A stretch of DNA of 64,000 nt, taken from positions 2,982 to 66,981 of the forward strand of contig DAOUDW010000038.1 of the NCBI GenBank assembly GCA_034430895.1, given 5' to 3'. Positions within the stretch are counted from its first letter, which is position 1, and each line of letters begins with the position of its first letter. The notes under the pieces were generated by a model. It was not told the DNA's origin, did not search any database, and was given only the letters and a program-made list of their open reading frames with translations. The stretch is from Anaerolineales bacterium (GTDB lineage: Bacteria; Chloroflexota; Anaerolineae; Anaerolineales; E44-bin32). Both the position numbers and the translations under genes were made by a program. This document shows positions 1 through 64,000 of this stretch, one piece after another.

Positions 1-79
1 TCTTCACTGTATCTGTCCTTAATATGCAGGTTCGTCCGGGAGGCTGAAACATGAATGTGGCTTGTGCGCCGCGAGCTAC

Positions 80-108
80 TTGTCGAAATTGCCAGCTCAC
101 TGTAGCAT
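80..108 (+). promoter_or_regulatory. candidate sigma70-type promoter of lipoprotein paralog 1 (TTGTCG-N17-TAGCAT)
   Basis: TTGTCG at 80-85, a 17-nt spacer, then TAGCAT at 103-108. The same hexamers and spacing recur at 1562-1590 upstream of paralog 2. Confidence 0.4.
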
Positions 109-192
109 CCTGATACCAACCGCCTGCCATTGACAAACCATTTCATGGCCGGTATACGGAGAAGAAGATATCAAAACGAAGGAGACACCAAG

Positions 193-1338
193 ATGAACCT
201 TCCAACTCGAAAGAAAACAACAGCACTCGTCTTACTGCTTTCTACAAGCATAATCCTTTCGGCATGTAATTTTCCCGGCACGGGCGCCACATCGGATTTG
301 TTCGCCACCTCCGCGGCGCAAACCGTATCCGCCCGTCTCACCCAACCGGCAGGACCCGGCACGGACGGGACAACGCCGCCCGAACCGCCGCAGATCGCTA
401 CAACAGAAGCGCCGACGACGGAGGAACCGCCTACGCCGACCGTAACGCTGACCCCCACGATCACCCAAACCACCATACCCTGCGATCGCGTCGCCTTCGT
501 CTCGGACGTCACCATCCCCGACGGTGAGGAACTGGATCCCAATGAGAGCTTCACCAAAACCTGGCGCCTGAAAAATGACGGCTCCTGCACCTGGACCTCC
601 AGCTATGCACTCATTTTCGACAGCGGTGATTCAATGGACGGGCCCGCCTCCAAACAGCTCACCAGTGGCACTGTAGCACCCGGCGCAACCATGGATATCT
701 CCGTCAATCTGACGGCACCAAGTTCGCCAGGGACCTACAAAGGCTACTGGAAACTTCGCAACGGATCGGGAGTGAACTTCGGCATCGGCACAGACGGCAC
801 CAATCCGTTCTGGGTCGAAATCGAAGTTGTACCCAACACGACCACGATTACCATTCCGATGCAAGCCGGTGAAAGCGGACAAGCGACTTCTACTGGCTCA
901 ACTGGGTTTGGAAAATATGTAGGCGACAGCCATTTAGATACTTCCACGCAAGCCTTCGTCAGCTTCGATATCAGTGCGATACCATCTGACGCCATCATCA
1001 CCAAGGTTACAACGAAGATTAGCAACTACAATAAAACCGGAGATCCGTTTGGTGATCTGGGCGCACTGTTCATCTTCAAGGATGATTTTGGCGGCTTGGA
1101 TGCTTCCGACTTCGTCGGCAGCACGCCATCATCCGGCCGGCTGATTTCCTGGAATTCCTCGTCGAGTTTGGGGAACGTCATCTCAGATGAAGACATGGTC
1201 AATGCACTGCAAACCAAAGTGGGCAGTAGTCGCTTTAAAGTCCGATTCCAATTCTCCAATGACACAAACGGTGATCATGGTGCCGACTATCTGGAATTGG
1301 TCTCGTTCGTGATCAAGGTAACGTACTACACACCATAA
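193..1338 (+). CDS. secreted lipoprotein with Pro/Thr linker, NBR1-FW-like Ig domain and a C-terminal beta-rich domain of unknown function (paralog 1)
   Basis: ATG at 193 preceded by GAAGGAGA. Lipobox-like LSAC after a hydrophobic segment, then a PT-rich linker. The pattern FTKTWRLKNDGSCTW...GYWKLRN...FG fits the N_BRCA1_IG/NBR1-FW family as I recall it. The ORF-track start at 130 is less likely, because paralog 2 starts at the equivalent ATG. Confidence 0.75.
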   Translation: MNLPTRKKTTALVLLLSTSIILSACNFPGTGATSDLFATSAAQTVSARLTQPAGPGTDGTTPPEPPQIATTEAPTTEEPPTPTVTLTPTITQTTIPCDRVAFVSDVTIPDGEELDPNESFTKTWRLKNDGSCTWTSSYALIFDSGDSMDGPASKQLTSGTVAPGATMDISVNLTAPSSPGTYKGYWKLRNGSGVNFGIGTDGTNPFWVEIEVVPNTTTITIPMQAGESGQATSTGSTGFGKYVGDSHLDTSTQAFVSFDISAIPSDAIITKVTTKISNYNKTGDPFGDLGALFIFKDDFGGLDASDFVGSTPSSGRLISWNSSSSLGNVISDEDMVNALQTKVGSSRFKVRFQFSNDTNGDHGADYLELVSFVIKVTYYTP

Positions 1339-1353
1339 GCGCGTTGCATCAAG

Positions 1354-1393
1354 AAAAAATCCCCGCCAATCCAATTCTCGGCGGGGATTTTTA
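1354..1393 (+). terminator. rho-independent terminator
   Basis: ATCCCCGCC (1359-1367) pairs with GGCGGGGAT (1380-1388). A T-run follows and an A-run precedes. Confidence 0.7.
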
Positions 1394-1561
1394 CATACCG
1401 CCCAAGTTATTGCTTGCCGACTTGCAGGCCATACCCTGGCGATCCACTTACCCGCATTGCTGCAGACAGTGCTGCCACCACAATCATCCCCCTATATGCC
1501 GATAAGATTATTGATCGGCGGTTAAGCTGAAACGGAGTGTGACCTATGCGTAATGGGCCAC

Positions 1562-1590
1562 TTGTCAAAATCGGCGGCTCACTGTAGCAT
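1562..1590 (+). promoter_or_regulatory. candidate sigma70-type promoter of lipoprotein paralog 2 (TTGTCA-N17-TAGCAT)
   Basis: TTGTCA at 1562-1567, a 17-nt spacer, then TAGCAT at 1585-1590. Conserved with 80-108. Confidence 0.4.
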
Positions 1591-1674
1591 CCTGATACTA
1601 ACTACCGGCCTGGAATTATCAATTCCACGTCCGGTATACGGAGAAGAAGATTTCAATATGAAGGAGACTAGGAA

Positions 1675-2820
1675 ATGAGCCTTCTAACTCGAAGAAAAAC
1701 GTCAACTCTCGTCATAATCCTTTCGGCCGGTCTGATCCTTTCGGCATGCAATTTCCCCGGTATGGGTGCCACGCCGGATCTGTTCGCCACCTCCGCGGCG
1801 CAAACCGTATCCGCCCGTCTCACCCAACCGGCAGGACCCGGCACGGACGGGACAACGCCGCCCGAACCGCCGCAGATCGCTACAACAGAAGCGCCGCCGA
1901 CGGAGGAACCGCCTACGCCGACCGTAACGCTGACCCCCACGATCACCCAAACCACCATACCCTGCGATCGCGTCGCCTTCGTTACGGACGTCACCATCCC
2001 CGACGGGGAGGAACTGCAGCCCAACGAGAGCTTCACCAAAACCTGGCGCCTGAAAAATGACGGCTCCTGCACCTGGACCTCCAGCTATGCGCTCATTTTC
2101 GACAGCGGTGATTCAATGGGCGGGCCCGCCTCCAAACAGCTCACCAGTGGCACTGTGGCGCCCGGCGCAAACATTGATATCTCCGTCAATCTTACGGCAC
2201 CAAGTTCGCCAGGGACCTACAAAGGCTACTGGAAACTGCGCAACGGATCGGGAGTGAACTTCGGCATCGGCACAGGCGGCACCAATCCCTTCTGGGTCGA
2301 GATCGAAGTCGCGCCCAATACGACCACGAAATCAATCCCCTTCGTCTCTGGTGAAAGCGGACAGGTTACGAAAAGCGGTCTTGTACTTGGCAACGTAATC
2401 GCGGGAGACAACGTAGTAGACAATGTCTCACAAGCTTTCCTGAGCTTCAATATCAACGGGATCCCGGCGGATGCCGTGGTCACGAAAGTCGTCATCGATC
2501 TGAGCGATTTCTCCGTAGACGGGACACCTTTCTCGGTTTTAGGGTCACTCTTCATCTTCAAGGATGACTATGGCGGTTTGGACCCCTCTGACTTCGTCGG
2601 CAGCACACCAGCATCCGGTCGACTCATCTCCTGGAGTTCGACTTCGAGCCTGGGAAACCCTGTCTCGGATCAAGATATGCTAAATGTCCTCCAGACCAAA
2701 GTGGGATCGAGTCGCTTCAAGTTACGTTTGCAGTTCAACAAGCAAACCGACAATGACCATGGAGGCGATTACATAACCTGGGGCACACCAACTATCGAAG
2801 TAACCTACTACGTGCCCTAG
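1675..2820 (+). CDS. secreted lipoprotein with NBR1-FW-like Ig domain (paralog 2)
   Basis: Same architecture as 193-1338. Residues from DLFATSAAQ to PNTTT are nearly identical to paralog 1; the C-terminal ~165 aa are homologous but diverged. SD AAGGAGA lies upstream of the ATG. Confidence 0.75.
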   Translation: MSLLTRRKTSTLVIILSAGLILSACNFPGMGATPDLFATSAAQTVSARLTQPAGPGTDGTTPPEPPQIATTEAPPTEEPPTPTVTLTPTITQTTIPCDRVAFVTDVTIPDGEELQPNESFTKTWRLKNDGSCTWTSSYALIFDSGDSMGGPASKQLTSGTVAPGANIDISVNLTAPSSPGTYKGYWKLRNGSGVNFGIGTGGTNPFWVEIEVAPNTTTKSIPFVSGESGQVTKSGLVLGNVIAGDNVVDNVSQAFLSFNINGIPADAVVTKVVIDLSDFSVDGTPFSVLGSLFIFKDDYGGLDPSDFVGSTPASGRLISWSSTSSLGNPVSDQDMLNVLQTKVGSSRFKLRLQFNKQTDNDHGGDYITWGTPTIEVTYYVP

Positions 2821-2843
2821 AAACACTTCGATTCATTACACGT

Positions 2844-2880
2844 AAAAATCCCCGCGAGGAATGCCAACTCGCGGGGATAC
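2844..2880 (+). terminator. GC-rich hairpin after paralog 2 (possible terminator, no clear U-run)
   Basis: ATCCCCGCGAG (2848-2858) pairs with CTCGCGGGGAT (2868-2878). The A-run lies on the 5' side only. Confidence 0.45.
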
Positions 2881-2972
2881 GCGTTTCCATTCGAAGATAT
2901 CGTTATGTGCATTTTCAATGATTCTGCTGGAATCAATTGGCAGATTTAAAGAACGCGTGATAGATTCAGGAT

Positions 2973-4517
2973 ATGCTTGCAAATGTTTTGGTGGTTGAAG
3001 CAACCAAAGAATTTGGGTCCTTGATCCACAACACACTCGAAGAGACCGGGCAGTATCAAGTTGAACTGGCGATGAACGCTGCCGAGGCGATCGAGATCGG
3101 AGAACAGGGCGGTCTGCAGCTGCTGATCATCGATTTCGATCTTCCCGACCTCGATGCGCCGACCTGCATTCAACGCATCCAAAGCGCCAATCCGGGACTC
3201 GCACTTATCGCCATTCCCCCAAACAACAATCCAAACGACCCCGTGCTGTCAGGTCTTCCCATCAGCGCCTTACTCACTAAACCTTTTTACCTTCCCGAAC
3301 TCAACAGGATCGTCTCAGAAGCGATTGATCAGCCAACCAATGTCGAAAGCAGCATACAAACCGAGGATTTTAATCCGCAGGAAGAAGCGCTCACCTGGGT
3401 CTCAGGTACACCAGCCTCTTGGGCAAACGATACCCATGAAGCCTCCCAATACCTAACCCGGATTTGTCATGACATATCCGCCGAGGCTTTGATCCTTTTA
3501 TACCTCGGCCGACCATGGGCACAAGCTGGAGAGATAACGCCATCTCAAGCAGAAGAAGCTGCCACCAAGATCAATGAAATCGGTGTTGGTGATGGCACGC
3601 GTGGCGCCATCACAACCGTCACCCATATACCAGGTATGCAACTCGATTGCACACTTTACGCCAATGGCTTGCTTCAAGACTGGATCTTGGCAATGATCTA
3701 TCCGTCAGGTACCTCGTTCAGCGTGATTCGGCGCCAGGCACAGCATGCCGCGGATAGGCTCAGAGACTTCGACTCGGAAATCTACGACGAAGAACCCCTT
3801 TCCGAAACGGACTCTGTTTCCGAAACCGCTCCCATCACGCCTCCATTCCAGGCGTATGATTCACCCGATTCCTACACGGATGCGGAGCCAGAGATTCAAG
3901 AGATGCCTTTTTTAGACGGTCTCGACTTACCGCCTCCGGAACCTGAGGACGCAGCTGCTCACACCCCTGTAGAACAACCCAAAATTGTTGAGACACCTGC
4001 CGCTATTCCGGGTGACTGGGTGCCCGATAAGCCCAAACCCGAATCCCATCTGCCCTTTCTCCAAGAACGCACACCTTCACCGGCGGAACCAGCATCACCC
4101 GCCCAGGAGCACGTCCCGCTACCCGATGCGGAATACTATTTACCTGTCACTGCAGTCCTGGTGCCTCGATTCCCGGAACAGCAATTGGTCGGTGCTCTGG
4201 CCGACAATGTACACGAATGGGTTGTTCGACTCTGTTTGGCATGGGATTGGCGTGCGGATGAGGTAGTCATCGAACCCGAATACCTCTGCCTAACCATGAA
4301 CATTTCTCCAGAGACTGCGCCGTCAATCGCCATCGAGCGACTTCGGGATGATCTTTCACAACGCATACTGAGTGCCTTCCCGGAATTTGTCGAAAACCTT
4401 CCCTCCAGACGGTTTTGGGCCCGCAGTTACCTTTTAATCACCGGCGGACCACCACCTGTCGAACGAGTGCAAGCCTTCGTGCAAGGCACACGCAAGGGCC
4501 AGGGAATTGAAATCTAA
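2973..4517 (+). CDS. response-regulator receiver fused to a roadblock/LC7-like middle region, a Pro/Glu-rich linker and a degenerate IS200/Y1-transposase-like C-terminal domain
   Basis: REC motifs: LLIIDFDLPD and LLTKPF. The C-terminus follows the Y1_Tnp pattern: VLVPRFPEQ, EPEYLCLTMNISPE, RRFWARSYLLITGG and VQAFVQG. The HxH and the catalytic Tyr are replaced. Confidence 0.7.
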   Translation: MLANVLVVEATKEFGSLIHNTLEETGQYQVELAMNAAEAIEIGEQGGLQLLIIDFDLPDLDAPTCIQRIQSANPGLALIAIPPNNNPNDPVLSGLPISALLTKPFYLPELNRIVSEAIDQPTNVESSIQTEDFNPQEEALTWVSGTPASWANDTHEASQYLTRICHDISAEALILLYLGRPWAQAGEITPSQAEEAATKINEIGVGDGTRGAITTVTHIPGMQLDCTLYANGLLQDWILAMIYPSGTSFSVIRRQAQHAADRLRDFDSEIYDEEPLSETDSVSETAPITPPFQAYDSPDSYTDAEPEIQEMPFLDGLDLPPPEPEDAAAHTPVEQPKIVETPAAIPGDWVPDKPKPESHLPFLQERTPSPAEPASPAQEHVPLPDAEYYLPVTAVLVPRFPEQQLVGALADNVHEWVVRLCLAWDWRADEVVIEPEYLCLTMNISPETAPSIAIERLRDDLSQRILSAFPEFVENLPSRRFWARSYLLITGGPPPVERVQAFVQGTRKGQGIEI

Positions 4518-4593
4518 TCATCGATTTTCCCAACACTTCACACCTGGTGCTACAATTTAATACCTCACCGATTAATCCAAGGGAGTGTCCAGA

Positions 4594-7371
4594 ATGACGA
4601 ATCAACCCCGTCTGTTTCTCATCGATGGTCATGCACTTGCATACCGCACGTACTTCGCATTGACGCGTGCGGGTGATCCCTCCCGCTGGATAACGAAATC
4701 CGGTGAGCCAACCGCCGGGACTTACGGTTTCGTATCCGTACTCCTTTCGCTTCTTGAACGAGAAGAACCGGAGTATCTCGCCGTCTCCTTCGATACCGGT
4801 CGAACATTCCGTGATGATCTTTTCGATGAATACAAAGCTACGCGTGAAAAAATGCCTGATGATTTGCGTCTGCAAATCGAACGAATTCGAGAGATCATTA
4901 CGGCATTTGGAATCCCCATTCTGGAGGCCGAGGGTTTCGAAGCAGATGATGTGCTCGGTACGGTAGCTCGAAAAGCGGCATCGCAGGATGTTCACACCAT
5001 CATCGTCACCGGAGATAGAGATCTCCTGCAGCTCGTCAGTGAAAACGTGACCATCCAGCTTTCCGGCCAGAAACTCTCCGAAGCCACGGACTATGGTCCG
5101 GAACAGGTGCGCAAACGCTATGGCCTCGAACCCGGGCAGCTGGTCGATTACAAAGCTCTTGTAGGCGACAGCAGCGACAACATCCCTGGCGTACGCGGCG
5201 TTGGGGAGAAAACAGCAACTTCGCTGCTGCAACAATATAAGAATCTGGATAATATCTTCGCCAATCTGGACGATGTTCCAACACGCTTCCGCAGTAAATT
5301 GGATGATGGTAGAGAAAGTGCATATCTGAGTAAAAAGCTGGGCCAAATCGAAACGGAAGTACCGATTGAATTCGATCTCGAAGCATGCCGCGCCCAGGCA
5401 TACAATCGGGACGAAATTGTCGACCTTTTTCGAGAACTTGAATTCCGCACATTACTCAACCGCATCCAAACCGACTCATCTGGCAGTGAACAACAGATGA
5501 GTTTGTTCGTCAGCGAGGAACAAACCCAACAAACACAAACCCGAACAGTCCACATCGTCGACAACGGCGAAAAACTCGACAACCTGATCCAGCGTCTTGA
5601 CGCGGCGGAACAGATTGCTTTCGATGTCGAAACGACCAGCACAGATGCGATCCAGGCCGAGCTGGTCGGAATCTCGCTTGCTACGCAGCCCGAAGAAGGC
5701 TTTTACATCCCGGTTGGGCATATCCCAGCCAAAGAAGGATCGCAGCTCGATCTAGATACTGTGCTCGAAGCGCTGCGCGCTCCCCTAACCGATCCGAAAA
5801 AGGGCAAAGTGGGTCACAATCTCAAGTATGATTACACGCTCCTCGCTCGTCATGGGCTTCAGGTATCGCCACTCAGCTTCGACACTATGCTGGCCGAATG
5901 GCTTTGCGATCCTGCTTCCCGCAATCTTGGTTTGAAGAGTCTGGCCTGGATTCGTCTGGGCGTCGAAATGACGGACATCGAAGCCCTCATCGGTCATGGA
6001 CGGAATCAACGCTCCATGGCCGTGGTCCCAATCTCAGAAGTCGCTCCGTATGCCGCAGCCGATGCCGAAATCTGTCTGCGGCTTCTTCCCCTCCTCCGGG
6101 AAGAACTTAAGCAAAAGCAGCAAACGAAATTGTTCCAGGAGCTTGAAATGCCGCTGATCCCCATTCTGGCCAGAATGGAGATGACCGGCATCAGCCTGAA
6201 CATCGACTTTCTGGAGCAACTTTCTAAGCAGTTAAATGATCAAATGGCTAAAATCGAAGACGAGATCTTCAAAGAAGCGGGAAGAACGTTCAACGTTAAC
6301 TCAACACAACAATTATCGATCGTCCTTTTCGACGATCTATCCCTCCAGCCACCCGATCGCGCCCGTCGAACTGCATCCGGTCATTACTCCACCGCTGCAT
6401 CTGTACTTGAAGAATTACGCAGCGCCCATCCAATCGTCGAACATATCCTCGCTTACCGTGAAATCACCAAAATTAAATCAACCTATGCGGATGCCCTCCC
6501 TCAACAAGTCAATCCGCAGACCGGTCGCGTCCATACTTCCTTCAACCAGACGGGTTCGGTAACCGGCCGACTGGCGTCTTCCAATCCTAATTTACAGAAC
6601 ATACCCGTGCGGACGGAGATAGGCCGTCAAATCCGACGGGCTTTCGTCGCCGAAAAAGGTCACACGCTGCTCAGCGTGGACTACTCACAAATCGAGCTGC
6701 GTATCGTCGCCCATCTATCCGAGGACAAAGCCATGCTGCAAGCCTTTCTCGACGATCAAGATATCCACAGCGCCACGGCAGCGGCCATTTTCGGCGTCGA
6801 TCCCGCTGACGTCTCCTCCGATCTGCGTCGGCGGGCAAAAGCAATCAACTTTGGATTGATCTACGGTATGAGCCCCTTCGGATTGACCCGAACCACGGAC
6901 CTAACCCTCGCTGAAGCCAAGGATTTTGTTAAGGCATACTTCGATCGCTTCCCCGGTGTGGAAAGATATCTCGAAGAAACCCGACAACAGGCCGAACAAG
7001 TCGGTTACGTTTCAACGCTGCTTGGTCGCCGACGATACTTCCCACAGCTGACCGCAGACGCTTCGGTATCCGAACAAGCTCGCGCTCGAGCGATGCGGGA
7101 AGCGATCAACGCCCCAATCCAAGGCACGGCCTCCGACATCATCAAAATTGCCATGATTCGACTTCCTGAAGCACTAGACGAGCACAAATTGAAAGCCAAC
7201 ATGCTGATTCAAGTACACGATGAGCTCGTCCTCGAGTGTCCCCAGAGTGAACTTGCAAGTACCTCCCAGACCGTACAACAAGTCATGCAAGATGCATGTG
7301 AGTTACGTGTGCCATTGAAAACCGATGCGAAAGCGGGAACGACCTGGGCAAGCATGAAACCGATGGAATGA
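4594..7371 (+). CDS. polA: DNA polymerase I
   Basis: 5'-nuclease N-terminus LFLIDGHALAYRTYFA; 3'-5' exonuclease FDVETTS; polymerase motifs DYSQIELR, RRRAKAINFGLIYG and QVHDELV. ATG at 4594 follows GGGAG. Confidence 0.97.
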   Translation: MTNQPRLFLIDGHALAYRTYFALTRAGDPSRWITKSGEPTAGTYGFVSVLLSLLEREEPEYLAVSFDTGRTFRDDLFDEYKATREKMPDDLRLQIERIREIITAFGIPILEAEGFEADDVLGTVARKAASQDVHTIIVTGDRDLLQLVSENVTIQLSGQKLSEATDYGPEQVRKRYGLEPGQLVDYKALVGDSSDNIPGVRGVGEKTATSLLQQYKNLDNIFANLDDVPTRFRSKLDDGRESAYLSKKLGQIETEVPIEFDLEACRAQAYNRDEIVDLFRELEFRTLLNRIQTDSSGSEQQMSLFVSEEQTQQTQTRTVHIVDNGEKLDNLIQRLDAAEQIAFDVETTSTDAIQAELVGISLATQPEEGFYIPVGHIPAKEGSQLDLDTVLEALRAPLTDPKKGKVGHNLKYDYTLLARHGLQVSPLSFDTMLAEWLCDPASRNLGLKSLAWIRLGVEMTDIEALIGHGRNQRSMAVVPISEVAPYAAADAEICLRLLPLLREELKQKQQTKLFQELEMPLIPILARMEMTGISLNIDFLEQLSKQLNDQMAKIEDEIFKEAGRTFNVNSTQQLSIVLFDDLSLQPPDRARRTASGHYSTAASVLEELRSAHPIVEHILAYREITKIKSTYADALPQQVNPQTGRVHTSFNQTGSVTGRLASSNPNLQNIPVRTEIGRQIRRAFVAEKGHTLLSVDYSQIELRIVAHLSEDKAMLQAFLDDQDIHSATAAAIFGVDPADVSSDLRRRAKAINFGLIYGMSPFGLTRTTDLTLAEAKDFVKAYFDRFPGVERYLEETRQQAEQVGYVSTLLGRRRYFPQLTADASVSEQARARAMREAINAPIQGTASDIIKIAMIRLPEALDEHKLKANMLIQVHDELVLECPQSELASTSQTVQQVMQDACELRVPLKTDAKAGTTWASMKPME

Positions 7372-7501
7372 AACCTACCCGGAGTTGGATGTTTGCGAGA
7401 GCAGCAGATGGATAACGTTCTTTCCGAATCACTCAGCGACCGATGATGACTTATGCTATACTCGCCTCGCTGTAGAATTTATATAACAAGAAGATCGTGA
7501 T

Positions 7502-9856
7502 ATGACCGAACAGCAAAGCCTTTTCGAAGAATCCATGCGCTTGGGGCACTCTGCTGCCTGGGACCTAAAATGGGACCGGGCGATCGAGTTTTACCGCAAA
7601 GCCCTGGTGCAAGCGCCGGATGATCCCAATGCCCTTACCAGTTTGGGATTGGCATTGCTGGAGACCGAGCAGTATAAGGAAGCGCTCTCGGTTTATCACA
7701 AGGCTGCGAAGGTTTCCACCAACGATCCCATCCCACTCGAACGGTGTGCCGAGATCTTCGAACGTCTGGGGCAGATCAGCGATGCGGTGATACAGCGTAA
7801 CGCCGCCGCCCAACGCTACCTGGCCCGTAAAGATGCCCAGAAAGCCATCGAAAACTGGGTACACATTGCACGGCTGACGCCTGATGATCTCCACACGCGC
7901 TCCACATTGGCGGTCACGTATGAACGAACTGGAAATGCCCGCCAGGCGGTATATGAATACATCAATGTCGCCTCCATCCTGCAACGAGCCGGGAACACCG
8001 AACGCGCCATCGAAGCCGTACAACGTGCCTTACGCCTCGTCCCAGGACATCCGGAAGCAGGCAAAGCTTTACGCGCCCTCAAAGTCGGTGAAACCCTGGC
8101 GCCTCCATCACAACCACGCGGCGCAACTGCACCGCTGCGCATGGCCAAAGTCCAAGAATACATCAAGGCCGAGTCTGTAGAAAAGGAAGAAGAAGACGAT
8201 GAGGTGGCCGACCCGGAAATCGCGGCACAGCGTGATGCGCTCAAGATTTTAGCCGGCTTGCTCTTCGATGAACCAAAGGGGGATGATGATGACAAAATCG
8301 ATGACTCAGGAAATGGGTCATCCGGCCGATCCATTCTTACAGGAGGTTTAAGCCTTTCGGGCCGGAAATCCGTCGGTCAACCTCAGATGTATCGCTATCT
8401 CGGACAAGCGATCGATCTACAAACTCGCGGCAAAGATAAAGAAGCCATAAAAGAATTTGAACGGGCGATAAAGGCGGGGTTGGATCATCGCGCCGCACAT
8501 TATAACGTCGGCATCTTGTATAAAAAACAGGAAGACTATCAAGCCGCCAAAAAGAGCCTGTCCGCCGCTTTGGGTTACGCGGATTTGGATTTGGGCACCA
8601 ATCTTTCGCTCGGACGAATCGCCCGAATCGAGAAAGACCTGCCTGAAGCCGCCCGGTACTTGCTCCAGGCATTGAGAATCGCCGATTCGCTTTCTGTCGA
8701 TTCGAGCCAATCCTCTTCACTAAATCAATTTTACGATGCCATGCTCGTCTCTCAGGAAGAAGGCAATGAAGAAGAACTGGATCGCATCGTGGAAAGCACA
8801 CTCAATTTTCTGAGTGGACCAGATTGGATGCGCCGTCTACGTCAAGCACGCATGCAGTTGGAAAGTGAAGGAACGGAAAGCTCCATGGTCGTTCCTATCG
8901 CAGAAATGCTCGCCGTCGGCGGAACCGACCGTGTGCTTCAATCCCTTGGGAAAATCGACGATCTTCTCGTTCGAGAATTGTACACAGCCGCAATGGAAGA
9001 AGCGATGCTAACACTCGATCACGCCCCATCCTATCTGGCACTCCACATGAGAATGGCAGAGATCATGATCCGCAGCGGTCGCAAGGAAGCCGGACTTGAA
9101 AAAATGGGGATCGTCGCCGAAACACATCGCGTACGAGGCGAAACACCCCAAGCGGCGGATGTCTATGCAAAGATTATTCGCGAAGCTCCGATCAACATCC
9201 CGGCCAGGAACCGTTTGATCGAACTCTATATTCAACAAGATCAACACAAGGAAGCCCTGGAAAATTACTTCAACCTGGCGGAAATTTATCAACAGATGGC
9301 AGAAATCGATTCGTCCAGGAAAGCCTTAGCTGCTGCTCTCAGCCTGGCGCAGGATTCATCCGTCGACCGCGAATGGTCTGTAAAGATCTTGCGGGAAATG
9401 GGCGATATCGACCTTTCTCGCCTGGATTGGCGCCGTGCCCTACGCGTGTATTCGCAAATCCGCACCTTGGATCCACACGATGTTAAAGCACGAACGCATG
9501 TGATCGATTTGAATTTACGACTCGCCCAGGACAACCAGGCCGCTCAGGAATTGGATGGTTATCTCGAATATCTCGTCCAACATGATCGCGGCCAGGACGC
9601 CTTAACGTTCATCGAAGAACTGGCGCGTGAACATCCTGGAAAACAGATTCTTCATGAACGCCTTGCCGAGGCGTATCTCGCCGCTGGTCGTACCGCGGAT
9701 GCCATCTCACAATTCGACGCGCTGGGCGAGATCCTTCTCGATTCTGGAAATAACGACGAAGCGATTCGAACGATTGAAAGGATCATATCGCTTGGACCGC
9801 CCGATATCGAAGGCTACCAGGAACTGCTCCGCAATTTAAAGGGGGGTCAAGCGTAG
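7502..9856 (+). CDS. TPR-repeat protein
   Basis: Repeated 34-residue helical A/Y/L patterns throughout, with an acidic low-complexity insert. No catalytic motif recognised. Confidence 0.75.
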   Translation: MTEQQSLFEESMRLGHSAAWDLKWDRAIEFYRKALVQAPDDPNALTSLGLALLETEQYKEALSVYHKAAKVSTNDPIPLERCAEIFERLGQISDAVIQRNAAAQRYLARKDAQKAIENWVHIARLTPDDLHTRSTLAVTYERTGNARQAVYEYINVASILQRAGNTERAIEAVQRALRLVPGHPEAGKALRALKVGETLAPPSQPRGATAPLRMAKVQEYIKAESVEKEEEDDEVADPEIAAQRDALKILAGLLFDEPKGDDDDKIDDSGNGSSGRSILTGGLSLSGRKSVGQPQMYRYLGQAIDLQTRGKDKEAIKEFERAIKAGLDHRAAHYNVGILYKKQEDYQAAKKSLSAALGYADLDLGTNLSLGRIARIEKDLPEAARYLLQALRIADSLSVDSSQSSSLNQFYDAMLVSQEEGNEEELDRIVESTLNFLSGPDWMRRLRQARMQLESEGTESSMVVPIAEMLAVGGTDRVLQSLGKIDDLLVRELYTAAMEEAMLTLDHAPSYLALHMRMAEIMIRSGRKEAGLEKMGIVAETHRVRGETPQAADVYAKIIREAPINIPARNRLIELYIQQDQHKEALENYFNLAEIYQQMAEIDSSRKALAAALSLAQDSSVDREWSVKILREMGDIDLSRLDWRRALRVYSQIRTLDPHDVKARTHVIDLNLRLAQDNQAAQELDGYLEYLVQHDRGQDALTFIEELAREHPGKQILHERLAEAYLAAGRTADAISQFDALGEILLDSGNNDEAIRTIERIISLGPPDIEGYQELLRNLKGGQA

Positions 9857-9885
9857 ATCCTGTTGATGTAAGATAGGTTTCGACC

Positions 9886-10761
9886 GTGACCAATTTGATC
9901 AATGAGCTGGATTTATTCATACAACGTTTTAACTGGCTGAGCTTGATTGACATCTTACTCGTCACCATGGTGATGTTCTTGCTCTTGAGATTGATGCGTG
10001 GTACACGTGCGGAAATCCTTTTGCGCGGCATCATCCTATTGACCGTTGGGATCGCTTTAATCACGCTGGTGCTGGATTTGCCCGCATTTTCATGGCTGCT
10101 TCAAACAGTATTACCGGCATTAATCGTAGCCATTCCTGTCATTTTTGCCCCGGAAATCCGTCGTGCACTGGAACAGGTGGGGAGAGCAGGGGATTTCTTC
10201 GTTCTCGGCACACAACCCAGCGCCATCGAAAACATGATCGAAATACTCTGCGGCACGGCACAACGTCTCGCGGAACGCAGATTCGGCGCGTTAATCGTCG
10301 TCGAACGAGAAGTACCCTTGGATGAATATGTCGAAACTGGCATTCTACTCAAGGCACAATTAACCCCCGAACTACTGCTTCAGATCTTCTTTCACAACAC
10401 CCCGCTGCATGATGGTGCCGTGATTGTCCGGGACGGTCGTCTCATCGCGGCATCCTGTGTAATGCCGCTCTCCTCCAGTGGCACACTCTCAAGATCACCC
10501 ACCCATCACTTTGGCCTGCGCCATCGCGCCGCGTTGGGCATCAGCGAGGTCAGCGATTCGGTTTCCGTCGTCGTATCCGAGGAAACGGGATCAGTCTCCA
10601 TCACCCACAACGGACGCATGATCAGACGGCTGGATCAAAACCGTCTACGCAACATCCTTACCGCCTTTTTCCAACCTCGTACGACCAGTCGCCTCCCAGA
10701 CTGGCTAGATCAATGGCTCGTTCGTTTTCAACAAACAAGCAGCGAAGCCCAGGGAGATTGA
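9886..10761 (+). CDS. cdaA: diadenylate cyclase CdaA
   Basis: Three N-terminal TM helices plus DisA_N motifs GALIVVE, TPLHDGAVIV, RHRAALG and SEETGSVS. Confidence 0.9.
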   Translation: MTNLINELDLFIQRFNWLSLIDILLVTMVMFLLLRLMRGTRAEILLRGIILLTVGIALITLVLDLPAFSWLLQTVLPALIVAIPVIFAPEIRRALEQVGRAGDFFVLGTQPSAIENMIEILCGTAQRLAERRFGALIVVEREVPLDEYVETGILLKAQLTPELLLQIFFHNTPLHDGAVIVRDGRLIAASCVMPLSSSGTLSRSPTHHFGLRHRAALGISEVSDSVSVVVSEETGSVSITHNGRMIRRLDQNRLRNILTAFFQPRTTSRLPDWLDQWLVRFQQTSSEAQGD

Positions 10762-10769
10762 AGCCTTCC

Positions 10770-12017
10770 ATGTTGAAATGGCTCAAGATTAACTTCGGAA
10801 CGCTTCTCCTTTCACTGATCCTCGCGCTCACGGTCTGGTTTATCGCCGTCAATCAAGACGATCCGCGCGTCGAGCGCCTCTTGGAAGATCCGATTGAAAT
10901 TCAATATGAGGGCGTCCCAGAGGGCTATCAAATCACCAACCCGTCTGCCAATCAAGCCAGCGTAACGCTACTGACAACGCAATCGATTTGGGATGAGTTA
11001 TCCACTGAGGATATTCGTTTGGTGGCGAAAATGGAGGGACTGGATCAGGGGACATACAAGGTGCCCATCCAGTCGGCAATTTCCCGACAATTGGTTAAGG
11101 TCACCGACATCAATCCAGAATCTGTGATCGTAACCCTGGAAATCAAAGAAACAAAAGAACTGCCCATTCATGTCGTTACCCTGGGGAGCCCGGCATTGAG
11201 CTATTCTGCAGAAGAACCCCTTGCCGATCCCCAAAATGCAATTATTACCGGACCGGCATCCCTGGTGGCGCGTGTTGTCGAATTGCGCGCCCCAATCAAT
11301 CTAACCAATCGGCAGGAAAGACTGGACCAATTGGCTCCGATTATAGCTTTGGATGAAGACGGTCTTGAAGTTGATGGAGTGCAGATCTCGCCGGAGACTG
11401 TACGTGTTGAAGTGCAGATCACACAGCAGCCGAACTATCGCCTCGTCTCCGTAATCCCCAAGATCGAAGGCGAAACGGATCTGGTGGAAGCCGGCTATCT
11501 GTTTACCGAGGTAACCGTCACACCCCAATTGGTGACGATTTTTTCCTCCGACCCTCAAGCATTTGAAGACCTGCCGGGGTTCATCGAAACCGTACCTCTC
11601 AATTTGGCCGGAGCCGTGGATGATATCGAGCAGCAGCTACAGCTTAACCTGCCACCGGGCTTTTCACTCGCTTTCGAACAGAGTGTGACCGTGAAAGTCG
11701 ATATCGAACCCCGCACCAACTCGGTCACCATCAATCGGCCGTTGGATGTGCGTGGCGTCGGCGACAATCTTTACGCACTCCTATCTCCGGATGAAGTCTC
11801 GATTATTCTCACAGGTCCGGCGGCCATCCTCAACACACTGCAACCCGAAGAAATCATCGTTGTCGTCGATGTGACCGATTTAGAACCCGGAACCTACCAG
11901 ATTACACCCCAGATCATAGGTATTCCTACGGACATCGATGCCAGCGGCCCAATCCCGGCCACCATCCAGGTCACAATCAGCGCATCCCCACTACCCACAT
12001 CAAGCATAGATTCTTGA
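10770..12017 (+). CDS. cdaR: YbbR-domain protein, CdaA regulator CdaR
   Basis: N-terminal TM helix followed by repeated YbbR-like beta modules. Immediately downstream of and overlapping cdaA. Start chosen at MLKWLKINFG. Confidence 0.8.
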   Translation: MLKWLKINFGTLLLSLILALTVWFIAVNQDDPRVERLLEDPIEIQYEGVPEGYQITNPSANQASVTLLTTQSIWDELSTEDIRLVAKMEGLDQGTYKVPIQSAISRQLVKVTDINPESVIVTLEIKETKELPIHVVTLGSPALSYSAEEPLADPQNAIITGPASLVARVVELRAPINLTNRQERLDQLAPIIALDEDGLEVDGVQISPETVRVEVQITQQPNYRLVSVIPKIEGETDLVEAGYLFTEVTVTPQLVTIFSSDPQAFEDLPGFIETVPLNLAGAVDDIEQQLQLNLPPGFSLAFEQSVTVKVDIEPRTNSVTINRPLDVRGVGDNLYALLSPDEVSIILTGPAAILNTLQPEEIIVVVDVTDLEPGTYQITPQIIGIPTDIDASGPIPATIQVTISASPLPTSSIDS

Positions 12018-12023
12018 ACGCCT

Positions 12024-13394
12024 ATGTCGAAACCTGTCGTTGCCCTCGTTGGACGGCCGAACGTCGGAAAGTCCACTTTGTTCAATCGCCTTGCAGGTGA
12101 ACGCTTGGCCGTTGTGGACGACCGGCCTGGCACGACGCGCGATCGTCTCGTTGCCGAAGCAGAATGGCAAGGAATCTCATTCGACATCGTCGACACCGGC
12201 GGCATCGATCCGACCAACATCCGCCGTAGTGAACCGCTCTCCTTAGATTCCGCAGACTTTATCGAACAGATCCGCACCCAGGCTGAGTTGGCCATGCAGG
12301 ATGCGGATGCCATCATTTTCATCGTGGATGTCGAAAGCGGGGTCACACCCGCGGACGTGGAGTTAGCCGAGAGATTGCGGAAATATCAAAGCCAGCGGCG
12401 AGATCGTAAACAGCCGCCAATCCTTCTCGTGGTGAATCGCTGCGATAATGAACAGCGGCGTGGTCAAATTCACGAATTCTATGAACTCGGCATGGGCGAT
12501 CCGATTCCCATCTCTGCTTTGCATGGCACCGGCACGGGCGACATGCTGGATTCGCTCATGGACGCCTTACAAATCGTCTCCGAATTCGACGATGATGAGG
12601 ACGCTACGATAAAACTCGCCATCATCGGGCGTCCCAATGTGGGGAAATCCAGTCTGCTGAACCGCTTGCTCGGAGAAGAACGCGTGATCGTTTCCTCAAT
12701 ACCTGGAACCACACGCGACGCCATCGATACCAGGCTTACTTACTACGGCACCTCGCTTATTCTGATCGATACCGCGGGAATCCGCCGGAGAGGCAAGATT
12801 GAAAGCGGCGTGGAACGCTACTCCGTTTTACGCGCCTTAAAGGCCATCGAGCGCGCGGACGTCGTCCTACTACTCATCGACGCCACGGAAAATGTCACCG
12901 CACAGGACACCCATATCGCTGGGATGGCGATCGATAAAGCCAAAAGCGTCGTCGTTATCGTCAATAAGTGGGACGCAATCGATAAGGACGCCCATACCAT
13001 GCCTGCTTTCACCGAACACTTACGACAGGAATTGAACTTCATGGACTACGTCCCCGTTTTATTCATTTCCGCCAAGACAGGACTGCGTGTCAGTCAGGTC
13101 ATTCCAACCGCACTCCTAGTGCAGGAAGAACGCTTGCGGCGCATACCAACCGGTCAGCTGAACCGCCTTCTCAGACAAGCTCTCCACGACCACCCTCCAC
13201 CAACCCGAAAAGGGAAACGACTGCGCATTCGTTACGCAACCCAAGTTCGTACGGATCCTCCCACGTTTCTCTTTCACGTCAACGATCCCAAGCTGGTGCA
13301 CTTCAGTTACATGCGCTATCTCGAAAATTGCATCCGGGCGGAATATCAATTTACCGGAACACCTTTGCGCCTTTCCTTTCGAAGACAATCCTAA
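12024..13394 (+). CDS. der: ribosome-associated GTPase Der (EngA)
   Basis: Two G domains (GRPNVGKSTLFN and GRPNVGKSSLLN; DTGG and DTAG; NRCD and NKWD) plus a KH-like C-terminus. Confidence 0.95.
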   Translation: MSKPVVALVGRPNVGKSTLFNRLAGERLAVVDDRPGTTRDRLVAEAEWQGISFDIVDTGGIDPTNIRRSEPLSLDSADFIEQIRTQAELAMQDADAIIFIVDVESGVTPADVELAERLRKYQSQRRDRKQPPILLVVNRCDNEQRRGQIHEFYELGMGDPIPISALHGTGTGDMLDSLMDALQIVSEFDDDEDATIKLAIIGRPNVGKSSLLNRLLGEERVIVSSIPGTTRDAIDTRLTYYGTSLILIDTAGIRRRGKIESGVERYSVLRALKAIERADVVLLLIDATENVTAQDTHIAGMAIDKAKSVVVIVNKWDAIDKDAHTMPAFTEHLRQELNFMDYVPVLFISAKTGLRVSQVIPTALLVQEERLRRIPTGQLNRLLRQALHDHPPPTRKGKRLRIRYATQVRTDPPTFLFHVNDPKLVHFSYMRYLENCIRAEYQFTGTPLRLSFRRQS

Positions 13395-13464
13395 GTCGTC
13401 TTCGTTCACAATCCCGCACCTGACTGAGGAAACACACCGGTCGATAATGATATAATTTGCTGCG

Positions 13465-14067
13465 ATGTCCAATCCATATTCCTTTAACCAACCTGCCGAA
13501 TGGCAGATGCCGACCCCGGAAAAAACGCGGAACCGGATCGTACGCTACTTCGGCGAGTTACTCCATACAGCGCTGATCGCAGTGTTGCTTTTCATGGCAG
13601 TCAACCTTATCACGGCTCGCATTCGTGTCGAGGGTATCAGCATGGAACCGAGCCTTCACGATGGTCAATTTGTGGTCGTGAACCGGCTGGCCTACGAATG
13701 GCAAGAACCCATACGTGGAGACATCGTTGTCTTCTATTTTCCACAGAACCCGTCCCGGCGCTTCATCAAACGTGTGATTGGCTTGCAGGGGGATACCATC
13801 AATATTCAATCCGGCCAGGTCTACGTGAATGGCGTTCCGCTGGAGGAACCCTACATCGCCGCCTCGGCGAACTTCTCCGGCGAGTGGACGGTTGAACGTG
13901 GCAAGGTGTTTGTTCTCGGAGACAACCGCAATAATTCTTCTGATTCACCCGATTGGGGTAGCTTACCCATCGATGAAATCATTGGTAAAGCGATTTTCGT
14001 TTACTGGCCGCTGGACACTGTCGGTTTGATTCCTCACTACGATCTCGTCGGAGCTGCTGAAGAGTAA
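13465..14067 (+). CDS. lepB: signal peptidase I
   Basis: GISMEPSL (catalytic Ser), RGDIVVF, IKRVIGLQGD (catalytic Lys) and GDNRNNSSDS. Confidence 0.9.
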   Translation: MSNPYSFNQPAEWQMPTPEKTRNRIVRYFGELLHTALIAVLLFMAVNLITARIRVEGISMEPSLHDGQFVVVNRLAYEWQEPIRGDIVVFYFPQNPSRRFIKRVIGLQGDTINIQSGQVYVNGVPLEEPYIAASANFSGEWTVERGKVFVLGDNRNNSSDSPDWGSLPIDEIIGKAIFVYWPLDTVGLIPHYDLVGAAEE

Positions 14068-14327
14068 CAAGTTCCACTCGCCTGAATCCCATACGTTGTG
14101 CTAAAATCGACTCACAGAAACACCAGCAACGATCTGGTACGATTGGGAGATCTGGGGCATCATTTTGATAGTGTCGACTATCCGTTAGCGATTGCTAAAT
14201 TGGTACAGCCTTCGATTCTGGAATAAAATGAGTCGCTCGATCAAGAACCTCAACGCCAATCCCATCGGATCGAAGCGATGAGGATGAGAGATTTTGTTTA
14301 TTAGTACACCCGATAAAGGGCATTTGC

Positions 14328-15962
14328 ATGGTTGACACGCAGGAAGAATCGACTGCGCCGCGCGTATTGGTGATCGCGGATGTCGATAGTAGTGCGGAAG
14401 CGCTCATTGATCGCGTCTTTCGCCCTGCCGGCATTGAAGCCTCTAGCTCCAACACAGATGGCCCACCGCCCGACATCCTCGTTTTCGACATCACCCAATT
14501 GCGCGGAGACCCTCTGGCAAATTTGCGTACCATGCGCGCCCAAGGTGAAGAAGCGCCGGCTATCGTTCTTGCAGCTCACTTCCCTCATTCGCGATTACGA
14601 GACATGTTCCGCCTCGGTGTTAATGATTTTCTCCTCAAACCCTATCGTCCGGAAGCTTTATGCCAGGCTGTCCGCGACATGGGGGAAAGCCGCTCTATCG
14701 AAACGAACACCAAAGTGCTGGCGAGAAGGCTGGAAGGGATGCGCGAACAATTCCGTCGCCGTTCGGAGGAAATTCGCCTTCTGAGTGAAATTGGACGTGT
14801 GGTTGTAAGTCTTGGAGATCTGGATGCAATCTTACGTCGAGTCGTAGAAGCAGCCGCATTTATGACCGACGCCGAAGAAGCCAACATCTATCTCGCTGAA
14901 TCGGGGACCAAAGAGCTGGTGCTGCGTGCCACAAAAAGCATGAACGAACGACATGCCACCTTACAGCGCTTACGAGTAGAGGACACCTTGGTAGGAGAGG
15001 TATTCACGAGCGGAGAACCGATGCTGCGCCAACCATCCCTGGAAGGTGGCCCGATCAAGGTTCAAACCGGCTTTATGGTTCAATCGCTGGCGAAAGTCCC
15101 CTTACGAGCACGCAACAGCATCGTCGGCGTGCTCGGTATTTACAACGGCATCACCCCACGTCGATTCAGCCAACACCATCTGACTCTGTTAATGGCACTC
15201 GGTCATTGGACGGGAGTAGCACTCGAATATGCCAACCTGATGCGTGAGGTAGAACACCCCATGGCATCTCAGCAGACTCTAACCGCCGTTCCCAATGATT
15301 TGATCGAGGGCCTCGACAAGTGCATTTCAATCGTCGACCCGATCGTCAACAGCCCCACTGAGGAATTGGGCAAACAGAATCGTCGAAGTCTGAACGAACT
15401 CCACAGGCATCTGCTTATGCTGCGTGCCATGCCCATGGCGACGCTTGACGTCGACGAAGCCGAAGAAATGGTCGATTTACCCGGAATTATGGAGCAAGTG
15501 CTCCGGGAAATGCGTCGCCCGGCATCACGCAGAGGCCTGGAAATCATAATTGACGAAAGCCCTCCCATGCCTTTGTTCCGCGGTGACAGCAACCGTACAC
15601 ATCGCATCATCCAAACCCTTGTCGCAGCTGCGATCCGACGCACATCGCGTGGGCGCATCATCCTGGAAGCCCACCGTGTTGAAATCCAACGAGGCCGCAG
15701 CACAAGCATTCCCATCCCAAGGCACATTCAACTGGATGATGGCTTGTGGGCGATCATGAGAATTTCAGACACAAGCCCGGGGCTTTCACCAGATACGGTT
15801 CACGCGTTGACGAAAGAAGAAATCGATCCGTCCGCCGGACAGATCGGACCAGGGCTTTCCCTGGGTGAGATTCGCATGATGCTTGAGAGCATGAAAGGCA
15901 GATTGTGGTACGAGCATACACCCGCAAGCACCACGATTGTCTTCTCTCTTCCAATAACCTAA
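14328..15962 (+). CDS. REC-like / GAF / histidine-kinase-like protein with degenerate H-box and N-box
   Basis: Receiver-like N-terminus (VLVIADVD, ILVFDI, LLKPY). GAF-like segment (LLSEIGRVV...LGDLDAILR). HATPase-like C-terminus (DTSPGL, GPGLSLGE) without a recognisable phospho-accepting His box. Confidence 0.7.
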   Translation: MVDTQEESTAPRVLVIADVDSSAEALIDRVFRPAGIEASSSNTDGPPPDILVFDITQLRGDPLANLRTMRAQGEEAPAIVLAAHFPHSRLRDMFRLGVNDFLLKPYRPEALCQAVRDMGESRSIETNTKVLARRLEGMREQFRRRSEEIRLLSEIGRVVVSLGDLDAILRRVVEAAAFMTDAEEANIYLAESGTKELVLRATKSMNERHATLQRLRVEDTLVGEVFTSGEPMLRQPSLEGGPIKVQTGFMVQSLAKVPLRARNSIVGVLGIYNGITPRRFSQHHLTLLMALGHWTGVALEYANLMREVEHPMASQQTLTAVPNDLIEGLDKCISIVDPIVNSPTEELGKQNRRSLNELHRHLLMLRAMPMATLDVDEAEEMVDLPGIMEQVLREMRRPASRRGLEIIIDESPPMPLFRGDSNRTHRIIQTLVAAAIRRTSRGRIILEAHRVEIQRGRSTSIPIPRHIQLDDGLWAIMRISDTSPGLSPDTVHALTKEEIDPSAGQIGPGLSLGEIRMMLESMKGRLWYEHTPASTTIVFSLPIT

Positions 15963-15975
15963 TCGGAGCGGGATC

Positions 15976-16518
15976 ATGAACGGAAAACCAACGTCCATCG
16001 AAGTCTACACAACAACACACAGAATTCTGGGCAGAGTTCAAGCTGGGCCTACAGGGCTGTTCAGCTACATCAACATCCCGACACGCTCCTACATCGAAAT
16101 GGAAGGAGCCCATTTGTCTCGGCTGCATCAACCATCCAAAATGGTCGCCCGCCATCCAACCTTGTGGCTGGTGAAGAGTGAAGTGGTCGTTCTCCTGCTC
16201 AGCAGCCGCTCCGAACTCGGCGCAGCAAGCTTCGCTCGGGGTGGCTACACAAGTAAGGTGCCGCATTGGGTGCGAATTCTCATGGGTGGGTACGAATTGC
16301 GTGGAATGGTAGAAAGTTCCGGTAAGTTCAACTTTGGGGCGATCATTTTCGAGGGCGATTCGTTGTTTGTCCCCATATACCACATCGATTTCAATGCCGT
16401 CCTCTTCCCTGCGGTACGAACCCGTTCACCGGTTGGTCTGATCAATCGCAAGATGGTCGACGGCCTCGCCTTGTTGTCGAAGGAAGAGATACCCAAGCCC
16501 AAAGATGACGCTGGTTAA
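15976..16518 (+). CDS. hypothetical protein (180 aa), likely co-transcribed with the REC-GAF protein
   Basis: Starts 14 nt after the upstream stop, behind GGAGCGGGA. Its composition is more protein-like than the overlapping minus-strand ORF. No family recognised. Confidence 0.5.
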   Translation: MNGKPTSIEVYTTTHRILGRVQAGPTGLFSYINIPTRSYIEMEGAHLSRLHQPSKMVARHPTLWLVKSEVVVLLLSSRSELGAASFARGGYTSKVPHWVRILMGGYELRGMVESSGKFNFGAIIFEGDSLFVPIYHIDFNAVLFPAVRTRSPVGLINRKMVDGLALLSKEEIPKPKDDAG

Positions 16519-16634
16519 CCATCCGCCTTTGCACTATACAGTAAACGAACACTGAATAGCAGTGCGCTGTTTCCTGGTTTAAAATTCAAAATGTGTCTCG
16601 CCAGAACCCAGGTAGACGATCGTATTCCCCCTGA

Positions 16635-17312
16635 TTATCTGGATTCTTCTACGATTGTGACCCCTGCACTCGCGCCGATTCTCGTTGCGCCTGCCGCGAT
16701 CATCTGCTGCACCTGCGCATACGTACGAATGCCTCCTGCGGCTTTCACCCCGATATCCGGGCCTACCGTGCGCCGCATCAACGCTACGTCTTCGATACTC
16801 GCCCCGCCGGGTCCGAATCCTGTTGATGTTTTTACAAAATCGGCTCCTGCATCTACGGCGAGCCGGCAGGCAACTTCCTTTTCATCGTCGGTCAACACTG
16901 CCGCCTCAATAATCACTTTGAGAATGGCCCCGTCCTCATGACAGGTATTCGCCACCATTTCGATATCTCGCTGCACTGTTTCCCGATCTCCTGATTTCAA
17001 TGCACCGATATTGATCACCATATCGATTTCGTTGGCACCGTTCCCCAGCGCCAGCTGCGTTTCGAAGACCTTTACCTCTGCGAGCGTAGCGCCCAATGGA
17101 AAACCGACAACTGTGCAGACCAGCACACCCGTCCCGGCGAGCAGCTGCGAACACAATTTCACATAATACGGGTTTACACACACAGAGCAAAACTCATATT
17201 CCATGGCCTCTTTACAAAGCTGCCGGATTTGACTCTCACTGGCATCTGCCTTGAGCAATGTATGATCGATCAAGCTATTAATCGACTCTTGGGTTGATTC
17301 CTTATCCATCAT
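16635..17312 (-). CDS. deoC: deoxyribose-phosphate aldolase
   Basis: [37 protein letters not shown] and GVKAAGGIR. Start at ATGATG behind GGAGGA (17312). Confidence 0.9.
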
Positions 17313-17590
17313 GACGATATCCTCCAAAATCATACAAATCGCTATGGCGAAAGCTGATGGTGAACCAGAATGGATGCGCATCCCCCTGAAACCAGGTTCA
17401 TCAAACCTCATTTTATTCCTCATAAGCCGGCATTGGCAAGCACCTGAATGTTATCTGAAAAGATTGCACAATGAATAGTCAGCAGTACCGGATTGCAATC
17501 ATTGATTTATACGCACAAGGAACGACTGTCTTTGGTTTTGGGGTGATTTTAAGCTATGATTTTTCGTATACATTGACTCAGGGGGATGCA

Positions 17591-19951
17591 ATGAGATTGT
17601 TTTTCTTCAGCATGGCCTGGCTGGCCGGGATTGGCATTGGTCGTGCCGTCTCCATTAATCCCGCACAATGGCTGATACTCGGGGGAGGTTCGCTGCTGGC
17701 GCTGCTCGTTTTCCGCCGGAATCCCATCCCTCGCCTGATCTTCATGGCCACTTTTTTCTTTTCATTCGGAGGACTGCGCTATGTGACATCCATCCCCAAG
17801 ATCGATTCTTCGCACATTGCCAGTTACAACGATCGCGGTAAATTGGTAACCATTGAGGGCATCGTCGCCGCATCACCCGATTTGCGCGATTCGTATACAG
17901 GCCTGAAAATCGGGACGTTGCGCGATCCAGAACCTGAGAGTGGAAGTCCGCGACCGATCAGCGGCAAGATTCTGGCATATGTCTCGCCGTTTATTGATTA
18001 CCACTACGGTGATAAAGTCCGTGTGACTGGTTTGCTGGAAACCCCTCCCGAGTTTGAAACATTCTCCTATCGTGAGTACCTCGCCCGACAGGGCATTCAC
18101 AGCCTGATACAGGATCCCGAGATCGTCGTAATAGACTACCGTGTGGGGAATCCCCTCCTGCAGACGATATATGGTTTTCGCGCCCGCGCTTTGGAAATCG
18201 TGCAAAAGCTTTTCCCCGATCCTGAAGCATCGTTACTGGCCGGAATTTTATTGGGCATCGAGAGCGGCATCGCACCCAAAGTCCGCAAAGCATTCGATGC
18301 CACAGGTACGACTCACATCATCGCCATATCCGGATTCAATATCACCATCATTAGTGCACTTTTCATCTCGCTTTTCGGTCGCTGGTTGGGCGTTCGACGC
18401 GGCGCTGTCGCTGCAGGTTTGGCCATCGCCGTATACACCGTCCTCGTTGGCGCGGATGCAGCCGTTGTTCGAGCAGCAATCATGGGCGGTTTCGTTCTGC
18501 TGGCCAATCGAATCGGTCGGCAAACCCACGGCATGGCTTCTCTGGGAGGCGCTGCGATGGTGATGAGCGTCATCAATCCATGCGTGCTCTGGGATGTGGG
18601 CTTTCAGCTGTCATTTGCAGCCACACTGGGACTCATCCTGTACGCAGAAACCCTCCAGGATTGGTTCGTACGTACAACCAGTCGATGGTTGGGAGACGGC
18701 CTTCCTGAACGCCTCGCCGAACCCGTCGGAGAATACATCCTCTTCACCCTTGCGGCACAAGTCACCACACTGCCGCTGATCGCCTACTACTTCCGTCGTA
18801 TCTCGATCGTTTCCTTTCTCGCCAATCCTGTGATTCTACCGGTGCAGCCTGCAGTGATGATCCTGGCAGGACTGGCCGCCCTGGCGGGATGTCTCTGGCT
18901 GCCTTTAGGGACGGTACTCGCCTGGATTGCATGGCCGTTCGCCGCATTTACGATCCGAGCGGTTGACTTTTTCGCCACATGGCATTCGGCCAGCATCCCG
19001 CTGGGGCCTGTACCGATCGTCGTGGTCTCATTTTCTTATCTTGCTTTGTTTGGGATCACTGCCTTCTTGCGAATATCGACGGAGCAGCATCCCCGCTTGC
19101 ATCGCATACGCACTTGGGCGTCATCGCTGCGTCTCTCGAGCACATTGTTGCTATCGACCCTTGCGGTACTCACTGCGTTGACCTGGCGCGCGGTCGTGAA
19201 CCGGCCTGATGGACGTTTGCATCTCACCATGCTCGAAACAACCGGCGGCGATGCCATTCTGATCCAGACCCCTACCGGAAGATATGTCCTTGTCGACGGC
19301 GGCGCCAGCACAATGCGCTTATCCACCGCACTTGGACAACGTCTCCCACTACTCGCCACACATCTCGATTGGCTCGTAATCGGCGGCACCCGCGAAGACC
19401 AGATCGCCGGATTGGCAGGCGCCATCGATCGATTCTCGATCGGCGGTGTCCTCATCACCGGAGAGCCAAATGGTCCTGCATACAGCAAGTTATTGGACGC
19501 GCTGTTGGAAAAAGGCATCAATATTCAGCAAGCTGCCTGCAAACAAAAGCTCGACCTCGGTTCAGGTGCCACCCTCGAGGTCATTGCGGTCAGTCAACAC
19601 GGTGCGATTCTACTGCTTACGTTCGAACGGGCGAGCTTCCTGCTTACGCCCGGCGCGAATCCCGAAATGATCCGTGAATTGGAGCATAATCGCAGCTTTA
19701 CAACGCTTACGGCATTGATGCTTGCAGACAGTGGATATCATGCGGTAAATCCACCCACCTATCTCACAAGCCTGCGGCCCTGGCTGGCCTTGGTTTCGGT
19801 TGAAGCAGGAAACGATCGCAAGCTGCCCGACCCGCGGGTTCTGGCAGCCCTGCAGGGAACGACGGTCCTGCGCACCGATCGTCATGGTTGGATACACTGC
19901 GTCAGCGATGGGAAACGCTTGTGGGTGGAGACCGAGCGAGGGAGGGATTAA
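17591..19951 (+). CDS. comEC: DNA internalization-related competence protein ComEC/Rec2 with C-terminal MBL-fold domain
   Basis: Polytopic membrane core with the HIIAISGFNITII motif. The C-terminal metallo-beta-lactamase-like part has GGDAILIQTP. Start at MRLFFF behind GGGGGA. Confidence 0.85.
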   Translation: MRLFFFSMAWLAGIGIGRAVSINPAQWLILGGGSLLALLVFRRNPIPRLIFMATFFFSFGGLRYVTSIPKIDSSHIASYNDRGKLVTIEGIVAASPDLRDSYTGLKIGTLRDPEPESGSPRPISGKILAYVSPFIDYHYGDKVRVTGLLETPPEFETFSYREYLARQGIHSLIQDPEIVVIDYRVGNPLLQTIYGFRARALEIVQKLFPDPEASLLAGILLGIESGIAPKVRKAFDATGTTHIIAISGFNITIISALFISLFGRWLGVRRGAVAAGLAIAVYTVLVGADAAVVRAAIMGGFVLLANRIGRQTHGMASLGGAAMVMSVINPCVLWDVGFQLSFAATLGLILYAETLQDWFVRTTSRWLGDGLPERLAEPVGEYILFTLAAQVTTLPLIAYYFRRISIVSFLANPVILPVQPAVMILAGLAALAGCLWLPLGTVLAWIAWPFAAFTIRAVDFFATWHSASIPLGPVPIVVVSFSYLALFGITAFLRISTEQHPRLHRIRTWASSLRLSSTLLLSTLAVLTALTWRAVVNRPDGRLHLTMLETTGGDAILIQTPTGRYVLVDGGASTMRLSTALGQRLPLLATHLDWLVIGGTREDQIAGLAGAIDRFSIGGVLITGEPNGPAYSKLLDALLEKGINIQQAACKQKLDLGSGATLEVIAVSQHGAILLLTFERASFLLTPGANPEMIRELEHNRSFTTLTALMLADSGYHAVNPPTYLTSLRPWLALVSVEAGNDRKLPDPRVLAALQGTTVLRTDRHGWIHCVSDGKRLWVETERGRD

Positions 19952-20255
19952 ATCCGAATTCCGGAGGCGGTTCATAGGTATAACGACTGTTTTACGTCTT
20001 ATACATCGCCCACGTACAATCCCATCCTCTTCGTACCGCAGGCGGTACATGATCCTATCTGCTGAATGTCTTTTACTCTCTTTGATCGTTTGCCCGAAGA
20101 CCTGCGCGACCCCCACCCAGGGATTATTACGATCTTAATCACACCGGGGATATATCCCGAGAAAGATGGCTCACACTTAAATTCCCCATCACCTGTAGAT
20201 CATCCATCAAGGCTGACAAATGTCGTACCTGTTTAAAAAACATCGCCAAATCCAC

Positions 20256-22130
20256 TCAAGGATACTTTACAACCAAATTATCGAAAGCGACCGAAAAACC
20301 ACCTTCTTCGTACGTTCCGGCGATCAAACCAATGTCGCCGTTCGTGAAGGAATAATCCGTAACCTGGGCGACGACGACATCATCGATGGCCAGGGTCAGT
20401 TCATTGCTGATACATGCCGCCGTGATGGAGTAGGATCCGTCCTGGGGGATCTCACGCGTGTAATCCCATTCCCACAGCCACTCGCTGTAGTACTCTTCCA
20501 TTTTCCAGATTGAGAACCAGCCATCTCCCGTCATTGTCATGGCGTAAAAATTACCTTCATCATCTGCGCGACACATCACACCAAAGTCACCACCTTCAAC
20601 GGGTGTGATGATGCGGGAATCGACCGTGAGAATGATGTCGCTAAAATTCTCGCCAGGGGTTCCCCAAAAAATATATCCTTTCATATCGATTTGAATTGTA
20701 TACTCACCATTCCTATACCCCACGAATATACCCTCATAGCTTCCATGGTCCCATCCCGATGATCCTTTGGAAAAATCATCCTGGTAGACGATCGTATTGC
20801 CTCGTGGCATGGAAATATCGGGTTTGGGTTGCTCGATGATGTTATATTCCCCGCGCTGTGCGGCTTCGATCAAGGGCATCGCCAGATCGATGGGACGCAG
20901 CGCATTGATAAATCCACCTGTGGGGATACAGTTGTCTCGACCATCCACGACGCCATCACGATTGGTATCGACGATCACACGGCAATCTACGTATTGATCA
21001 TCGCCTCCATACCCCAACTGCGTGGGAATGGCCACCAGATATCCAGATGCATCGACCACCAATCCACCACTGTTGCCGCCTGCGATTGTCGCTGAAGTTT
21101 TAATAAAAGCCCGGTCGCCGTACGTTTCTTCAGAGGTAAAACCACTCACTTCACCACGGGTGAGAGTGATCGTTTGCCCACCGATGCCTGGATAACCCAG
21201 AATGATTAATGAGTCACCCAATTGAATTTGACCGGATTGTCCCAAAGGAACAACTGGTAATTGTAATTCGGATGGATCAACCGCTTTCTTATCCATATCG
21301 GTTGTGATGCGAATCACGGCAACATCAAGCTGCCAGTCGGCTTGAAGCACTTCGGCATAATACGTATCGACAGGCGGCTGATCCGCTTCACCGGTCATTG
21401 AAATCTTGAGCGCATCGACGGCGAAGAACTTATCCGACGATACAACGTGTGCATTGGTCAGGATCAAACCATCACTCGAGATGATCGAGCCCGATCCACT
21501 CCAACCAGAGGTCAACTCTCCGTTGTCCATATACATAGCAGTTATTTTCACAACAGAGGAGAACGGAATTTCAGATGTGGGTTTCGGAGCTTCAGTCTCA
21601 TCGACGCTTCCTTCCGGCTCTAGAGCCACCTCTTCTGCCGCTGCGCTAATCACCACACGTGTATTTGCCGACACCCGACTGGAACCTGCCTTTACGTCGA
21701 AATTTCCATTGAAATCAATGGCGTCGATTGCCTGCAGGCGAAAGCGGAATTCGCGCACTTCCTGGGGGACGAGAATAAAATCGATCACAAAACCCGTCAT
21801 GGAACCATCATTCACTTGATTGAGCGATCCAGGGAAGACATCGAGCACAACCGCAGCCTCAAGGAGACTCTGCGGTAGCAGAATCTGATCCACAACCAGA
21901 TTGTCACCGCTGAGGTTTTCAACGGCGATGAAAACCTCGAACGTTTCTCCGACCATGACCATAGAAGGCGTGCGCGCCTCAGCTTTTATGGATTGTGAAG
22001 AACCGGAAAGAAAACCAAAGCCGTTCTCGAATATTCCTGTGTTGGCGATCACGAACACCCCGACCACAATCAACACACCGACATTCGCAATCACCAAAAT
22101 CGCAATGATCGTTCTTGATCTACCTTTCAT
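20256..22130 (-). CDS. membrane-anchored trypsin-like (S1C/HtrA-like) serine protease with C-terminal lectin/DUF1080-like domain
   Basis: N-terminal TM helix, TNAHVV (His), DVAVIRI (Asp) and GNSGGLVVD (Ser). No PDZ domain recognised. Confidence 0.8.
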   Translation of the reverse strand: MKGRSRTIIAILVIANVGVLIVVGVFVIANTGIFENGFGFLSGSSQSIKAEARTPSMVMVGETFEVFIAVENLSGDNLVVDQILLPQSLLEAAVVLDVFPGSLNQVNDGSMTGFVIDFILVPQEVREFRFRLQAIDAIDFNGNFDVKAGSSRVSANTRVVISAAAEEVALEPEGSVDETEAPKPTSEIPFSSVVKITAMYMDNGELTSGWSGSGSIISSDGLILTNAHVVSSDKFFAVDALKISMTGEADQPPVDTYYAEVLQADWQLDVAVIRITTDMDKKAVDPSELQLPVVPLGQSGQIQLGDSLIILGYPGIGGQTITLTRGEVSGFTSEETYGDRAFIKTSATIAGGNSGGLVVDASGYLVAIPTQLGYGGDDQYVDCRVIVDTNRDGVVDGRDNCIPTGGFINALRPIDLAMPLIEAAQRGEYNIIEQPKPDISMPRGNTIVYQDDFSKGSSGWDHGSYEGIFVGYRNGEYTIQIDMKGYIFWGTPGENFSDIILTVDSRIITPVEGGDFGVMCRADDEGNFYAMTMTGDGWFSIWKMEEYYSEWLWEWDYTREIPQDGSYSITAACISNELTLAIDDVVVAQVTDYSFTNGDIGLIAGTYEEGGFSVAFDNLVVKYP

Positions 22131-22384
22131 CAAACACCTCTTACAAATCTGGCAAGTCGTGCAGTGTTCCCTGCCTGGCAAACAAACCACAGCCTGCGTT
22201 TTGCTTACGCTGAATAGTATAGGATTTCGCAATGGATGACAACATCCAAATCATCATATATTAATAGCTCCTGCTAACGAGTTGATATTCCCATCCGACC
22301 AATCAATAAGCTGTAAATTATAGTTCTCATTTTCTGCAATTTTGAATACACTTATGGAAACCCGAAACCATCGAGGAGAGAACG

Positions 22385-23524
22385 ATGATTGCCAGCGACC
22401 CAAAAGCCATGTTGATGGCTCAACTCCAACCTTGGCATGAAGCTATCGCCGATCCGGCCAACACACAGCAGAACGTGCTTCATCGCTTGCTTGAAGATTA
22501 CGCCAAGACAAAATATGGTGCAGAACACGGCGCTTCGCAGATCGATTCGATTGAAGCATACCGCCAGTCCTTCCCCATTGCCACCTACGAAGACTTCAAG
22601 CCGCTCATCGATCGTGTAATGGCAGGTGAAACCGATCTCCTCCTTGCCGAGCAGCCCATCGGCTGGGCGATCACCCGGGGCACGACTGCCGGAGAATCGA
22701 AATTCATCCCCATGACACCGACCGACATGGGAATGCGCGTGGCCGCTGGCCGCGCAATGATGAATTATGTCCTGGAAAGCGGCCGTTTCGACCTCTTCCA
22801 GGGTGTCAACCTAAACTTGAACTTCCCCTCTCATGTCGGCACGGTCAAAGTCGGCGAGAAGGAATTGGCGTACGGCTACAGCTCTGGTATCTACACCAAA
22901 TTCGTCTCGGAGAAAACCCCGATTCGCTCGATGCCGACGCAAGACGAGATCGATGCGCTCGGCGGTGGCAAGACGATACGGGATTGGGAAGCTCGTTTCG
23001 AGCTGGCGTACCAAAAATGCAAGGAGGAAAACGTCACACTCGTGGGCGGCGTTGCCCCAACAGCCATACGTTTTGCACGCTACCTGCGTAAAAAGCACGG
23101 CCTATATCCCAAAAACTTGTGGAAAACACAAATCATGACCCTCGGCAGCGTTCCTGGTATCAACACGCGGCACAAGGCCGCGCTGACGGCGCTCTACGGA
23201 TCAGTCGCCATCAGGGAGATCTACGGAACGACGGAGGGCATGTTCGGTCAGCAGCTTGACGAGAAAAAAGCCTGGGGACCAAACTACGACTTGTTCTTCC
23301 TGGAGGTATCGACACATTCTGGGGTCAAGATGCTGCACGAGATGCGTAATGGGGAAATGGGAAACCTCGTCGTATCCACGCCCATTTTGCCTCGCTATGC
23401 AATCGGTGATCGCATCCTTTGCATCAAGAAACCCTATTACCGCTGTATCGGACGAGATCGCTGGTGGACACCATTGGACTATGCGTGGAGCGAATTTTCT
23501 ACATTAAACATGGGCCGTCTGTAA
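22385..23524 (+). CDS. GH3-family (acyl-adenylate-forming) protein, unusually short
   Basis: YEDFKPLIDRV, TRGTTAGESKFIP and RYAIGDRI follow the GH3 pattern. It ends about 40 aa after the RY-IGD motif. Confidence 0.55.
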   Translation: MIASDPKAMLMAQLQPWHEAIADPANTQQNVLHRLLEDYAKTKYGAEHGASQIDSIEAYRQSFPIATYEDFKPLIDRVMAGETDLLLAEQPIGWAITRGTTAGESKFIPMTPTDMGMRVAAGRAMMNYVLESGRFDLFQGVNLNLNFPSHVGTVKVGEKELAYGYSSGIYTKFVSEKTPIRSMPTQDEIDALGGGKTIRDWEARFELAYQKCKEENVTLVGGVAPTAIRFARYLRKKHGLYPKNLWKTQIMTLGSVPGINTRHKAALTALYGSVAIREIYGTTEGMFGQQLDEKKAWGPNYDLFFLEVSTHSGVKMLHEMRNGEMGNLVVSTPILPRYAIGDRILCIKKPYYRCIGRDRWWTPLDYAWSEFSTLNMGRL

Positions 23525-23564
23525 ATTCCAGCCGGCCCATCACAATCGAAACCCAGGGAACCGA

Positions 23565-24029
23565 TCAGGTTTGTTTTCGAGCGCCTCGAACGATAATCCA
23601 CAAACCGACCACAATAATGATCAGCGGCCAGATCAAGTTCGAGTTGGTGATGTCCCCCAACCCGCTGCCAAACAGGAGTACACCGAGAACCAGGCTGCCC
23701 CCTATCGGACCGCTGTAGGCCGGCACGGTGAGGCGAATCAAGACTTCCACCAACAACAATAGCCCGGCTCCAGCCGTTACGTAGGACCACGAACCTGCAT
23801 TTCCGGGTAAACTGATGTCATCCAGAAAGCCCATATTCCAGATCAGGAAAAATACACCGGCCCAGATCAATATCCCGGCCCAAATGATGGATGAAAGCGG
23901 ATCGCGGCTCCATTTCTCTTCCCACCGCTTGCCCATTTGTTTCTCTTGAGTCTTTTCATCCATCTTTTCATCCATCCCCCATTCCTTCTCTTCTTTTTCG
24001 CTCATCTGGGTTTTTTGCTTGTCATTCAT
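23565..24029 (-). CDS. small membrane protein with Lys/Glu-rich N-terminus
   Basis: Four predicted hydrophobic helices after a charged 40-aa head. No family assigned. Confidence 0.55.
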   Translation of the reverse strand: MNDKQKTQMSEKEEKEWGMDEKMDEKTQEKQMGKRWEEKWSRDPLSSIIWAGILIWAGVFFLIWNMGFLDDISLPGNAGSWSYVTAGAGLLLLVEVLIRLTVPAYSGPIGGSLVLGVLLFGSGLGDITNSNLIWPLIIIVVGLWIIVRGARKQT

Positions 24030-24302
24030 AACGTCACTCCTCCTCCTGATCTATTCTTGATAGGCTTCTTACTTTTCGTCACGCAGGAACGCTTCAGTTG
24101 ATTTCGACGATGCGCAATCCAATTTAGGTTTACCGGCATCCAAACGAATACCAAACGAAGCGCACATTCATTGAAAATATGATACACGAGAAAATCTGCG
24201 AACTCAATTTATCAATTGCGTTGTCGGAACAACCAGGGGATGTGCCTTGTATTTATAGATCGAAAACGACGAGCGTGCGACGGTTTACGAACGCAGCAGG
24301 AT

Positions 24303-24983
24303 TTAGTCCAGCGCTTCTGAGATGTCGTGTGCAGCTTTTCTTCTCCAACGCTTGCGGAAAGTAGCGATGCGATTCAAAGCGCTGTAACGAAGCCTGCTGG
24401 CAGCTGTGCGGATGGGTGAAAGCCGCAGAACGAGCAGCAAGACAACGATCGCCATATAAACCAGCGGCACACGAACACCCGTTTTCACCAGCCAAGCATA
24501 GTGCACTGTCGCCAGGAATGCACTGAGGTATACGAAACGATGGAGCCGTTTCCATTTCTTTCCAAGCCTGCGCTGCCAACCTCGGGTAGAGGTAAATACA
24601 AGGGGTATGAGCAGCAGACCAGATGCGAGGCCCACGAGTGCGTAGCGTTTTTCGAAAAGTGCGTCCTTCAACAACCCAAAATCGAAAGCGTAGTCGATAC
24701 CGATGAAAATGAAGAAATGCACACCCACATAAAGTGCCGCGTAGAGCCCCAGCCACTTACGCATCGGGATCAATTGCCGCAGGCCAAATATTGTGTTCAA
24801 CGGGGTGATCGCAAGCAAGACGATCAATAACACCAGCGCGGTTTTACCCGTCCGCAATGTCGCCGCCTGTATGGGATTGGCCGTGAGGTCGTTTTGAACC
24901 CAATCGAAGAGCAGCAAACCCATTGGCGTCAACGCTGCTGCATGTGTGACGAGTTGTATCCCGGCGCGTCGAGTGTTTGTCAT
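24303..24983 (-). CDS. msrQ: protein-methionine-sulfoxide reductase heme-binding subunit MsrQ
   Basis: Six-TM ferric-reductase-like protein with conserved His in TM helices. Overlaps the msrP stop. Confidence 0.85.
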   Translation of the reverse strand: MTNTRRAGIQLVTHAAALTPMGLLLFDWVQNDLTANPIQAATLRTGKTALVLLIVLLAITPLNTIFGLRQLIPMRKWLGLYAALYVGVHFFIFIGIDYAFDFGLLKDALFEKRYALVGLASGLLLIPLVFTSTRGWQRRLGKKWKRLHRFVYLSAFLATVHYAWLVKTGVRVPLVYMAIVVLLLVLRLSPIRTAASRLRYSALNRIATFRKRWRRKAAHDISEALD

Positions 24984-25927
24984 CAGAAAAATATCGAAGG
25001 ACTCTGATTGGGATAAAGAGAAGATACTTCTTCGGTATAGCCGTTGAACAGCAAGGTTTCTCTTCGTCCGCTTTCTCCGATACGGCGTTCCGTCGCCTGA
25101 GACCAGCGTGGATGGGGAACCTCAGGATTAACATTGGCGTAAAATCCGTACTCATTGGGCGCGGCCGCCATCCAAAGAGATGTCGGCTGTTCCGCAACCA
25201 GATCGATCTTGACGATCGATTTGATGCTCTTAAACCCGTACTTCCAGGGCACGACCAAACGGATGGGCGCACCATTTTGAGCGAGCATACTTTTGCCATA
25301 CAGTCCGGTGGCCATAATCGTCAAATCATGCATGGCCTCATCGATACGCAGCCCCTCCACGTACGGCCAGGTGTACCAGGGGCTGTTCTGCCCCGGCATC
25401 TGATCCGGATCATAGAGTGTCTCAAAACGCACATACTTGGCGTCCGCCATTGGTTCGACATCCTGCAACAAACTGGCCAGGGGAAAGCCATTCCACGGGA
25501 TCACCATGGACCAACCTTCTACGCACCGCATGCGATAGATCCGCTCTTCGTCCATGAAGCTTCGTAAATCATCAATATCGTAGACCTTTGGATTATGGAC
25601 CAAACCACCCACTTCGACCTGCCAGGGAGAAGTCCGAAAATTCCCTATGAGGTCAGCGACGCCGGTTTTGTCGACGGTAAATTCGTAAAAATTGTTGAAA
25701 TTCGTGACATCAATAAAGCTGGTAAGCGGATCACCCAATTCGTCAACCGTTGCCGTTGTCTCCGGCGGCATTTCATCTTCGCTTGTTGAAATAACAGGCG
25801 TTGTTCTTCCGCCACAAGCAGCCAGGAGGATCGAGCCCGAGGTCAGTATCCCCGCCCCCTTCAAGAAATCTCGTCTCGAATAATACAAATGCTCCGGCGT
25901 AATCTCTGAGGAACGTATTTTCACCAT
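24983..25927 (-). CDS. msrP: protein-methionine-sulfoxide reductase catalytic subunit MsrP (molybdopterin)
   Basis: Tat signal [10 protein letters not shown] and a YedY-like core ([20 protein letters not shown]). ATG at 25927 behind GGAGG. Confidence 0.9.
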
Positions 25928-26189
25928 TTCAACCTCCACATTGGAATAACCGACCCAAGAAAAAGAATGTCACCCTAGATTATCTATATACTACATTTTA
26001 CCTCACCACACGAAACTTCCAATCTGCACCTGCAGAGAACACAGAAATCAGGCCTTTCAGGTAAATTTGCGTAATTATTTACTTTTTTTAGGATCAAAGA
26101 GAGGAAAAGGTGTTACGATAAAAATCGATCCGGAGGGGAAACAGAATTTCCACTTAGACCTGTAGAATGATCGCAACAAACGAGCAATA

Positions 26190-26579
26190 TCAACCAAAAT
26201 GCGCCGGGAGGTACTTCGTTATTTCGTTGCGAAATTGTTTGATCGAGAAAGGTTTGGGCACAAAAGCATTCGCGCCGGCCTCCAAAGCTTTCGTTCGATC
26301 TTCCGGCATTGCCTTCGCACTGATGATGATCGTCGGAATTTGAGACCATGCAGGTGCAGATCGTATCTTGCGCACCAGGCATATTCCATCGACTTCCGGC
26401 ATCATGATGTCCGAAAGGATCAAATCCGGCGTACAACACTCAAGCAGCGCCAATGCCTGGTGGACGTCATAAGCCAGATGGACTTCATATCCGTCAGAAG
26501 TCAATAATTCCTGCATGATCGCACAATAAACAGGATCATCGTCGACAACGAGTACAACTGGGGTACAACGGTGGTACAT
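26190..26579 (-). CDS. single-domain response regulator (CheY-like)
   Basis: VLVVDDD, LILSDIMMPEVDG, IIISAK and KPF. Confidence 0.85.
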   Translation of the reverse strand: MYHRCTPVVLVVDDDPVYCAIMQELLTSDGYEVHLAYDVHQALALLECCTPDLILSDIMMPEVDGICLVRKIRSAPAWSQIPTIIISAKAMPEDRTKALEAGANAFVPKPFSIKQFRNEITKYLPAHFG

Positions 26580-26855
26580 AATATTCAGGCTCTATCCCAT
26601 AAATGCAATACTCAAAAGCTGCACGTTTTATGCCAACACATCGATTCGTAGAAATCTACTCGTTAAAACGATATTCCCATCCAGGGAAAAGACGCCGCTC
26701 CTGGAATGGAATGCTCAATGGTAGTAAAACATTGGGATCATACAAGCAGGAGCGAATTTGCGCTGCACACCACTCCCGCCTCGAAGACTAGAATTTCATT
26801 TTCGTCGATCGTTGTAATGATGAACCCTGTTTAATCCAAAAACGTTTGCGTGTCT

Positions 26856-27083
26856 TTACTCCTCACCCGGATTACGCCGCTCCCGCAACGCACTCAACTC
26901 GCCTTCCAATTGCGCCATCCGCGTGTCATAGGCCTCTCGAATTTCCTCGCGTAATTCCTCTCCACGTTTCTGCACACGCGCACGAAATTCTTCGCCGGAT
27001 GTTGGGGCCAGCAACAGTACGGTTACTGCTCCGACGAGCGCACCACACATGATGCCTGTGAGAAAGGTCATGAAACGTCGCAT
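26856..27083 (-). CDS. YtxH-like small membrane-anchored protein
   Basis: N-terminal helix GALVGAVTVLLLAPTSGEE followed by a charged coiled segment. Strong SD GGAGGAGG. Confidence 0.6.
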   Translation of the reverse strand: MRRFMTFLTGIMCGALVGAVTVLLLAPTSGEEFRARVQKRGEELREEIREAYDTRMAQLEGELSALRERRNPGEE

Positions 27084-27459
27084 TGTCCACCTCCTCCCGG
27101 GAGATTATCGCATAGATCAAAACGAAGTCCAAGAAATGCACGATAATAAATTGCTTGTCGATAACCATCGAATCGGATCTGCATGACGATTTCGATAGTC
27201 GTTCCATCGATTGTAACACCTGTCTCCGGGCAAAGCCTCACCACTGCAGATCAAGTAGAGAGAACACGATAACACTGGCTGTGACAGATTTTCCACAACC
27301 TAAAACGACAACTCCTTCGATTTGGTTGCCTTTCCCAAAGCATCTGCGATATACTCGCTTTTGAGTTAATCGTCACTATCTATATGCACCCGAACCACAA
27401 ACCAGGAGCGCTCCTCCCGGTTGTGTATAAGAATGAGTTGAAGAATAACGGAGGATGTC

Positions 27460-27696
27460 ATGGCAAAAATCACCATCGAGTATTGCGCCGCTTGACATTA
27501 CACAGATCGAGCTATCGGTGCGATGGCTGAAGTATTGAAGAAATATGAAATGCAAATTGATGAAATTACGCTGATCCCCTCCGACGGAGGTCGATTTGAA
27601 GTAACCGTTGATGGCAAATTGGTCTATTCGAAACTCGCCACAGGACGCCACGTCGAATCAGGTGAGACAGCGAAATGCGTTGGTGAAAAGCTTTAG
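27460..27696 (+). CDS. SelW/Rdx-family redox protein with in-frame UGA (candidate selenocysteine) in a CxxU motif
   Basis: GGAGGA at 27450-27455, ATG at 27460. Translation is MAKITIEYCAA-TGA(27493-27495)-HYTDRA...LIPSDGGRFEVTVDGKLVYSKLATGRH...; the TAG stop at 27694 overlaps the trpS SD. The UGA aligns with the second Cys of the family CxxC/CxxU motif. Confidence 0.8.
27503..27529 (+). promoter_or_regulatory. candidate bacterial SECIS hairpin
   Basis: CAGAUCG (27503-27509) pairs with CGAU..CUG (27521-27529) with a GG bulge. The 11-nt loop contains GGU and starts about 15 nt after the UGA. Hand-folded only. Confidence 0.35.
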
Positions 27697-27708
27697 GAGG
27701 AAACACCG

Positions 27709-28698
27709 TTGACAAAGAAGAAGGGACGCGTCTTTTCCGGCGCGCGGCCAACCGGGCGCCAACACCTGGGGAATTATTTAGGCGCAATCAAGAATTACGT
27801 GGCGCTTCAAGACGAATTCGAATGTATCTACTGCATCGTCGATCTGCACGCCCTGACGACCTTAGATACCACCAAATCCCTAAAAACGAACACCTACGAG
27901 ATGGCACTCGATTGGCTTGCCGCCGGATTGCGGCCAGAGGAAACGATCATTTTCATTCAATCGCATGTCCCGGAAGTCACTGAGCTGCATACCATGCTTT
28001 CCATGGTCGTGGGACTCGGCAAGTTAACCGACTTACCCACCTTTAAAGAGAAAGCACGCCAGCAGCCGCACAACGTAAATTACGGCCTGGTTGGCTATCC
28101 GATATTGATGGCGGCCGATATCACCCTCTATAAAGCGGGATTCGTCCCGGTTGGGATCGATCAAGCGCCGCACCTCGAATTCACCCGCGAGGTCGTACGT
28201 TCGTTCAATCACCGTTATCAAACCGATGTGTTAATCGAACCGCAGATGAAGAGCACGAAAATTCCCAAGGTTCTCGGCACTGATGGTGTGCATAAAATGG
28301 GTAAAAGCCTGAACAATCACATCGAACTGGCCTCTACACCGGAAGAGACCACCCAACGCGTAATGACTATGGTGACCGATCCACAGCGAAAACGTCGATC
28401 CGATCCGGGGGACCCGGACGTGTGCAACGTTTTCACGATGCACAAAGTCTTCTCCACAGACGAAGACGTACAAGAGATCGACGCCGAGTGCCGCCGCGCC
28501 GGCATCGGCTGTGTGGACTGTAAGAAACGATTTGCGGAGAACCTGAACGCGCATCTTGCTCCCTTCCGAGAGAAACGATCCAAACTCGGTGAAAACCCCG
28601 AGCAGGTATGGGACATCCTGGCAGATGGCGCAAAACGGGCCAATCAAATCGCCGAAGAAACCATGATCGAGGTCCGCCAGGCGGTCGGCTTGCCGTAA
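27709..28698 (+). CDS. trpS: tryptophan--tRNA ligase
   Basis: TTG start behind AGGAGG. Motifs GARPTGRQHLGNYLG (HIGH-like) and KMGKS (KMSKS). Confidence 0.95.
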   Translation: MTKKKGRVFSGARPTGRQHLGNYLGAIKNYVALQDEFECIYCIVDLHALTTLDTTKSLKTNTYEMALDWLAAGLRPEETIIFIQSHVPEVTELHTMLSMVVGLGKLTDLPTFKEKARQQPHNVNYGLVGYPILMAADITLYKAGFVPVGIDQAPHLEFTREVVRSFNHRYQTDVLIEPQMKSTKIPKVLGTDGVHKMGKSLNNHIELASTPEETTQRVMTMVTDPQRKRRSDPGDPDVCNVFTMHKVFSTDEDVQEIDAECRRAGIGCVDCKKRFAENLNAHLAPFREKRSKLGENPEQVWDILADGAKRANQIAEETMIEVRQAVGLP

Positions 28699-28767
28699 CA
28701 TTCGTTTGGATTTGTCGTACTGTTCCTACTCCAGATCTTGGGATATCCAAAAGGAGCCCCATCCAGC

Positions 28768-29217
28768 ATGCGTGCCGTTCTACAACGCGTTCGCCGAGGG
28801 CGCGTGTCGGTTGAAAACGAGACCATCGCAGAGATTAATCAAGGTCTAGTGATTCTTTTAGGGATTGGCCAAGAGGATACAGCAAATGAAGCACGCTGGT
28901 TGGCGGAAAAATGCGCCTCGCTGCGTATCTTCGAGGACGATGATGGCAAGACGAATCTTTCCATCCAGGATATCGGGGGAGAAGCGATCGTGGTCTCCCA
29001 ATTCACGCTGTATGCCGACACACGCAAAGGACGCCGGCCGAGTTTCATACATGCCGCAGCTCCGGATGTGGCAGAACCGCTCGTCGACAAATTTGCCGCA
29101 CACCTACACGCACAAGGGGTGCCGACTCAAACGGGCGTATTTGGCGCGCACATGCTGGTGGAAATCGAAAACGACGGGCCGGTCACTATTCTGCTCGAAC
29201 GTCATAATCCACAATAA
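28768..29217 (+). CDS. dtd: D-aminoacyl-tRNA deacylase
   Basis: [16 protein letters not shown] and GPVT motifs, about 150 aa. Confidence 0.92.
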
Positions 29218-29345
29218 ATCGATCGCTTCATATATCTTCCCGACAGCCTACCGTCAGCCGTGCGTCGAAAGTGCAAAACCCTGCGTGATATAATCCCACA
29301 AAACACGAATTTTTGATCTATGAATTACCTGAGGAGGAAAATTCC

Positions 29346-30374
29346 ATGAATATCGCTATCGTAGTACGCGCCTTGTCCACGATTTCCTGGCTACTTGCAG
29401 TAGGACTAGTCATCTTGGCCGTCGTGCGCTCAACACAAGGTCGCAGCATGAAATCCGCACCAGCTATGGTTATCGTTGCGCTCCTGTTTGCCATCGTTCT
29501 AACAACCATATCGGCCGGACTCGTTTTCGTTCAACCCCAAGAACGGGGCGTGGTGATCTCGGCGTTAGATCCGCAAGGTTACAAGACTCAAGCACTTCAA
29601 CCTGGCTTACGTTGGGTTGTTCCATTTGCAGAAAGCGTGATCACGTATCCAATTTCACGTCAGACATACACCATGTCCATCGCCCAAGAAGAGGGCACGA
29701 TACAGGGAGACGACTCGGTGGAAGTGCGCACCTCCGACGGGCAGATCGTGCACATGGACGCATCCGTAATCTTTCACATCGACGATGTCATTAGTGTCCA
29801 CATCAAGTGGCAGGATCGCTACATCGACGAACTCGTGCGAGCACATGTTCGCGGCATCATCCGCGACGAAGCCTCACAATACGGGGTGGAAGAAATTAAC
29901 AGTGCCAAACGTCAGGAGTTAGTCTCGAGTATCCGCGAAACGCTGGCCACCAAAATGAGTGAGAACGGACTGGCCCTGGATGAATTCATACTTCGCTACA
30001 TCCAATTCTCTGCAGAATATCAGGTTGCCGTCGAGCAAAAACAGATCGCCGAGCAGCAAGTGCAGCAGGCCGTTTTCGTGGTCCAGCAGCGTGAGCAAGA
30101 GGCGTTGCAAGCGCGCAAGGTCGCCGAGGGTGAGGCTGCCGCCTTGGTCATCAACGCCGAGGGTCGCGCCGAAGCCCGCTTGATCGAAGCCAAAGCGGAA
30201 GCCGAAGCGCTCGAGTTGATCGCCAACGCAGTGCGCGACAATCCCGAAGTACTCACCTTCGAATACATCCAGAAACTCGCCGATCAGATCAAAGTGATGC
30301 TCGTGCCGAACGACAATCCCTTCTTGTTGCCGCTCCCGTCGCTAGAAGAGGAAGGCGTAATCACGGTTCCCTAG
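29346..30374 (+). CDS. SPFH/band-7 (prohibitin/HflK-like) membrane protein
   Basis: N-terminal TM helices, an SPFH core, and an Ala/Glu-rich coiled coil (AEGRAEARLIEAKAEAEA). Start behind GAGGAGGA. Confidence 0.85.
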   Translation: MNIAIVVRALSTISWLLAVGLVILAVVRSTQGRSMKSAPAMVIVALLFAIVLTTISAGLVFVQPQERGVVISALDPQGYKTQALQPGLRWVVPFAESVITYPISRQTYTMSIAQEEGTIQGDDSVEVRTSDGQIVHMDASVIFHIDDVISVHIKWQDRYIDELVRAHVRGIIRDEASQYGVEEINSAKRQELVSSIRETLATKMSENGLALDEFILRYIQFSAEYQVAVEQKQIAEQQVQQAVFVVQQREQEALQARKVAEGEAAALVINAEGRAEARLIEAKAEAEALELIANAVRDNPEVLTFEYIQKLADQIKVMLVPNDNPFLLPLPSLEEEGVITVP

Positions 30375-30404
30375 CTGGCAACACCTCAATTCACTGGATA
30401 ATCG

Positions 30405-30434
30405 AAAACCCGCAAGCGAACGCTTGCGGGTTTT
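30405..30434. terminator. bidirectional rho-independent terminator between the SPFH gene and nadB
   Basis: AAAACCCGCAAG / CTTGCGGGTTTT, with an A-run and a T-run on either side of convergent genes. Confidence 0.7.
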
Positions 30435-30465
30435 GATTTCCAAATCCAACCATAAAATGATGGGG

Positions 30466-32058
30466 CTAAATCACCGCCGTGCCCTTGGTGTCATCGCGAT
30501 AGTGGCAACCCCGACTGACGCGGTTGTGCTGCGCGGCCGCGGCGATGATGATGGCGGCCTGCACACTGTGACGCAAACCAATCAAGGCATCATTTACACG
30601 CGTCGTGCGGTAGAAAACCTCGATGTCCTCTTTCAGGTGATGTAAATCCCGCAAGGCGCGCGCCAGACGCCGGGTAGAGCGTACCAACCCGACGTAGTGC
30701 CACATGGTGTGCTGTATGGTACGTATGTCGCGCCAGATCAAGGCCGGGTCGGCCTCTTCCTCCAAACCCTCCTCTTCCCATCGGGGAACCTCGTCTGGCG
30801 TGACCTGGTCAACTACGCCGCACCTGGCGATGTCCTGCGCAGCACGTACTCCCCATACGAGACCGTCCACGAGTGACGTGCTCGCCAATCGATTGGCGCC
30901 GTGAACGCCGTTGCACGCCACCTCCCCTACGGCATAAAGGTTTTGAACGCTCGCGCGTGCCCACTCATCTGTCCACACCCCGCCGCAGAAATAATGTGCA
31001 GCAGGCACAACCGGAATGGGCTGACGGGTGATGTCCAGACCAAGATTCAAGCAGCGCGCATGGATCGTGGGAAATCGCTCGCGGATCGCATCGGCCGGCA
31101 TGGCAGAGTGGATATCGAGTAAAACATGAGGGTAGCCGTTCTCGACCATCTCACGGTGGATCGCCCGGGAGACGATATCTCGCGGCGCCAGATCGCCCCA
31201 CTCCGGGTCGTACCGCGCCATAAACGCTTCCCCGGAGGGTATCAACAGGCGCCCTCCCTCACCCCGGACCGCCTCGGAAATGAGAAACCCCTCAGCGCCT
31301 GGCGCGGCAAGTGTCGTCGGGTGGAACTGTACGTACTCGGCATTGATGACCCGCGCGCCTGCACGATACGCCATCGCCAGTCCATCCCCGCGAGCGCCTT
31401 CCGGATTGGTGGTATGACGATATATCCGCCCCAACCCGCCGCTGGCGAGGATGGTCTTTCCCGCCAGGTAACGGCGGACACTGCGCCTTTCCTGCTCGTA
31501 AACATAGGCACCATAGCACGTGATCGGCTCGTAAACACTGAGTGGATCGTTGGCGTGATGCGGAAAGGTGATCAGATCGACGGCGGTGGCTGCAGGCACG
31601 ATCTGCACGTTGGGCTGTGCTCGCAAGGTGGCAACCATGGCTTGAATGATCGCCTTTCCCGTCGAATCCCCGACATGTAGAATGCGTGGACAGGTGTGCG
31701 CCGCCTCCTGGCCGAATGATAATTGGCCATCGGAGGCACGATCGAAGGACACCCCACAGTACTCGATCAGCATCTCGTGAATCAGCGCAGGACCTTGTTC
31801 GGCAATAATGCGAGCCGTGGAAGGCAGACTCAACCCCGCGCCCGCCGCCAGAATATCGTCCACAAGTAAATCAGGGCTATCCTCTTCACCCAAAGTGACG
31901 ATTCCCCCTTGCGCGTAGCGTGTATTGCTTTCTTCGGGCTCGGAGGCTCGTGTAATTACCACGACCTGACGCTCTCGATCCTGCGCCAGACGCAATGCTG
32001 TTGCGGCACCTGCAATGCCACAACCAATCACGAGCACATCCGCACGAACGGGAGTCAC
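30466..32058 (-). CDS. nadB: L-aspartate oxidase
   Basis: FAD motif VLVIGCGIAGA, YAQGGI and a flavoprotein core. Overlaps the nadA stop by 4 nt. Confidence 0.95.
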   Translation of the reverse strand: MTPVRADVLVIGCGIAGAATALRLAQDRERQVVVITRASEPEESNTRYAQGGIVTLGEEDSPDLLVDDILAAGAGLSLPSTARIIAEQGPALIHEMLIEYCGVSFDRASDGQLSFGQEAAHTCPRILHVGDSTGKAIIQAMVATLRAQPNVQIVPAATAVDLITFPHHANDPLSVYEPITCYGAYVYEQERRSVRRYLAGKTILASGGLGRIYRHTTNPEGARGDGLAMAYRAGARVINAEYVQFHPTTLAAPGAEGFLISEAVRGEGGRLLIPSGEAFMARYDPEWGDLAPRDIVSRAIHREMVENGYPHVLLDIHSAMPADAIRERFPTIHARCLNLGLDITRQPIPVVPAAHYFCGGVWTDEWARASVQNLYAVGEVACNGVHGANRLASTSLVDGLVWGVRAAQDIARCGVVDQVTPDEVPRWEEEGLEEEADPALIWRDIRTIQHTMWHYVGLVRSTRRLARALRDLHHLKEDIEVFYRTTRVNDALIGLRHSVQAAIIIAAAAQHNRVSRGCHYRDDTKGTAVI

Positions 32059-33104
32059 TTGCTTACCTCCAGCATACGCTCCAAAGCGATCCGGGCGTCC
32101 CGGGCAGTATCTGCAGGGACGGTTATCTGATTGATGGACTTACCCGCTGCAAGGCCTTCCAATATCCGTTCGACTTTCTGCAATGTGATCAGATTCATGT
32201 CATGACAGCTTGCTGTCGTTGATGACAGGAGTACGATCTGTTTGTCAGGATTTTCCTGGTCGAGACGGTTGACAAGATTGAATTCGGTGCCGACGGTCCA
32301 CTTGCTCCCGGCAGGGGAAGCCTCGATCTGTTGAATGATGAAAGACGTCGAACCCGCTTCGTCCGCCTGATCGACAACTTCCATCGAGCATTCCGGATGA
32401 ACGATCACGCGAACGTCAGGTTCCTGACTGCGCCATCGGATCACATCCTCCACTGTAAAAACCTGATGCACGTTACACCAGCCGCGCCAAAGAAAAATAC
32501 GAGCATCCCGAATTGCTTCCGTCTCAAAGCCTCCGCGAATAAGTTTGGGATCCCAGAGCAACATCTCGTCGAGCGGGATGCCCATCTTCTTGCCCGTATT
32601 ACGGCCGAGATGTTGATCGGGGAAAAAGAACACATAGGGTCGCTGCTCGAAAGCCCACGTGAGCATTTTCTCGGCGTTCGATGAAGTACATACAAGACCG
32701 TTATGACGACCACAGAATGCCTTCAACGATGCCGTAGAGTTGACATAGGTTATCGGCGTGACTTCATCTTCGACATCCAGCACCTCGCCCAGTTGTCCCC
32801 AGACTTGCTCTACATCGGTTAAATCGGCCATGTCCGCCAGGGGACAACCTGCGTCAAGATCGGGTAAGAATACGCGCTGCCCGGGTTGGGCAAGAATGGC
32901 TGCGGTTTCTGCCATGAAGTGTACGCCACAGAAGACGATATACTCCGCCTCCCGGCTTTTAACGGCGTCAAACACCAGTTTCAACGAATCGCCCCTGAAA
33001 TCCGAAACCTGGATCACCTCGTCTCGTTGGTAATGATGCCCGAGGATTACCAATCGTTTTCCCAACTCGGATTTCAGTTCCAAAACACGATCGACGGGTT
33101 GCAT
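32055..33104 (-). CDS. nadA: quinolinate synthase
   Basis: ILGHHYQ, VHFMAETA and HPEC motifs. Confidence 0.93.
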   Translation of the reverse strand: MQPVDRVLELKSELGKRLVILGHHYQRDEVIQVSDFRGDSLKLVFDAVKSREAEYIVFCGVHFMAETAAILAQPGQRVFLPDLDAGCPLADMADLTDVEQVWGQLGEVLDVEDEVTPITYVNSTASLKAFCGRHNGLVCTSSNAEKMLTWAFEQRPYVFFFPDQHLGRNTGKKMGIPLDEMLLWDPKLIRGGFETEAIRDARIFLWRGWCNVHQVFTVEDVIRWRSQEPDVRVIVHPECSMEVVDQADEAGSTSFIIQQIEASPAGSKWTVGTEFNLVNRLDQENPDKQIVLLSSTTASCHDMNLITLQKVERILEGLAAGKSINQITVPADTARDARIALERMLEVSK

Positions 33105-33107
33105 AGA

Positions 33108-33941
33108 TTAAATCCTCATACTGATGTCAAGCGCTGGTGCGGAATGGGTTAGTGCACCGATCGAGATGAAATCCACACCGGTTGCCGCGACGTCTGCAAC
33201 ATAGGACAAATCCACGTTGCCCGATGCTTCCAACGGTGTTCGGCCCGCCGCTAACTGAACGGCTGCGCGCATCATTTCAAGATCCATGTTATCCAACATG
33301 ATCCGATCCACATTGAGAGTCAGCGCCTCTTCCAATTGGTCCATACGCTCCACTTCGACCTCGATGGGCAAATCAGGGTATGCCTGCTGGGCTTGTTTGA
33401 CAGCCGCTGAGATTCCACCGGCAGCGGCTATATGGTTGTCCTTGATTAGAATCATATCGTAGAGGCTGATCCGATGGTTCTCGCCACCCCCCATTCGCAC
33501 GGCGTACTTCTCAAGCCGACGATATCCGGGGTGTGTTTTCCTCGTATCCAGGATCGCGGCGTTGCTGCCCTCAATCGCCCGCACGAAAGCTTGCGTGTAG
33601 GTTGCGATTCCGGAAAGGTGCTGTAGAAAATTCAAGACGATGCGTTCTGCCGCCAATAATGTTCTCCCCGGTCCGGAAACCTCAGCAATCACATCGCCGA
33701 CCTGCACCACAGCCCCGTCCTGTACGTGGGTTGTAAAATGCAGCGAAGCATCCACGCGTTCGAATACCGCTTTGGCGATGGGCAAACCGGCGATGACGCC
33801 GGTCTCTTTTGCAACAACATCTCCGTGAAGTGACTGACCGGAAGCGATCACGGCCTCGGATGTCGCATCCCCGGGTCCGATATCTTCTGCAATCGCCAAT
33901 TCGATAAGCGGTTGTGCGGCCTGAATCAACTCATCTGTCAT
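33108..33941 (-). CDS. nadC: nicotinate-nucleotide pyrophosphorylase (carboxylating)
   Basis: TRKTHPGYR, KYAVRMGGGENHR and IKDNH. Confidence 0.93.
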   Translation of the reverse strand: MTDELIQAAQPLIELAIAEDIGPGDATSEAVIASGQSLHGDVVAKETGVIAGLPIAKAVFERVDASLHFTTHVQDGAVVQVGDVIAEVSGPGRTLLAAERIVLNFLQHLSGIATYTQAFVRAIEGSNAAILDTRKTHPGYRRLEKYAVRMGGGENHRISLYDMILIKDNHIAAAGGISAAVKQAQQAYPDLPIEVEVERMDQLEEALTLNVDRIMLDNMDLEMMRAAVQLAAGRTPLEASGNVDLSYVADVAATGVDFISIGALTHSAPALDISMRI

Positions 33942-34212
33942 CCGTCAACCTGTATACATTCGATCGTGGAATCTTAGCACAAACCATAAACCATGAGGAT
34001 ACCATCCAGCAACAAGGCGAACTTGCCACTCACAGTGTACAGAAATTACTCGAAGTATACGCTCCCAGGATGGCGGTGTCCAGCCGATCGAGGCGACAAG
34101 ACGATACTCGAGATTGATACCACCAATCGGCGCTTTCTCCCATACATACGCCAGGGAAAAACGTATCACCCAAGCAATAGAAAATCTTCGCTTCAATCGC
34201 AAACGGAGTGAT

Positions 34213-35058
34213 ATGATGTCTTCAATACCTCATATTAAAAAAATAGGGAGCTTATCCGTGATGGACAGAAGGAAAATCGATGGGATCAGCATCGGCGCCA
34301 ATCCACAGGAGCAAGAGACGGTTGATTTGATCGAGAAGACTTGTGCACGGGCGATGCAGCTTGCGCAAGAAATGTGGGGCTTAAATCCTCCAAAGAACTG
34401 CCACATGTATGTAATGACTTCGTGGTGGCGATTTTTCTTTCGTGCTGCGCCGTGGCATTGGAAGATCTTACTCGCCACCACGTTCCCGTTTTGGGCACCG
34501 CGTGCACGCAGAATGTGGTCGTATGCCGCCGGCTGGACGCAGCGTTTCGGTACGCGCACTGTGATTGGCGTGAAGCCACCACGAATATTGGGTCAAAGCG
34601 ATATCAGCATCGGTATTCGCATGTTTGTTGAAGAGAAAGATATGAGTCTGAAACTGCAGCACGTCAGCTGTCACGAACTCATCCACGCCTGTTCCGCCCA
34701 TTTGCATTTGCCGATGTGGCTTAACGAAGGCATCGCCACGGTCACCGTCGACCGCTATTTGGGAAAGGCGACGATCATGGAGGACACACTCGAACTGCTG
34801 CTCGATTATCAACCCAAAGCACTGCCTCCCACCTACCGTCAGCTTTCGCGCATGCAAGGCAAGGCCATCGTATATCACACCACACGAGCCTATTGGCTCA
34901 CACGATACCTGTACGAAAAAGATCCGGAATTTCTAAAAAAGGTTCTCACGAAAAGACGCTGCCCAGAGGAAATCGACCTCCAAATAGCAGAGCAAATGAA
35001 TCTCGAATCAGATAGCTTCTGGCATCAAATCGATCAAATGCTGGTTCGCTATTTTTAG
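34213..35058 (+). CDS. putative MA-clan gluzincin-like protein (HELIH ... WLNEG), no signal peptide seen
   Basis: CHELIHACSAHLHLPMWLNEGIATV resembles the HExxH-Xn-WLxEG arrangement. The start at MMSSIPH is uncertain. Confidence 0.5.
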   Translation: MMSSIPHIKKIGSLSVMDRRKIDGISIGANPQEQETVDLIEKTCARAMQLAQEMWGLNPPKNCHMYVMTSWWRFFFRAAPWHWKILLATTFPFWAPRARRMWSYAAGWTQRFGTRTVIGVKPPRILGQSDISIGIRMFVEEKDMSLKLQHVSCHELIHACSAHLHLPMWLNEGIATVTVDRYLGKATIMEDTLELLLDYQPKALPPTYRQLSRMQGKAIVYHTTRAYWLTRYLYEKDPEFLKKVLTKRRCPEEIDLQIAEQMNLESDSFWHQIDQMLVRYF

Positions 35059-35301
35059 CAGAGAGGAAAGGAAGAAATAACTGCGATCTCTTCCTTCTTT
35101 CTAGATTGGCTTTTTTTCCTGAGAGTGAATTTAAACACAGACCGATTTTGCACTGGATGAGAGATCAATGTTCCGGCACGTTCGAGAAATCAACCCCCTC
35201 CGAGGTGAATATTTCCCGGAGCGTCTCACCCGCTGCAAGGGTTCTCGAATCTCCTCTCGACTCAGGTCTAGTGCCTCGAGTAACCCCTCTCCAACGTTCG
35301 G

Positions 35302-35808
35302 CTACCGCATATCGATGCCCAGGGACTCTAAGATTTCAGCCCAGGACATCCCCGACTCCAGCATATCCGCCAATTCCTTTCGCGTGATTCCAAGCCTTTC
35401 CAGAACCGCCTCGCCGATTCTCCTATTCCGTCGCTTTCTTCGAAAATCTCTGCGTCTTTGATACCTCTCGCGCAAACGATCGGCGTCTTCCTCGGTGATA
35501 ACACCATCCCGAATCGCCTCGTTTACGGCTTCGTCGATCACCTCGGCCATCAAGTTGAGAAATTCACGACCTTCAACACCCTGGCCAGCAGCGATGTCAC
35601 GATAAGTCCCTCCGGCATCCATACGAATTTGTACATCGAGGAGGTCGAGATCGAGCGCAGCTGTAAAGGCAGCCGTTACGTAGTCCCGCAACGGCCTTTC
35701 CGGTCGATCTTCTGTGGGTGTTTCGGTTTGCGCAAACACTGCGCTGACGCTGGTGAATGAAATCACGAGCAGCGCGAGTATTGAGGTTATTCGTACGAAC
35801 TTATGCAT
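35302..35808 (-). CDS. secreted hypothetical protein with Arg-rich segment
   Basis: Signal peptide ILALLVISFTSVSAVFAQ, then helical, charged sequence. No family recognised. Confidence 0.5.
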   Translation of the reverse strand: MHKFVRITSILALLVISFTSVSAVFAQTETPTEDRPERPLRDYVTAAFTAALDLDLLDVQIRMDAGGTYRDIAAGQGVEGREFLNLMAEVIDEAVNEAIRDGVITEEDADRLRERYQRRRDFRRKRRNRRIGEAVLERLGITRKELADMLESGMSWAEILESLGIDMR

Positions 35809-36120
35809 GCTACACCTCCCATTGTCATTGGATGGTTTCTGATCTCATCCACAGGTTATCGGGAGGATGTAAATTGGATTTTTACAAGTTGTTAAAAATT
35901 TGTAAAAACATCCCTCTTATACCTAATAGATCACAGTGATCTGCCGGTTTCATTACACAAAAGAAGAGACTCAATTGTCCATCGAATCCATTCAGCGCCA
36001 TCTTATTGCAGGCAACCTCATCCAACTCCCCGCCAATGTTCCCCATGCGGTAAAAGCGACCCAACGTTTCAAAATGTTGCTGGTCATGTTGTGTGAGTGA
36101 AGTTCAGTAAGCCACCAAAC

Positions 36121-36546
36121 TCAATCCGTGTCGGTTGGTTTTGCACGCCGCAGCTTCTTGATCTGCGAACGCCTTCGCTTTTCGTGCAAACGACGTTCAC
36201 TGGCCGCTCGACTGGGTTTCGTTTTCCTGCGAGGCTTTTTGCGTTGTGCTGCTCGTCGGATGAGTTTGCTTAAACGATCGATCGCATCCTTGCGGTTGCG
36301 GGTTTGTGTGCGGAAACGGCGGGCGTTGATGATCAGAATGCCGTCGTTGTTGATCTGGTTACCAGCCAGTCGAATCAAACGCGCACGCACGTCCTCAGGC
36401 AATGAGGTTGACTCACGAACATCGAAACGCAGTTGCACCGCTGTGGCAACACGATTGACATTCTGCCCACCCGGACCGGCAGCGCGAACAAAATCAAAGT
36501 GCAATTCGTTTTCATCGATTGCGATATCTTGGGTCACAGAGATCAT
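36121..36546 (-). CDS. arfB: alternative ribosome-rescue factor ArfB (peptidyl-tRNA hydrolase)
   Basis: GPGGQNVN (GGQ motif) and a basic C-terminal tail. Confidence 0.9.
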   Translation of the reverse strand: MISVTQDIAIDENELHFDFVRAAGPGGQNVNRVATAVQLRFDVRESTSLPEDVRARLIRLAGNQINNDGILIINARRFRTQTRNRKDAIDRLSKLIRRAAQRKKPRRKTKPSRAASERRLHEKRRRSQIKKLRRAKPTDTD

Positions 36547-36738
36547 GGGGTAAGCATACTCAAAGCGGCAGTGGGTTTCAAGGGTGTTGATCCTGGGACA
36601 TCGCTACTCGAGTGCTGTAATCAAGCAGGAGACTTTCCCAAAAAGGTAACCCTGTTTTAAATAATCAAATGGGTTTCACGACACGTTTGGTCGTTAACGT
36701 CTTAAGGCTATGGTTCCCCTCAGATAACGATAATGCAG

Positions 36739-36842
36739 GGGCAACCCCTGTGGTTGCCCAGTTTTTGGTCGGTCACAGGGGACCACCCCTACAGATTTGT
36801 TCTTTGAACCCTTGTAAGGTCAGGTTTCAAACCCGCCTGAAC
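36739..36842. repeat. cluster of three short GC-rich palindromic (REP-like) modules
   Basis: GGGCAACC-CCTGT-GGTTGCCC (36739-36759, followed by TTTTT), GGTCACAGGGGACCACCCCTACAG (36771-36794) and GGTCAGGTTTCAAACCCGCCTGAAC (36818-36842). Confidence 0.5.
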
Positions 36843-36975
36843 ATCCGATCACAATGAACTGTTCCTGATCACTGCACGATCCGTGGTCCCCGAAGGATTT
36901 CCCTCATGGCTGCACCATGTTCTTTTTAGACAGCATCTTTTGCTGGATCATTGTCGTTATATTTGTGCGTTGAAA

Positions 36976-38049
36976 TCAATCTTCGCGCAAGGTAAAACTG
37001 CCCGATTTGCCCTTATACGTGATCTCGATGCCGAACTCGGAATCATCGTAGTTCTCGGATTCCCAGGTTCCGGTATCGTCATCGTCATCTCCACCACCGC
37101 TGACCAGCGTATACCCGTCAGGAACACGAACACTCCCTGATCCGCTGTCACGCACGACAAGACGAACGCTTGCGCCATCGGGCACAGTAATGGTCGTGCT
37201 TCCAGAACTACCATCGATATCGAGTTCGGCTTCGGCCTCACCATCAAAGGAGATTTTAAACGAACCGGAATCTACATCGATATTCGCATCCAGTACTGCC
37301 CCATCGATGATTTCGACCGTGAAAGAACCCGAGCCCCCATCGAGGCGAACATCGTAGCTTTCTGTGCTGGACGGTAGTATCAAACGGGTACTCCCCGAGT
37401 CGCCATCAATATTGAAACGTTCCAGATTCATATTTTCCAAATCCAGCCGCACCGATCCAGACCCACCGTCTACTCGGAGATCGACAGGGACTTGTGGGCT
37501 CAATGCAATCTCCCACCGGGCGTCATTCCCAAGCGTGCCTACCCAATCAAAAACAGAAGTCACGCCATGAGGCTCGAGTTTAACGACCTTATTGTTCGCG
37601 CCTCGAACGTTGAAAGACACATCCTCCAGGGTATCCAACTCTGCTTCGATCAGTGCATTCGAATCCTCCAGAACTCCAATCGTCGTAGGGTAGTGGGACA
37701 GTTCCAGATCGATGCGGGCTGAAGATGCATCATCCAAGGGTTCACTGAGGTTGAGTGTGTTTAATTCGGGTCCCAAATTCACATCGAGATTAGGAGCCAT
37801 CACCAGCAACAATACGACGAATGCCACCACGCCGAGACCAATCAGTGCTCCAAATATCGGCGAACGACGTCCAAACATCAAATCCAGGCCAATGGCGATC
37901 AAAGCGACCGGCCACAAACGTAATAAAAACCCCAAACTAAACGATTCGATGACGCCGACATTTGCCAGCATCCAGACGATACCGACCCCGATCAATAACA
38001 GTGGCCAAAAAAATGACCGATACGGTTGATTGCTCCTGCGATCTTGCAT
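36976..38049 (-). CDS. membrane protein with LiaF-like N-terminal helices and DUF4097/toastrack-like repeat domain
   Basis: N-terminal TM helices. Six or more repeats of D-G/S-x-SGS-hydrophobic strands (DGGSGSVRLDL, DGDSGSTRLIL, DGGSGSFTVEI, DVDSGSFKISF, DGSSGSTTITV, DSGSGSVRV). ATG behind AAGGAGGA. Confidence 0.7.
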   Translation of the reverse strand: MQDRRSNQPYRSFFWPLLLIGVGIVWMLANVGVIESFSLGFLLRLWPVALIAIGLDLMFGRRSPIFGALIGLGVVAFVVLLLVMAPNLDVNLGPELNTLNLSEPLDDASSARIDLELSHYPTTIGVLEDSNALIEAELDTLEDVSFNVRGANNKVVKLEPHGVTSVFDWVGTLGNDARWEIALSPQVPVDLRVDGGSGSVRLDLENMNLERFNIDGDSGSTRLILPSSTESYDVRLDGGSGSFTVEIIDGAVLDANIDVDSGSFKISFDGEAEAELDIDGSSGSTTITVPDGASVRLVVRDSGSGSVRVPDGYTLVSGGGDDDDDTGTWESENYDDSEFGIEITYKGKSGSFTLRED

Positions 38050-38159
38050 ATTCTCCTCCTTGTTTCTTTCGAAACCAAACACCAGATTTATTGACGCAAC
38101 GTAACAAAACTTGCATTGTCGATCCTACCGACAAGACTCAAGTCGGGGTCTGTTATGAA

Positions 38160-38981
38160 TCACAGGATCTCGATCTCACCAACGTCGAAATCAGGAGATG
38201 GATAGTGCATCTCCAGGGATTCGAGCGCCTCGACAATCACCGTGCCGATAACCAGGTTGCGGTACCATTTGCGATTTGCAGGGATCACATACCACGGTGC
38301 CCAGGGTGTGCTCGTTTTCGACAACACTGCTTCGTAGGCCTGCATGTAATCCGGCCAGAGCTTGCGTTCGTTCAGATCGTCCGGATTGAATTTCCAGTGC
38401 TTCTTGGGTTCGTCCAAACGAGCCTGCAGCCGCTCTTTCTGCTCCTCGAGATCGATGTGCAGATAGAATTTTAACAGCGTGGTGCCTTCTTCAGCCAGCA
38501 TTTGTTCGAATTCGTTGATCTGCTCGAAACGCTTGGACCAGATCGTTTCGGGCACCAAGCTATGTACGCGCACCACGAGTACGTCCTCATAATGACTGCG
38601 GTTGAAAATCACGATCTCCCCTTTGCCGGGAACGTGCCGATGCACTCGCCAGAGATAATCGTGACTCAATTCCTGCGCCGTGGGCTTCTTGAAATTCGCC
38701 ACCTTGACACCCTGGGGATTGACACCATCGAAGACATGCCGGATGACTCCATCCTTGCCACCCGTATCCATCGCCTGGAGCATAATAAGGATCTTATGCT
38801 TGCCTTGTGCATATAATAATTCCTGGAGGTCTTCCAATCGCGCAGTCAACACCTGGGATTTTTCTCGTCCTTCATCTTTATCGATCGGAAAAACGCTCTT
38901 ATCCCCTGGATCCCACTGATGGAGATCCACCTCGCTTCCCGGTTTGATTTTGTATCGATCAGTAGAACGCTTCTCTCCCAT
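38160..38981 (-). CDS. polyphosphate kinase 2 family phosphotransferase
   Basis: MDTGGKDG (Walker A-like), YLWRVHRHVP and FNRSHYEDVLVVRVH. Confidence 0.9.
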   Translation of the reverse strand: MGEKRSTDRYKIKPGSEVDLHQWDPGDKSVFPIDKDEGREKSQVLTARLEDLQELLYAQGKHKILIMLQAMDTGGKDGVIRHVFDGVNPQGVKVANFKKPTAQELSHDYLWRVHRHVPGKGEIVIFNRSHYEDVLVVRVHSLVPETIWSKRFEQINEFEQMLAEEGTTLLKFYLHIDLEEQKERLQARLDEPKKHWKFNPDDLNERKLWPDYMQAYEAVLSKTSTPWAPWYVIPANRKWYRNLVIGTVIVEALESLEMHYPSPDFDVGEIEIL

Positions 38982-39114
38982 TTGTCCTCCAGTCTCCCGG
39001 CCACATCACGCCAACTTGCCTTGTACGCAAGAGAACTCCGAAAAGGCGCTCGCTGATGATCGTACAATTCCTATACGAGATGCGATAGGAAACGGTTTCA
39101 ACACATTCTCCACT

Positions 39115-39867
39115 TCAGGATCGAATGATAATCTCCTGCAGGTTTTTCCAGGTGCTTTCGGAATACCAGATGTTTGAAAATTCCTGAATCGAACCTTCTT
39201 CCTTAGCCCGCATTGAATCCAGGATGGGACCGCGTAAAAGGCGTTTGATGGACCTGAACGAGACGACATCCTTGTTGGCAAAATGATGCGCCAATATTTC
39301 CGCATCACGCTGCAGTCGATCGCGACTCGTAATTTGATCGATAAGGCGCATTTCAAGGGCTTCGTCTGCCGGGTACATATCCCCACTCAACAGCACCCGC
39401 TCCGCATTCCGTTGGCCAACGCAGGCACGCAGCATTTCCACGCACCCCGAGAATATGGAGGCGCCAAAAGTGATTTCGTTCAACGAAATCTTTGCTCTAC
39501 CTTGTACCATGAGACGGTAATCACAGGCTAAAGCGAGCATGCATCCAGCAGCAATTGCATGTCCATTGATCGCGGCGATGACAGGTTTTGGATAGAGATA
39601 AAGATTCGAGTAGAGATCGGTGAATTTGGTTAAAAACAGACTAAACGCTTCCTTCCGGTAGCCGAGTAAAGAAGGGATATCAAAACCAAAGGAAAAGAAC
39701 TTGCCATAACCCGTCAGGATCACCGCTTTTACATCCGGATCTCTTTCCAACTGCAGGAATACCTCTTGCAGTTCTTCGACTATGGGCTCGTGTAAAGCAT
39801 TGACCTTGCTTCTACGCAATGTAATCGTCGTGATGCCCTGTGTAGTGGAGATTTCCAAGTACTCCAT
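39115..39867 (-). CDS. enoyl-CoA hydratase/isomerase (crotonase) family protein
   Basis: VILTGYGKFFSFGFD, AAINGHAIAAG and the crotonase fold pattern. Confidence 0.85.
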   Translation of the reverse strand: MEYLEISTTQGITTITLRRSKVNALHEPIVEELQEVFLQLERDPDVKAVILTGYGKFFSFGFDIPSLLGYRKEAFSLFLTKFTDLYSNLYLYPKPVIAAINGHAIAAGCMLALACDYRLMVQGRAKISLNEITFGASIFSGCVEMLRACVGQRNAERVLLSGDMYPADEALEMRLIDQITSRDRLQRDAEILAHHFANKDVVSFRSIKRLLRGPILDSMRAKEEGSIQEFSNIWYSESTWKNLQEIIIRS

Positions 39868-39985
39868 GCTCTCCTCCCACGCTCATCTCCGTCCTGATAA
39901 TTACCACCATTCTACCCCGCAGAAGCATGATTGTTCAAAGGCAATTTCCTCTGTTGATCGACTCGATGTTCGCATTGTCATGGAA

Positions 39986-40014
39986 ACAAAAAACCCTCCC
40001 GGTGACCGGGAGGG
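39986..40014 (-). terminator. rho-independent terminator of fba
   Basis: On the minus strand, CCCTCCCGG-TCA-CCGGGAGGG followed by TTTTTTG. Confidence 0.75.
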
Positions 40015-40052
40015 TATAGCGATCTTCGGATCGTTTTCAGCTGCCATGCCGA

Positions 40053-41078
40053 TCAGGCGGCGAGTTCCTTTTCCATATTTGCCGTGTACTTTCCATAACG
40101 GGCAGCGCCGTTCATCTTTGCACGGTGATGATAGACTTTCTTTGCCGCCGGTACGTTTTCCGCTTTTCCGGACCAGGCTTTCAGAGCCGGAGCCTGCAGG
40201 GCACGGCCATAGGAGAAACTTAGTTCCCAGGGGAATTTGCCCAGAGCATTCATTGCGCTCAGATTCTCGGTCGCTTGCTCGGCAGTCTGTCCACCGGAGA
40301 GGAATACAATCCCGGGCACCGCGGCCGGGACGGTTCGCAGGAAGGTCCGCACAGTGGCTTCGGCGATTTCCTCAGGGCTGGCTTGCTTCTTACAACCCTT
40401 GCCAGAAATGACCATGTTGGGTTTCAGCAGCGCTCCTTCCAAGACAACACCCATTTCGAACAAGGCGTCGTACATTCGGCTCAGCGTCTCTGCGGTAACC
40501 TGCTCACAGCGGTCGATGTCGTGGTCGCCGTCCATCAGGACTTCTGGTTCCACGATCGGGACCACACCAGCTTCCTGGCAGAGTGCGGCATAGCGCGCCA
40601 GGGCATGCGCATTGGCGTTCATACACGCCACCGTCGGAATACCATCCCCGATGGTGATCACAGCTCGCCATTTGGCGAATTTGGCTCCCAACTTGGCGTA
40701 TTCCGCCAGGCGGTCCCGTAAGCCGTCCAGGCCTTCGGTGACTCGTTCATTGGGAAAGCCAGCCATCGGCTTGGCACCTGTGTCCACCTTGATCCCGGGT
40801 ATCGTGCCTTGCTTGGACAGTACTTCTGGGAACGGGACACCGTCTTTAGTGCTCTGACGGATGGTCTCATCGAAAAGGATCACACCACTGATATAATCCG
40901 CTGCACCCTCCGTCGTGAAGAGCATCTCACGATAAGAGCGGCGATTTTCCTCTGTGGATTCCACGCTGATGCTGTCGAAACGCTTTTTGATCGTCCCCGA
41001 ACTTTCATCAGCAGCGAGGATACCCTTTCCCTCGGCAACAAGTGCCTTTGCTACAGATTGCAGATCTTGCTTTGACAT
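40053..41078 (-). CDS. fba: class I fructose-bisphosphate aldolase
   Basis: KGILAADES, GIKVD, LLKPNMV (Schiff-base Lys region) and FSYGRALQ. Confidence 0.93.
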   Translation of the reverse strand: MSKQDLQSVAKALVAEGKGILAADESSGTIKKRFDSISVESTEENRRSYREMLFTTEGAADYISGVILFDETIRQSTKDGVPFPEVLSKQGTIPGIKVDTGAKPMAGFPNERVTEGLDGLRDRLAEYAKLGAKFAKWRAVITIGDGIPTVACMNANAHALARYAALCQEAGVVPIVEPEVLMDGDHDIDRCEQVTAETLSRMYDALFEMGVVLEGALLKPNMVISGKGCKKQASPEEIAEATVRTFLRTVPAAVPGIVFLSGGQTAEQATENLSAMNALGKFPWELSFSYGRALQAPALKAWSGKAENVPAAKKVYHHRAKMNGAARYGKYTANMEKELAA

Positions 41079-41192
41079 TTATCGAACCTCCAAATAATCT
41101 CACCGAAATGCCACACTGTTATGGATCATTTCGTGTGGAAAAGTACATCGTTGGGCCAATCGAGTTTTCACTTACCCGCGCCAATGGTTTCC

Positions 41193-41687
41193 TCACGAGT
41201 ATTTTTTCGGGTATTCGAAGAACACCATTTCACCGCTATACTGCGAAATCGCGTGCCACGCTTGTTCATCGAAATCGATACAAACGATTCCGCTCGTTGG
41301 CAAATTGTCGAGGTCGAAATCCGAGAGATAATTCACGAAGTCCGTCATCCCCGGATTGTGTCCACAAAGCATCACCTCGTGATAAAGGTCATCAATGTCA
41401 CCAACGATTTCTAGCAATTCTGCAACACTGGCGCCATAGAGTGCCGCATGTGTAATGATATCCTCTTCCGGATACTCGATTTCCTCCGCGATGATTGTAG
41501 CACTTTTTAGCGCTCTTTTCGCAGTACTTGAGATAATTAATTGCGGAAATATCCCTCTCTCTGCAAGCAACCTGCCCATGAAGGGCGCATCGCGCTTGCC
41601 GCGCTTGTTCAAAGGCCTTTCAAAATCCGATAAGCTGGGGTTCTTCCAACTAGATTTTGAGTGTCTAACCAGATAGAGTCTTTTCAT
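41193..41687 (-). CDS. sixA: histidine phosphatase family protein (SixA-like)
   Basis: LYLVRHSKS (RH), RPLNKRG and CGHNPG. Confidence 0.8.
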   Translation of the reverse strand: MKRLYLVRHSKSSWKNPSLSDFERPLNKRGKRDAPFMGRLLAERGIFPQLIISSTAKRALKSATIIAEEIEYPEEDIITHAALYGASVAELLEIVGDIDDLYHEVMLCGHNPGMTDFVNYLSDFDLDNLPTSGIVCIDFDEQAWHAISQYSGEMVFFEYPKKYS

Positions 41688-41737
41688 GAAGGATATTGCT
41701 TCCCATAAACGGGATGCGTTCCATTAAAGTGGGATCG

Positions 41738-43483
41738 CTAAATACTCTCGATCTCACCTTCCAATGCATCGAGTTGTTCAAGTACCGCTTCGATCCCTTT
41801 ATCGATCTCCTTCAATTGTTTCTCTTCGTGCAACACAAAGCGCCGATAAGGCGCGAGCGCCTCCCGCAGTCTCCCAATCGACTGTTCCAATTCTCGTTCG
41901 AAGCTTTCACGCAATACGCGTCCAAGCTTTGCACGCAGTTCACGGACTTTCGTACGCAATTCTTTTTTCGCTCGACCGCGCCGAAACGGGATAATTGCGA
42001 ATCCCAAGATGCCCAGCACGCTCGCTGCGATGATCCCCGTCGCATCCGCCGTCGCACCCACCAAAAGCGCATTGAGAATAATTCCCAAACCCACGGCACC
42101 GACCTCCACCAATCCCATCATAGCGATCGATTCCTGTACCGTTGTTACCAATCTCGCCGCTTCGGTTTGCTTATCGAAACTTTTAACCACGCGGTCGGCT
42201 TTGACACCGATATTATCCAGAAGCTGCCGGCGATTGTAGGCGAAGCCACCGGATGCTTCTTCGGCAGCCGCACGGAGCGTGTCCGTTTCACGACGCCGAC
42301 TTAATTCCTCGGCCATTAAACGCCACTGCCGAATCTCGCGCTCGACCAACCAATCGACGATCTCCTGAACATCGTCGGCGATTTGATTTGGCGTTTCCCC
42401 GACCACATCGTCCTCGAAGGCCTGGCGTAAATGTCCCCCGCGCAGCATATCGCGGACCTTTAACAGCCGCATTCGATCATCGATGAATTCCTCTCCGCGC
42501 AGACGCATTTCCAGCAGCTTGTTATCGATGCTGAGCAAATGACGTTCGAACTCGGTGTCGGTATCCTCCGCATAAAGTTGCAGATGGCGCTCGACTTTTT
42601 CCAGCACCTGGACATCTTCGGCGAGAATTTCCAGGCGTGAATCAGCAAGTTGGTCATATTGACGACCAATTTTCCTCGCCACGCCAAGCGGGCTGAGAAG
42701 CTTCAAACGAATGCGGTCCGTCTGCGTCAGGCTCTCCAGCAGGTATTTTCGGAAATCCTTGAACTGATCACTTTTAGCTACATGCGCGGGCAAATCTTCC
42801 GGGTTCGTGGCTTCGAGTGCATGCCGCGCCGAGAAGGAAAATAAATTCGGTGCGAGTTTTAATAGTTCTTGCACCCGATCGCGGACAAAATCACGCACCT
42901 CTTCGATCGATTGTTGATCGTCGAGGATATCGATCTTATTGATCACCACGACGACCTTCTTACCCCATTCCTGGATGTGTTCCATGAAAACCCGTTCGCT
43001 TTCGGTAAAAGGGCGATCGGCCGAGGTGACGAAAATCACCAGGTCGCTGCGGGGAATGAAATCGCGGACGATGGATTCGTGATGTCGCAAGACGGCGTTC
43101 GTGCCCGGCGTGTCGACGATGTTGACTTCGCGCAAGAACTCCGCCGGGTAACGCACCACGCGCACATCCTTGGCGACAAATTCAGGCGAACCTTCCTCAC
43201 CGTATCGTACGACATAAATCCGGTCGGTGGTCGGCGTGACACCTTGCGGCAAGTACGCTTTCCCCAGCAAAGCGTTGATCAGTGCCGATTTCCCGCTATT
43301 GAATTCACCCACAACCACGAGCAAGAACAGTTCATCCAATTGCTGTAGTGCCTGCTGCAAATGCTCCAAATCCGCTGGGGCCGTCTCCCAATCTCGAAGC
43401 AAGTTGATAAGCTGCTCGATTTGCGTTCGTTCGGCTTCCCAGAGTTTGGTTTGACGATCATTCAATAGCGTTGGGAACGTCAT
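41738..43483 (-). CDS. bacterial dynamin-like GTPase
   Basis: P-loop GEFNSGKSALINALLG, DTPGTNA and INKID. The long helical stalk has a hydrophobic paddle near the C-terminus (GLVEVGAVGLGIILNALLVGA...). Confidence 0.8.
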   Translation of the reverse strand: MTFPTLLNDRQTKLWEAERTQIEQLINLLRDWETAPADLEHLQQALQQLDELFLLVVVGEFNSGKSALINALLGKAYLPQGVTPTTDRIYVVRYGEEGSPEFVAKDVRVVRYPAEFLREVNIVDTPGTNAVLRHHESIVRDFIPRSDLVIFVTSADRPFTESERVFMEHIQEWGKKVVVVINKIDILDDQQSIEEVRDFVRDRVQELLKLAPNLFSFSARHALEATNPEDLPAHVAKSDQFKDFRKYLLESLTQTDRIRLKLLSPLGVARKIGRQYDQLADSRLEILAEDVQVLEKVERHLQLYAEDTDTEFERHLLSIDNKLLEMRLRGEEFIDDRMRLLKVRDMLRGGHLRQAFEDDVVGETPNQIADDVQEIVDWLVEREIRQWRLMAEELSRRRETDTLRAAAEEASGGFAYNRRQLLDNIGVKADRVVKSFDKQTEAARLVTTVQESIAMMGLVEVGAVGLGIILNALLVGATADATGIIAASVLGILGFAIIPFRRGRAKKELRTKVRELRAKLGRVLRESFERELEQSIGRLREALAPYRRFVLHEEKQLKEIDKGIEAVLEQLDALEGEIESI

Positions 43484-43542
43484 CGGTTACTCCTCTGGCC
43501 AAACATCAACCATCCGATATCACGATCGTAATACATATCTAC

Positions 43543-45663
43543 TTATCGGTCGATCCAGATCAAGTGATTCTGCGGCACATCGATTGGTGTAGGCACATAA
43601 CCAAAAACATATGGTTTCCACACCCCATATGAAGGTGAACTATGGCTGAGAATCAAGGTAGGTGCCGTATCCAGCAAGTGTTGCTCAGCCTGTCTGTATA
43701 ATTCTAACCGAAGCTCTAGATTTCGTTCAGTCCGTGCAGCTTCGATCAGTTCATCATATTCGGGATCATTATAATAATATGCGTGGTTATGCGACGATCC
43801 ACTGTGGAAGAGAATGTCCAAGAAATTTTCCGGATCAGGATAATCCGCGCACCAACCCTCCAGCAATAAGTGACCGTAATTGCCGGCATCCACCTGGTCG
43901 TAATAACTCTGCCAGTCGATTCCCTCGACCTGAATATCGATACCCAACACATCCTTCCAGGTGTCGACCAGGAACGCCGCCGCGCTGGAATAGTAGCCAC
44001 TCGAACTCCCCAACGTCCAAATGATTTCCGGGGGTTCTACGCCTGGCGAGAAATATTCCGATTGAGCCAGATAGTCGCGCGCCAGAGTCGGATCGTACAC
44101 CGGCGTTTGCACTTCATCACTGTAGCCCGGCATACCGGGCGGTAGTAATCCTCGCCCCACGACCGCTTCTCCATTAGTAAGCGCTTCCACATAGCGTTCG
44201 GTATCGACGGCGTGAACGAAAGCTTTCCGCACGAGTGGATCATCAAAAGGCGGCATACTGGTGTTGAACGTCACGTAACTTGTACATAAACCGGTCTCTG
44301 ATACAACCGTACCAAATAATCCATCCAGGGGATCTTCCGCCCGCTCGAGTTGATCGCGCGTCAATCCCGCAAAATCGACGTCCCCTGTTTGATACAAGCG
44401 CTGGGTGTAGCCTGCGTAGATTTGATAAACCACGAAATCCAGGTGCGGTGATTCTGCGTAATACAGCGGATTGCGTTCGAGAAGGAAGAAGGCTTCTTCA
44501 AGATGCTGAACATGACGGAAGGGACCAGTGCCGTTTGGGTGATTGTCCCAATTTGGAAAACCGACCTGATCGCGATCGACCACCCAGGAAACCGGATAGG
44601 AAAGTTTTGCCAGAAAATATGGCTTCGATCCATCGGTATGGACCTGCAACGTATGTATGTCGATAACCTGGATTCCTTCGATTCGATCAGCATTCCCCGC
44701 ATGAAAATCCAATAAGCCGACGATGTCGCCCATGTATACCGACACGGTCTCCGAATGTGTGTCCGGATGAGCGGCGCGCTCCCAGCTAAAAAGTACATCG
44801 TCGGCCGTCATGGGACGTCCATTGTGGAATCGCGCTTGTGGATTCAAGTGAAAGGTATATACGGTCCCTTCTTCGTTGATGTCCCAATCCTGAGCCAATG
44901 CCGGTTGAACCCTCATCTGCGGATCGAGAACGACGAGTCCACTGAATACTTCCCCGATCATGCCGCCGCTGCCAAAATGGGTGAGTGCTGGATCGAGAGT
45001 CAGCGGTTCGCCACCTGCGAGCACCAGCGCATTTTCACGGGGATAATCAAGCGGCACATCGGATTCGAGGCGGAAGCTTTTCGCCATCGTTCGAAATGTC
45101 TCCAGGAACTGTTCTGAACCTGCCTCTGGATATTTCGCTCGCATTAAAAAAAGATCCACGTCTGTGCGGATTCCAGCAATCGCCCAACCCATCATCTCGG
45201 AATCGGATGCTGCTTTCAGGCTGCCGACATGATATAAAACAGACAGACCCGATTCTGTCTCGAGGTCGTCTTCGAGCTTGATATCACCAATCTCTTCGTC
45301 CCCGAGCCATTCGATCAAGACCGCTTCGAAAGCAGTCGCCGGATCGTCTGAGCTTCTAGTATGGCCAATTGCGAACTCTGCATCATCTTCGGGATCGACC
45401 ATGGAACTCAAGTCGAATCCATCTGCGGGTTCGGAGACGGTCCAATTCATCGGTGGAACGAGGGAGAACATACCGTCATCGTTATAGTAGCGAACCGGCT
45501 CGTAACCTTGGGATAACTCTGTTAACCCATTCTCAGTACTGGTCGATGCAGATTCCTTTTGACCGGCATTGCGATCAATTTCGCTGCATGAACTCATCCC
45601 CAAAATCCCGATCAAAAGGACAATGATACAGGATAACTTCATTAACATAGTACGATCAGTCAC
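43543..45663 (-). CDS. ABC-transporter family-5 (peptide/nickel type) solute-binding lipoprotein with ~200-aa N-terminal extension
   Basis: Lipobox GMSSC. SBP_bac_5 pattern LAQDWDINEEGTVYTFHLNPQARFHNGRPMTADDV. No permease or ATPase genes are adjacent. Confidence 0.85.
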   Translation of the reverse strand: MTDRTMLMKLSCIIVLLIGILGMSSCSEIDRNAGQKESASTSTENGLTELSQGYEPVRYYNDDGMFSLVPPMNWTVSEPADGFDLSSMVDPEDDAEFAIGHTRSSDDPATAFEAVLIEWLGDEEIGDIKLEDDLETESGLSVLYHVGSLKAASDSEMMGWAIAGIRTDVDLFLMRAKYPEAGSEQFLETFRTMAKSFRLESDVPLDYPRENALVLAGGEPLTLDPALTHFGSGGMIGEVFSGLVVLDPQMRVQPALAQDWDINEEGTVYTFHLNPQARFHNGRPMTADDVLFSWERAAHPDTHSETVSVYMGDIVGLLDFHAGNADRIEGIQVIDIHTLQVHTDGSKPYFLAKLSYPVSWVVDRDQVGFPNWDNHPNGTGPFRHVQHLEEAFFLLERNPLYYAESPHLDFVVYQIYAGYTQRLYQTGDVDFAGLTRDQLERAEDPLDGLFGTVVSETGLCTSYVTFNTSMPPFDDPLVRKAFVHAVDTERYVEALTNGEAVVGRGLLPPGMPGYSDEVQTPVYDPTLARDYLAQSEYFSPGVEPPEIIWTLGSSSGYYSSAAAFLVDTWKDVLGIDIQVEGIDWQSYYDQVDAGNYGHLLLEGWCADYPDPENFLDILFHSGSSHNHAYYYNDPEYDELIEAARTERNLELRLELYRQAEQHLLDTAPTLILSHSSPSYGVWKPYVFGYVPTPIDVPQNHLIWIDR

Positions 45664-47020
45664 TTGTATCTCCCCCCATAAGTCTAGATTTTCTCCACCG
45701 CACCCAAAACGTGATGGCTACCAAAGCAGCAACAGACATAACCATAAAGCAGATCACCCATAAAGGAAATGAACCATCCTGTGCGGGCTCTTCGCTATCA
45801 ACCTCCGCGATCGCAACTTCGCTCGCCGGCGGTTCAACATCAGTTTCAGCGGAAGGCTCGATTACGTACGGCTGGATGGTCGGGAAGACTGTCGGCGTCG
45901 CCAGGAATGAAGCAGTTTCAACCGTATCCGTGTTTGCCCCCACCGCATCTCGCCACGCTCGATCCAACCCATCTGCGTCGAAACCATATACTTTTTCTAG
46001 AGCTGTATCGTAGCGATAGCCATCCTGAAAGGCTTGCAGCAGCGCTATCATCGATTCCCGCCCATAGGTATCGATTAAGTAATCGACCAGGCTATACGAT
46101 TGAGCGTAGGATAAAATCGCCATGCCCGTATGTTCGGCAAAACCGTCACTTAGCGAGCGTACCGAAAGAAGTTGATCCTCCTCAATCGCCTCGCTCAGCA
46201 GGTATTCGGAGTTGTCGTCCAGGCCACCTTCGGCATATACCGCCAGGCCTTCATCCAACCACGTGGGCAAACGACTATAGCAGTGGTCAACGGCGTTACC
46301 CACGACCACGTGGGCGAATTCATGGGAAATGGTTTCGAGCCCCCAATCAAGATCGTACGGAGTGATACCAATGAGAACGATAGCAAAACCAGGATACGCC
46401 AATCCACCCGTCCATCCTGGTTCGAATAGTATGGCTTCACGCATGTCGGCAGTATCCGCGTAAATATAAAGATGGACATCCCGGTACAGATAAGTGCCGA
46501 TATCTTCCTCTAAAAGATCCTGCGCCTCTACTGCAGCGTCCAGCAGCTGCCTGGCGAAGCTTTCATCTCCACTGTACCAGTGCAGATAAACATTTCCGGA
46601 CTGAACGACGTCCCAGGGATGGACATGATCCAGCCAAGTCAGCCATTGTTTTTCCGTTCGCAACTCGATGCCATCACCATCAATCACATGCCAACGCCAC
46701 CACAATCGAGCTCCGGGAGGCAAAGATCCCGTACGACGCATATTCCACACCCAATAGGTATTCACATCGTATGCGGGTTGAAAATCTTCTGGGATCACAC
46801 GATTGACGTCGGTCACACAACTAGTGACATCGAGTCCGTATTCCAACTCGACGACTGCAATGATGACATCACTCTCGATTTCGATCGAGAATTCGATCTC
46901 GTCTGGAAAGAGGACCGTGGCCCGCGTTTCGACAATCTCAATCCCGGATTGTTGTGGAATGAGAAAAGCCGATATCAGCCCACTTATGCCAAGCGCAAGA
47001 AATACCCGAAATCTATGCAT
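45656..47020 (-). CDS. peptidase MA-family zinc metallopeptidase with C-terminal TM anchor
   Basis: Signal peptide, HEFAHVV ... TWLDEGLAVYAEG, and a C-terminal hydrophobic helix LWVICFMVMSVAALVAITFWV. Overlaps the SBP start by 8 nt. Confidence 0.75.
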   Translation of the reverse strand: MHRFRVFLALGISGLISAFLIPQQSGIEIVETRATVLFPDEIEFSIEIESDVIIAVVELEYGLDVTSCVTDVNRVIPEDFQPAYDVNTYWVWNMRRTGSLPPGARLWWRWHVIDGDGIELRTEKQWLTWLDHVHPWDVVQSGNVYLHWYSGDESFARQLLDAAVEAQDLLEEDIGTYLYRDVHLYIYADTADMREAILFEPGWTGGLAYPGFAIVLIGITPYDLDWGLETISHEFAHVVVGNAVDHCYSRLPTWLDEGLAVYAEGGLDDNSEYLLSEAIEEDQLLSVRSLSDGFAEHTGMAILSYAQSYSLVDYLIDTYGRESMIALLQAFQDGYRYDTALEKVYGFDADGLDRAWRDAVGANTDTVETASFLATPTVFPTIQPYVIEPSAETDVEPPASEVAIAEVDSEEPAQDGSFPLWVICFMVMSVAALVAITFWVRWRKSRLMGGDTSD

Positions 47021-47139
47021 CTTCCCTCCACCAACATCACCAGCTCGCTGAAGACCCAAGCACCCTAATCGACACAATCGATCTTACGATGAATGCTCGT
47101 TTCGTGGAATTTGTGTTCGCCTGGGCTTGCCCCCATTCA

Positions 47140-49209
47140 TCATGGTAGAACCTGAAATTGGTAGTACGCAGGTTGCCAGGTATAGCGTGCAGTGGCGATG
47201 ACAATCAAAATCGCTTCGTCGTATTCTTCTCCGAGCGAGAACTTAAATTGGACAGATTGGTCCTCATCCAGTGTCAGCTCACGGATGCGCGTCTCACGCC
47301 CTGCTTCGATCAATACAAGTCGATACGTCTGAGGCAGTTGATTGTAGAGACGCACGAAACCAGATGCATCCCAACCTCCATCCCCGGATTCAAAATCCGT
47401 TTGATAATCAACCGCCTCGATGGAAAGATCGTCCAACAGCAACCCTTCTCCGTTAACCGCCATGTCGGTGATGTATTCAAAACGCAGCAAGATCTCTTGT
47501 CCAGAAAACGCAGAAAGATCGACGCTTTCCCGGATCCACGCAGGGATTTTCTCACCACCACTGTAACCGGTGTATCCCAATCCGTACGAGTTACCTGTAG
47601 GATTGGTGTCCGTTCCGGACGGCGTGCTAACAAATTGCCAGGTCTCTCCACCATCCTCAGACGCCAGTAAATACAAGTAATCCCAATCCCATTCGATGTC
47701 GTACCAGACCCAATAATCGAAGGTAATATCCCCACTCACGTCCGTGAAATCAAACGCACGCGTCAACGTCATATCGGATGTATCCCCTCGATTCGACCAG
47801 AAGGCAAAATCACCTGAGTGAGGGACTTCGGGAACGATTTGAACGCTCTGCAGTCCCTCGAACTCTACCGTGTAGGTCCCCGTACAGGCAAATTGAATGT
47901 AATCAATGCCGTATTGATTGACAGTCTGAGTCTGCTCGTCGAACGGGCATTCGAAGAAGGAAGTAGCCGCCTGGGGCTTGGGTGGATCAAACGAGTGGAA
48001 GCTGAATTTGCCATCCGAAAGGTCCGGATCGTTCAACCACATTGCAGTAGCCCAGTCCGCGGACACATCATCAACGCCAATTGGCTCGCTGGTTTGTGGA
48101 TCGGAGGCGTTAATGGATTGCAGGACTTGATCGATCGAATCCAATCCATTGGCAGGATGCGCGATCACCGCCTGCGTTGTTTCTTTTCCAAAACGATCAA
48201 TGAAGTAGGTAACGAACAGAAAGGCCTGACCGTAGTGTGCGGTACTATCATCTCCGCTCGGCCAATATTCGAGCGTCTTATCAGTATTGCTTGCGAAGGT
48301 GTACTCGGCCCCACCTGTGCTGTAGCCATTCAACAGCATGGCATACTCTGAGAATCCTTCGTTCAACCAGGCGCTCTCATTGCTGTCCCGATACCAGTGG
48401 ATCATGTGCTGGAATTCGTGTGCCAGTACACCATAAGTGAACTCTTTCCATAGATGGACGTTGTCGGCGCTGATGTAAAAAATCTCGTGGGCATTTGAAT
48501 AGGGATGGACCAGGGGTGAATATTCATCAATCGAGCCATACAGTCCAGCGATACCGTAACCCAGACCACGTGCATAAAGAATGTAAATATGGACATCTCC
48601 GTCCACGCCTGGAGACCACTCCTCGCCGAAGAATTCGCGATCCGTCGGGTAAATCTCATTTTCAAACGTGTCCACGAGTTCTACAGTATCTTCATAGTCA
48701 TAATCAACACCTTCTTCAACCCAAAAGTAAGCGTGATCGGTGGCGTATGCCATTTCAGCCGTGATCTCGTAACTCTCCCCATTGTTGTTGTCCGTGATCC
48801 AGAAGGTTTCCGTCGCGCCCACCCTGATCGGTCTGGCCGCTTCGCTGAGGACATGCGGGATGTTGATGACACCTCGAAACCGTTCCGCAAGAGATCGCGG
48901 ATCGCTTTCCGGCACGATCGTCTCAGCCAAACTGTCTCGCATTTCCCACGCCAGGTCCATGTCGATATCGGCTTGCATCAAGGTCTCATACATTTTCGAT
49001 AACGACATTTCAGCGGACTTGTAACCCGCTTCGTTCGGTCGATCCGTCGCCGTGCTTTGCGTCACCAGATCAGAAGATAAAACCGCATCAAAGGCATCAT
49101 CAATAAACGAGAAAACGAAAATACTGACAGCGATGCAGAGACAAACTGTCAGTGTCGCGACCAGGCCAATGGAGAACCAAATCGCCTTTTTTTGCTCATC
49201 CGTTGACAT
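47140..49209 (-). CDS. large membrane-anchored gluzincin metallopeptidase (HEFQH ... WLNEGFSEY)
   Basis: N-terminal TM helix, then HEFQHMIHW followed by WLNEGFSEYA. C-terminal beta-rich domains. The exact MEROPS family is not assignable by eye. Confidence 0.7.
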   Translation of the reverse strand: MSTDEQKKAIWFSIGLVATLTVCLCIAVSIFVFSFIDDAFDAVLSSDLVTQSTATDRPNEAGYKSAEMSLSKMYETLMQADIDMDLAWEMRDSLAETIVPESDPRSLAERFRGVINIPHVLSEAARPIRVGATETFWITDNNNGESYEITAEMAYATDHAYFWVEEGVDYDYEDTVELVDTFENEIYPTDREFFGEEWSPGVDGDVHIYILYARGLGYGIAGLYGSIDEYSPLVHPYSNAHEIFYISADNVHLWKEFTYGVLAHEFQHMIHWYRDSNESAWLNEGFSEYAMLLNGYSTGGAEYTFASNTDKTLEYWPSGDDSTAHYGQAFLFVTYFIDRFGKETTQAVIAHPANGLDSIDQVLQSINASDPQTSEPIGVDDVSADWATAMWLNDPDLSDGKFSFHSFDPPKPQAATSFFECPFDEQTQTVNQYGIDYIQFACTGTYTVEFEGLQSVQIVPEVPHSGDFAFWSNRGDTSDMTLTRAFDFTDVSGDITFDYWVWYDIEWDWDYLYLLASEDGGETWQFVSTPSGTDTNPTGNSYGLGYTGYSGGEKIPAWIRESVDLSAFSGQEILLRFEYITDMAVNGEGLLLDDLSIEAVDYQTDFESGDGGWDASGFVRLYNQLPQTYRLVLIEAGRETRIRELTLDEDQSVQFKFSLGEEYDEAILIVIATARYTWQPAYYQFQVLP

Positions 49210-49249
49210 CAACATACTCCCCAAGCTTGGTATTCAGGATTATATCGGA

Positions 49250-50689
49250 TTATCGCAGCTGGCGACGGGCGAGGGTTTTGTCATCCGAACGAGCGATCGG
49301 AAGCTGGACGGTAAAGCGGCTGCCCCGGCCTGGCGAACTCTGCGCAACGAGTCGGCCGCCGTGCATCTGCACGATCTCGCGCGAAATCGCCAGGCCCAGC
49401 CCCGCGCCGCGCTTCTTTCCTGCCGAGCGTGCCTTCTCCAACTGATAAAAACGCTCAAAAATGCGGGAGAGTTCCTCTGACGGGATCCCTGCGCCCTGGT
49501 CATCGACATGAATCGATACCCAACCGTTCTCCTGATCTGCACAGATCGTCACTTCACCGCCTACTGGTGAATGGGTGATGGCATTGTCAATCAGATTGGT
49601 AAACACCTGCGCCAGCCGATCGCCGTCTCCGATAATGGTCGGCAGCGTCGGCAATTCATTCGACAATTCAACATTACCTTCCAGCGCACGGATTTCCAGC
49701 CGGTTCAGTATGCTCTCAATGAGCTCCACCAGCTGCACCGCTTCGCGATTGAAATCCACCTGCCGCGCATCGAGCCGTGCCAGATCCAGCAGATCTTCGA
49801 CCAAACGCCGCAGGCGATCAGATTCATCGAAAATCACCTGCGCCGCATGCTCGATGTTTGCACGGTCTTCCGCCGTCCCGTCCAATATGGCCTGTGCAAA
49901 TCCCTGAATCGAAGTCAGCGGCGTTTTCAATTCGTGGGATACATTGGCCACGAAATCCCGCTGCGCTCGCCGACTGAGCTGGACGCGTTGGACCATGTCG
50001 TTGAAGGCAACCGCCATGCTCTCCGCTTCGATCGGTCCGAGGGGTTCGATGCGCTGCTCGTAATCGCCCGCAGCAACTGCGCGGGCCGCTCCGGCCGCTT
50101 TACTCCACGGTGCAGCGACCCAGCGGGCGACCAACCAGGCGAGCAGCGCCGAGACAATCAAGGCCAGAATCCCCGTACGCAGGAGCGGCCGGATCAATTC
50201 ATCCCCCCATGTTGAAAACCGCCGCAGCGTGGTTGAAGGTGTGGCCATGATAACCCAACGATTGTTGGGAATACGGGCAGAAACGAAGATCCACGAGCCG
50301 GAAAGCAGGCCCCCGAATCTGCCCTGCTCTGTTGAATCACTCGCAATAATCAGCTCACGCACATCTTCCGGCATGGTTAGTGCTTCCGGGCGGCTGTCGG
50401 CAACAGCGTTTCCCGCATCGTCGAGGATCAAGAGCCGAACGTCAGCTTGTTCATCAATACGCTGTAGAAAAGCGGTCAAGCGATCAGAGGACAGATCCGC
50501 CAGCACATTTCGCTCCCGCAGTTCGAATGCGCTGCGAAAGACGTTCAATCGGCGGTATTCCAGACGTTCGAGATTATTGAACGTAACGTAAACCAAACTC
50601 AAAATCACCGGGGTCACGATCACCCCGGCGAACATTAAAAAGGTAAGAAACAAACGGGAACGCAGGGATCGAAGCACGCAACTACTCAC
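49250..50689 (-). CDS. sensor histidine kinase (TM-sensor-TM, HAMP, HisKA, HATPase_c)
   Basis: H-box SHELKTPLTSI, N-box NLIDNAITHS, DDQGAGI and GAGLGLAISREIV. Confidence 0.9.
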   Translation of the reverse strand: MSSCVLRSLRSRLFLTFLMFAGVIVTPVILSLVYVTFNNLERLEYRRLNVFRSAFELRERNVLADLSSDRLTAFLQRIDEQADVRLLILDDAGNAVADSRPEALTMPEDVRELIIASDSTEQGRFGGLLSGSWIFVSARIPNNRWVIMATPSTTLRRFSTWGDELIRPLLRTGILALIVSALLAWLVARWVAAPWSKAAGAARAVAAGDYEQRIEPLGPIEAESMAVAFNDMVQRVQLSRRAQRDFVANVSHELKTPLTSIQGFAQAILDGTAEDRANIEHAAQVIFDESDRLRRLVEDLLDLARLDARQVDFNREAVQLVELIESILNRLEIRALEGNVELSNELPTLPTIIGDGDRLAQVFTNLIDNAITHSPVGGEVTICADQENGWVSIHVDDQGAGIPSEELSRIFERFYQLEKARSAGKKRGAGLGLAISREIVQMHGGRLVAQSSPGRGSRFTVQLPIARSDDKTLARRQLR

Positions 50690-51365
50690 ACACCAATTTG
50701 TAGCCCACGCCCGTCACCGTCTCAATGCGTACGTTCTTGCTGTTCGACAACCGTTTGCGCAGGTTGGCAACGTGCACATCCACGGTGCGCGTTTGGCCGT
50801 AGAAGTCGAAGCCCCACACCAATTCCAGCAGTTGCTCGCGTGTGAGTACGATACTGCGGTGCTCACAGAAAGTCAGCAGCAGATCGAATTCCTTCGTACG
50901 CAGATTGACCATTTCCCCGTCAACGCGAACCTCCCGACTGGCCGGATCGATGGACAAGTCGCCAAGATCCAGGGGAGTTGTATCTTCACGCGGAGTTCGC
51001 TCCATGCGGCGCAGGATCGTCTTCACGCGTGCCACCAGTTCGCGCGGGTTGAAGGGTTTGGTCATGTAATCGTCGGCGCCCAGCTCCAGACCGACGATCT
51101 TGTCCACGTCATCGTCGCGGGCGGTGAGCATGATAATGGGCACTTCCGATTCCGCCCGCACGCGCTGGCAGACTTCGAATCCGTCAATCTCGGGCAGCAT
51201 AATGTCCAGGACGATCAGATCGGGTTTCTGCTGCTTGATTTCCTGCAACGCTTGTACGCCGTCGCTCGCCTCACAGACCTGGAACCCATCGCGTTCTAAA
51301 TACATGCGTGCCAGATCGACAATGTTGGCTTCGTCGTCGACGACCAGGATCTTCTCACCTGCCAT
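50682..51365 (-). CDS. OmpR-family DNA-binding response regulator
   Basis: ILVVDDE, LIVLDIMLPEIDG, MTKPF, and a winged-helix C-terminus with GVGYKL. Overlaps the kinase start. Confidence 0.93.
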   Translation of the reverse strand: MAGEKILVVDDEANIVDLARMYLERDGFQVCEASDGVQALQEIKQQKPDLIVLDIMLPEIDGFEVCQRVRAESEVPIIMLTARDDDVDKIVGLELGADDYMTKPFNPRELVARVKTILRRMERTPREDTTPLDLGDLSIDPASREVRVDGEMVNLRTKEFDLLLTFCEHRSIVLTREQLLELVWGFDFYGQTRTVDVHVANLRKRLSNSKNVRIETVTGVGYKLVCE

Positions 51366-51514
51366 CGGGTTCACTCCATGGATGAAGTAGGAACAGCTTT
51401 CCGTGTAGCATACTATTCCCCCTGCGGAAACGAAAGGTTACATTATCACCAATTCGAAGGATTGGATTGCGGGCTGATTTCCCTGAGCTCTCATACAAGC
51501 GTGAGTCGAATCCA

Positions 51515-54208
51515 TTATCTACTCTCCTCTACGACCCGTGCATCGAGTTTTTCAGAATCCTCGCCCACACGATAGCGGATGCGTATCGATGCCGTGCCCG
51601 ATATCGCCGTAGTGTCGTAGTAGAAGATGTTCCAATCATCCAACGTGATCTGCTTGTAAGGCATGTATTTAAAGACCTCTTCGATTTCCATTCCTATTGG
51701 AACAGCGACAGCAATTACTTCTTGATCATAGGATTTGGGTTCAATACCAAGCGTTATGAGCCGTAAATCATCACTCTGAATCCGGAGGTGCGGTAAATGA
51801 TCGAAGTACATATCGTAGCCAAAACGTCGCGAATTTGTCTCGACGAAGTAATTCGTTCTGAGATACTCATCTTCTTCATAAGTGTATTCATCCATTATGT
51901 TACTTCCAATCCACTCAACCGAAAGTATTGTGTCCTCCGGCCGTAGAAGTTGACCAAATATATTGGTTATCATGAGATTCTCCCAATCTGCGAGCGTTTT
52001 GACCTCGACAACACGGACAGTATCATCACTATGGAACTCCCATAAGACAAACCGGCGTGTTTCCAGATCGGATGAGCGTGGCTTTCCTTCAATTTCTATA
52101 TTATCTAGTCTGTCGGCGGTAGGCTGCATCTTAATGTCCATTAACCGCCAATTCTTGCCACAATATGTTGTATCTACCAGGGAGGTTATGCCGCCTCGCA
52201 TAGCGATAGCCCAGCCTCGCCATGGATTGATAAAACTAAATTGTCCATCCCAAGACACGATGTTCATATTCTGCCAGGTTACCCCGCCATCTTCAGTACG
52301 CCACATTTCTCGACTTAGCAGCAAGCCATGATATTCATCGAAGAACAATAATCTCGTCTTTATCTCATGGATTTGAAACGGTACCGTCGGTAGCGTATGT
52401 GTATGCCATGTGATACCGCCATCTTCAGTGGCATACAAGAATTCAATGGACCTTGGATCTTCAAAGTTCGGATCATCAAAACAAGATACTTTCAATCGTG
52501 CCACCTCTTCGGAAAGCAGATTAAGTTGCGATGGCAGACAATAACTCCATTGAGTAAACAGTTCCGGGGATTGTGTTGGGGGAGATAACTCGTGTGTGTG
52601 CCACGTGAAGCCACCATCCGAGGTTACATAAAACCCTGGCGCCGTCCTTTCAACAGACCAATCCAATAGCCAGCCGGTTTGTTCATCGACAAAGACTATG
52701 TCCTGTGAATAGCGTTGGATTTCAGGATTAGTTCCACACGAGTCCGCCGAATCACACCAGGTTGGAATGACTGGATTCCAGTTTAACCCCCCATCAATGG
52801 TGCGGAAGTAGTTAACAGCTACAGGATCTTCGCCGTTGCGTTCGAATATTCTCAGCCAACCTGTTTTTGTATCGATCATGTTGAACGAGGCTTCACAAAC
52901 CAATCCAGAAGGCATTATTTCCAAAGGTTGGCTGGTTTTCCAGTTTTGACCACCATCCGTTGTAAAGAGAACCGATGTATCGGAGGAGATGCCACAAGAA
53001 GGGTCTCCATCTCCTATTGTCGTATAAACCACCCAAGCATGGTCTGCATCGAGAAAGCCTGCAGTCACTCGATAGCTAGTATCTCCACGGTATTCTGGAA
53101 GCGGCGTAACATCATGCCACGTTTTACCACCATCCTGAGTAGTAAATATGGTTGCGTTGTTTAGTCCCCATCCGTCGACTGCGTCAATCATGTTGATGAA
53201 GGTTAGCTTAAAACCCCGCGCAGAAGAATGAGCCGAATATGCACAACGAAATCCCAATTCCGTTGAGTGGTCGTATGGATCTCCCATGAAGCGATCTGCA
53301 GCACCAATCGGCCAATGCGCAAGCCTGCTGTACGATCCCCCGCGGAATACGCGGAAATCGCCAGATGATGGTCCAAGTGGATTCTCCGCAGGCGACACAA
53401 TATAGTAATTATCGTTATACCTATCTGCCACCCACTCCTCAACGTTACCGAGCATGTCCAGCACTCCGTACGGACTGGCGCCCTCGGGAAAGCTTCCTGC
53501 GGGTGACGTGCCCTCATAGCCATCGCAGGAGGATGTGCTGCATGTGGCGGGATCATCATACGTGTTCGCCAGACTACTTGTGAAAACATCCCCCCAAGGA
53601 TAGAGCCTGCCATCTTCCCCGCTCGCCGCCTTCTCCCACTCCGCCTCCGTAGGCAGACGACGTCCTGCCCATCCACAGTAGGCCTGAGCACCATACCATG
53701 TCACTCCGCTAACTGGGTGACTACTATAGTTGCTCTCCGAGTGCCACTCACCTTCCGAATATACAAGTTTTGAATTCTCTGTAGATAGGCAATCTTCACC
53801 CCCCTCACACTGGTTGCCATACGAATTTAGAAATGCGGCATACATCTCATTGGTAATTTCAGTTCGATCTATCCAGTATTCATCCAGATAAACATCATGC
53901 TGGGGCTGCTCGGTAGAGAACGTTAACCCATCACACGCTGAACCGCATTGGTGCAGAATCTGGTCTATATCCTCTTCGGAAAGCCCCATCAGGAATGCGC
54001 CCTCCGGAACGTAAACCAACTCCATCCCATCGATCTCCGATATTGCGGTCTCGCCGGACTCAAAATTCCGAGCGTTCGATAAATCAAACGGAAGCATCAC
54101 TGAAACACTGGTTTGCTCTCCTGACTGAGTAGCCTGAGATGGGCCACACCCCACAAGGCTCGCTCCCATCAAAAGCAACATGAGAAGGTTACTCTCCCTG
54201 GAATTCAT
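51515..54208 (-). CDS. lipoprotein fusing an FGE-sulfatase (SUMF1-like) domain, a BNR/Asp-box beta-propeller and an unknown C-terminal domain
   Basis: Lipobox LVGCG. FGE motifs HPVSGVTWYGAQAYCGWAGRRLPTEAEWEKAA, GNVEEWV and RGGSY. Six Asp-boxes (TQDGGKTW, TTDGGQNW, TIDGGLNW, TSDGGFTW, TEDGGITW, TEDGGVTW). Confidence 0.75.
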   Translation of the reverse strand: MNSRESNLLMLLLMGASLVGCGPSQATQSGEQTSVSVMLPFDLSNARNFESGETAISEIDGMELVYVPEGAFLMGLSEEDIDQILHQCGSACDGLTFSTEQPQHDVYLDEYWIDRTEITNEMYAAFLNSYGNQCEGGEDCLSTENSKLVYSEGEWHSESNYSSHPVSGVTWYGAQAYCGWAGRRLPTEAEWEKAASGEDGRLYPWGDVFTSSLANTYDDPATCSTSSCDGYEGTSPAGSFPEGASPYGVLDMLGNVEEWVADRYNDNYYIVSPAENPLGPSSGDFRVFRGGSYSRLAHWPIGAADRFMGDPYDHSTELGFRCAYSAHSSARGFKLTFINMIDAVDGWGLNNATIFTTQDGGKTWHDVTPLPEYRGDTSYRVTAGFLDADHAWVVYTTIGDGDPSCGISSDTSVLFTTDGGQNWKTSQPLEIMPSGLVCEASFNMIDTKTGWLRIFERNGEDPVAVNYFRTIDGGLNWNPVIPTWCDSADSCGTNPEIQRYSQDIVFVDEQTGWLLDWSVERTAPGFYVTSDGGFTWHTHELSPPTQSPELFTQWSYCLPSQLNLLSEEVARLKVSCFDDPNFEDPRSIEFLYATEDGGITWHTHTLPTVPFQIHEIKTRLLFFDEYHGLLLSREMWRTEDGGVTWQNMNIVSWDGQFSFINPWRGWAIAMRGGITSLVDTTYCGKNWRLMDIKMQPTADRLDNIEIEGKPRSSDLETRRFVLWEFHSDDTVRVVEVKTLADWENLMITNIFGQLLRPEDTILSVEWIGSNIMDEYTYEEDEYLRTNYFVETNSRRFGYDMYFDHLPHLRIQSDDLRLITLGIEPKSYDQEVIAVAVPIGMEIEEVFKYMPYKQITLDDWNIFYYDTTAISGTASIRIRYRVGEDSEKLDARVVEESR

Positions 54209-54279
54209 GATGTTCCCTCCTTGGAAGAAAGCGGATCTTGCTTTGAATATCACATCCCGGGGTTACCGGACAAATCCCA

Positions 54280-55809
54280 TTATTCAGCCGAAACCTCGAC
54301 CTCAAGCGGAAAGTATGCATCCTGATAGGCAATTTGCGGATTCTGATCTTCGACGTTCGGATCGGTCAACAATTGCAGGTCTGATCCATCCAGCAAGACG
54401 GCAAAGATCGAGAAATACGGCGTTCGTCCCGATTCGAAGTACAGCGTCTGGCTGTTCGGTCCCCACACCGGCCGCCAATCCAGATTGGGGTTGGCGGCAA
54501 TAGGAATCGGATTCCCGCCTCGAACGAGGTCATACAGAAAGATATCCTGAGAATAATTCCCGCTGGCTTCATCCAACGCCGGAATCGAGGCAAAGGCAAG
54601 CCACCGCAAATTGGGGGATATGGCCGGATGGGTGCCCGCCAGTCGCTCGCCTGCAAGGTGTGCAGCGTCACACGGCTCTTGATTCACAGTCTCTAGACAA
54701 GCGTCAACATCCAGCCGATACAGCGCGCCTTTGTTCTCGAAGATCAGTTCCTGCATCGATTCGCCAGGAACCCAGGATGGATATCTCCCCGGAGCGAGTT
54801 GGATGGGCGCTGCGGACAGGTTCTCATAATCCAACAGAGTTATAAACCAGCGCTGCGCTTCAGCCTCCCGATCCATGGCTGCATAGGCGATATAACGACA
54901 ATCCGCGGACCAGACCGGCTTGTCATACACAACCTCTGCCTCGTCGATGAGCGCCTGCATATTCTGACCGTCGCTATCCATGACCCATATCGCCCAATTG
55001 GGGTCCTCTTCCACATGGTAACCACGGATTTGGACGAAGGCAATTTTCTGGTTGCCCGGGCAAAGTGCCGGCTGCACCTCGGCGACGGCCGTGTTCGTCA
55101 ACCGCCTGTAATCCATTTCATCTGGATCGGCCAAAGATATGGAGACAATGTCCATGCTCTTGACGCCATCGTGCAGGTAAATCGTGTTGTATAGCAGACG
55201 ATTTTCCTGGACGTGGACATACGCCTGCCGTTCTACGCTGATCACATCTTTGAGAACGAACACTCCGTCAGGCAGATCGGAGAACGTAAAACCTTGTTTC
55301 TTCCCTGCGCTCAATTCTCCCCTGGCGTCCTCACTGGCGGTAAACGCTAAAAGGACATTGTATTTTTCTGGCGCAGCGAGGGATTCGTCATCCCCAAATA
55401 GAACCGGGATGGACCACTCCCCTGCCGTATTGGGGACTGAATAATACGCTACAGCCGGGAACACTAGCTCTCCTGCGGACAGCGGTTGAAGCAGGACGTG
55501 AATGGTTGTGATCTCCGGCTCGAGAGCCGCATAGGTCCCTCGCAACGTCATGCGCGGCAGGACAAGGTCCGAGTCGGCGAGATTATTAACTTCGATCGTC
55601 ACGCCGTCCAAAGGATCCATCGCTGGAGCGGTTAACGTATCTTTGGGCACGACATCGCTTGTCTCTTCGACCGAGTGCGTAGATACCCCTACCTGCGCAT
55701 CGGTGGTTTGTGCAACCACGCCATCCGTCTCGGCCTGCGTGGAGTTACAAGCAACGAGGAGCAGACTGATCAATAGAAGTACGAATAAGTTCGTGGTGTT
55801 GATCTTCAT
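54280..55809 (-). CDS. lipoprotein with TolB-like (PD40) beta-propeller C-terminal half
   Basis: Lipobox LLVACN. Repeats of the type WSADCRYIAYAA, ISPNLRWLAFAS and WGPNSQTLYFES. Confidence 0.6.
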   Translation of the reverse strand: MKINTTNLFVLLLISLLLVACNSTQAETDGVVAQTTDAQVGVSTHSVEETSDVVPKDTLTAPAMDPLDGVTIEVNNLADSDLVLPRMTLRGTYAALEPEITTIHVLLQPLSAGELVFPAVAYYSVPNTAGEWSIPVLFGDDESLAAPEKYNVLLAFTASEDARGELSAGKKQGFTFSDLPDGVFVLKDVISVERQAYVHVQENRLLYNTIYLHDGVKSMDIVSISLADPDEMDYRRLTNTAVAEVQPALCPGNQKIAFVQIRGYHVEEDPNWAIWVMDSDGQNMQALIDEAEVVYDKPVWSADCRYIAYAAMDREAEAQRWFITLLDYENLSAAPIQLAPGRYPSWVPGESMQELIFENKGALYRLDVDACLETVNQEPCDAAHLAGERLAGTHPAISPNLRWLAFASIPALDEASGNYSQDIFLYDLVRGGNPIPIAANPNLDWRPVWGPNSQTLYFESGRTPYFSIFAVLLDGSDLQLLTDPNVEDQNPQIAYQDAYFPLEVEVSAE

Positions 55810-55861
55810 TCTCCCCTCCGACTGGATGATTAAACACGGTTCTCCCAGGAACAACCTGAGT

Positions 55862-56782
55862 TCAAGGTTGCTCATCAGGCAGCGTTTCGAGGCCGATCAT
55901 CTGGGAGACCGTCACCAGGGTGTACCCACTGTCGCGCAGGTAGCGGATCATCTCCGGCAGTGCTTCGGCCGTATGCCAGCCGCGTCCATTGCCGTGCATC
56001 AGGATTATAGAGCCGTTTTGCACGCGCTCTCGAACGAGTCGGTTGATATTCTCGGCGTCATTGTCGGGCACCGGATCGGCAGTATCCGCATCCCACTGGA
56101 TCGTATAGAGACCGTGATAGGCTACGACGCTGAGCAGCATGGTGTTGTACAGGCCAGCGGGAGGTCGAAAGAGGCGCGATTGCCGGCCGGTAAGGCTGTA
56201 GAGTATGTTTTGAGTCTTGACGATCTCGCGGTGCATGTCGATCTCTTCCAGGTCGATCATGTCGGGATGACTCCAGGAGTGATTCCCGAGCTCGAATTGA
56301 GGATACTGCGCCAGCAGCTTCGTTTCCTCCGGATGCGTGCGCATCCAATCGCCGCCTAAAAAGAAGGTGGCTGGCGCATCCGCTTCCAACAGCGCCTCCA
56401 CAATATCGGCATCGAACCATGCCGGCAGCTTCGGTTTCTGGCACATGTCGAAGGTCAGGGCGATGTAGGGTTCGTCGCGATCGCCGTGGAAAATCAGATG
56501 TACGTCCGTATGGGGAAACGTGGGCGCCACTGAAGGGTATGGGGAAACCGTAGTTGTGATGGATGGCGAGACAATCGGCGAAGGCGTTTGCGTTGGCTTT
56601 CTCGTCGGCGTTACTGTGGAGCTCGCAATCGCAGTTGCTTCGACTGGCTGCGTGCTTGTCCTGGTTCTTGAAACAACCGTTCGCGTGGTTTGCCGACCAT
56701 GCGCAGTTACAGCAGGCTTACACGAAGTCAATATCGCAATCATGACTAAAACGATCGGGGCGAAAGCCGCTTTGATCTTCAT
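55862..56782 (-). CDS. polysaccharide deacetylase (NodB homology) lipoprotein
   Basis: Lipobox ILTSC, PT-rich linker, then LTFDM, ATFFLGG, GNHSWSHPD, FRPPAG and ILMHGN. Confidence 0.85.
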   Translation of the reverse strand: MKIKAAFAPIVLVMIAILTSCKPAVTAHGRQTTRTVVSRTRTSTQPVEATAIASSTVTPTRKPTQTPSPIVSPSITTTVSPYPSVAPTFPHTDVHLIFHGDRDEPYIALTFDMCQKPKLPAWFDADIVEALLEADAPATFFLGGDWMRTHPEETKLLAQYPQFELGNHSWSHPDMIDLEEIDMHREIVKTQNILYSLTGRQSRLFRPPAGLYNTMLLSVVAYHGLYTIQWDADTADPVPDNDAENINRLVRERVQNGSIILMHGNGRGWHTAEALPEMIRYLRDSGYTLVTVSQMIGLETLPDEQP

Positions 56783-56967
56783 CTACGGTACCTCCCATGG
56801 AGTCTTCAAGATCTCCCACCGAATATAGCACGCCATGGTTACCGGATAGTTACCGCAAAATCACCATTCCCTTCCCCAGAACCAGTTTACGGCAGCATAC
56901 TCCCCAAGCGATCCTGTAATCTCGAATAGGGAACCATGCCCGACAAATTCCCCCGCTAGCGGACCGA

Positions 56968-57372
56968 TCAGTCCCCCAGATACCCACCTACGACGGCGAT
57001 GGCTTCGATCTCGACCGCCGCGCCCTTGGGCAGGGCCGCCACCTGCACTGTCGAACGCGCCGGGGGCTCATTGGTGAAGAATTCCGCGTAGACGGCGTTC
57101 ATTTCGGCGAATTCCCCCATGTCCTGCAGGAAGACCGTGGTTTTAACCACATTCTGCAGCGAAGATCCACCCGCGTTGAGGATCCTGGCCAGATTGGTTA
57201 ATACCTGGCGTGTTTCAGCGGCAATTCCCCCAGGCACCATCTCCCCGCTCTCTGGGTCAACCCCCAATGTGCCGGAGACAAACACCATGTCGCCGGTTTT
57301 TATCCCCAAAGAATACGGGCCGATGGCCGCGGGCGCATCGTCCGCGATCAGCACATCACGTTTCATCATCAT
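56968..57372 (-). CDS. ridA: RidA family reactive-intermediate deaminase
   Basis: APAAIGPYS, VFVSGTLG, and the YjgF signature VKTTVFL...PARSTVQVAALPKGAAVEIE. The start is ambiguous among three consecutive ATGs. Confidence 0.9.
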   Translation of the reverse strand: MMMKRDVLIADDAPAAIGPYSLGIKTGDMVFVSGTLGVDPESGEMVPGGIAAETRQVLTNLARILNAGGSSLQNVVKTTVFLQDMGEFAEMNAVYAEFFTNEPPARSTVQVAALPKGAAVEIEAIAVVGGYLGD

Positions 57373-57436
57373 ACCTTCCACCTTCTGGATTTCGAATCTC
57401 ACAAGATTGTACGCCTGGACCGGACCAATTTCAACG

Positions 57437-57471
57437 AAAAAAGTAAGGGCGACCCGCCGGGTCGCCCTTAC
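57437..57471 (-). terminator. rho-independent terminator of leuS
   Basis: On the minus strand, GTAAGGGCGACCC-GGC-GGGTCGCCCTTAC followed by TTTTTT. Confidence 0.75.
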
Positions 57472-57516
57472 AGCTTGACGTTATGATGATGCGAGCTATT
57501 GTGACCAATTTATCGA

Positions 57517-60333
57517 CTAGATCACGATATTCACCAACCGGCCAGGCACCACGATCACCTTCTTCGGCTGCTTGCCTTCCATGAAGCGCTGCACGGTTTC
57601 GCTTTGTAAAGCCTGTGTTTTGGCATCGTCTTCGCTTATCCCGGCTGGGACGTTGATGCGGTCTCGCAGCTTGCCGTTCACCTGCACGATCAGCGTGATC
57701 TCCTCTTCCTTCGCCAGTTCAGGATCGAATTCCGGCCACGGCTGCTGGTGGATGGAATACGGTTTCTCCAAGCGCGCCCACAGTTCCTCGGCGATGTGCG
57801 GAGTCTCCGGCGCCATCAAGAGCAGCAATGTCTCGATGGCCTGCTTGAATCCCGGTGTATCTTCGAGGCCGGCATCCTTTGCCTCGGAGATGGCGTTGGT
57901 TAATTCCATCAAGGCCGATATCACCGTGTTGAACTCGAAATTTTCCAGGTCGTGGGAGATCTGACGGATGGTTTGATGGACTTTTCGCTTAAGTGCCCGA
58001 GTCTCTTCCGCTTTCTCATCCCCCGCCTCGACGTCCGCAGTCTCGAGGACGAGTGTCCACACCCGATTCAACCAGCGTACGACGCCCTGAATGTTCTCCG
58101 GGCTCCACGGGCCGCCTTCCGACCAGCGGTACCCGAACATCAGATAGCCCCGCACTACATCTGCGCCGTAGGTCGCTACCTGTTCGTCGGGGTCGATCAC
58201 GTTGCCGCGCGACTTGCTCATGCGCTGGCCGTCCGGCCCCAGAATCTGACCCTGGTTGCGCAGCTGCAGCATCGGTTCAGGCCCCTCGGTAACACCCATG
58301 TCTCGATTTACTTTATGGAAGAAACGAGTGTAGATCAGATGCATGGTGGCGTGTTCCATGCCGCCGGTGTAGGTATCCACGGGCATCCAGTAATCGTATT
58401 CCTTGGGGTCGATAGGTCCCTTGTTGTAATCCGGGCTGAGGTAGCGCAGGTGATACCACGACGAACACATGAAGGTGTCCATCGTGTCCGTCTCGCGCAC
58501 CGCCGGCTCGCCGCATTTCGGACACGCCGTGTGCTTCCAGGTTGGGTGAAAGGTCAACGGGCTTTCACCGGTCGGTTTCCACTCCACGTCCTCGGGCAGT
58601 TCGATTGGCAGTTGATCCTCCGGAACGGGCACGATGCCGCATTTCTCGCAGTAGACCATGGGGATCGGCGCGCCCCAATAGCGCTGCCGGGAGATCAGCC
58701 AGTCGTGCAGACGATAATTCACGGCGGCTTTGCCGATTTTCTTCTTCTCCAGGTAGGCGTTGGTTTGATCCACCGCACTATCCCCCGGCGTGCCGCTCAT
58801 CGGACCGGAATGGATCATCGTGCCGTGCTCGGCGTGGTAGAGTGCATCCCGATAGAATTCCACACCCCAGAGCATCTCCATGATCGTGCGCTTGTCCTTC
58901 ACGTTGGGTTCCAGGCTCTGGCAGCGCGCCAGAATTTGTTCGTCGGCCTCGGCGGAATCCCACTGCATCACTTCGTCGTGTAAGATGAACAGCCACTGAG
59001 TCCCCACGATCTCGATCCAGGCATCGGGCTTGAGATGCGCTTGTGCGATCTCAACATAGCGATCCACCTTTTCCAGCGGAATCTCGATTTGGAAGGTGCC
59101 ATCGCGCTGCTCGAAGGGGATCTTTTCCTTTTTGAGTGCCTCAGCAAAGCCGTCTTTAACGGTCTTTACAAGGGCGATCGATTTGGTCAGTCCATCCGGG
59201 CGATCGATCACCGGGATGATCGGCAGGCCAAATTTCAGCGCGAATTCGAAATCACGTTCGTCGTGGGCGGGAACGGCCATGATGGCGCCAGTCCCATAAG
59301 TCATTAGAACGTAATCGGCGGTCCAGATCGGAATGCGTTTCTCGTTCACCGGGTTAATGGCGTAGCCGCCGGTGAAGACGCCCGTCTTCTCTTTATCGAC
59401 CGCTTCGCGTTCGATGTCCGCCTGGCGTGCCGCTTGATGCACATATGCTTCCACTTCTTCCGCTTGATCCGCCGTGGTGATCTTTTCCACCAGGGGATGT
59501 TCGGGTGCAAGCACCATAAACGTCGCACCCCAGAGCGTGTCCGGCCGCGTGGTGAACACCGGCATCGGGTCGCCGTCTTCGGTGTGGAAGGTCACGCTGG
59601 CGCCTTCGCTGCGCCCAATCCAATTTTCCTGCAGGATACGTACGGGATCGGGCCAATCGATGAAAGAGAAATCCAGCAGCTCTTCGGCGTACTTGGTGAT
59701 GCGGAAGAACCACTGATCCAGATTCTTCTTGATCACCGGCGTTTTACAGCGTTCACAGTGCCGATCCTCGCCCCAGACCTGTTCCCGCGCCAGGGTCGTG
59801 TTGCACTGGGGACACCAATCCACCGGCGATTCCTTCTTGTAGGCCATGTCGTTCTCGTACAACTTCAGGAAGAACCACTGCGTCCAGCGGTAGTATTCGG
59901 GATCGGAGGAAATCGCCTGGCGCGACCAGTCCCACATCGCTCCCATACTGCGCAGTTGTCGCTGCATGTTGGCGATGTTCTTATAGGTCCACTCCTTGGG
60001 ATGGATGCCGCGGGCGATCGCCGCGTTCTCGGCCGGTAACCCAAAGGCATCGAAACCGATGGGATACATCACGTTGAGGCCTTTCATGCGCAAGTAACGG
60101 GCGCGTGCATCCGACGGCGTCATGGCAAACCAATGCCCGATGTGCATGTCACCCGAAGTGTAGGGAAGCATGGTCAGGAAATAGAATTTCTCCTTTTGGG
60201 GATCGATTTCTGCTTTATAGAGCTGATCCTCTTCCCAGCGCGCCTGCCACTTCACCTCGATTTCGCCTGGATCGTATCGCTCGATCCAGGCGCGCTCCCG
60301 GTCGTCCTTTCCCGCTTCTTTTTTCTTTCCCAT
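57517..60333 (-). CDS. leuS: leucine--tRNA ligase
   Basis: HIGH-type YTSGDMHIGH, editing-domain TTRPDTLWGAT, GTGAIMAVPAHDERD, SRQRYWGAPIP and KMSKSRGN. Start at the ATG 6 nt behind GGAGGA (60333). The longer ORF-track start would run into the T-box terminator. Confidence 0.97.
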   Translation of the reverse strand: MGKKKEAGKDDRERAWIERYDPGEIEVKWQARWEEDQLYKAEIDPQKEKFYFLTMLPYTSGDMHIGHWFAMTPSDARARYLRMKGLNVMYPIGFDAFGLPAENAAIARGIHPKEWTYKNIANMQRQLRSMGAMWDWSRQAISSDPEYYRWTQWFFLKLYENDMAYKKESPVDWCPQCNTTLAREQVWGEDRHCERCKTPVIKKNLDQWFFRITKYAEELLDFSFIDWPDPVRILQENWIGRSEGASVTFHTEDGDPMPVFTTRPDTLWGATFMVLAPEHPLVEKITTADQAEEVEAYVHQAARQADIEREAVDKEKTGVFTGGYAINPVNEKRIPIWTADYVLMTYGTGAIMAVPAHDERDFEFALKFGLPIIPVIDRPDGLTKSIALVKTVKDGFAEALKKEKIPFEQRDGTFQIEIPLEKVDRYVEIAQAHLKPDAWIEIVGTQWLFILHDEVMQWDSAEADEQILARCQSLEPNVKDKRTIMEMLWGVEFYRDALYHAEHGTMIHSGPMSGTPGDSAVDQTNAYLEKKKIGKAAVNYRLHDWLISRQRYWGAPIPMVYCEKCGIVPVPEDQLPIELPEDVEWKPTGESPLTFHPTWKHTACPKCGEPAVRETDTMDTFMCSSWYHLRYLSPDYNKGPIDPKEYDYWMPVDTYTGGMEHATMHLIYTRFFHKVNRDMGVTEGPEPMLQLRNQGQILGPDGQRMSKSRGNVIDPDEQVATYGADVVRGYLMFGYRWSEGGPWSPENIQGVVRWLNRVWTLVLETADVEAGDEKAEETRALKRKVHQTIRQISHDLENFEFNTVISALMELTNAISEAKDAGLEDTPGFKQAIETLLLLMAPETPHIAEELWARLEKPYSIHQQPWPEFDPELAKEEEITLIVQVNGKLRDRINVPAGISEDDAKTQALQSETVQRFMEGKQPKKVIVVPGRLVNIVI

Positions 60334-60384
60334 CGACATCCTCCAGATATTCAACGATTCTCGAACAATCCCAACCCGCTTCAC

Positions 60385-60655
60385 AAAAAAACCTTCGTCC
60401 GTTCAGGGACGAAGGTGCGCTCCGCGGTACCACCCTGCTTCCCGACCGTTTGGAAGCTCGCTGCTTGCCAGCGTCATCGGGCTGCTCGGATCGCGCTAAC
60501 GGGCGATTCCCGCTCTCGACTACTCGTTTCGCCGGGAGGGCTTGTCCAAAAGGACGACAGGCGAGTTCTGCCTTTCTGCGGCGTTCCGTGGCCGCCATGC
60601 CGGGCTCTCACCCTCTCCGGCTCGCTGACGGATGGCCTACTACTCCTGCCATAGC
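60385..60655 (-). promoter_or_regulatory. T-box riboswitch leader of leuS (Leu specifier CUC)
   Basis: On the minus strand: Stem I with AGUAGUA, GGAGAGGGUGAGAG and a GAA-CUC-G specifier context (CUC = 60563-60565). The T-box sequence GGGUGGUACCGCG lies at 60422-60435. Terminator CCUUCGUCCCUGAACGGACGAAGG plus a U-run lies at 60385-60415. Confidence 0.85.
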
Positions 60656-60671
60656 CAGGTATTCAGTTATT

Positions 60672-60747
60672 TGGTGGACCCAGTGGGATTCGAACCCACG
60701 ACCTCCTCAATGCCATTGAGGCGCGCTCCCAACTGCGCCATGGGCCC
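60672..60747 (-). tRNA. tRNA-Ala (anticodon GGC), CCA encoded
   Basis: Hand-folded 76-nt cloverleaf: acceptor GGGCCCA/TGGGTCC with G3:U70, anticodon loop AUGGCAU, T-arm GTGGGTTCGAATCCCAC. Confidence 0.93.
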
Positions 60748-60753
60748 TTAGTG

Positions 60754-60826
60754 TGGACCTGGCGGGATTCGAACCCGCGACCTCATCAGTGCGATTGATG
60801 CGCGCTCCCAACTGCGCTACAGGCCC
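60754..60826 (-). tRNA. tRNA-Ala (anticodon CGC), CCA not encoded
   Basis: Hand-folded 73-nt cloverleaf: acceptor GGGCCTG/CAGGTCC with G3:U70, anticodon loop AUCGCAC, T-arm GCGGGTTCGAATCCCGC. The 3' flank is CAC. Confidence 0.93.
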
Positions 60827-60842
60827 CCGCCGAGGTGCTGGG

Positions 60843-60871
60843 ATTGTACTTCACCGCTATAGCACTGTCAA
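60843..60871 (-). promoter_or_regulatory. consensus sigma70 promoter for the tRNA-Ala/tRNA-Ala(/T-box-leuS) transcript
   Basis: On the minus strand, TTGACA (60871-60866), a 17-nt spacer, then TACAAT (60848-60843). The -10 ends 16 nt before tRNA position 1. Confidence 0.6.
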
Positions 60872-60879
60872 GAAACGCA

Positions 60880-60908
60880 TTGATCTCCTCCCCCAGCACA
60901 ACTATAAT
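60880..60908 (+). promoter_or_regulatory. candidate divergent promoter for the M24 peptidase operon
   Basis: TTGATC (60880-60885), a 17-nt spacer, TATAAT (60903-60908), then AGGAGGA and ATG at 60926. Confidence 0.5.
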
Positions 60909-60925
60909 GCCCGTAGGAGGAGCGT

Positions 60926-62026
60926 ATGTACGCAGACCGCATCACCCGACTGCAGCAGGCAATGGTGGAAGATGAAATCGATGCGGTGGCCCTCAACCCG
61001 GGACCGACCCTGGCCTACCTCACAGGGCTTTCCTTCCATTTGATGGAACGCCCCGTGCTGGCCATTTTCAGCGCTAAATCGGATCCAATCCTTATCACCC
61101 CTGATCTGGAACGCGCCAAAGCCGAGTCGACCAGCTTCAATATACAGCTCTTTACCTACGACGAAACCGCCAGCTCACGCGCAGAGACATTCCAGGAAGC
61201 CTGTCAATCGATCGAAGACAATCGAATAGGAGTCGAACCGCTGCGCATGCGCGTGATGGAGCTGCATTTGCTGGAGAAACACGCCGCCAATGCGACGTTC
61301 GTCTCCGCAGAAAATATCCTCGAAGCTTTGCGTGTAATAAAAACCCAAGACGAAATCGAGATCATGCGTCAAGCCGTCATCGCGGCCGAGGAAGCGCTCA
61401 AAGCCACAATTCCATTAATCCGCATCGGCATGACCGAGCGCGAGCTGGAAGCGGAACTCACCATACAGCTGCTGCGGGCCGGATCGGAATCCGATTTCCC
61501 CTTCGATCCCATCGTCGCCTCCGGGCCCAACAGCGCCCTGCCGCATGCCACACCCACCGAACGAAAACTTCGAACCGGTGACCTGCTGATCCTCGACTGG
61601 GGCGCCCGTGTAAATGGATACATCTCCGATATCACGCGCACGTTCGCACTCGGCGAGATCGACGCGGAATTGAAGAATATCTACGAAGTCGTTCGCGGCG
61701 CCAATCAAGCCGGCAGGAACGTCGCACGACCCAGTGCCCGATGCGGCGAGATCGACGATGCTGCCCGAGCAGTGATCGATGAAGCGAGCTACGGCGAATA
61801 TTTCATCCACCGCACGGGCCACGGCATTGGCATGGAAGCGCATGAACCGCCCTACATTCGAGGGGACAATCCGCAGGTTCTCAAGCCCGGGATGACTTTC
61901 ACCGTCGAGCCCGGAATTTATCTTCCCGGACGCGGGGGCGTGCGCATCGAGGACGACGTACTGGTTACATCGGAGGGAGTCGAAAGCCTCACGACCTATT
62001 CACGCGAGCTGGAGGTTATTACATGA
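60926..62026 (+). CDS. M24B Xaa-Pro peptidase (aminopeptidase P / prolidase family)
   Basis: Creatinase-like N-domain plus a pita-bread core: DWGARVNGYISDITRT, HRTGHGIGMEAHE, FTVEPGIY and GGVRIEDD. Confidence 0.9.
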   Translation: MYADRITRLQQAMVEDEIDAVALNPGPTLAYLTGLSFHLMERPVLAIFSAKSDPILITPDLERAKAESTSFNIQLFTYDETASSRAETFQEACQSIEDNRIGVEPLRMRVMELHLLEKHAANATFVSAENILEALRVIKTQDEIEIMRQAVIAAEEALKATIPLIRIGMTERELEAELTIQLLRAGSESDFPFDPIVASGPNSALPHATPTERKLRTGDLLILDWGARVNGYISDITRTFALGEIDAELKNIYEVVRGANQAGRNVARPSARCGEIDDAARAVIDEASYGEYFIHRTGHGIGMEAHEPPYIRGDNPQVLKPGMTFTVEPGIYLPGRGGVRIEDDVLVTSEGVESLTTYSRELEVIT

Positions 62027-62793
62027 CACAAATTATGAAAGGCGGCCAACCATTCTTCCTACCCGCTGGAAGCACCGGCTGTCTGCTCCTGCATGGATTC
62101 ACCGGCACGCCCAACGAAATGCACTGGATGGGGGAGTATCTCTCCGGACGCGGATACACAGTGCTCGCGCCACGCATCTTCGCACATGGCACACAGCTCA
62201 GCGACATGTTCCGTGCACGCTGGAAAGATTGGGTCGCCTCCGCAGAGGACGGCTACCACTTGCTCAAAGGCAGCTGCGAAAAGATCGTCATTGCAGGATT
62301 GTCTATGGGAGGCACCCTGTCACTCATCCTATCCAGCTATCTGCCGGTGTCTGGTGTGATCGCCATGGCTGCACCCTACGAAATGCACGACCCCACGGTC
62401 CGCAGGCTTCGTCCGATCCTGCCGCTTCTCAGCCTTTTCTACAGATCCAGAGCCAAGGAATCTTCCGGAATTCTCGATCCAATGGCCAAGCAGGTACATG
62501 TAGATTACGATGGCTATCCCGTGCGCGGCGGGTACGAACTTCAAGAGCTCCTCGAGGAAATGCGCAGCAATCTTCCGCAGTTGAACAAACCGGTCCTGCT
62601 GATCAATTCCAAGTTGGATGAAGCCGTAACCCCCGAACATGCCCGGGCGATATTCGAAAGCCTGCCTTCTTCCGACAAGCAAATCCTGATGTTAGAAGAG
62701 GGTGGACACAACATCCCCCGTGATCTCGCTCGCCAGACGGCTTTCCAGGCGGCGGGAGACTTTATCCAACGTGTGACGAGCGAGGCTGGATGA
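62023..62793 (+). CDS. alpha/beta hydrolase (carboxylesterase/lysophospholipase-like), paralog A
   Basis: LLLHGFTGTP, nucleophile elbow GLSMGG, and C-terminal EEGGHNI. The ATGA overlaps the upstream stop. Confidence 0.8.
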   Translation: MTQIMKGGQPFFLPAGSTGCLLLHGFTGTPNEMHWMGEYLSGRGYTVLAPRIFAHGTQLSDMFRARWKDWVASAEDGYHLLKGSCEKIVIAGLSMGGTLSLILSSYLPVSGVIAMAAPYEMHDPTVRRLRPILPLLSLFYRSRAKESSGILDPMAKQVHVDYDGYPVRGGYELQELLEEMRSNLPQLNKPVLLINSKLDEAVTPEHARAIFESLPSSDKQILMLEEGGHNIPRDLARQTAFQAAGDFIQRVTSEAG

Positions 62794-63572
62794 GGCAGAT
62801 TCAGTCCGGCGCGGAACCCTTCTTCTATCCCGGAGGGGAAACGGGATGCCTGCTCGCCCACGGTTTCACGGCCTCTCCACAGGAGGTGCATCGCCTGGGC
62901 GAACACCTGGCGCAGCAGGGTTACACCGTCCTGGGTGTGCGTATGTTCGCCCATGGAACCAAGCACGAGGACATGAACCGCGCTCGCTGGACCGATTGGC
63001 TCACCAGCGTCGAAGATGGCTATCATCTGCTTGCGAATCACTGCAAGCGGTTTTTTTTCATCGGCTCTTCCGTCGGTGGTTCCCTTTCCTTGATCCTGGC
63101 CACGCGTTTCCCTCCCGCCGGAGTCGTGATGCTTGCAACACCCATTCGGCTGCCCCCCGATCCACGTTTGGAACGTCTCAAACCGATCCTGAAACCATTG
63201 AGTTATCTGCTGCCGGCCATCCCCAAAGGACCGCCGACCTGGCACGATCCCCAGGCCCAGGTTGAACGCGTGGCGTATACGGCCTACCCGCTGCGGGCCA
63301 TCCTCGAACTGGAGCCGTTGCTGGCCGCCATGCGATCCGCGCTGCCAAAGGTGCGCGTTCCAGCGTTCTTGATGCACTCGAAGAACGACCGCTTCATCCC
63401 ATCCGAACACATGCAGCAGATCTACGAACGCCTGGGATCAAGCGACAAACACATGACCTTGGTCGAGGACAGCAGCCATGTGATCACCTGTGACGCCGAA
63501 CGAGAAGTGGTGTTCCAGAATGTAACAGGCTTCATACAACGTATCGATACTTCCATCACGGAAGGAGTATGA
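62790..63572 (+). CDS. alpha/beta hydrolase, paralog B
   Basis: LLAHGFTASP, GSSVGG and EDSSHVI. Same length and motif spacing as paralog A. 4-nt overlap. Confidence 0.8.
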   Translation: MRQIQSGAEPFFYPGGETGCLLAHGFTASPQEVHRLGEHLAQQGYTVLGVRMFAHGTKHEDMNRARWTDWLTSVEDGYHLLANHCKRFFFIGSSVGGSLSLILATRFPPAGVVMLATPIRLPPDPRLERLKPILKPLSYLLPAIPKGPPTWHDPQAQVERVAYTAYPLRAILELEPLLAAMRSALPKVRVPAFLMHSKNDRFIPSEHMQQIYERLGSSDKHMTLVEDSSHVITCDAEREVVFQNVTGFIQRIDTSITEGV

Positions 63573-63575
63573 GAG

Positions 63576-64000
63576 ATGAGTCCGATACTCGAATGGGGAA
63601 TCCCGATCATCAAATGGCTGCAAGCCCTGGGAGACTGGCTTGTGCTGCCCATGAAATTATTCACCTATCTCGGCAACAAGGAATTTTATATCCTCGTAGC
63701 GCCCACGGTTTTATGGTGCTTCGACGCCATGCTGGGATTGCGTATCGGGCTGCTGCTGCTGACGAGCGGATCGATCAACAACATCCTCAAGATGACCTTC
63801 GGCCTTCCCCGCCCATATTGGATAAGCAAAGATATCAAAGCCTATGCCTGGCGGCCGACCTTTGGACTGCCCTCCGGGCACGCACAAAACGCGCTGGTCA
63901 TTTGGGGCGGCCTGTCCATCTGGCTGCGTAAACGTTGGCTAACGATAACGTGCATCCTGCTCATCCTGCTGATTTCCGTATCGAGGCTCTACCTGGGCGT
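63576..64000 (+). CDS. PAP2-superfamily phosphatase (3' end outside window)
   Basis: My own translation from the ATG at 63576 gives KMTFGLPRP (KxxxxxxRP), PSGH, and SRLYLGV at the window edge. Absent from the ORF track because there is no stop within the window. Confidence 0.75.
   Translation, partial: MSPILEWGIPIIKWLQALGDWLVLPMKLFTYLGNKEFYILVAPTVLWCFDAMLGLRIGLLLLTSGSINNILKMTFGLPRPYWISKDIKAYAWRPTFGLPSGHAQNALVIWGGLSIWLRKRWLTITCILLILLISVSRLYLG

Follow-up and report, generated by a model that had tools for sequence, protein, structure and literature searches.

The closest described relatives of the domain studied here are the IS200/IS605 TnpA transposases, Y1 HUH enzymes of subclass 1.1 (Quentin et al. 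2018, PMC6006769) with crystal structures that include 2ec2, 2f4f, 2fyx, 2xm3 and 2a6m. For the subclasses shown in the key-motif table of that study the motifs are HuH, W and Y, and the HuH/Y core is given there as common to all members. The Y1 domain has also been kept by host cells in the RAYT (TnpA-REP) proteins, which are encoded by single-copy, vertically inherited cellular genes (PMC2817692, PMC8266576). RAYTs still have the HUH motif and the Tyr, and REP hairpins lie on either side of their genes (PMC6006769). Among signaling proteins, fusions of Response_reg with Robl_LC7 are a known architecture (PMC4316618). MglB, a Roadblock protein, serves as the GAP for the small GTPase MglA. RomR of Myxococcus xanthus is reported to work with Roadblock proteins, as a partner of MglA/MglB/MglC. 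Its layout comprises an N-terminal receiver and, after it, a long low-complexity region with a Pro-rich linker and a Glu-rich tail.

Here we analyzed a 64-kb window (the whole stretch of DNA, 64,000 nucleotides) containing a gene for a 514-aa protein made of three folded domains: a receiver, a Roadblock/LC7 (MglB-like) domain and a domain with the IS200/IS605 TnpA fold (Table 1). Like the RAYT genes, this gene is a single-copy, vertically inherited cellular gene and not a mobile element, and one copy is present in the window. Unlike them, it lacks the catalytic residues, has no REP-like repeats flanking it or elsewhere in the window, and encodes a receiver/Roadblock fusion; the words 'receiver' and 'response regulator' are absent from the main text of PMC6006769.

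Table 1. Features of the locus, with positions in the window
Feature	Position	Strand	Basis
Whole gene	2973..4517	+	ORF with ATG start, 514 aa; Pfam domains and AlphaFold model with three confident domains
Atypical receiver (REC), aa 1-120	2973..3332	+	PF00072, pLDDT 83-92, residue table over 136 members
Short disordered linker 1, aa 121-146	3333..3410	+	pLDDT below 50
Roadblock/LC7 (MglB-like) domain, aa 147-266, order a-b-b-a-b-b-b-a	3411..3770	+	Family profile, domain model, Foldseek
Long acidic Pro/Glu-rich disordered linker 2, aa 267-386	3771..4130	+	pLDDT below 50, composition
Conserved linear motif FLDGLDLPPPEP, aa 313-324	3909..3944	+	Invariant or nearly invariant Pro columns in alignment A1
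Second linker motif IPGDWVPDKPKPESHLPFL, aa 345-363, core PxDWxP	4005..4061	+	Consensus 'IPxDWxPxxPxPxSHLPFL' in alignment A1
Catalytically dead IS200/IS605 TnpA-like (Y1 HUH fold) domain, aa 387-514	4131..4514	+	Pfam Y1_Tnp, profile against TnpA PDB entries, Foldseek, dN/dS
Former HUH motif site P-E-Y437-L-C439-L-T, opposite TnpA P-D-H-I-H-L-F	4275..4295	+	HMMER alignments, family counts
Former catalytic-Tyr helix A-F502-V-Q-G-T506-R-K-G-Q-G, opposite K-Y-I-E-E-Q	4473..4505	+	Alignments, family counts
Spacer to polA, 67 nt	4518..4584	+	No terminator-like site; extended -10-like TGCTACAAT at 4548-4556
polA (DNA polymerase I, 928 aa)	4585..7371	+	ORF; orthologs carry Pfam 5_3_exonuc_N, 5_3_exonuc, DNA_pol_A_exo1 and DNA_pol_A
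All-TPR protein, 784 aa	7502..9856	+	TPR-type Pfam families only, no catalytic domain

Results

The C-terminal domain has the TnpA fold

A sequence-only reading of this DNA had aligned the C-terminal region with the Y1_Tnp pattern. All four block matches that it listed were reproduced in HMMER alignments, and Pfam Y1_Tnp (PF01797) matched significantly over aa 393-504 (positions 8-119 of the 121 in the model; E=1.8e-9; 38.2 bits, gathering cut-off 23; E=9.8e-11 for the domain alone). The best-scoring NCBIfam model was the IS200 equivalog transpos_IS200, at 39.9 bits (44 for the domain alone) and below its cut-off of 55. A family profile of the C-terminal domain matched the TnpA crystal structures 2ec2 (E=2e-14) and 2f4f (5e-14), as well as ISDra2 2xo6 (4e-13) and IS608 2a6m (6e-6). 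The AlphaFold model of the domain (pLDDT about 90, element order b-a-b-b-a-a-b-a) showed the ferredoxin-like HUH fold. In a Foldseek search of the PDB the top 21 matches were all TnpA, with target TM-scores of 0.72-0.82, and 2fyx superposed with an rmsd of 2.2 Å over 119 columns.

The domain shares with TnpA the fold, the element order and the whole ~120-aa core, and it keeps the Trp block ('FWA' vs 'lWs'), the b1 'P-[KR]-[YF]' block and the Tyr-bearing helix. Its affinity is with IS200-type TnpA more than with RAYT, the best matches being the IS200-type and ISDra2/IS608 TnpAs. Unlike TnpA, which stands alone at ~150 aa, it forms the C-terminal domain of proteins that are mostly 500-800 aa long. 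TnpA genes have subterminal hairpin ends, occur in multiple copies and often have tnpB as a neighbor; the window gene differs from them in having no IS ends, being single-copy and occupying a fixed position by polA. Inverted repeats or REP-like repeats were not found beside the gene, which agrees with the earlier statement that no transposon ends flank it, and neither a REP-like repeat family nor a repeated hairpin element was found across the 64-kb window.

The Y1 domain of the window protein is acidic (net charge -5, pI 4.9), as is the whole protein with a net charge of -51. Across the family the charge of the domain is not conserved, with pI values from 4.5 to 10.7, compared with 9.3 for the archaeal TnpAs examined. 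Basic charge as a mark of DNA binding was thus rejected, being absent in the window protein and not conserved across the family, and the acidity of the window domain does not favor binding of ssDNA or hairpins.

The catalytic residues are lost throughout the family

Because 'PEYLCLT' lies opposite 'PDHIHLF' and 'AFVQGT' opposite 'KYIEEQ', the HUH histidines correspond to Y437 and C439, the catalytic Tyr to F502 and the Gln ligand to T506. Loss of the HUH and Tyr residues had been proposed from the sequence, and the alignments bear this out and add the replacement of the Gln metal ligand by Thr. The domain thus differs from TnpA in lacking the HUH motif, the nucleophilic Tyr and the Gln ligand. 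An alternative alignment that would rescue the catalytic residues was sought and rejected: Pfam, phmmer and the family profile share one register, no His pair occurs together with the Tyr in 186 members, and no alignment restored the catalytic set.

The same pattern was seen across the family. At the first HUH position we counted Tyr 138 times, His 14, Phe 10 and Arg 9, and at the third Gln 91, Cys 25 and Leu 13 times, along with other residues. The column of the catalytic Tyr holds Phe in 149/186 and Tyr in 37/186 members, and all 37 with Tyr carry Y-L-Q instead of HUH. Conversely, H-x-H is found in a single member of the 186 (as H-L-H), which has Phe at the Tyr site. The column of the Gln ligand is Thr in 167/186, with no Gln among the residues listed, and in none of the 186 members do HUH, Tyr and Gln occur together. 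Several other positions of the domain hardly vary: R399, R507 (186/186) and Q510 (185/186) are invariant or differ in one member, R427 and R464 are nearly invariant, and the former Tyr helix has the family signature [FY]-I-x-x-T-R-x-x-Q-G.

The dead domain is the most constrained part of a large family

The family comprises 389 clusters at 50% identity (E<=1e-30) when distant homologs are counted, next to 44 clusters of close homologs, and in the 389 the TnpA-like domain is always at the extreme C-terminus. Within the protein the Y1 domain has the lowest dN/dS (0.07-0.15) and, at 80-95%, the highest identity to orthologs of all regions; such strong purifying selection rules out decay. Family members and fragments carry public names such as 'IS200/IS605 family transposase' or 'REP element-mobilizing transposase RayT', and on the fragments of these proteins the labels 'IS200/IS605 transposase' and 'RayT' are misleading. 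Two apparently stand-alone dead-Y1 genes on contigs over 180 kb (P0225 and P0281) were dismissed as frameshift artefacts, since in those contigs polA is itself broken into three or four parts, and short ORFs without annotation are found immediately upstream. Most other short Y1-only matches are fragments on contigs under 3 kb.

An atypical receiver is paired with an MglB-like Roadblock domain

The receiver that had been noted upstream in the protein was confirmed by PF00072 (36.7 bits, above the cut-off of 30.2), and Foldseek matched it to Spo0F and other receivers with an rmsd of about 2 Å. It keeps the acceptor D54 (Asp in 131/136 members) and K103 (Lys 98, Arg 28; Lys/Arg in 126/136). The positions of CheY D12/D13 are E9/A10 in the window protein, and that of CheY T87 is P82. 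Across the family the first Mg-binding position, mostly Thr or Asp, is acidic in 59/136 members, and the second (Pro 50, Ala 35, Ser 26, Glu 10) in 10/136; the Thr/Ser switch position is Pro in 107/136, Ser in 7 and never Thr. Two additional conserved acidic residues follow the acceptor, D56 and D59, and these might form another metal site or otherwise compensate. As in other atypical or pseudo-receivers, the fold is retained with an incomplete active-site set in which Asp and Lys remain, and by its residues the window receiver probably belongs to this phosphorylation-independent class.

Phospho-regulation, as the sequence-only reading had suggested, is doubtful because neither the Mg-binding acidic pair nor the Thr/Ser switch is present in the receiver. 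Furthermore, there is no kinase gene in the conserved neighborhood of the gene and its orthologs. The window's kinase-like genes are found at distances of 10 and 45 kb. At 45 kb lies its one complete kinase-regulator pair (a kinase with an OmpR-type regulator), the two genes being partnered with each other. Besides this pair, the window has genes for a REC-GAF-HATPase_c protein and for two GTPases, Der/EngA and a dynamin-like one. The idea of a dedicated kinase or small GTPase encoded close by was considered and discarded, as the conserved trio described below has neither, and no MglA-like GTPase gene was found in the trio or among the window genes scanned.

For the middle region, a family profile matched eight MglB entries in the PDB (E=4e-5 to 1e-3), the domain model reached a pLDDT of 88.3, and the top 50 Foldseek matches were all Roadblock proteins (MglB, p14/MP1, LAMTOR and Rag C-terminal domains). 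These results agree with the earlier suggestion of an MglB-like roadblock/LC7 region in profile and in fold; Pfam Robl_LC7 itself did not match the window's domain and matched only weakly in 2/30 members. The receiver-Roadblock pair superposes over ~340 columns on the G-domain-Roadblock layout of Gtr1p-Gtr2p. Among the known receiver-Roadblock proteins, none with a TnpA-like domain was found in the literature searched. With RomR there is a resemblance only: in both proteins the N-terminal receiver leads into a long region rich in Pro and acidic residues. The window protein differs from RomR by its Roadblock domain in the same chain and its folded TnpA-like C-terminus, and its gene lies beside polA and not among motility or polarity genes.

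The linkers are disordered and carry conserved motifs

Linker 1 is 23-31% identical to that of orthologs whose overall identity is 63-67%. Linker 2, whose Pro/Glu-rich character had been recognized before and is matched here by composition and predicted disorder, has 120 aa with 21% Pro, 23% Asp+Glu and a net charge of -24, and family members differ in its length, from 77 to 441 aa. It contains FLDGLDLPPPEP, which follows the family pattern [LV]PPP[DE]P with hydrophobic residues before it and is found in its strict form in 81/134 full-length members, including the most distant. The PxDWxP core of IPGDWVPDKPKPESHLPFL is present in 63/134 members, often twice. A beta-clamp-binding motif was also looked for: QL[SD]LF gave 0 matches, and looser patterns occurred inside the folded Y1 domain only and not in the linkers or tail.

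The gene is followed by polA and an all-TPR gene

As had been noted, the gene lies directly upstream of polA, which starts 67 nt on. A survey of synteny and phyletic range showed that polA directly follows the family gene in 34/35 loci and that an all-TPR gene (product ~780 aa) follows polA in every locus whose contig reaches far enough. All recovered loci are from Chloroflexota, the 28 genome loci being Chloroflexota MAGs, mostly of one class. The adjacency to polA holds down to 27% identity between homologs of the 514-aa protein and 55% in PolA, while the outer flanks of the trio vary between loci. Neighbors of the gene include N_BRCA1_IG genes as well as polA. In one divergent member, L033, polA is not adjacent.

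A promoter-like TGnTAcAAT recurs in the gene-polA spacer of many loci, so that adjacency need not mean a single transcript everywhere. In 8 loci the spacer is 5-10 nt long, which implies co-transcription. No conserved hairpin or operator-like element was found in the spacers to polA or beside the gene across the loci compared; the -10-like TGnTAcAAT was the one element to recur.

Discussion

Taken together, these results describe a cellular protein specific to a lineage within Chloroflexota, the Anaerolineae, and encoded by a single-copy gene in a fixed gene order. Its recruited, dead TnpA domain is tethered by a disordered linker and is under the strongest constraint in the protein. Our confidence in this description as a whole is high. 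No earlier account of a receiver-Roadblock-dead-TnpA architecture was found in the literature searched, and the reuse of an IS200-type TnpA core without its cutting residues in a signaling-type protein appears to be undescribed. The sequence-only reading had likewise known of no phospho-regulated, inactivated HUH domain; phospho-regulation itself is not supported.

We propose that the 514-aa protein acts as a non-enzymatic adaptor, which would probably be dimeric, since known relatives of all three of its domains (TnpA, Roadblock and receiver) form dimers. The dead TnpA domain would be its binding module, most likely gripping folded ssDNA (hairpins) by structure without cutting, and folded ssDNA might thus be marked or held for Pol I. 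TPR arrays bind short peptides, and the linker motifs might, more speculatively, dock onto the TPR partner. Assembly or regulation would fall to the receiver-Roadblock module, probably independently of phosphorylation since the metal-binding pocket of the receiver is degenerate. TnpA grips hairpins by shape, via Arg-phosphate contacts (bioRxiv 10.1101/2024.12.22.630000), and in E. coli REP hairpins bind DNA polymerase I (PMC2817692). The fold, the family-wide loss of catalysis, the purifying selection, the invariant or nearly invariant Arg set, the linker motifs, the pure TPR partner and the polA synteny count for this mechanism; the acidic protein and domain, the lack of a nearby hairpin and of a clamp motif, the promoter-like element and L033 count against it. 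For the mechanism as a whole, in which the dead TnpA domain is the hairpin-DNA-binding part of an adaptor working with Pol I and the TPR protein, we estimate a probability of roughly 0.4.

Relatives of the IS200/IS605 transposase act on the lagging-strand template, and the dead domain could be a structure-specific sensor of folded ssDNA that would form, with Pol I and the TPR protein, a lineage-specific replication or repair accessory whose assembly is gated by the receiver-Roadblock head. We regard this proposal as unlikely; if it were true, host recruitment of a Y1 HUH domain in non-catalytic form would be seen here for the first time, and the accessory module would be previously unknown.

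The dead domain could instead be purely a protein-protein or dimerization module that binds no nucleic acid, within a Roadblock-type scaffold (for a small GTPase or the TPR protein, for example), the polA adjacency then reflecting shared expression or inherited order. This would fit the acidic window domain and protein, the unconserved charge in the family and the failure to find a hairpin ligand nearby, and Roadblock is a platform or dimerization module in MglB, Ragulator and Rag GTPases, the proteins matched by Foldseek. TnpA is reported to be an obligate dimer with a merged beta-sheet (PMC3597680), which makes the fold a ready-made dimeriser, and the alternation of Phe and Tyr at the former nucleophile suggests a packing role. 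However, if the domain did no more than dimerise, one would expect neither that it is under stronger constraint than all other regions (dN/dS 0.07-0.15) nor that its surface-type residues R399, R507 and Q510 are invariant, and the polA trio is kept while both outer flanks change, with 5-10 nt spacers in 8 loci; we consider this alternative somewhat unlikely. That the gene order is a frozen accident within one class, with the protein acting in an unrelated process, is improbable. The loci all belong to one phylum and mostly to one class and do not count as independent observations, polA frequently carries a promoter-like element of its own, and one divergent member lies elsewhere in its genome; yet the adjacency survives at 27-30% identity of the gene product and 55% of PolA with both outer flanks replaced, and the 5-10 nt spacers in 8 loci indicate an operon.

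Less probable still is the view implied by the sequence-only reading, a conventional phospho-switched response regulator with a non-cutting, DNA-binding HUH domain as its output, for example regulating transcription of the polA operon. The receiver does pass the Pfam cut-off and retains its acceptor Asp (131/136) and Lys/Arg (126/136), D56 and D59 could in principle give another metal site, and the gene is directly upstream of polA. Against this, the Mg positions are acidic in 59/136 and 10/136 members, the switch position is Pro in 107/136 and never Thr, the conserved neighborhood has no kinase, the window's complete kinase-regulator pair is 45 kb away and self-partnered, and the spacers hold no conserved operator-like element. 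A fused but otherwise ordinary and active transposase or nuclease of the IS200/IS605 or RAYT type, or a decaying remnant of one, would account for the public transposase and RayT names and for the Pfam Y1_Tnp match, but it is effectively refuted. HUH, Tyr and Gln are absent in the window protein and never occur together in 186 members, the NCBIfam IS200 equivalog, whose cut-off is 55 bits, reaches 39.9-44, transposon ends and REP repeats are missing, the gene has one copy at a fixed chromosomal position, and strong purifying selection excludes decay.

Known domestication of the Y1 HUH domain, as in RAYTs, keeps the enzyme active, whereas the present family keeps the fold, drops the chemistry and constrains this domain most. 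To our knowledge, Pol I is usually thought to work without dedicated partners; the near-invariant place of the gene before polA and the all-TPR gene suggests a lineage-specific DNA polymerase I accessory. Several hundred sequence clusters from a major environmental phylum belong to the dead-TnpA family, and transposase labels on fragments of its genes would inflate mobile-element counts in Anaerolineae metagenomes.

Domain architecture and fold

The open reading frame proposed by the sequence-only reading was confirmed, and a Pfam search of its product gave two domains above the curated cut-offs, Response_reg and Y1_Tnp (see the table). The Y1_Tnp alignment spans positions 8-119 of the 121 in the model and was significant both for the whole protein and for the C-terminus alone (E=9.8e-11). 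The best model was the NCBIfam IS200 transposase model, an equivalog stricter than Pfam Y1_Tnp, at 39.9 bits for the whole protein and 44 for the domain alone, below its cut-off of 55. Sulfolobus and Deinococcus TnpA structures were matched at E=2e-5 to 3e-4 in a single-sequence search of PDB sequences, and the four blocks of Y1_Tnp similarity noticed earlier were reproduced exactly in the PDB-search alignments. With a 16-member family profile, the whole domain matched 2ec2 (2e-14), 2f4f (5e-14), ISDra2 2xo6 (4e-13) and IS608 2a6m (6e-6). An AlphaFold2 model of the full protein, made from a 23-sequence alignment, contains three confident domains with two disordered linkers between them. In a Foldseek search against the PDB, IS200, IS608 and ISDra2 TnpA took all of the first 21 places (target TM-scores 0.72-0.82), and 2fyx was superposed at an rmsd of 2.2 A over 119 columns, showing that the HUH fold is present in the predicted structure.

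Features of the window and of compared loci (nucleotides unless marked aa)
Feature	Coordinates	Strand	Details
Gene under study	2973-4517	+	ATG start, 514 aa
Response_reg	aa 5-112		Pfam, 36.7 bits (cut-off 30.2)
Y1_Tnp 'Transposase IS200 like'	aa 393-504		Pfam, 38.2 bits (cut-off 23)
First domain	aa 1-120		AlphaFold2 model
Second domain	aa 147-266		AlphaFold2 model, a-b-b-a-b-b-b-a
Third domain	aa 388-510		AlphaFold2 model, b-a-b-b-a-a-b-a
Tandem paralogs	130-1338; 1675-2820	+	402 and 381 aa
-10-like element	4548-4556		TGCTACAAT (TGnTAcAAT)
polA	4585-7371		
All-TPR gene	7502-9856		
DAC, YbbR, Der/EngA	9886-13394	+	Directly after TPR gene
Kinase-like gene	14328-15962	+	544 aa
26-nt direct repeats	47636-53140		4 copies
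Two tRNA-Ala genes	60672-60826	-	Anticodons GGC and CGC
L015 spacer to polA	7412-7804		393 nt
L033 family member	5912-7372		486 aa
L033 downstream neighbour	7449-8414		Mrr_N/Mrr_cat (Mrr-type) restriction endonuclease-like

Loss of catalytic residues in a domain under selection

In HMMER alignments, P-E-Y437-L-C439-L-T is aligned to P-D-H-I-H-L-F of TnpA and A-F502-V-Q-G-T506 to K-Y-I-E-E-Q. Both metal-binding His, the nucleophilic Tyr and the Gln ligand (roles summarised in PMC6006769) are replaced, which upholds the earlier claim of lost catalysis (HUH to YxC, Tyr to Phe). A column census of 186 family members aligned to the domain HMM gave Y138, H14, F10 and R9 at the first His; Q91, C25, L13, R11, A10, E10 and H10 at the second; F149 and Y37 at the Tyr; and T167 at the Gln, with HUH, Tyr and Gln found together in 0 of the 186. 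H-L-H occurs in a single member, with Phe at the Tyr site, and the 37 members with Tyr at the nucleophile column carry Y-L-Q or similar where HUH is expected. The family has its own signature, made up of P398, R399, F481, W482, R507 and Q510, which show little or no variation, and of G511, which is nearly invariant; the H403 column is His in 175/186 members and Gln in the window protein. The HuH/Y core is common to all Y1 family members (Quentin et al., PMC6006769), and each subclass shown in the key-motif table of that paper has HuH, W and Y motifs. Of the three, the family under study retains the Trp alone.

Region-wise identity and dN/dS were calculated from comparisons with five orthologs of 63-90% overall identity. 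The Y1 domain was the best-conserved region (80-95% identity) and had the lowest dN/dS of all (0.07-0.15), compared with 0.07-0.21 for the Roadblock domain, 0.18-0.30 for the receiver and 0.17-0.49 for the long linker. On these values the domain is under selection, with no decay.

Receiver, Roadblock/LC7 domain and linker

The receivers of 136 members were aligned with CheY and Spo0F. The acceptor Asp (CheY D57, window D54) is Asp in 131, and CheY K109 corresponds to K103 (K98, R28). CheY D12 corresponds to E9 (T59, D43, E16, S11), D13 to A10 (P50, A35, S26, E10) and T87 to P82 (P107, S7, with Thr in 0/136). In CheY, D13 assists binding of the Mg2+ required for phosphotransfer, and T87 links phosphorylation to output. 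Because the equivalents of both are replaced, conventional phospho-switching, and with it the phospho-regulation suggested by the sequence-only reading, appears doubtful. The conserved acidic residues D56 and D59 adjoin the acceptor, and an alternative metal site is therefore possible. No kinase gene lies in the conserved neighbourhood of the compared loci. The kinase-like genes of the window lie at distances of 10 kb (a REC-GAF-HATPase_c gene) and 45 kb (a HAMP-HisKA kinase/OmpR-type pair, self-contained). The former encodes an unusual protein with GAF, HATPase_c and a weak partial receiver match, in which HisKA gave no match at E<=1e-5.

Modelled alone, the middle domain reached a pLDDT of 88.3, and its top 50 Foldseek matches were all Roadblock/LC7 (MglB, p14/MP1, LAMTOR and Rag C-terminal domains). 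A 30-sequence profile matched eight MglB PDB sequences (E=4e-5 to 1e-3), in line with the proposed MglB-like region; the window's sequence itself did not reach the Pfam Robl_LC7 model. With the full-length model, Gtr1p-Gtr2p was aligned over ~340 columns, so that the predicted receiver-Roadblock pair would resemble a G-domain plus Roadblock layout.

The long linker, disordered in the AlphaFold2 model and Pro/Glu-rich as the sequence-only reading held, measures 77-441 aa across the family (median 158) and is rich in Pro, Glu and Ala; in the window it has 21% Pro, 23% Asp+Glu and a net charge of -24. The motif [LV]PPP[DE]P is found in 81/134 members by strict pattern, the most distant included, and PxDWxP in 63/134, often in two copies. 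Such conserved linear motifs within a disordered linker suggest partner docking, for which the co-encoded TPR array would be the natural candidate. No conserved beta-clamp motif was found in the family.

Distribution and conserved neighbourhood

A word-indexed search gave 44 homolog clusters, nearly all Response_reg plus Y1_Tnp proteins of 500-600 aa from Anaerolineales or Chloroflexi MAGs. An exhaustive profile search over 1.84 billion representatives gave 389 clusters at E<=1e-30, with the domain always at the extreme C-terminus of proteins mostly of 500-800 aa. All three domains were detected in 134/186 sequences with domain HMMs built here, and most others look truncated. The 28 loci from GTDB contigs (one genome per species) were all Chloroflexota MAGs; locus labels comprise Anaerolineales, Anaerolineaceae, Anaerolineae and Chloroflexi/Chloroflexota, with two loci labelled Chloroflexia. 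Short 'Y1-only' proteins on long contigs were rejected as frameshift artefacts: two contigs of 181-216 kb (ENA ERZ25039462 and ERZ25039471) have pervasive frameshifts, with three or four gene calls for polA and two for the TPR gene, which gives rise to spurious stand-alone Y1_Tnp proteins in databases.

The position directly upstream of polA, on the same strand, is kept in 34/35 loci, and an all-TPR gene (~775 aa, matching TPR models alone) follows polA in all loci whose contig reaches that far. The order persists down to 27-30% identity of the protein under study and 55% of PolA. The exception, L033 (Chloroflexi bacterium RBG_16_51_16), has a divergent full-length member. Outer flanks differ. 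In closer relatives the three genes are preceded by two N_BRCA1_IG genes and followed by DAC-YbbR-Der, and in distant ones Rho and an M23 peptidase come before them, with unrelated genes after them. The window's own pair, directly upstream of the gene under study and also present in L001, L003, L006-L011 and other closer relatives but absent from distant ones, are tandem paralogs (DNA 74-79% identical across repeated parts), each combining an NBR1-like Ig domain with a Thr/Pro-rich linker and, at the N-terminus, a signal/lipobox-like LSACNFPG. The downstream cluster (CdaA-like diadenylate cyclase, YbbR-domain protein and GTPase) is kept in closer relatives only.

Between the gene and polA lie 5-10 nt in eight loci and ~50-115 nt in most others, where an extended -10-like element is frequent. 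Besides the window, it occurs in the spacers of L001, L003, L006-L009, L012, L016, L017 and L026, and its recurrence suggests that polA has its own promoter there. No terminator separates the two genes in the window. In L015 the predicted fold of the spacer is a long hairpin of great stability (-202 kcal/mol) with a near-perfect ~20-nt inverted repeat (CTGGAGGGTCGGGGGAGC...GCTCCCCCGACCCTCCAG) and may be an inserted palindromic element.

The gene is single-copy within the 64-kb window; no inverted repeats flank it, as the earlier reading had held for transposon ends, and no REP-like repeat family was found in the window. Elsewhere in the window, large minus-strand genes (InhA-like MAM protein, FGE-sulfatase/BNR protein) contain a family of 26-nt direct repeats (TGCCAGGTTACCCCGCCATCTTCAGT-like, 73-100% identical) that probably encode a recurring protein motif, and two tandem tRNA-Ala genes, 85% identical, are separated by 5 nt.

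Proposed role

The gene is thus fixed, single-copy and selected, and it encodes a TnpA fold from which the catalytic set is missing, fused to an atypical receiver and Roadblock domain in an operon-like trio with polA and the TPR gene. The Y1 domain descends from IS200/IS605 TnpA and may resemble it in working. We propose a non-enzymatic, probably dimeric adaptor, whose dead TnpA domain would serve for binding, with folded single-stranded DNA as its most plausible ligand, in partnership with Pol I and the TPR protein. This proposal is coherent because TnpA reads hairpins by shape via Arg-phosphate contacts (bioRxiv 10.1101/2024.12.22.630000), the lagging-strand template is where IS608 and ISDra2 act (PMC6006769), and E. 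coli REP hairpins bind DNA polymerase I (PMC2817692). Against it, the window's Y1 domain is acidic with a charge that is not conserved across the family, and no hairpin ligand was found, whether conserved in the spacers to polA or repeated in the 64-kb window. Only slightly less likely than the folded-DNA adaptor is its main rival, a dead TnpA domain that is purely protein-binding or dimerising.

Receiver-Roadblock fusion is a known architecture (PMC4316618), and host recruitment of a Y1 transposase domain is known in kind. In the literature searched, we found no description of a dead Y1 domain added to receiver-Roadblock, in line with the novelty claimed by the sequence-only reading, nor of polA-TPR linkage of such a gene; these would be the new elements. 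Public names for the family include 'response regulator', 'CheY-like', 'transposase' and 'RayT'. Fragments carry the name 'IS200/IS605 family transposase, partial' or 'REP element-mobilizing transposase RayT' in protein entries P0197, P0200, P0203, P0268 and P0273 and in many from JGI. Identity as a transposase or REP-associated tyrosine transposase (RAYT) was rejected because the HUH/Tyr/Gln set that defines TnpA catalysis is missing, and the protein should not be filed as either. With the catalytic residues absent, the IS200/IS605 and RayT names mislead and would make mobile elements in Anaerolineales look more numerous than they are.

Follow-up and report, generated by a model that had tools for sequence, protein, structure and literature searches.

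The question raised by this locus is whether an in-frame TGA codon, lying in a short reading frame just upstream of trpS, ends translation of a broken gene or is decoded as selenocysteine (Sec) within an intact one. The window (the whole 64-kb stretch of DNA that was analysed) translates on its plus strand, from 27460 to 27696, as MAKITIEYCAA-TGA-HYTDRAIGAMAEVLKKYEMQIDEITLIPSDGGRFEVTVDGKLVYSKLATGRHVESGETAKCVGEKL-TAG. Read through the TGA, this is a coding sequence of 78 residues similar to SelW-like (Rdx) proteins, with Sec at residue 12 (C9-A-A-U12). The TGA occupies positions 27493–27495 and is followed by a C (UGA-C context), and the TAG stop occupies 27694–27696. A Shine-Dalgarno sequence, GGAGGA (27450–27455, plus strand), is located 4 nt 5′ of the ATG at 27460. 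All parts of the 78-codon frame with a strong Shine-Dalgarno sequence, described in an earlier note made from the sequence alone, were recovered. We consider that 27460–27696 is very probably an intact gene for a SelW-like selenoprotein with the active site Cys9-x-x-Sec12.

The gene had looked unannotated because the program-made list of open reading frames (ORFs) contained at this place just one 57-aa piece (27523–27696). This accords with the explanation already given for its omission, namely that the TGA splits the frame into pieces shorter than 60 aa. TGA is the terminator of 17 of the 43 long ORFs in the window; therefore the genetic code is standard and any recoding is local. A scan of the 64-kb window for further selenoprotein genes of the CxxU or UxxC type gave nothing convincing. 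Some odd ORFs at 62–64 kb were considered as an anomaly and rejected: they derive from crude ORF picking, and independent contigs match the DNA there with 100% identity. Identical genes are also carried by contigs in SRR8556697 and in JGI 3300031356, 3300031358, 3300031575 and 3300031654, and the nearest genomes are DAOUEK01 and DAOULU01. Upstream of the gene, a consensus scan proposed a sigma-70-like promoter candidate, TTGCCT-18-TATACT (27326–27355, plus strand; 9 of 12 positions matched). This is weak evidence only for a promoter, since such sites are no more frequent in the region than expected from shuffled sequence.

In profile searches, for which U was replaced by C, the protein scored 73.4 bits against PF10262 (Rdx; cut-off 22.6), covering profile positions 1–72 of 74, and 56.2 bits against TIGR02174 ("CXXU_selWTH"; cut-off 34.2). 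Its membership of the Rdx (SelW/SelT/SelH) family, proposed earlier, is thus supported by scores above both curated cut-offs. The top NCBIfam model was NF041051 (SelTWH_Campy), with 73.4 bits; this is under its cut-off of 88 bits, and therefore the protein lies outside the SelTWH_Campy equivalog. Residues C9 and U12 fell on both motif cysteines of six solved Rdx proteins (2FA8, which is Atu0228, and 3DEX, 2OBK, 2OKA, 2P0G and 2OJL), the match to 2FA8 having an E-value of 1e-10. These proteins align to residues 3–67 of the window protein at about 30–35% identity; they differ from it in having Cys instead of Sec and in their length (about 100–108 residues versus 78).

An AlphaFold model was built for P0017, a Cys ortholog 55% identical to the window protein. 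The model (pLDDT 96.9) showed a thioredoxin-like beta-alpha-beta-beta-beta-alpha fold, and it superimposed on the solved Cys Rdx structures 2FA8, 2OBK and 2P0G with TM scores of 0.88–0.91 and an rmsd of about 1 Å. It also superimposed on mouse SelW (2NPB), and then on thioredoxins. Mouse SelW has the Rdx fold and a CxxU motif as well, but it is a distant relative (TM 0.66 with the P0017 model; 18% identity in the structural alignment). The decoding signals differ as well: eukaryotic SelW relies on a SECIS element in the 3′-UTR, with SBP2 and eEFSec, whereas the window gene has a hairpin within the ORF. In the P0017 model the redox motif is placed between strand 1 (residues 3–10) and helix 1 (residues 16–33); because of this location, a 57-aa product that began with Met22 would have neither strand 1 nor the active site. 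The full-length window protein would be expected to act as a thiol/selenol oxidoreductase of thioredoxin fold.

When genomes were scanned, with each species represented by one, relatives were located in 595 places, and the best 80 of these were analysed. All 80 came from metagenome-assembled genomes (MAGs) of Anaerolineae/Chloroflexota and were 55–86% identical to the window protein. TGA was present at the exact CxxU codon in all of these species-level loci (80/80), and in 85 of 85 copies when duplicates were counted. The flanks of the UGA were also kept across the best 80 loci, as IEYCA[AV]-U-HYTDRA. Among the orthologs, the C at +4 after the UGA was nearly invariant, and 78 of 81 loci had a motif resembling a Shine-Dalgarno sequence at the corresponding position. 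Pairwise divergence at codon positions 1/2/3 was 0.26/0.21/0.61 in the nine codons 5′ of the UGA and 0.30/0.17/0.60 in the fifty codons 3′ of it, versus 0.72/0.74/0.72 in the 5′ non-coding flank used as control. The conserved TGA and the coding-type divergence on both sides therefore indicate that this is neither a pseudogene nor a genuine stop, and these substitution patterns show that purifying selection has acted on both sides of the UGA in at least 80 species. A decaying pseudogene and the absence of coding potential 3′ of the TGA, two of the findings that the earlier note had named as evidence against a selenoprotein gene at this place, were clearly not what was observed, both flanks being conserved as coding sequence.

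A search of the protein database gave 235 relatives. Among the best 120 of these 235, nearly all were fragments of 56–68 aa beginning just past the UGA, four were full-length Cys forms (P0015, P0016, P0017 and P0063), and two entries (P0018 and P0025) had W at this codon. The DNA of P0018 has TGA at the W codon, together with a perfect, compensated hairpin stem. The window UGA aligned to Cys in all four Cys forms and in 2FA8 and 3DEX. The alignment to PF10262 and to Cys- and Sec-containing orthologs that had been recommended as a check placed U12 in the column of the second redox Cys, and both kinds of ortholog were found. The TGA had been said to sit exactly at the second redox residue, and it does: Cys orthologs and solved CxxC Rdx structures have Cys there.

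The sequence that follows the UGA was analysed for structures similar to bacterial SECIS elements. When 60 nt starting with the UGA were folded, the minimum free energy structure contained a SECIS-like hairpin within the coding sequence (27507–27530, plus strand), 12–35 nt past the UGA. Its core stem pairs 27510–27517 with 27521–27528 and carries an apical loop GUG (27518–27520), the overall shape being that of a simple 8-bp helix with two outer pairs and a bulged G. A hairpin with a G-containing loop had been proposed 8–34 nt downstream of the UGA; the one found at 12–35 nt is close to it and turned out to be conserved and covarying. Folding of the single sequence was unexceptional (z = −1.1), a value uninformative alone, so the significance of the hairpin derives from the comparative data only. 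Rfam detected no SECIS or other relevant family in the whole window at the gathering threshold, and a permissive scan of 27380–27760 gave no SECIS either, its sole match being a chance lncRNA (E = 4.8).

With positions counted from the U of the UGA, 80 of 81 distinct orthologous sequences formed at least five of six pairs in one of two registers. Register A pairs +19..24 with +30..35 and comprises 56 sequences, the window included; register B pairs +15..20 with +26..31 and comprises 24. Of the cells in register A, 90.8% were paired, versus 15–56% with slid partners, and 98.6% were paired in register B; since the registers were assigned by pairing, these percentages are inflated, whereas the counts of double changes and the scan for uniqueness are unaffected. 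In register A, double changes occurred in five of eight pairs, as illustrated by the stem series GCCAUC/GAUGGC, GCUGUC/GGCAGC and GCGGUG/CACCGC. Compensatory cells numbered 53, versus 18.4 ± 6.7 in shuffled alignments (0 of 500 shuffles reached 53). The loop residues G26 and U27 were invariant in all 56 sequences of this register. Register B contained 9 compensatory cells versus 1.7 when shuffled. A sliding scan of the whole gene found a full 6-bp hairpin in a majority of sequences only at these register positions (60% at +19). The constraint on the RNA stem is visible in the peptide as coupled choices of Ile...Met versus Val...Ala. As a negative control, two Cys-form genes (with TGT and TGC, the only two such loci available) were inspected, and neither had kept the hairpin (3–5 of 6 pairs).

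Bacterial SECIS elements were defined as a stem-loop that directly follows the UGA and whose small apical loop contains G and lies about 16–37 nt from the UGA, and the hairpin at 27507–27530 has this arrangement. When E. coli fdhF was measured in the same way, both genes showed the UGA-C context and a stem-loop within the coding sequence right past the UGA. The loop GU is at +23/24 in fdhF, and here it falls at +26/27 in register A and at +22/23 in register B; the loop is GGUC in fdhF and GUG or GGUGC here, and there is no sequence similarity to fdhF. These comparisons show a SECIS-like element with covariation and the geometry of bacterial SECIS, to which SelB would be expected to bind, with insertion of Sec at codon 12.

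Among bacterial selenoprotein families, the SelW-like proteins of the CXXU type are one of the most abundant and one of those known for longest. They were the most abundant selenoprotein family of the Sargasso Sea survey; they also figure in a list of 25 such families in bacteria and have few Cys homologs in organisms that use Sec (PMC1088965, PMC1794560). The organisms counted as Sec decoders already include some Chloroflexi. The window gene resembles these bacterial members in having the same domain of about 75–80 residues, the N-terminal strand followed by CxxU, a UGA for the second redox residue and, directly 3′ of it, a SECIS hairpin whose small apical loop contains G, and Cys homologs in the minority. 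It differs from the catalogued ones in its Anaerolineae host, in its conserved cluster with trpS and dtd and in the two alternative hairpin registers of its clade, which are 4 nt apart. We found no paper describing the SelW-like family in Anaerolineae in a literature search. Judged by its sequence, the gene has every feature expected of a bacterial selenoprotein gene, and its family is one already known.

Genes for the Sec machinery were searched for in all locus DNA by tblastn with the SelA, SelB and SelD proteins of E. coli. None of selA, selB, selD and tRNA-Sec was found within the 64-kb window by tblastn, ARAGORN, Rfam or gene calls, and ARAGORN found no tRNA-Sec in the window or in any of the Anaerolineae loci examined. 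The gene calls of contigs matching window positions 5196–64000 included no sel genes, and none were found in two other long Anaerolineae contigs with 10-kb flanks. A lone SelB match, in L068, was rejected as EF-Tu. A search of the literature on Sec machinery in Anaerolinea found nothing informative. SelD homologs were detected 2–3 kb 3′ of the SelW-like gene in four related loci. Three of them (L023, L025 and L079) showed an in-frame TGA at the position equivalent to SelD Cys17 (CAG-U-ASK), and in the fourth (L021) the site was unreadable in frame. A metagenome scan seeded with Anaerolineae SelD retrieved 16 close relatives that have this TGA too, whereas Cys is found in more distant ones. Four of these metagenome contigs (L095, L099, L105 and L120) each carry both UGA-containing genes, the SelW-like gene and selD, again 2–3 kb apart, and therefore the lineage maintains at least two conserved UGA-Sec genes. 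Complete islands with tRNA-Sec, selD, selA and selB were found only in a more distant soil lineage, the SelD of which is 53–60% identical. Since related Anaerolineae contigs carry a UGA-containing selD, absence of the Sec machinery is unlikely, and selA, selB, selC and selD would be expected in the genome of the window organism.

Downstream of the SelW-like gene, and in the same orientation, lie two further genes of a cluster. The first is trpS, for tryptophan--tRNA ligase (TrpRS; 27709–28698, plus strand; 329 aa, TTG start; TIGR00233, 300 bits), and the third gene of the cluster is dtd, for D-aminoacyl-tRNA deacylase (28768–29217, plus strand; 149 aa; PF02580 match). The junction between the SelW-like gene and trpS measures 12 nt, with no terminator-like site on the plus strand there, and the trpS Shine-Dalgarno sequence AGGAGGA (27695–27701, plus strand) overlaps the TAG that ends the SelW-like gene, which suggests translational coupling or an operon junction; both genes are probably co-transcribed. 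The arrangement noticed earlier in the window, a gene co-oriented with and abutting trpS whose stop overlies the trpS Shine-Dalgarno sequence, was confirmed, and the gene order proved to extend well beyond the window: of about 73 other loci whose downstream sequence was long enough, 60 had a co-oriented trpS 3′ of the SelW-like gene, and a dtd homolog was detected by tblastn in 70 loci. The gaps between the SelW-like gene and trpS reached 200 nt in some loci, and some loci, among them L092, have no downstream trpS. The lasting adjacency of the SelW-like gene and trpS was the only unexpected feature encountered; its cause could be a functional link, or the operon may simply have persisted by inertia.

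The window TrpRS contains the motif C239-x21-C261-x6-C268-x2-C271, which fits the published signature of [4Fe-4S] TrpRS, C-x(21-24)-C-x6-C-x2-C (PMC2954223). Its top match in the PDB was 2G36, from T. maritima, and all four cluster-binding Cys aligned. By this motif, the window TrpRS is of the [4Fe-4S] type. The four-Cys motif is common to 49 of 55 linked trpS genes; in six loci the same slot is occupied by another TrpRS, about 36% identical and without the motif, and one sister locus keeps the four-Cys type.

Two readings that give the neighborhood a role can be weighed against these data. One of them makes the SelW-like selenoprotein a dedicated partner of TrpRS, which we regard as unlikely. 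Such a partner could keep the [4Fe-4S] cluster of the anticodon domain, or nearby thiols, reduced, or it could couple the supply of Trp-tRNA, the near-cognate competitor at UGA, to selenium/redox status and the decoding of UGA. If true, this would explain the adjacency to trpS, and then to dtd, in most Anaerolineae examined, even where the TrpRS subtype has been replaced, and a bacterial Rdx protein would for the first time have been given a concrete function. The other reading, compatible with a SelW-like selenoprotein gene and in our opinion improbable, is that the UGA-containing ORF also serves trpS as a selenium/redox-sensing leader. How efficiently Sec is inserted at codon 12 would then determine the number of ribosomes reaching the stop/Shine-Dalgarno junction, tuning TrpRS synthesis. 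The 12-nt gap and the TAG that overlaps the trpS Shine-Dalgarno sequence speak for a leader, as does the abutment in the 60 other loci, even with a different TrpRS subtype. However, amino acid conservation is strong over all 78 residues, and therefore the product itself is selected. In addition, the loci lacking a downstream trpS, such as L092, speak against a leader function, and the gaps of up to 200 nt weaken the case for obligate coupling.

The UGA could also be read through, but not as Sec: by near-cognate tRNA-Trp, as Cys, or by a lineage-specific reassignment of UGA. The W in entries P0018 and P0025 and the leaky termination context UGA-C would fit this proposal, as would the fact that the Sec machinery of the window genome is deduced from that of relatives. 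Nevertheless, TGA is an ordinary stop for the 17 long ORFs of the window mentioned above, and therefore the W calls reflect the genetic code chosen by the gene caller. The second redox residue is Cys in all homologs without UGA and in the solved structures, and the motif would be lost with Trp in its place. Simple leakage would have no need of a covarying hairpin with the geometry of a SECIS, and UGA-containing selD, a hallmark of Sec decoders, is found on related contigs. Read-through of this kind is very improbable. Still less credible is a broken or shortened gene in which the TGA is a true stop and either a 57-aa C-terminal piece is made from the ATG at 27523 or nothing is made; gene callers in every source annotate a fragment of 57–62 aa and the Sec machinery was not found in the window, but the 11 codons 5′ of the TGA, the Shine-Dalgarno sequence and the TGA are kept in 80 of 80 species with coding-type substitutions, the ATG at 27523 has no Shine-Dalgarno sequence, the fragment would be devoid of the first strand of the Rdx fold and of its CxxU active site, and a decaying pseudogene would not hold one identical stop across lineages as distant as about 55% protein identity, so that the comparative data have effectively refuted it.

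Under the preferred reading, that of an intact SelW-like selenoprotein gene, the ribosome would start at the ATG at 27460 behind the strong Shine-Dalgarno sequence. The stem-loop of the mRNA at 27507–27530, with its loop GU at +26/27, would recruit SelB.GTP.Sec-tRNA(Sec) at the UGA at 27493, Sec would be inserted there in place of termination, and translation past the UGA would run on to the TAG at 27694. The SelW-like gene, trpS and dtd would probably be transcribed together and would perhaps be translationally coupled.

For a specialist the finding is an ordinary one, SelW-like proteins and bacterial SECIS elements within ORFs having been known for two decades. The annotation error is systematic: most database entries found, those of NCBI assemblies included, are stumps of 57–62 aa without the active site. 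Shortening of such genes by gene callers is a well-known artefact, and it affects the window gene as well as those of many related Anaerolineae genomes. The stable order of the genes for the SelW-like protein, TrpRS (of the [4Fe-4S] type) and Dtd hints at a functional link. The SelW-like gene indicates that the window bacterium and most of its relatives probably decode UGA as Sec and need selenium, and it may be used as a marker of selenium use in Anaerolineae.

The gene directly 3' of the SelW-like gene in the window, trpS (27709-28698, + strand), codes for a TrpRS whose anticodon-binding domain carries the motif C-x21-C-x6-C-x2-C; the corresponding Cys codons lie at 28423, 28489, 28510 and 28519 (+ strand). 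Alignment with the Thermotoga maritima TrpRS (PDB 2G36) revealed that all four of these cysteines match the [4Fe-4S] ligands of that enzyme. Among the related loci, this motif was common to 49 of the 55 SelW-linked trpS genes. Analysis of one Anaerolineae subclade (loci L038, L040, L060, L061, L076, and L077) showed that a different TrpRS subtype, of 336 aa, about 36% identical and lacking the four-Cys motif, is located directly 3' of the SelW-like gene. Locus L027, whose SelW-like protein is very similar to those of the loci with the 336-aa enzyme, has kept the four-Cys type. From these sequence comparisons, the TrpRS subtype looks to have been exchanged in place, with its adjacency to the SelW-like gene preserved.

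Within the clade, two alternative registers of the predicted SECIS, 4 nt apart, were found in the orthologous loci L005-L084 (region +15 to +36 relative to the UGA): the loop GU is located at +26/27 in one register and at +22/23 in the other. Residue choices in the encoded peptide are coupled (Ile...Met vs Val...Ala) because they are imposed by the RNA stem.

In several Anaerolineae, the selenophosphate synthetase gene selD is located 2-3 kb 3' of the cluster formed by the SelW-like gene, trpS and dtd, and carries an in-frame TGA at the position equivalent to the catalytic Cys17 (CAG-U-ASKLS). Such genes were located at ~5689-6234 in L023, ~5625-6221 in L025 and ~5641-6221 in L079, and the TGA itself at 10058 in L095/L120, 9706 in L099 and 9762 in L105. 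The TGA is present in 16 close SelD relatives, more distant SelD proteins having Cys instead. A compact selenium island was also found in a different lineage, on a single 7.6-kb contig (L164, 4861-7582), in the order SelW-like gene with TGA, tRNA-Sec, selD and selA; its SelD is ~53% identical.

In public assemblies (L174, GCA_003327455.1; L175, GCA_034430715.1) and metagenome gene calls, including most of the best 120 protein matches listed, the SelW-like orthologs are annotated solely as a fragment of 57-62 aa that lacks the active site, under the name "Rdx family protein", "selenoprotein W-related protein" or "hypothetical protein". In the translations given by two database entries, the UGA is read as Trp.

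Neighbouring genes on the minus strand of the window include a gene pair arranged in MsrPQ-like fashion, with molybdopterin-oxidoreductase and ferric-reductase-like membrane domains (24303-25927), a nadB-nadA-nadC cluster (30466-33941) and a gene for a small RF-1-domain (ArfB-like) protein (36121-36546). The same strand also contains two tandem tRNA-Ala genes (60672-60826; anticodons GGC and CGC) spaced by 5 nt.

Locus L092 contains two Rdx paralogs in tandem (1152-1400 and ~1440-1694), the first a Cys form (CAPC) and the second, directly after it, a Sec form (CFT-TGA-HYTDRA); dtd comes next, with no trpS in this arrangement. This tandem pair may represent a stage in the interconversion of Sec and Cys forms following duplication.
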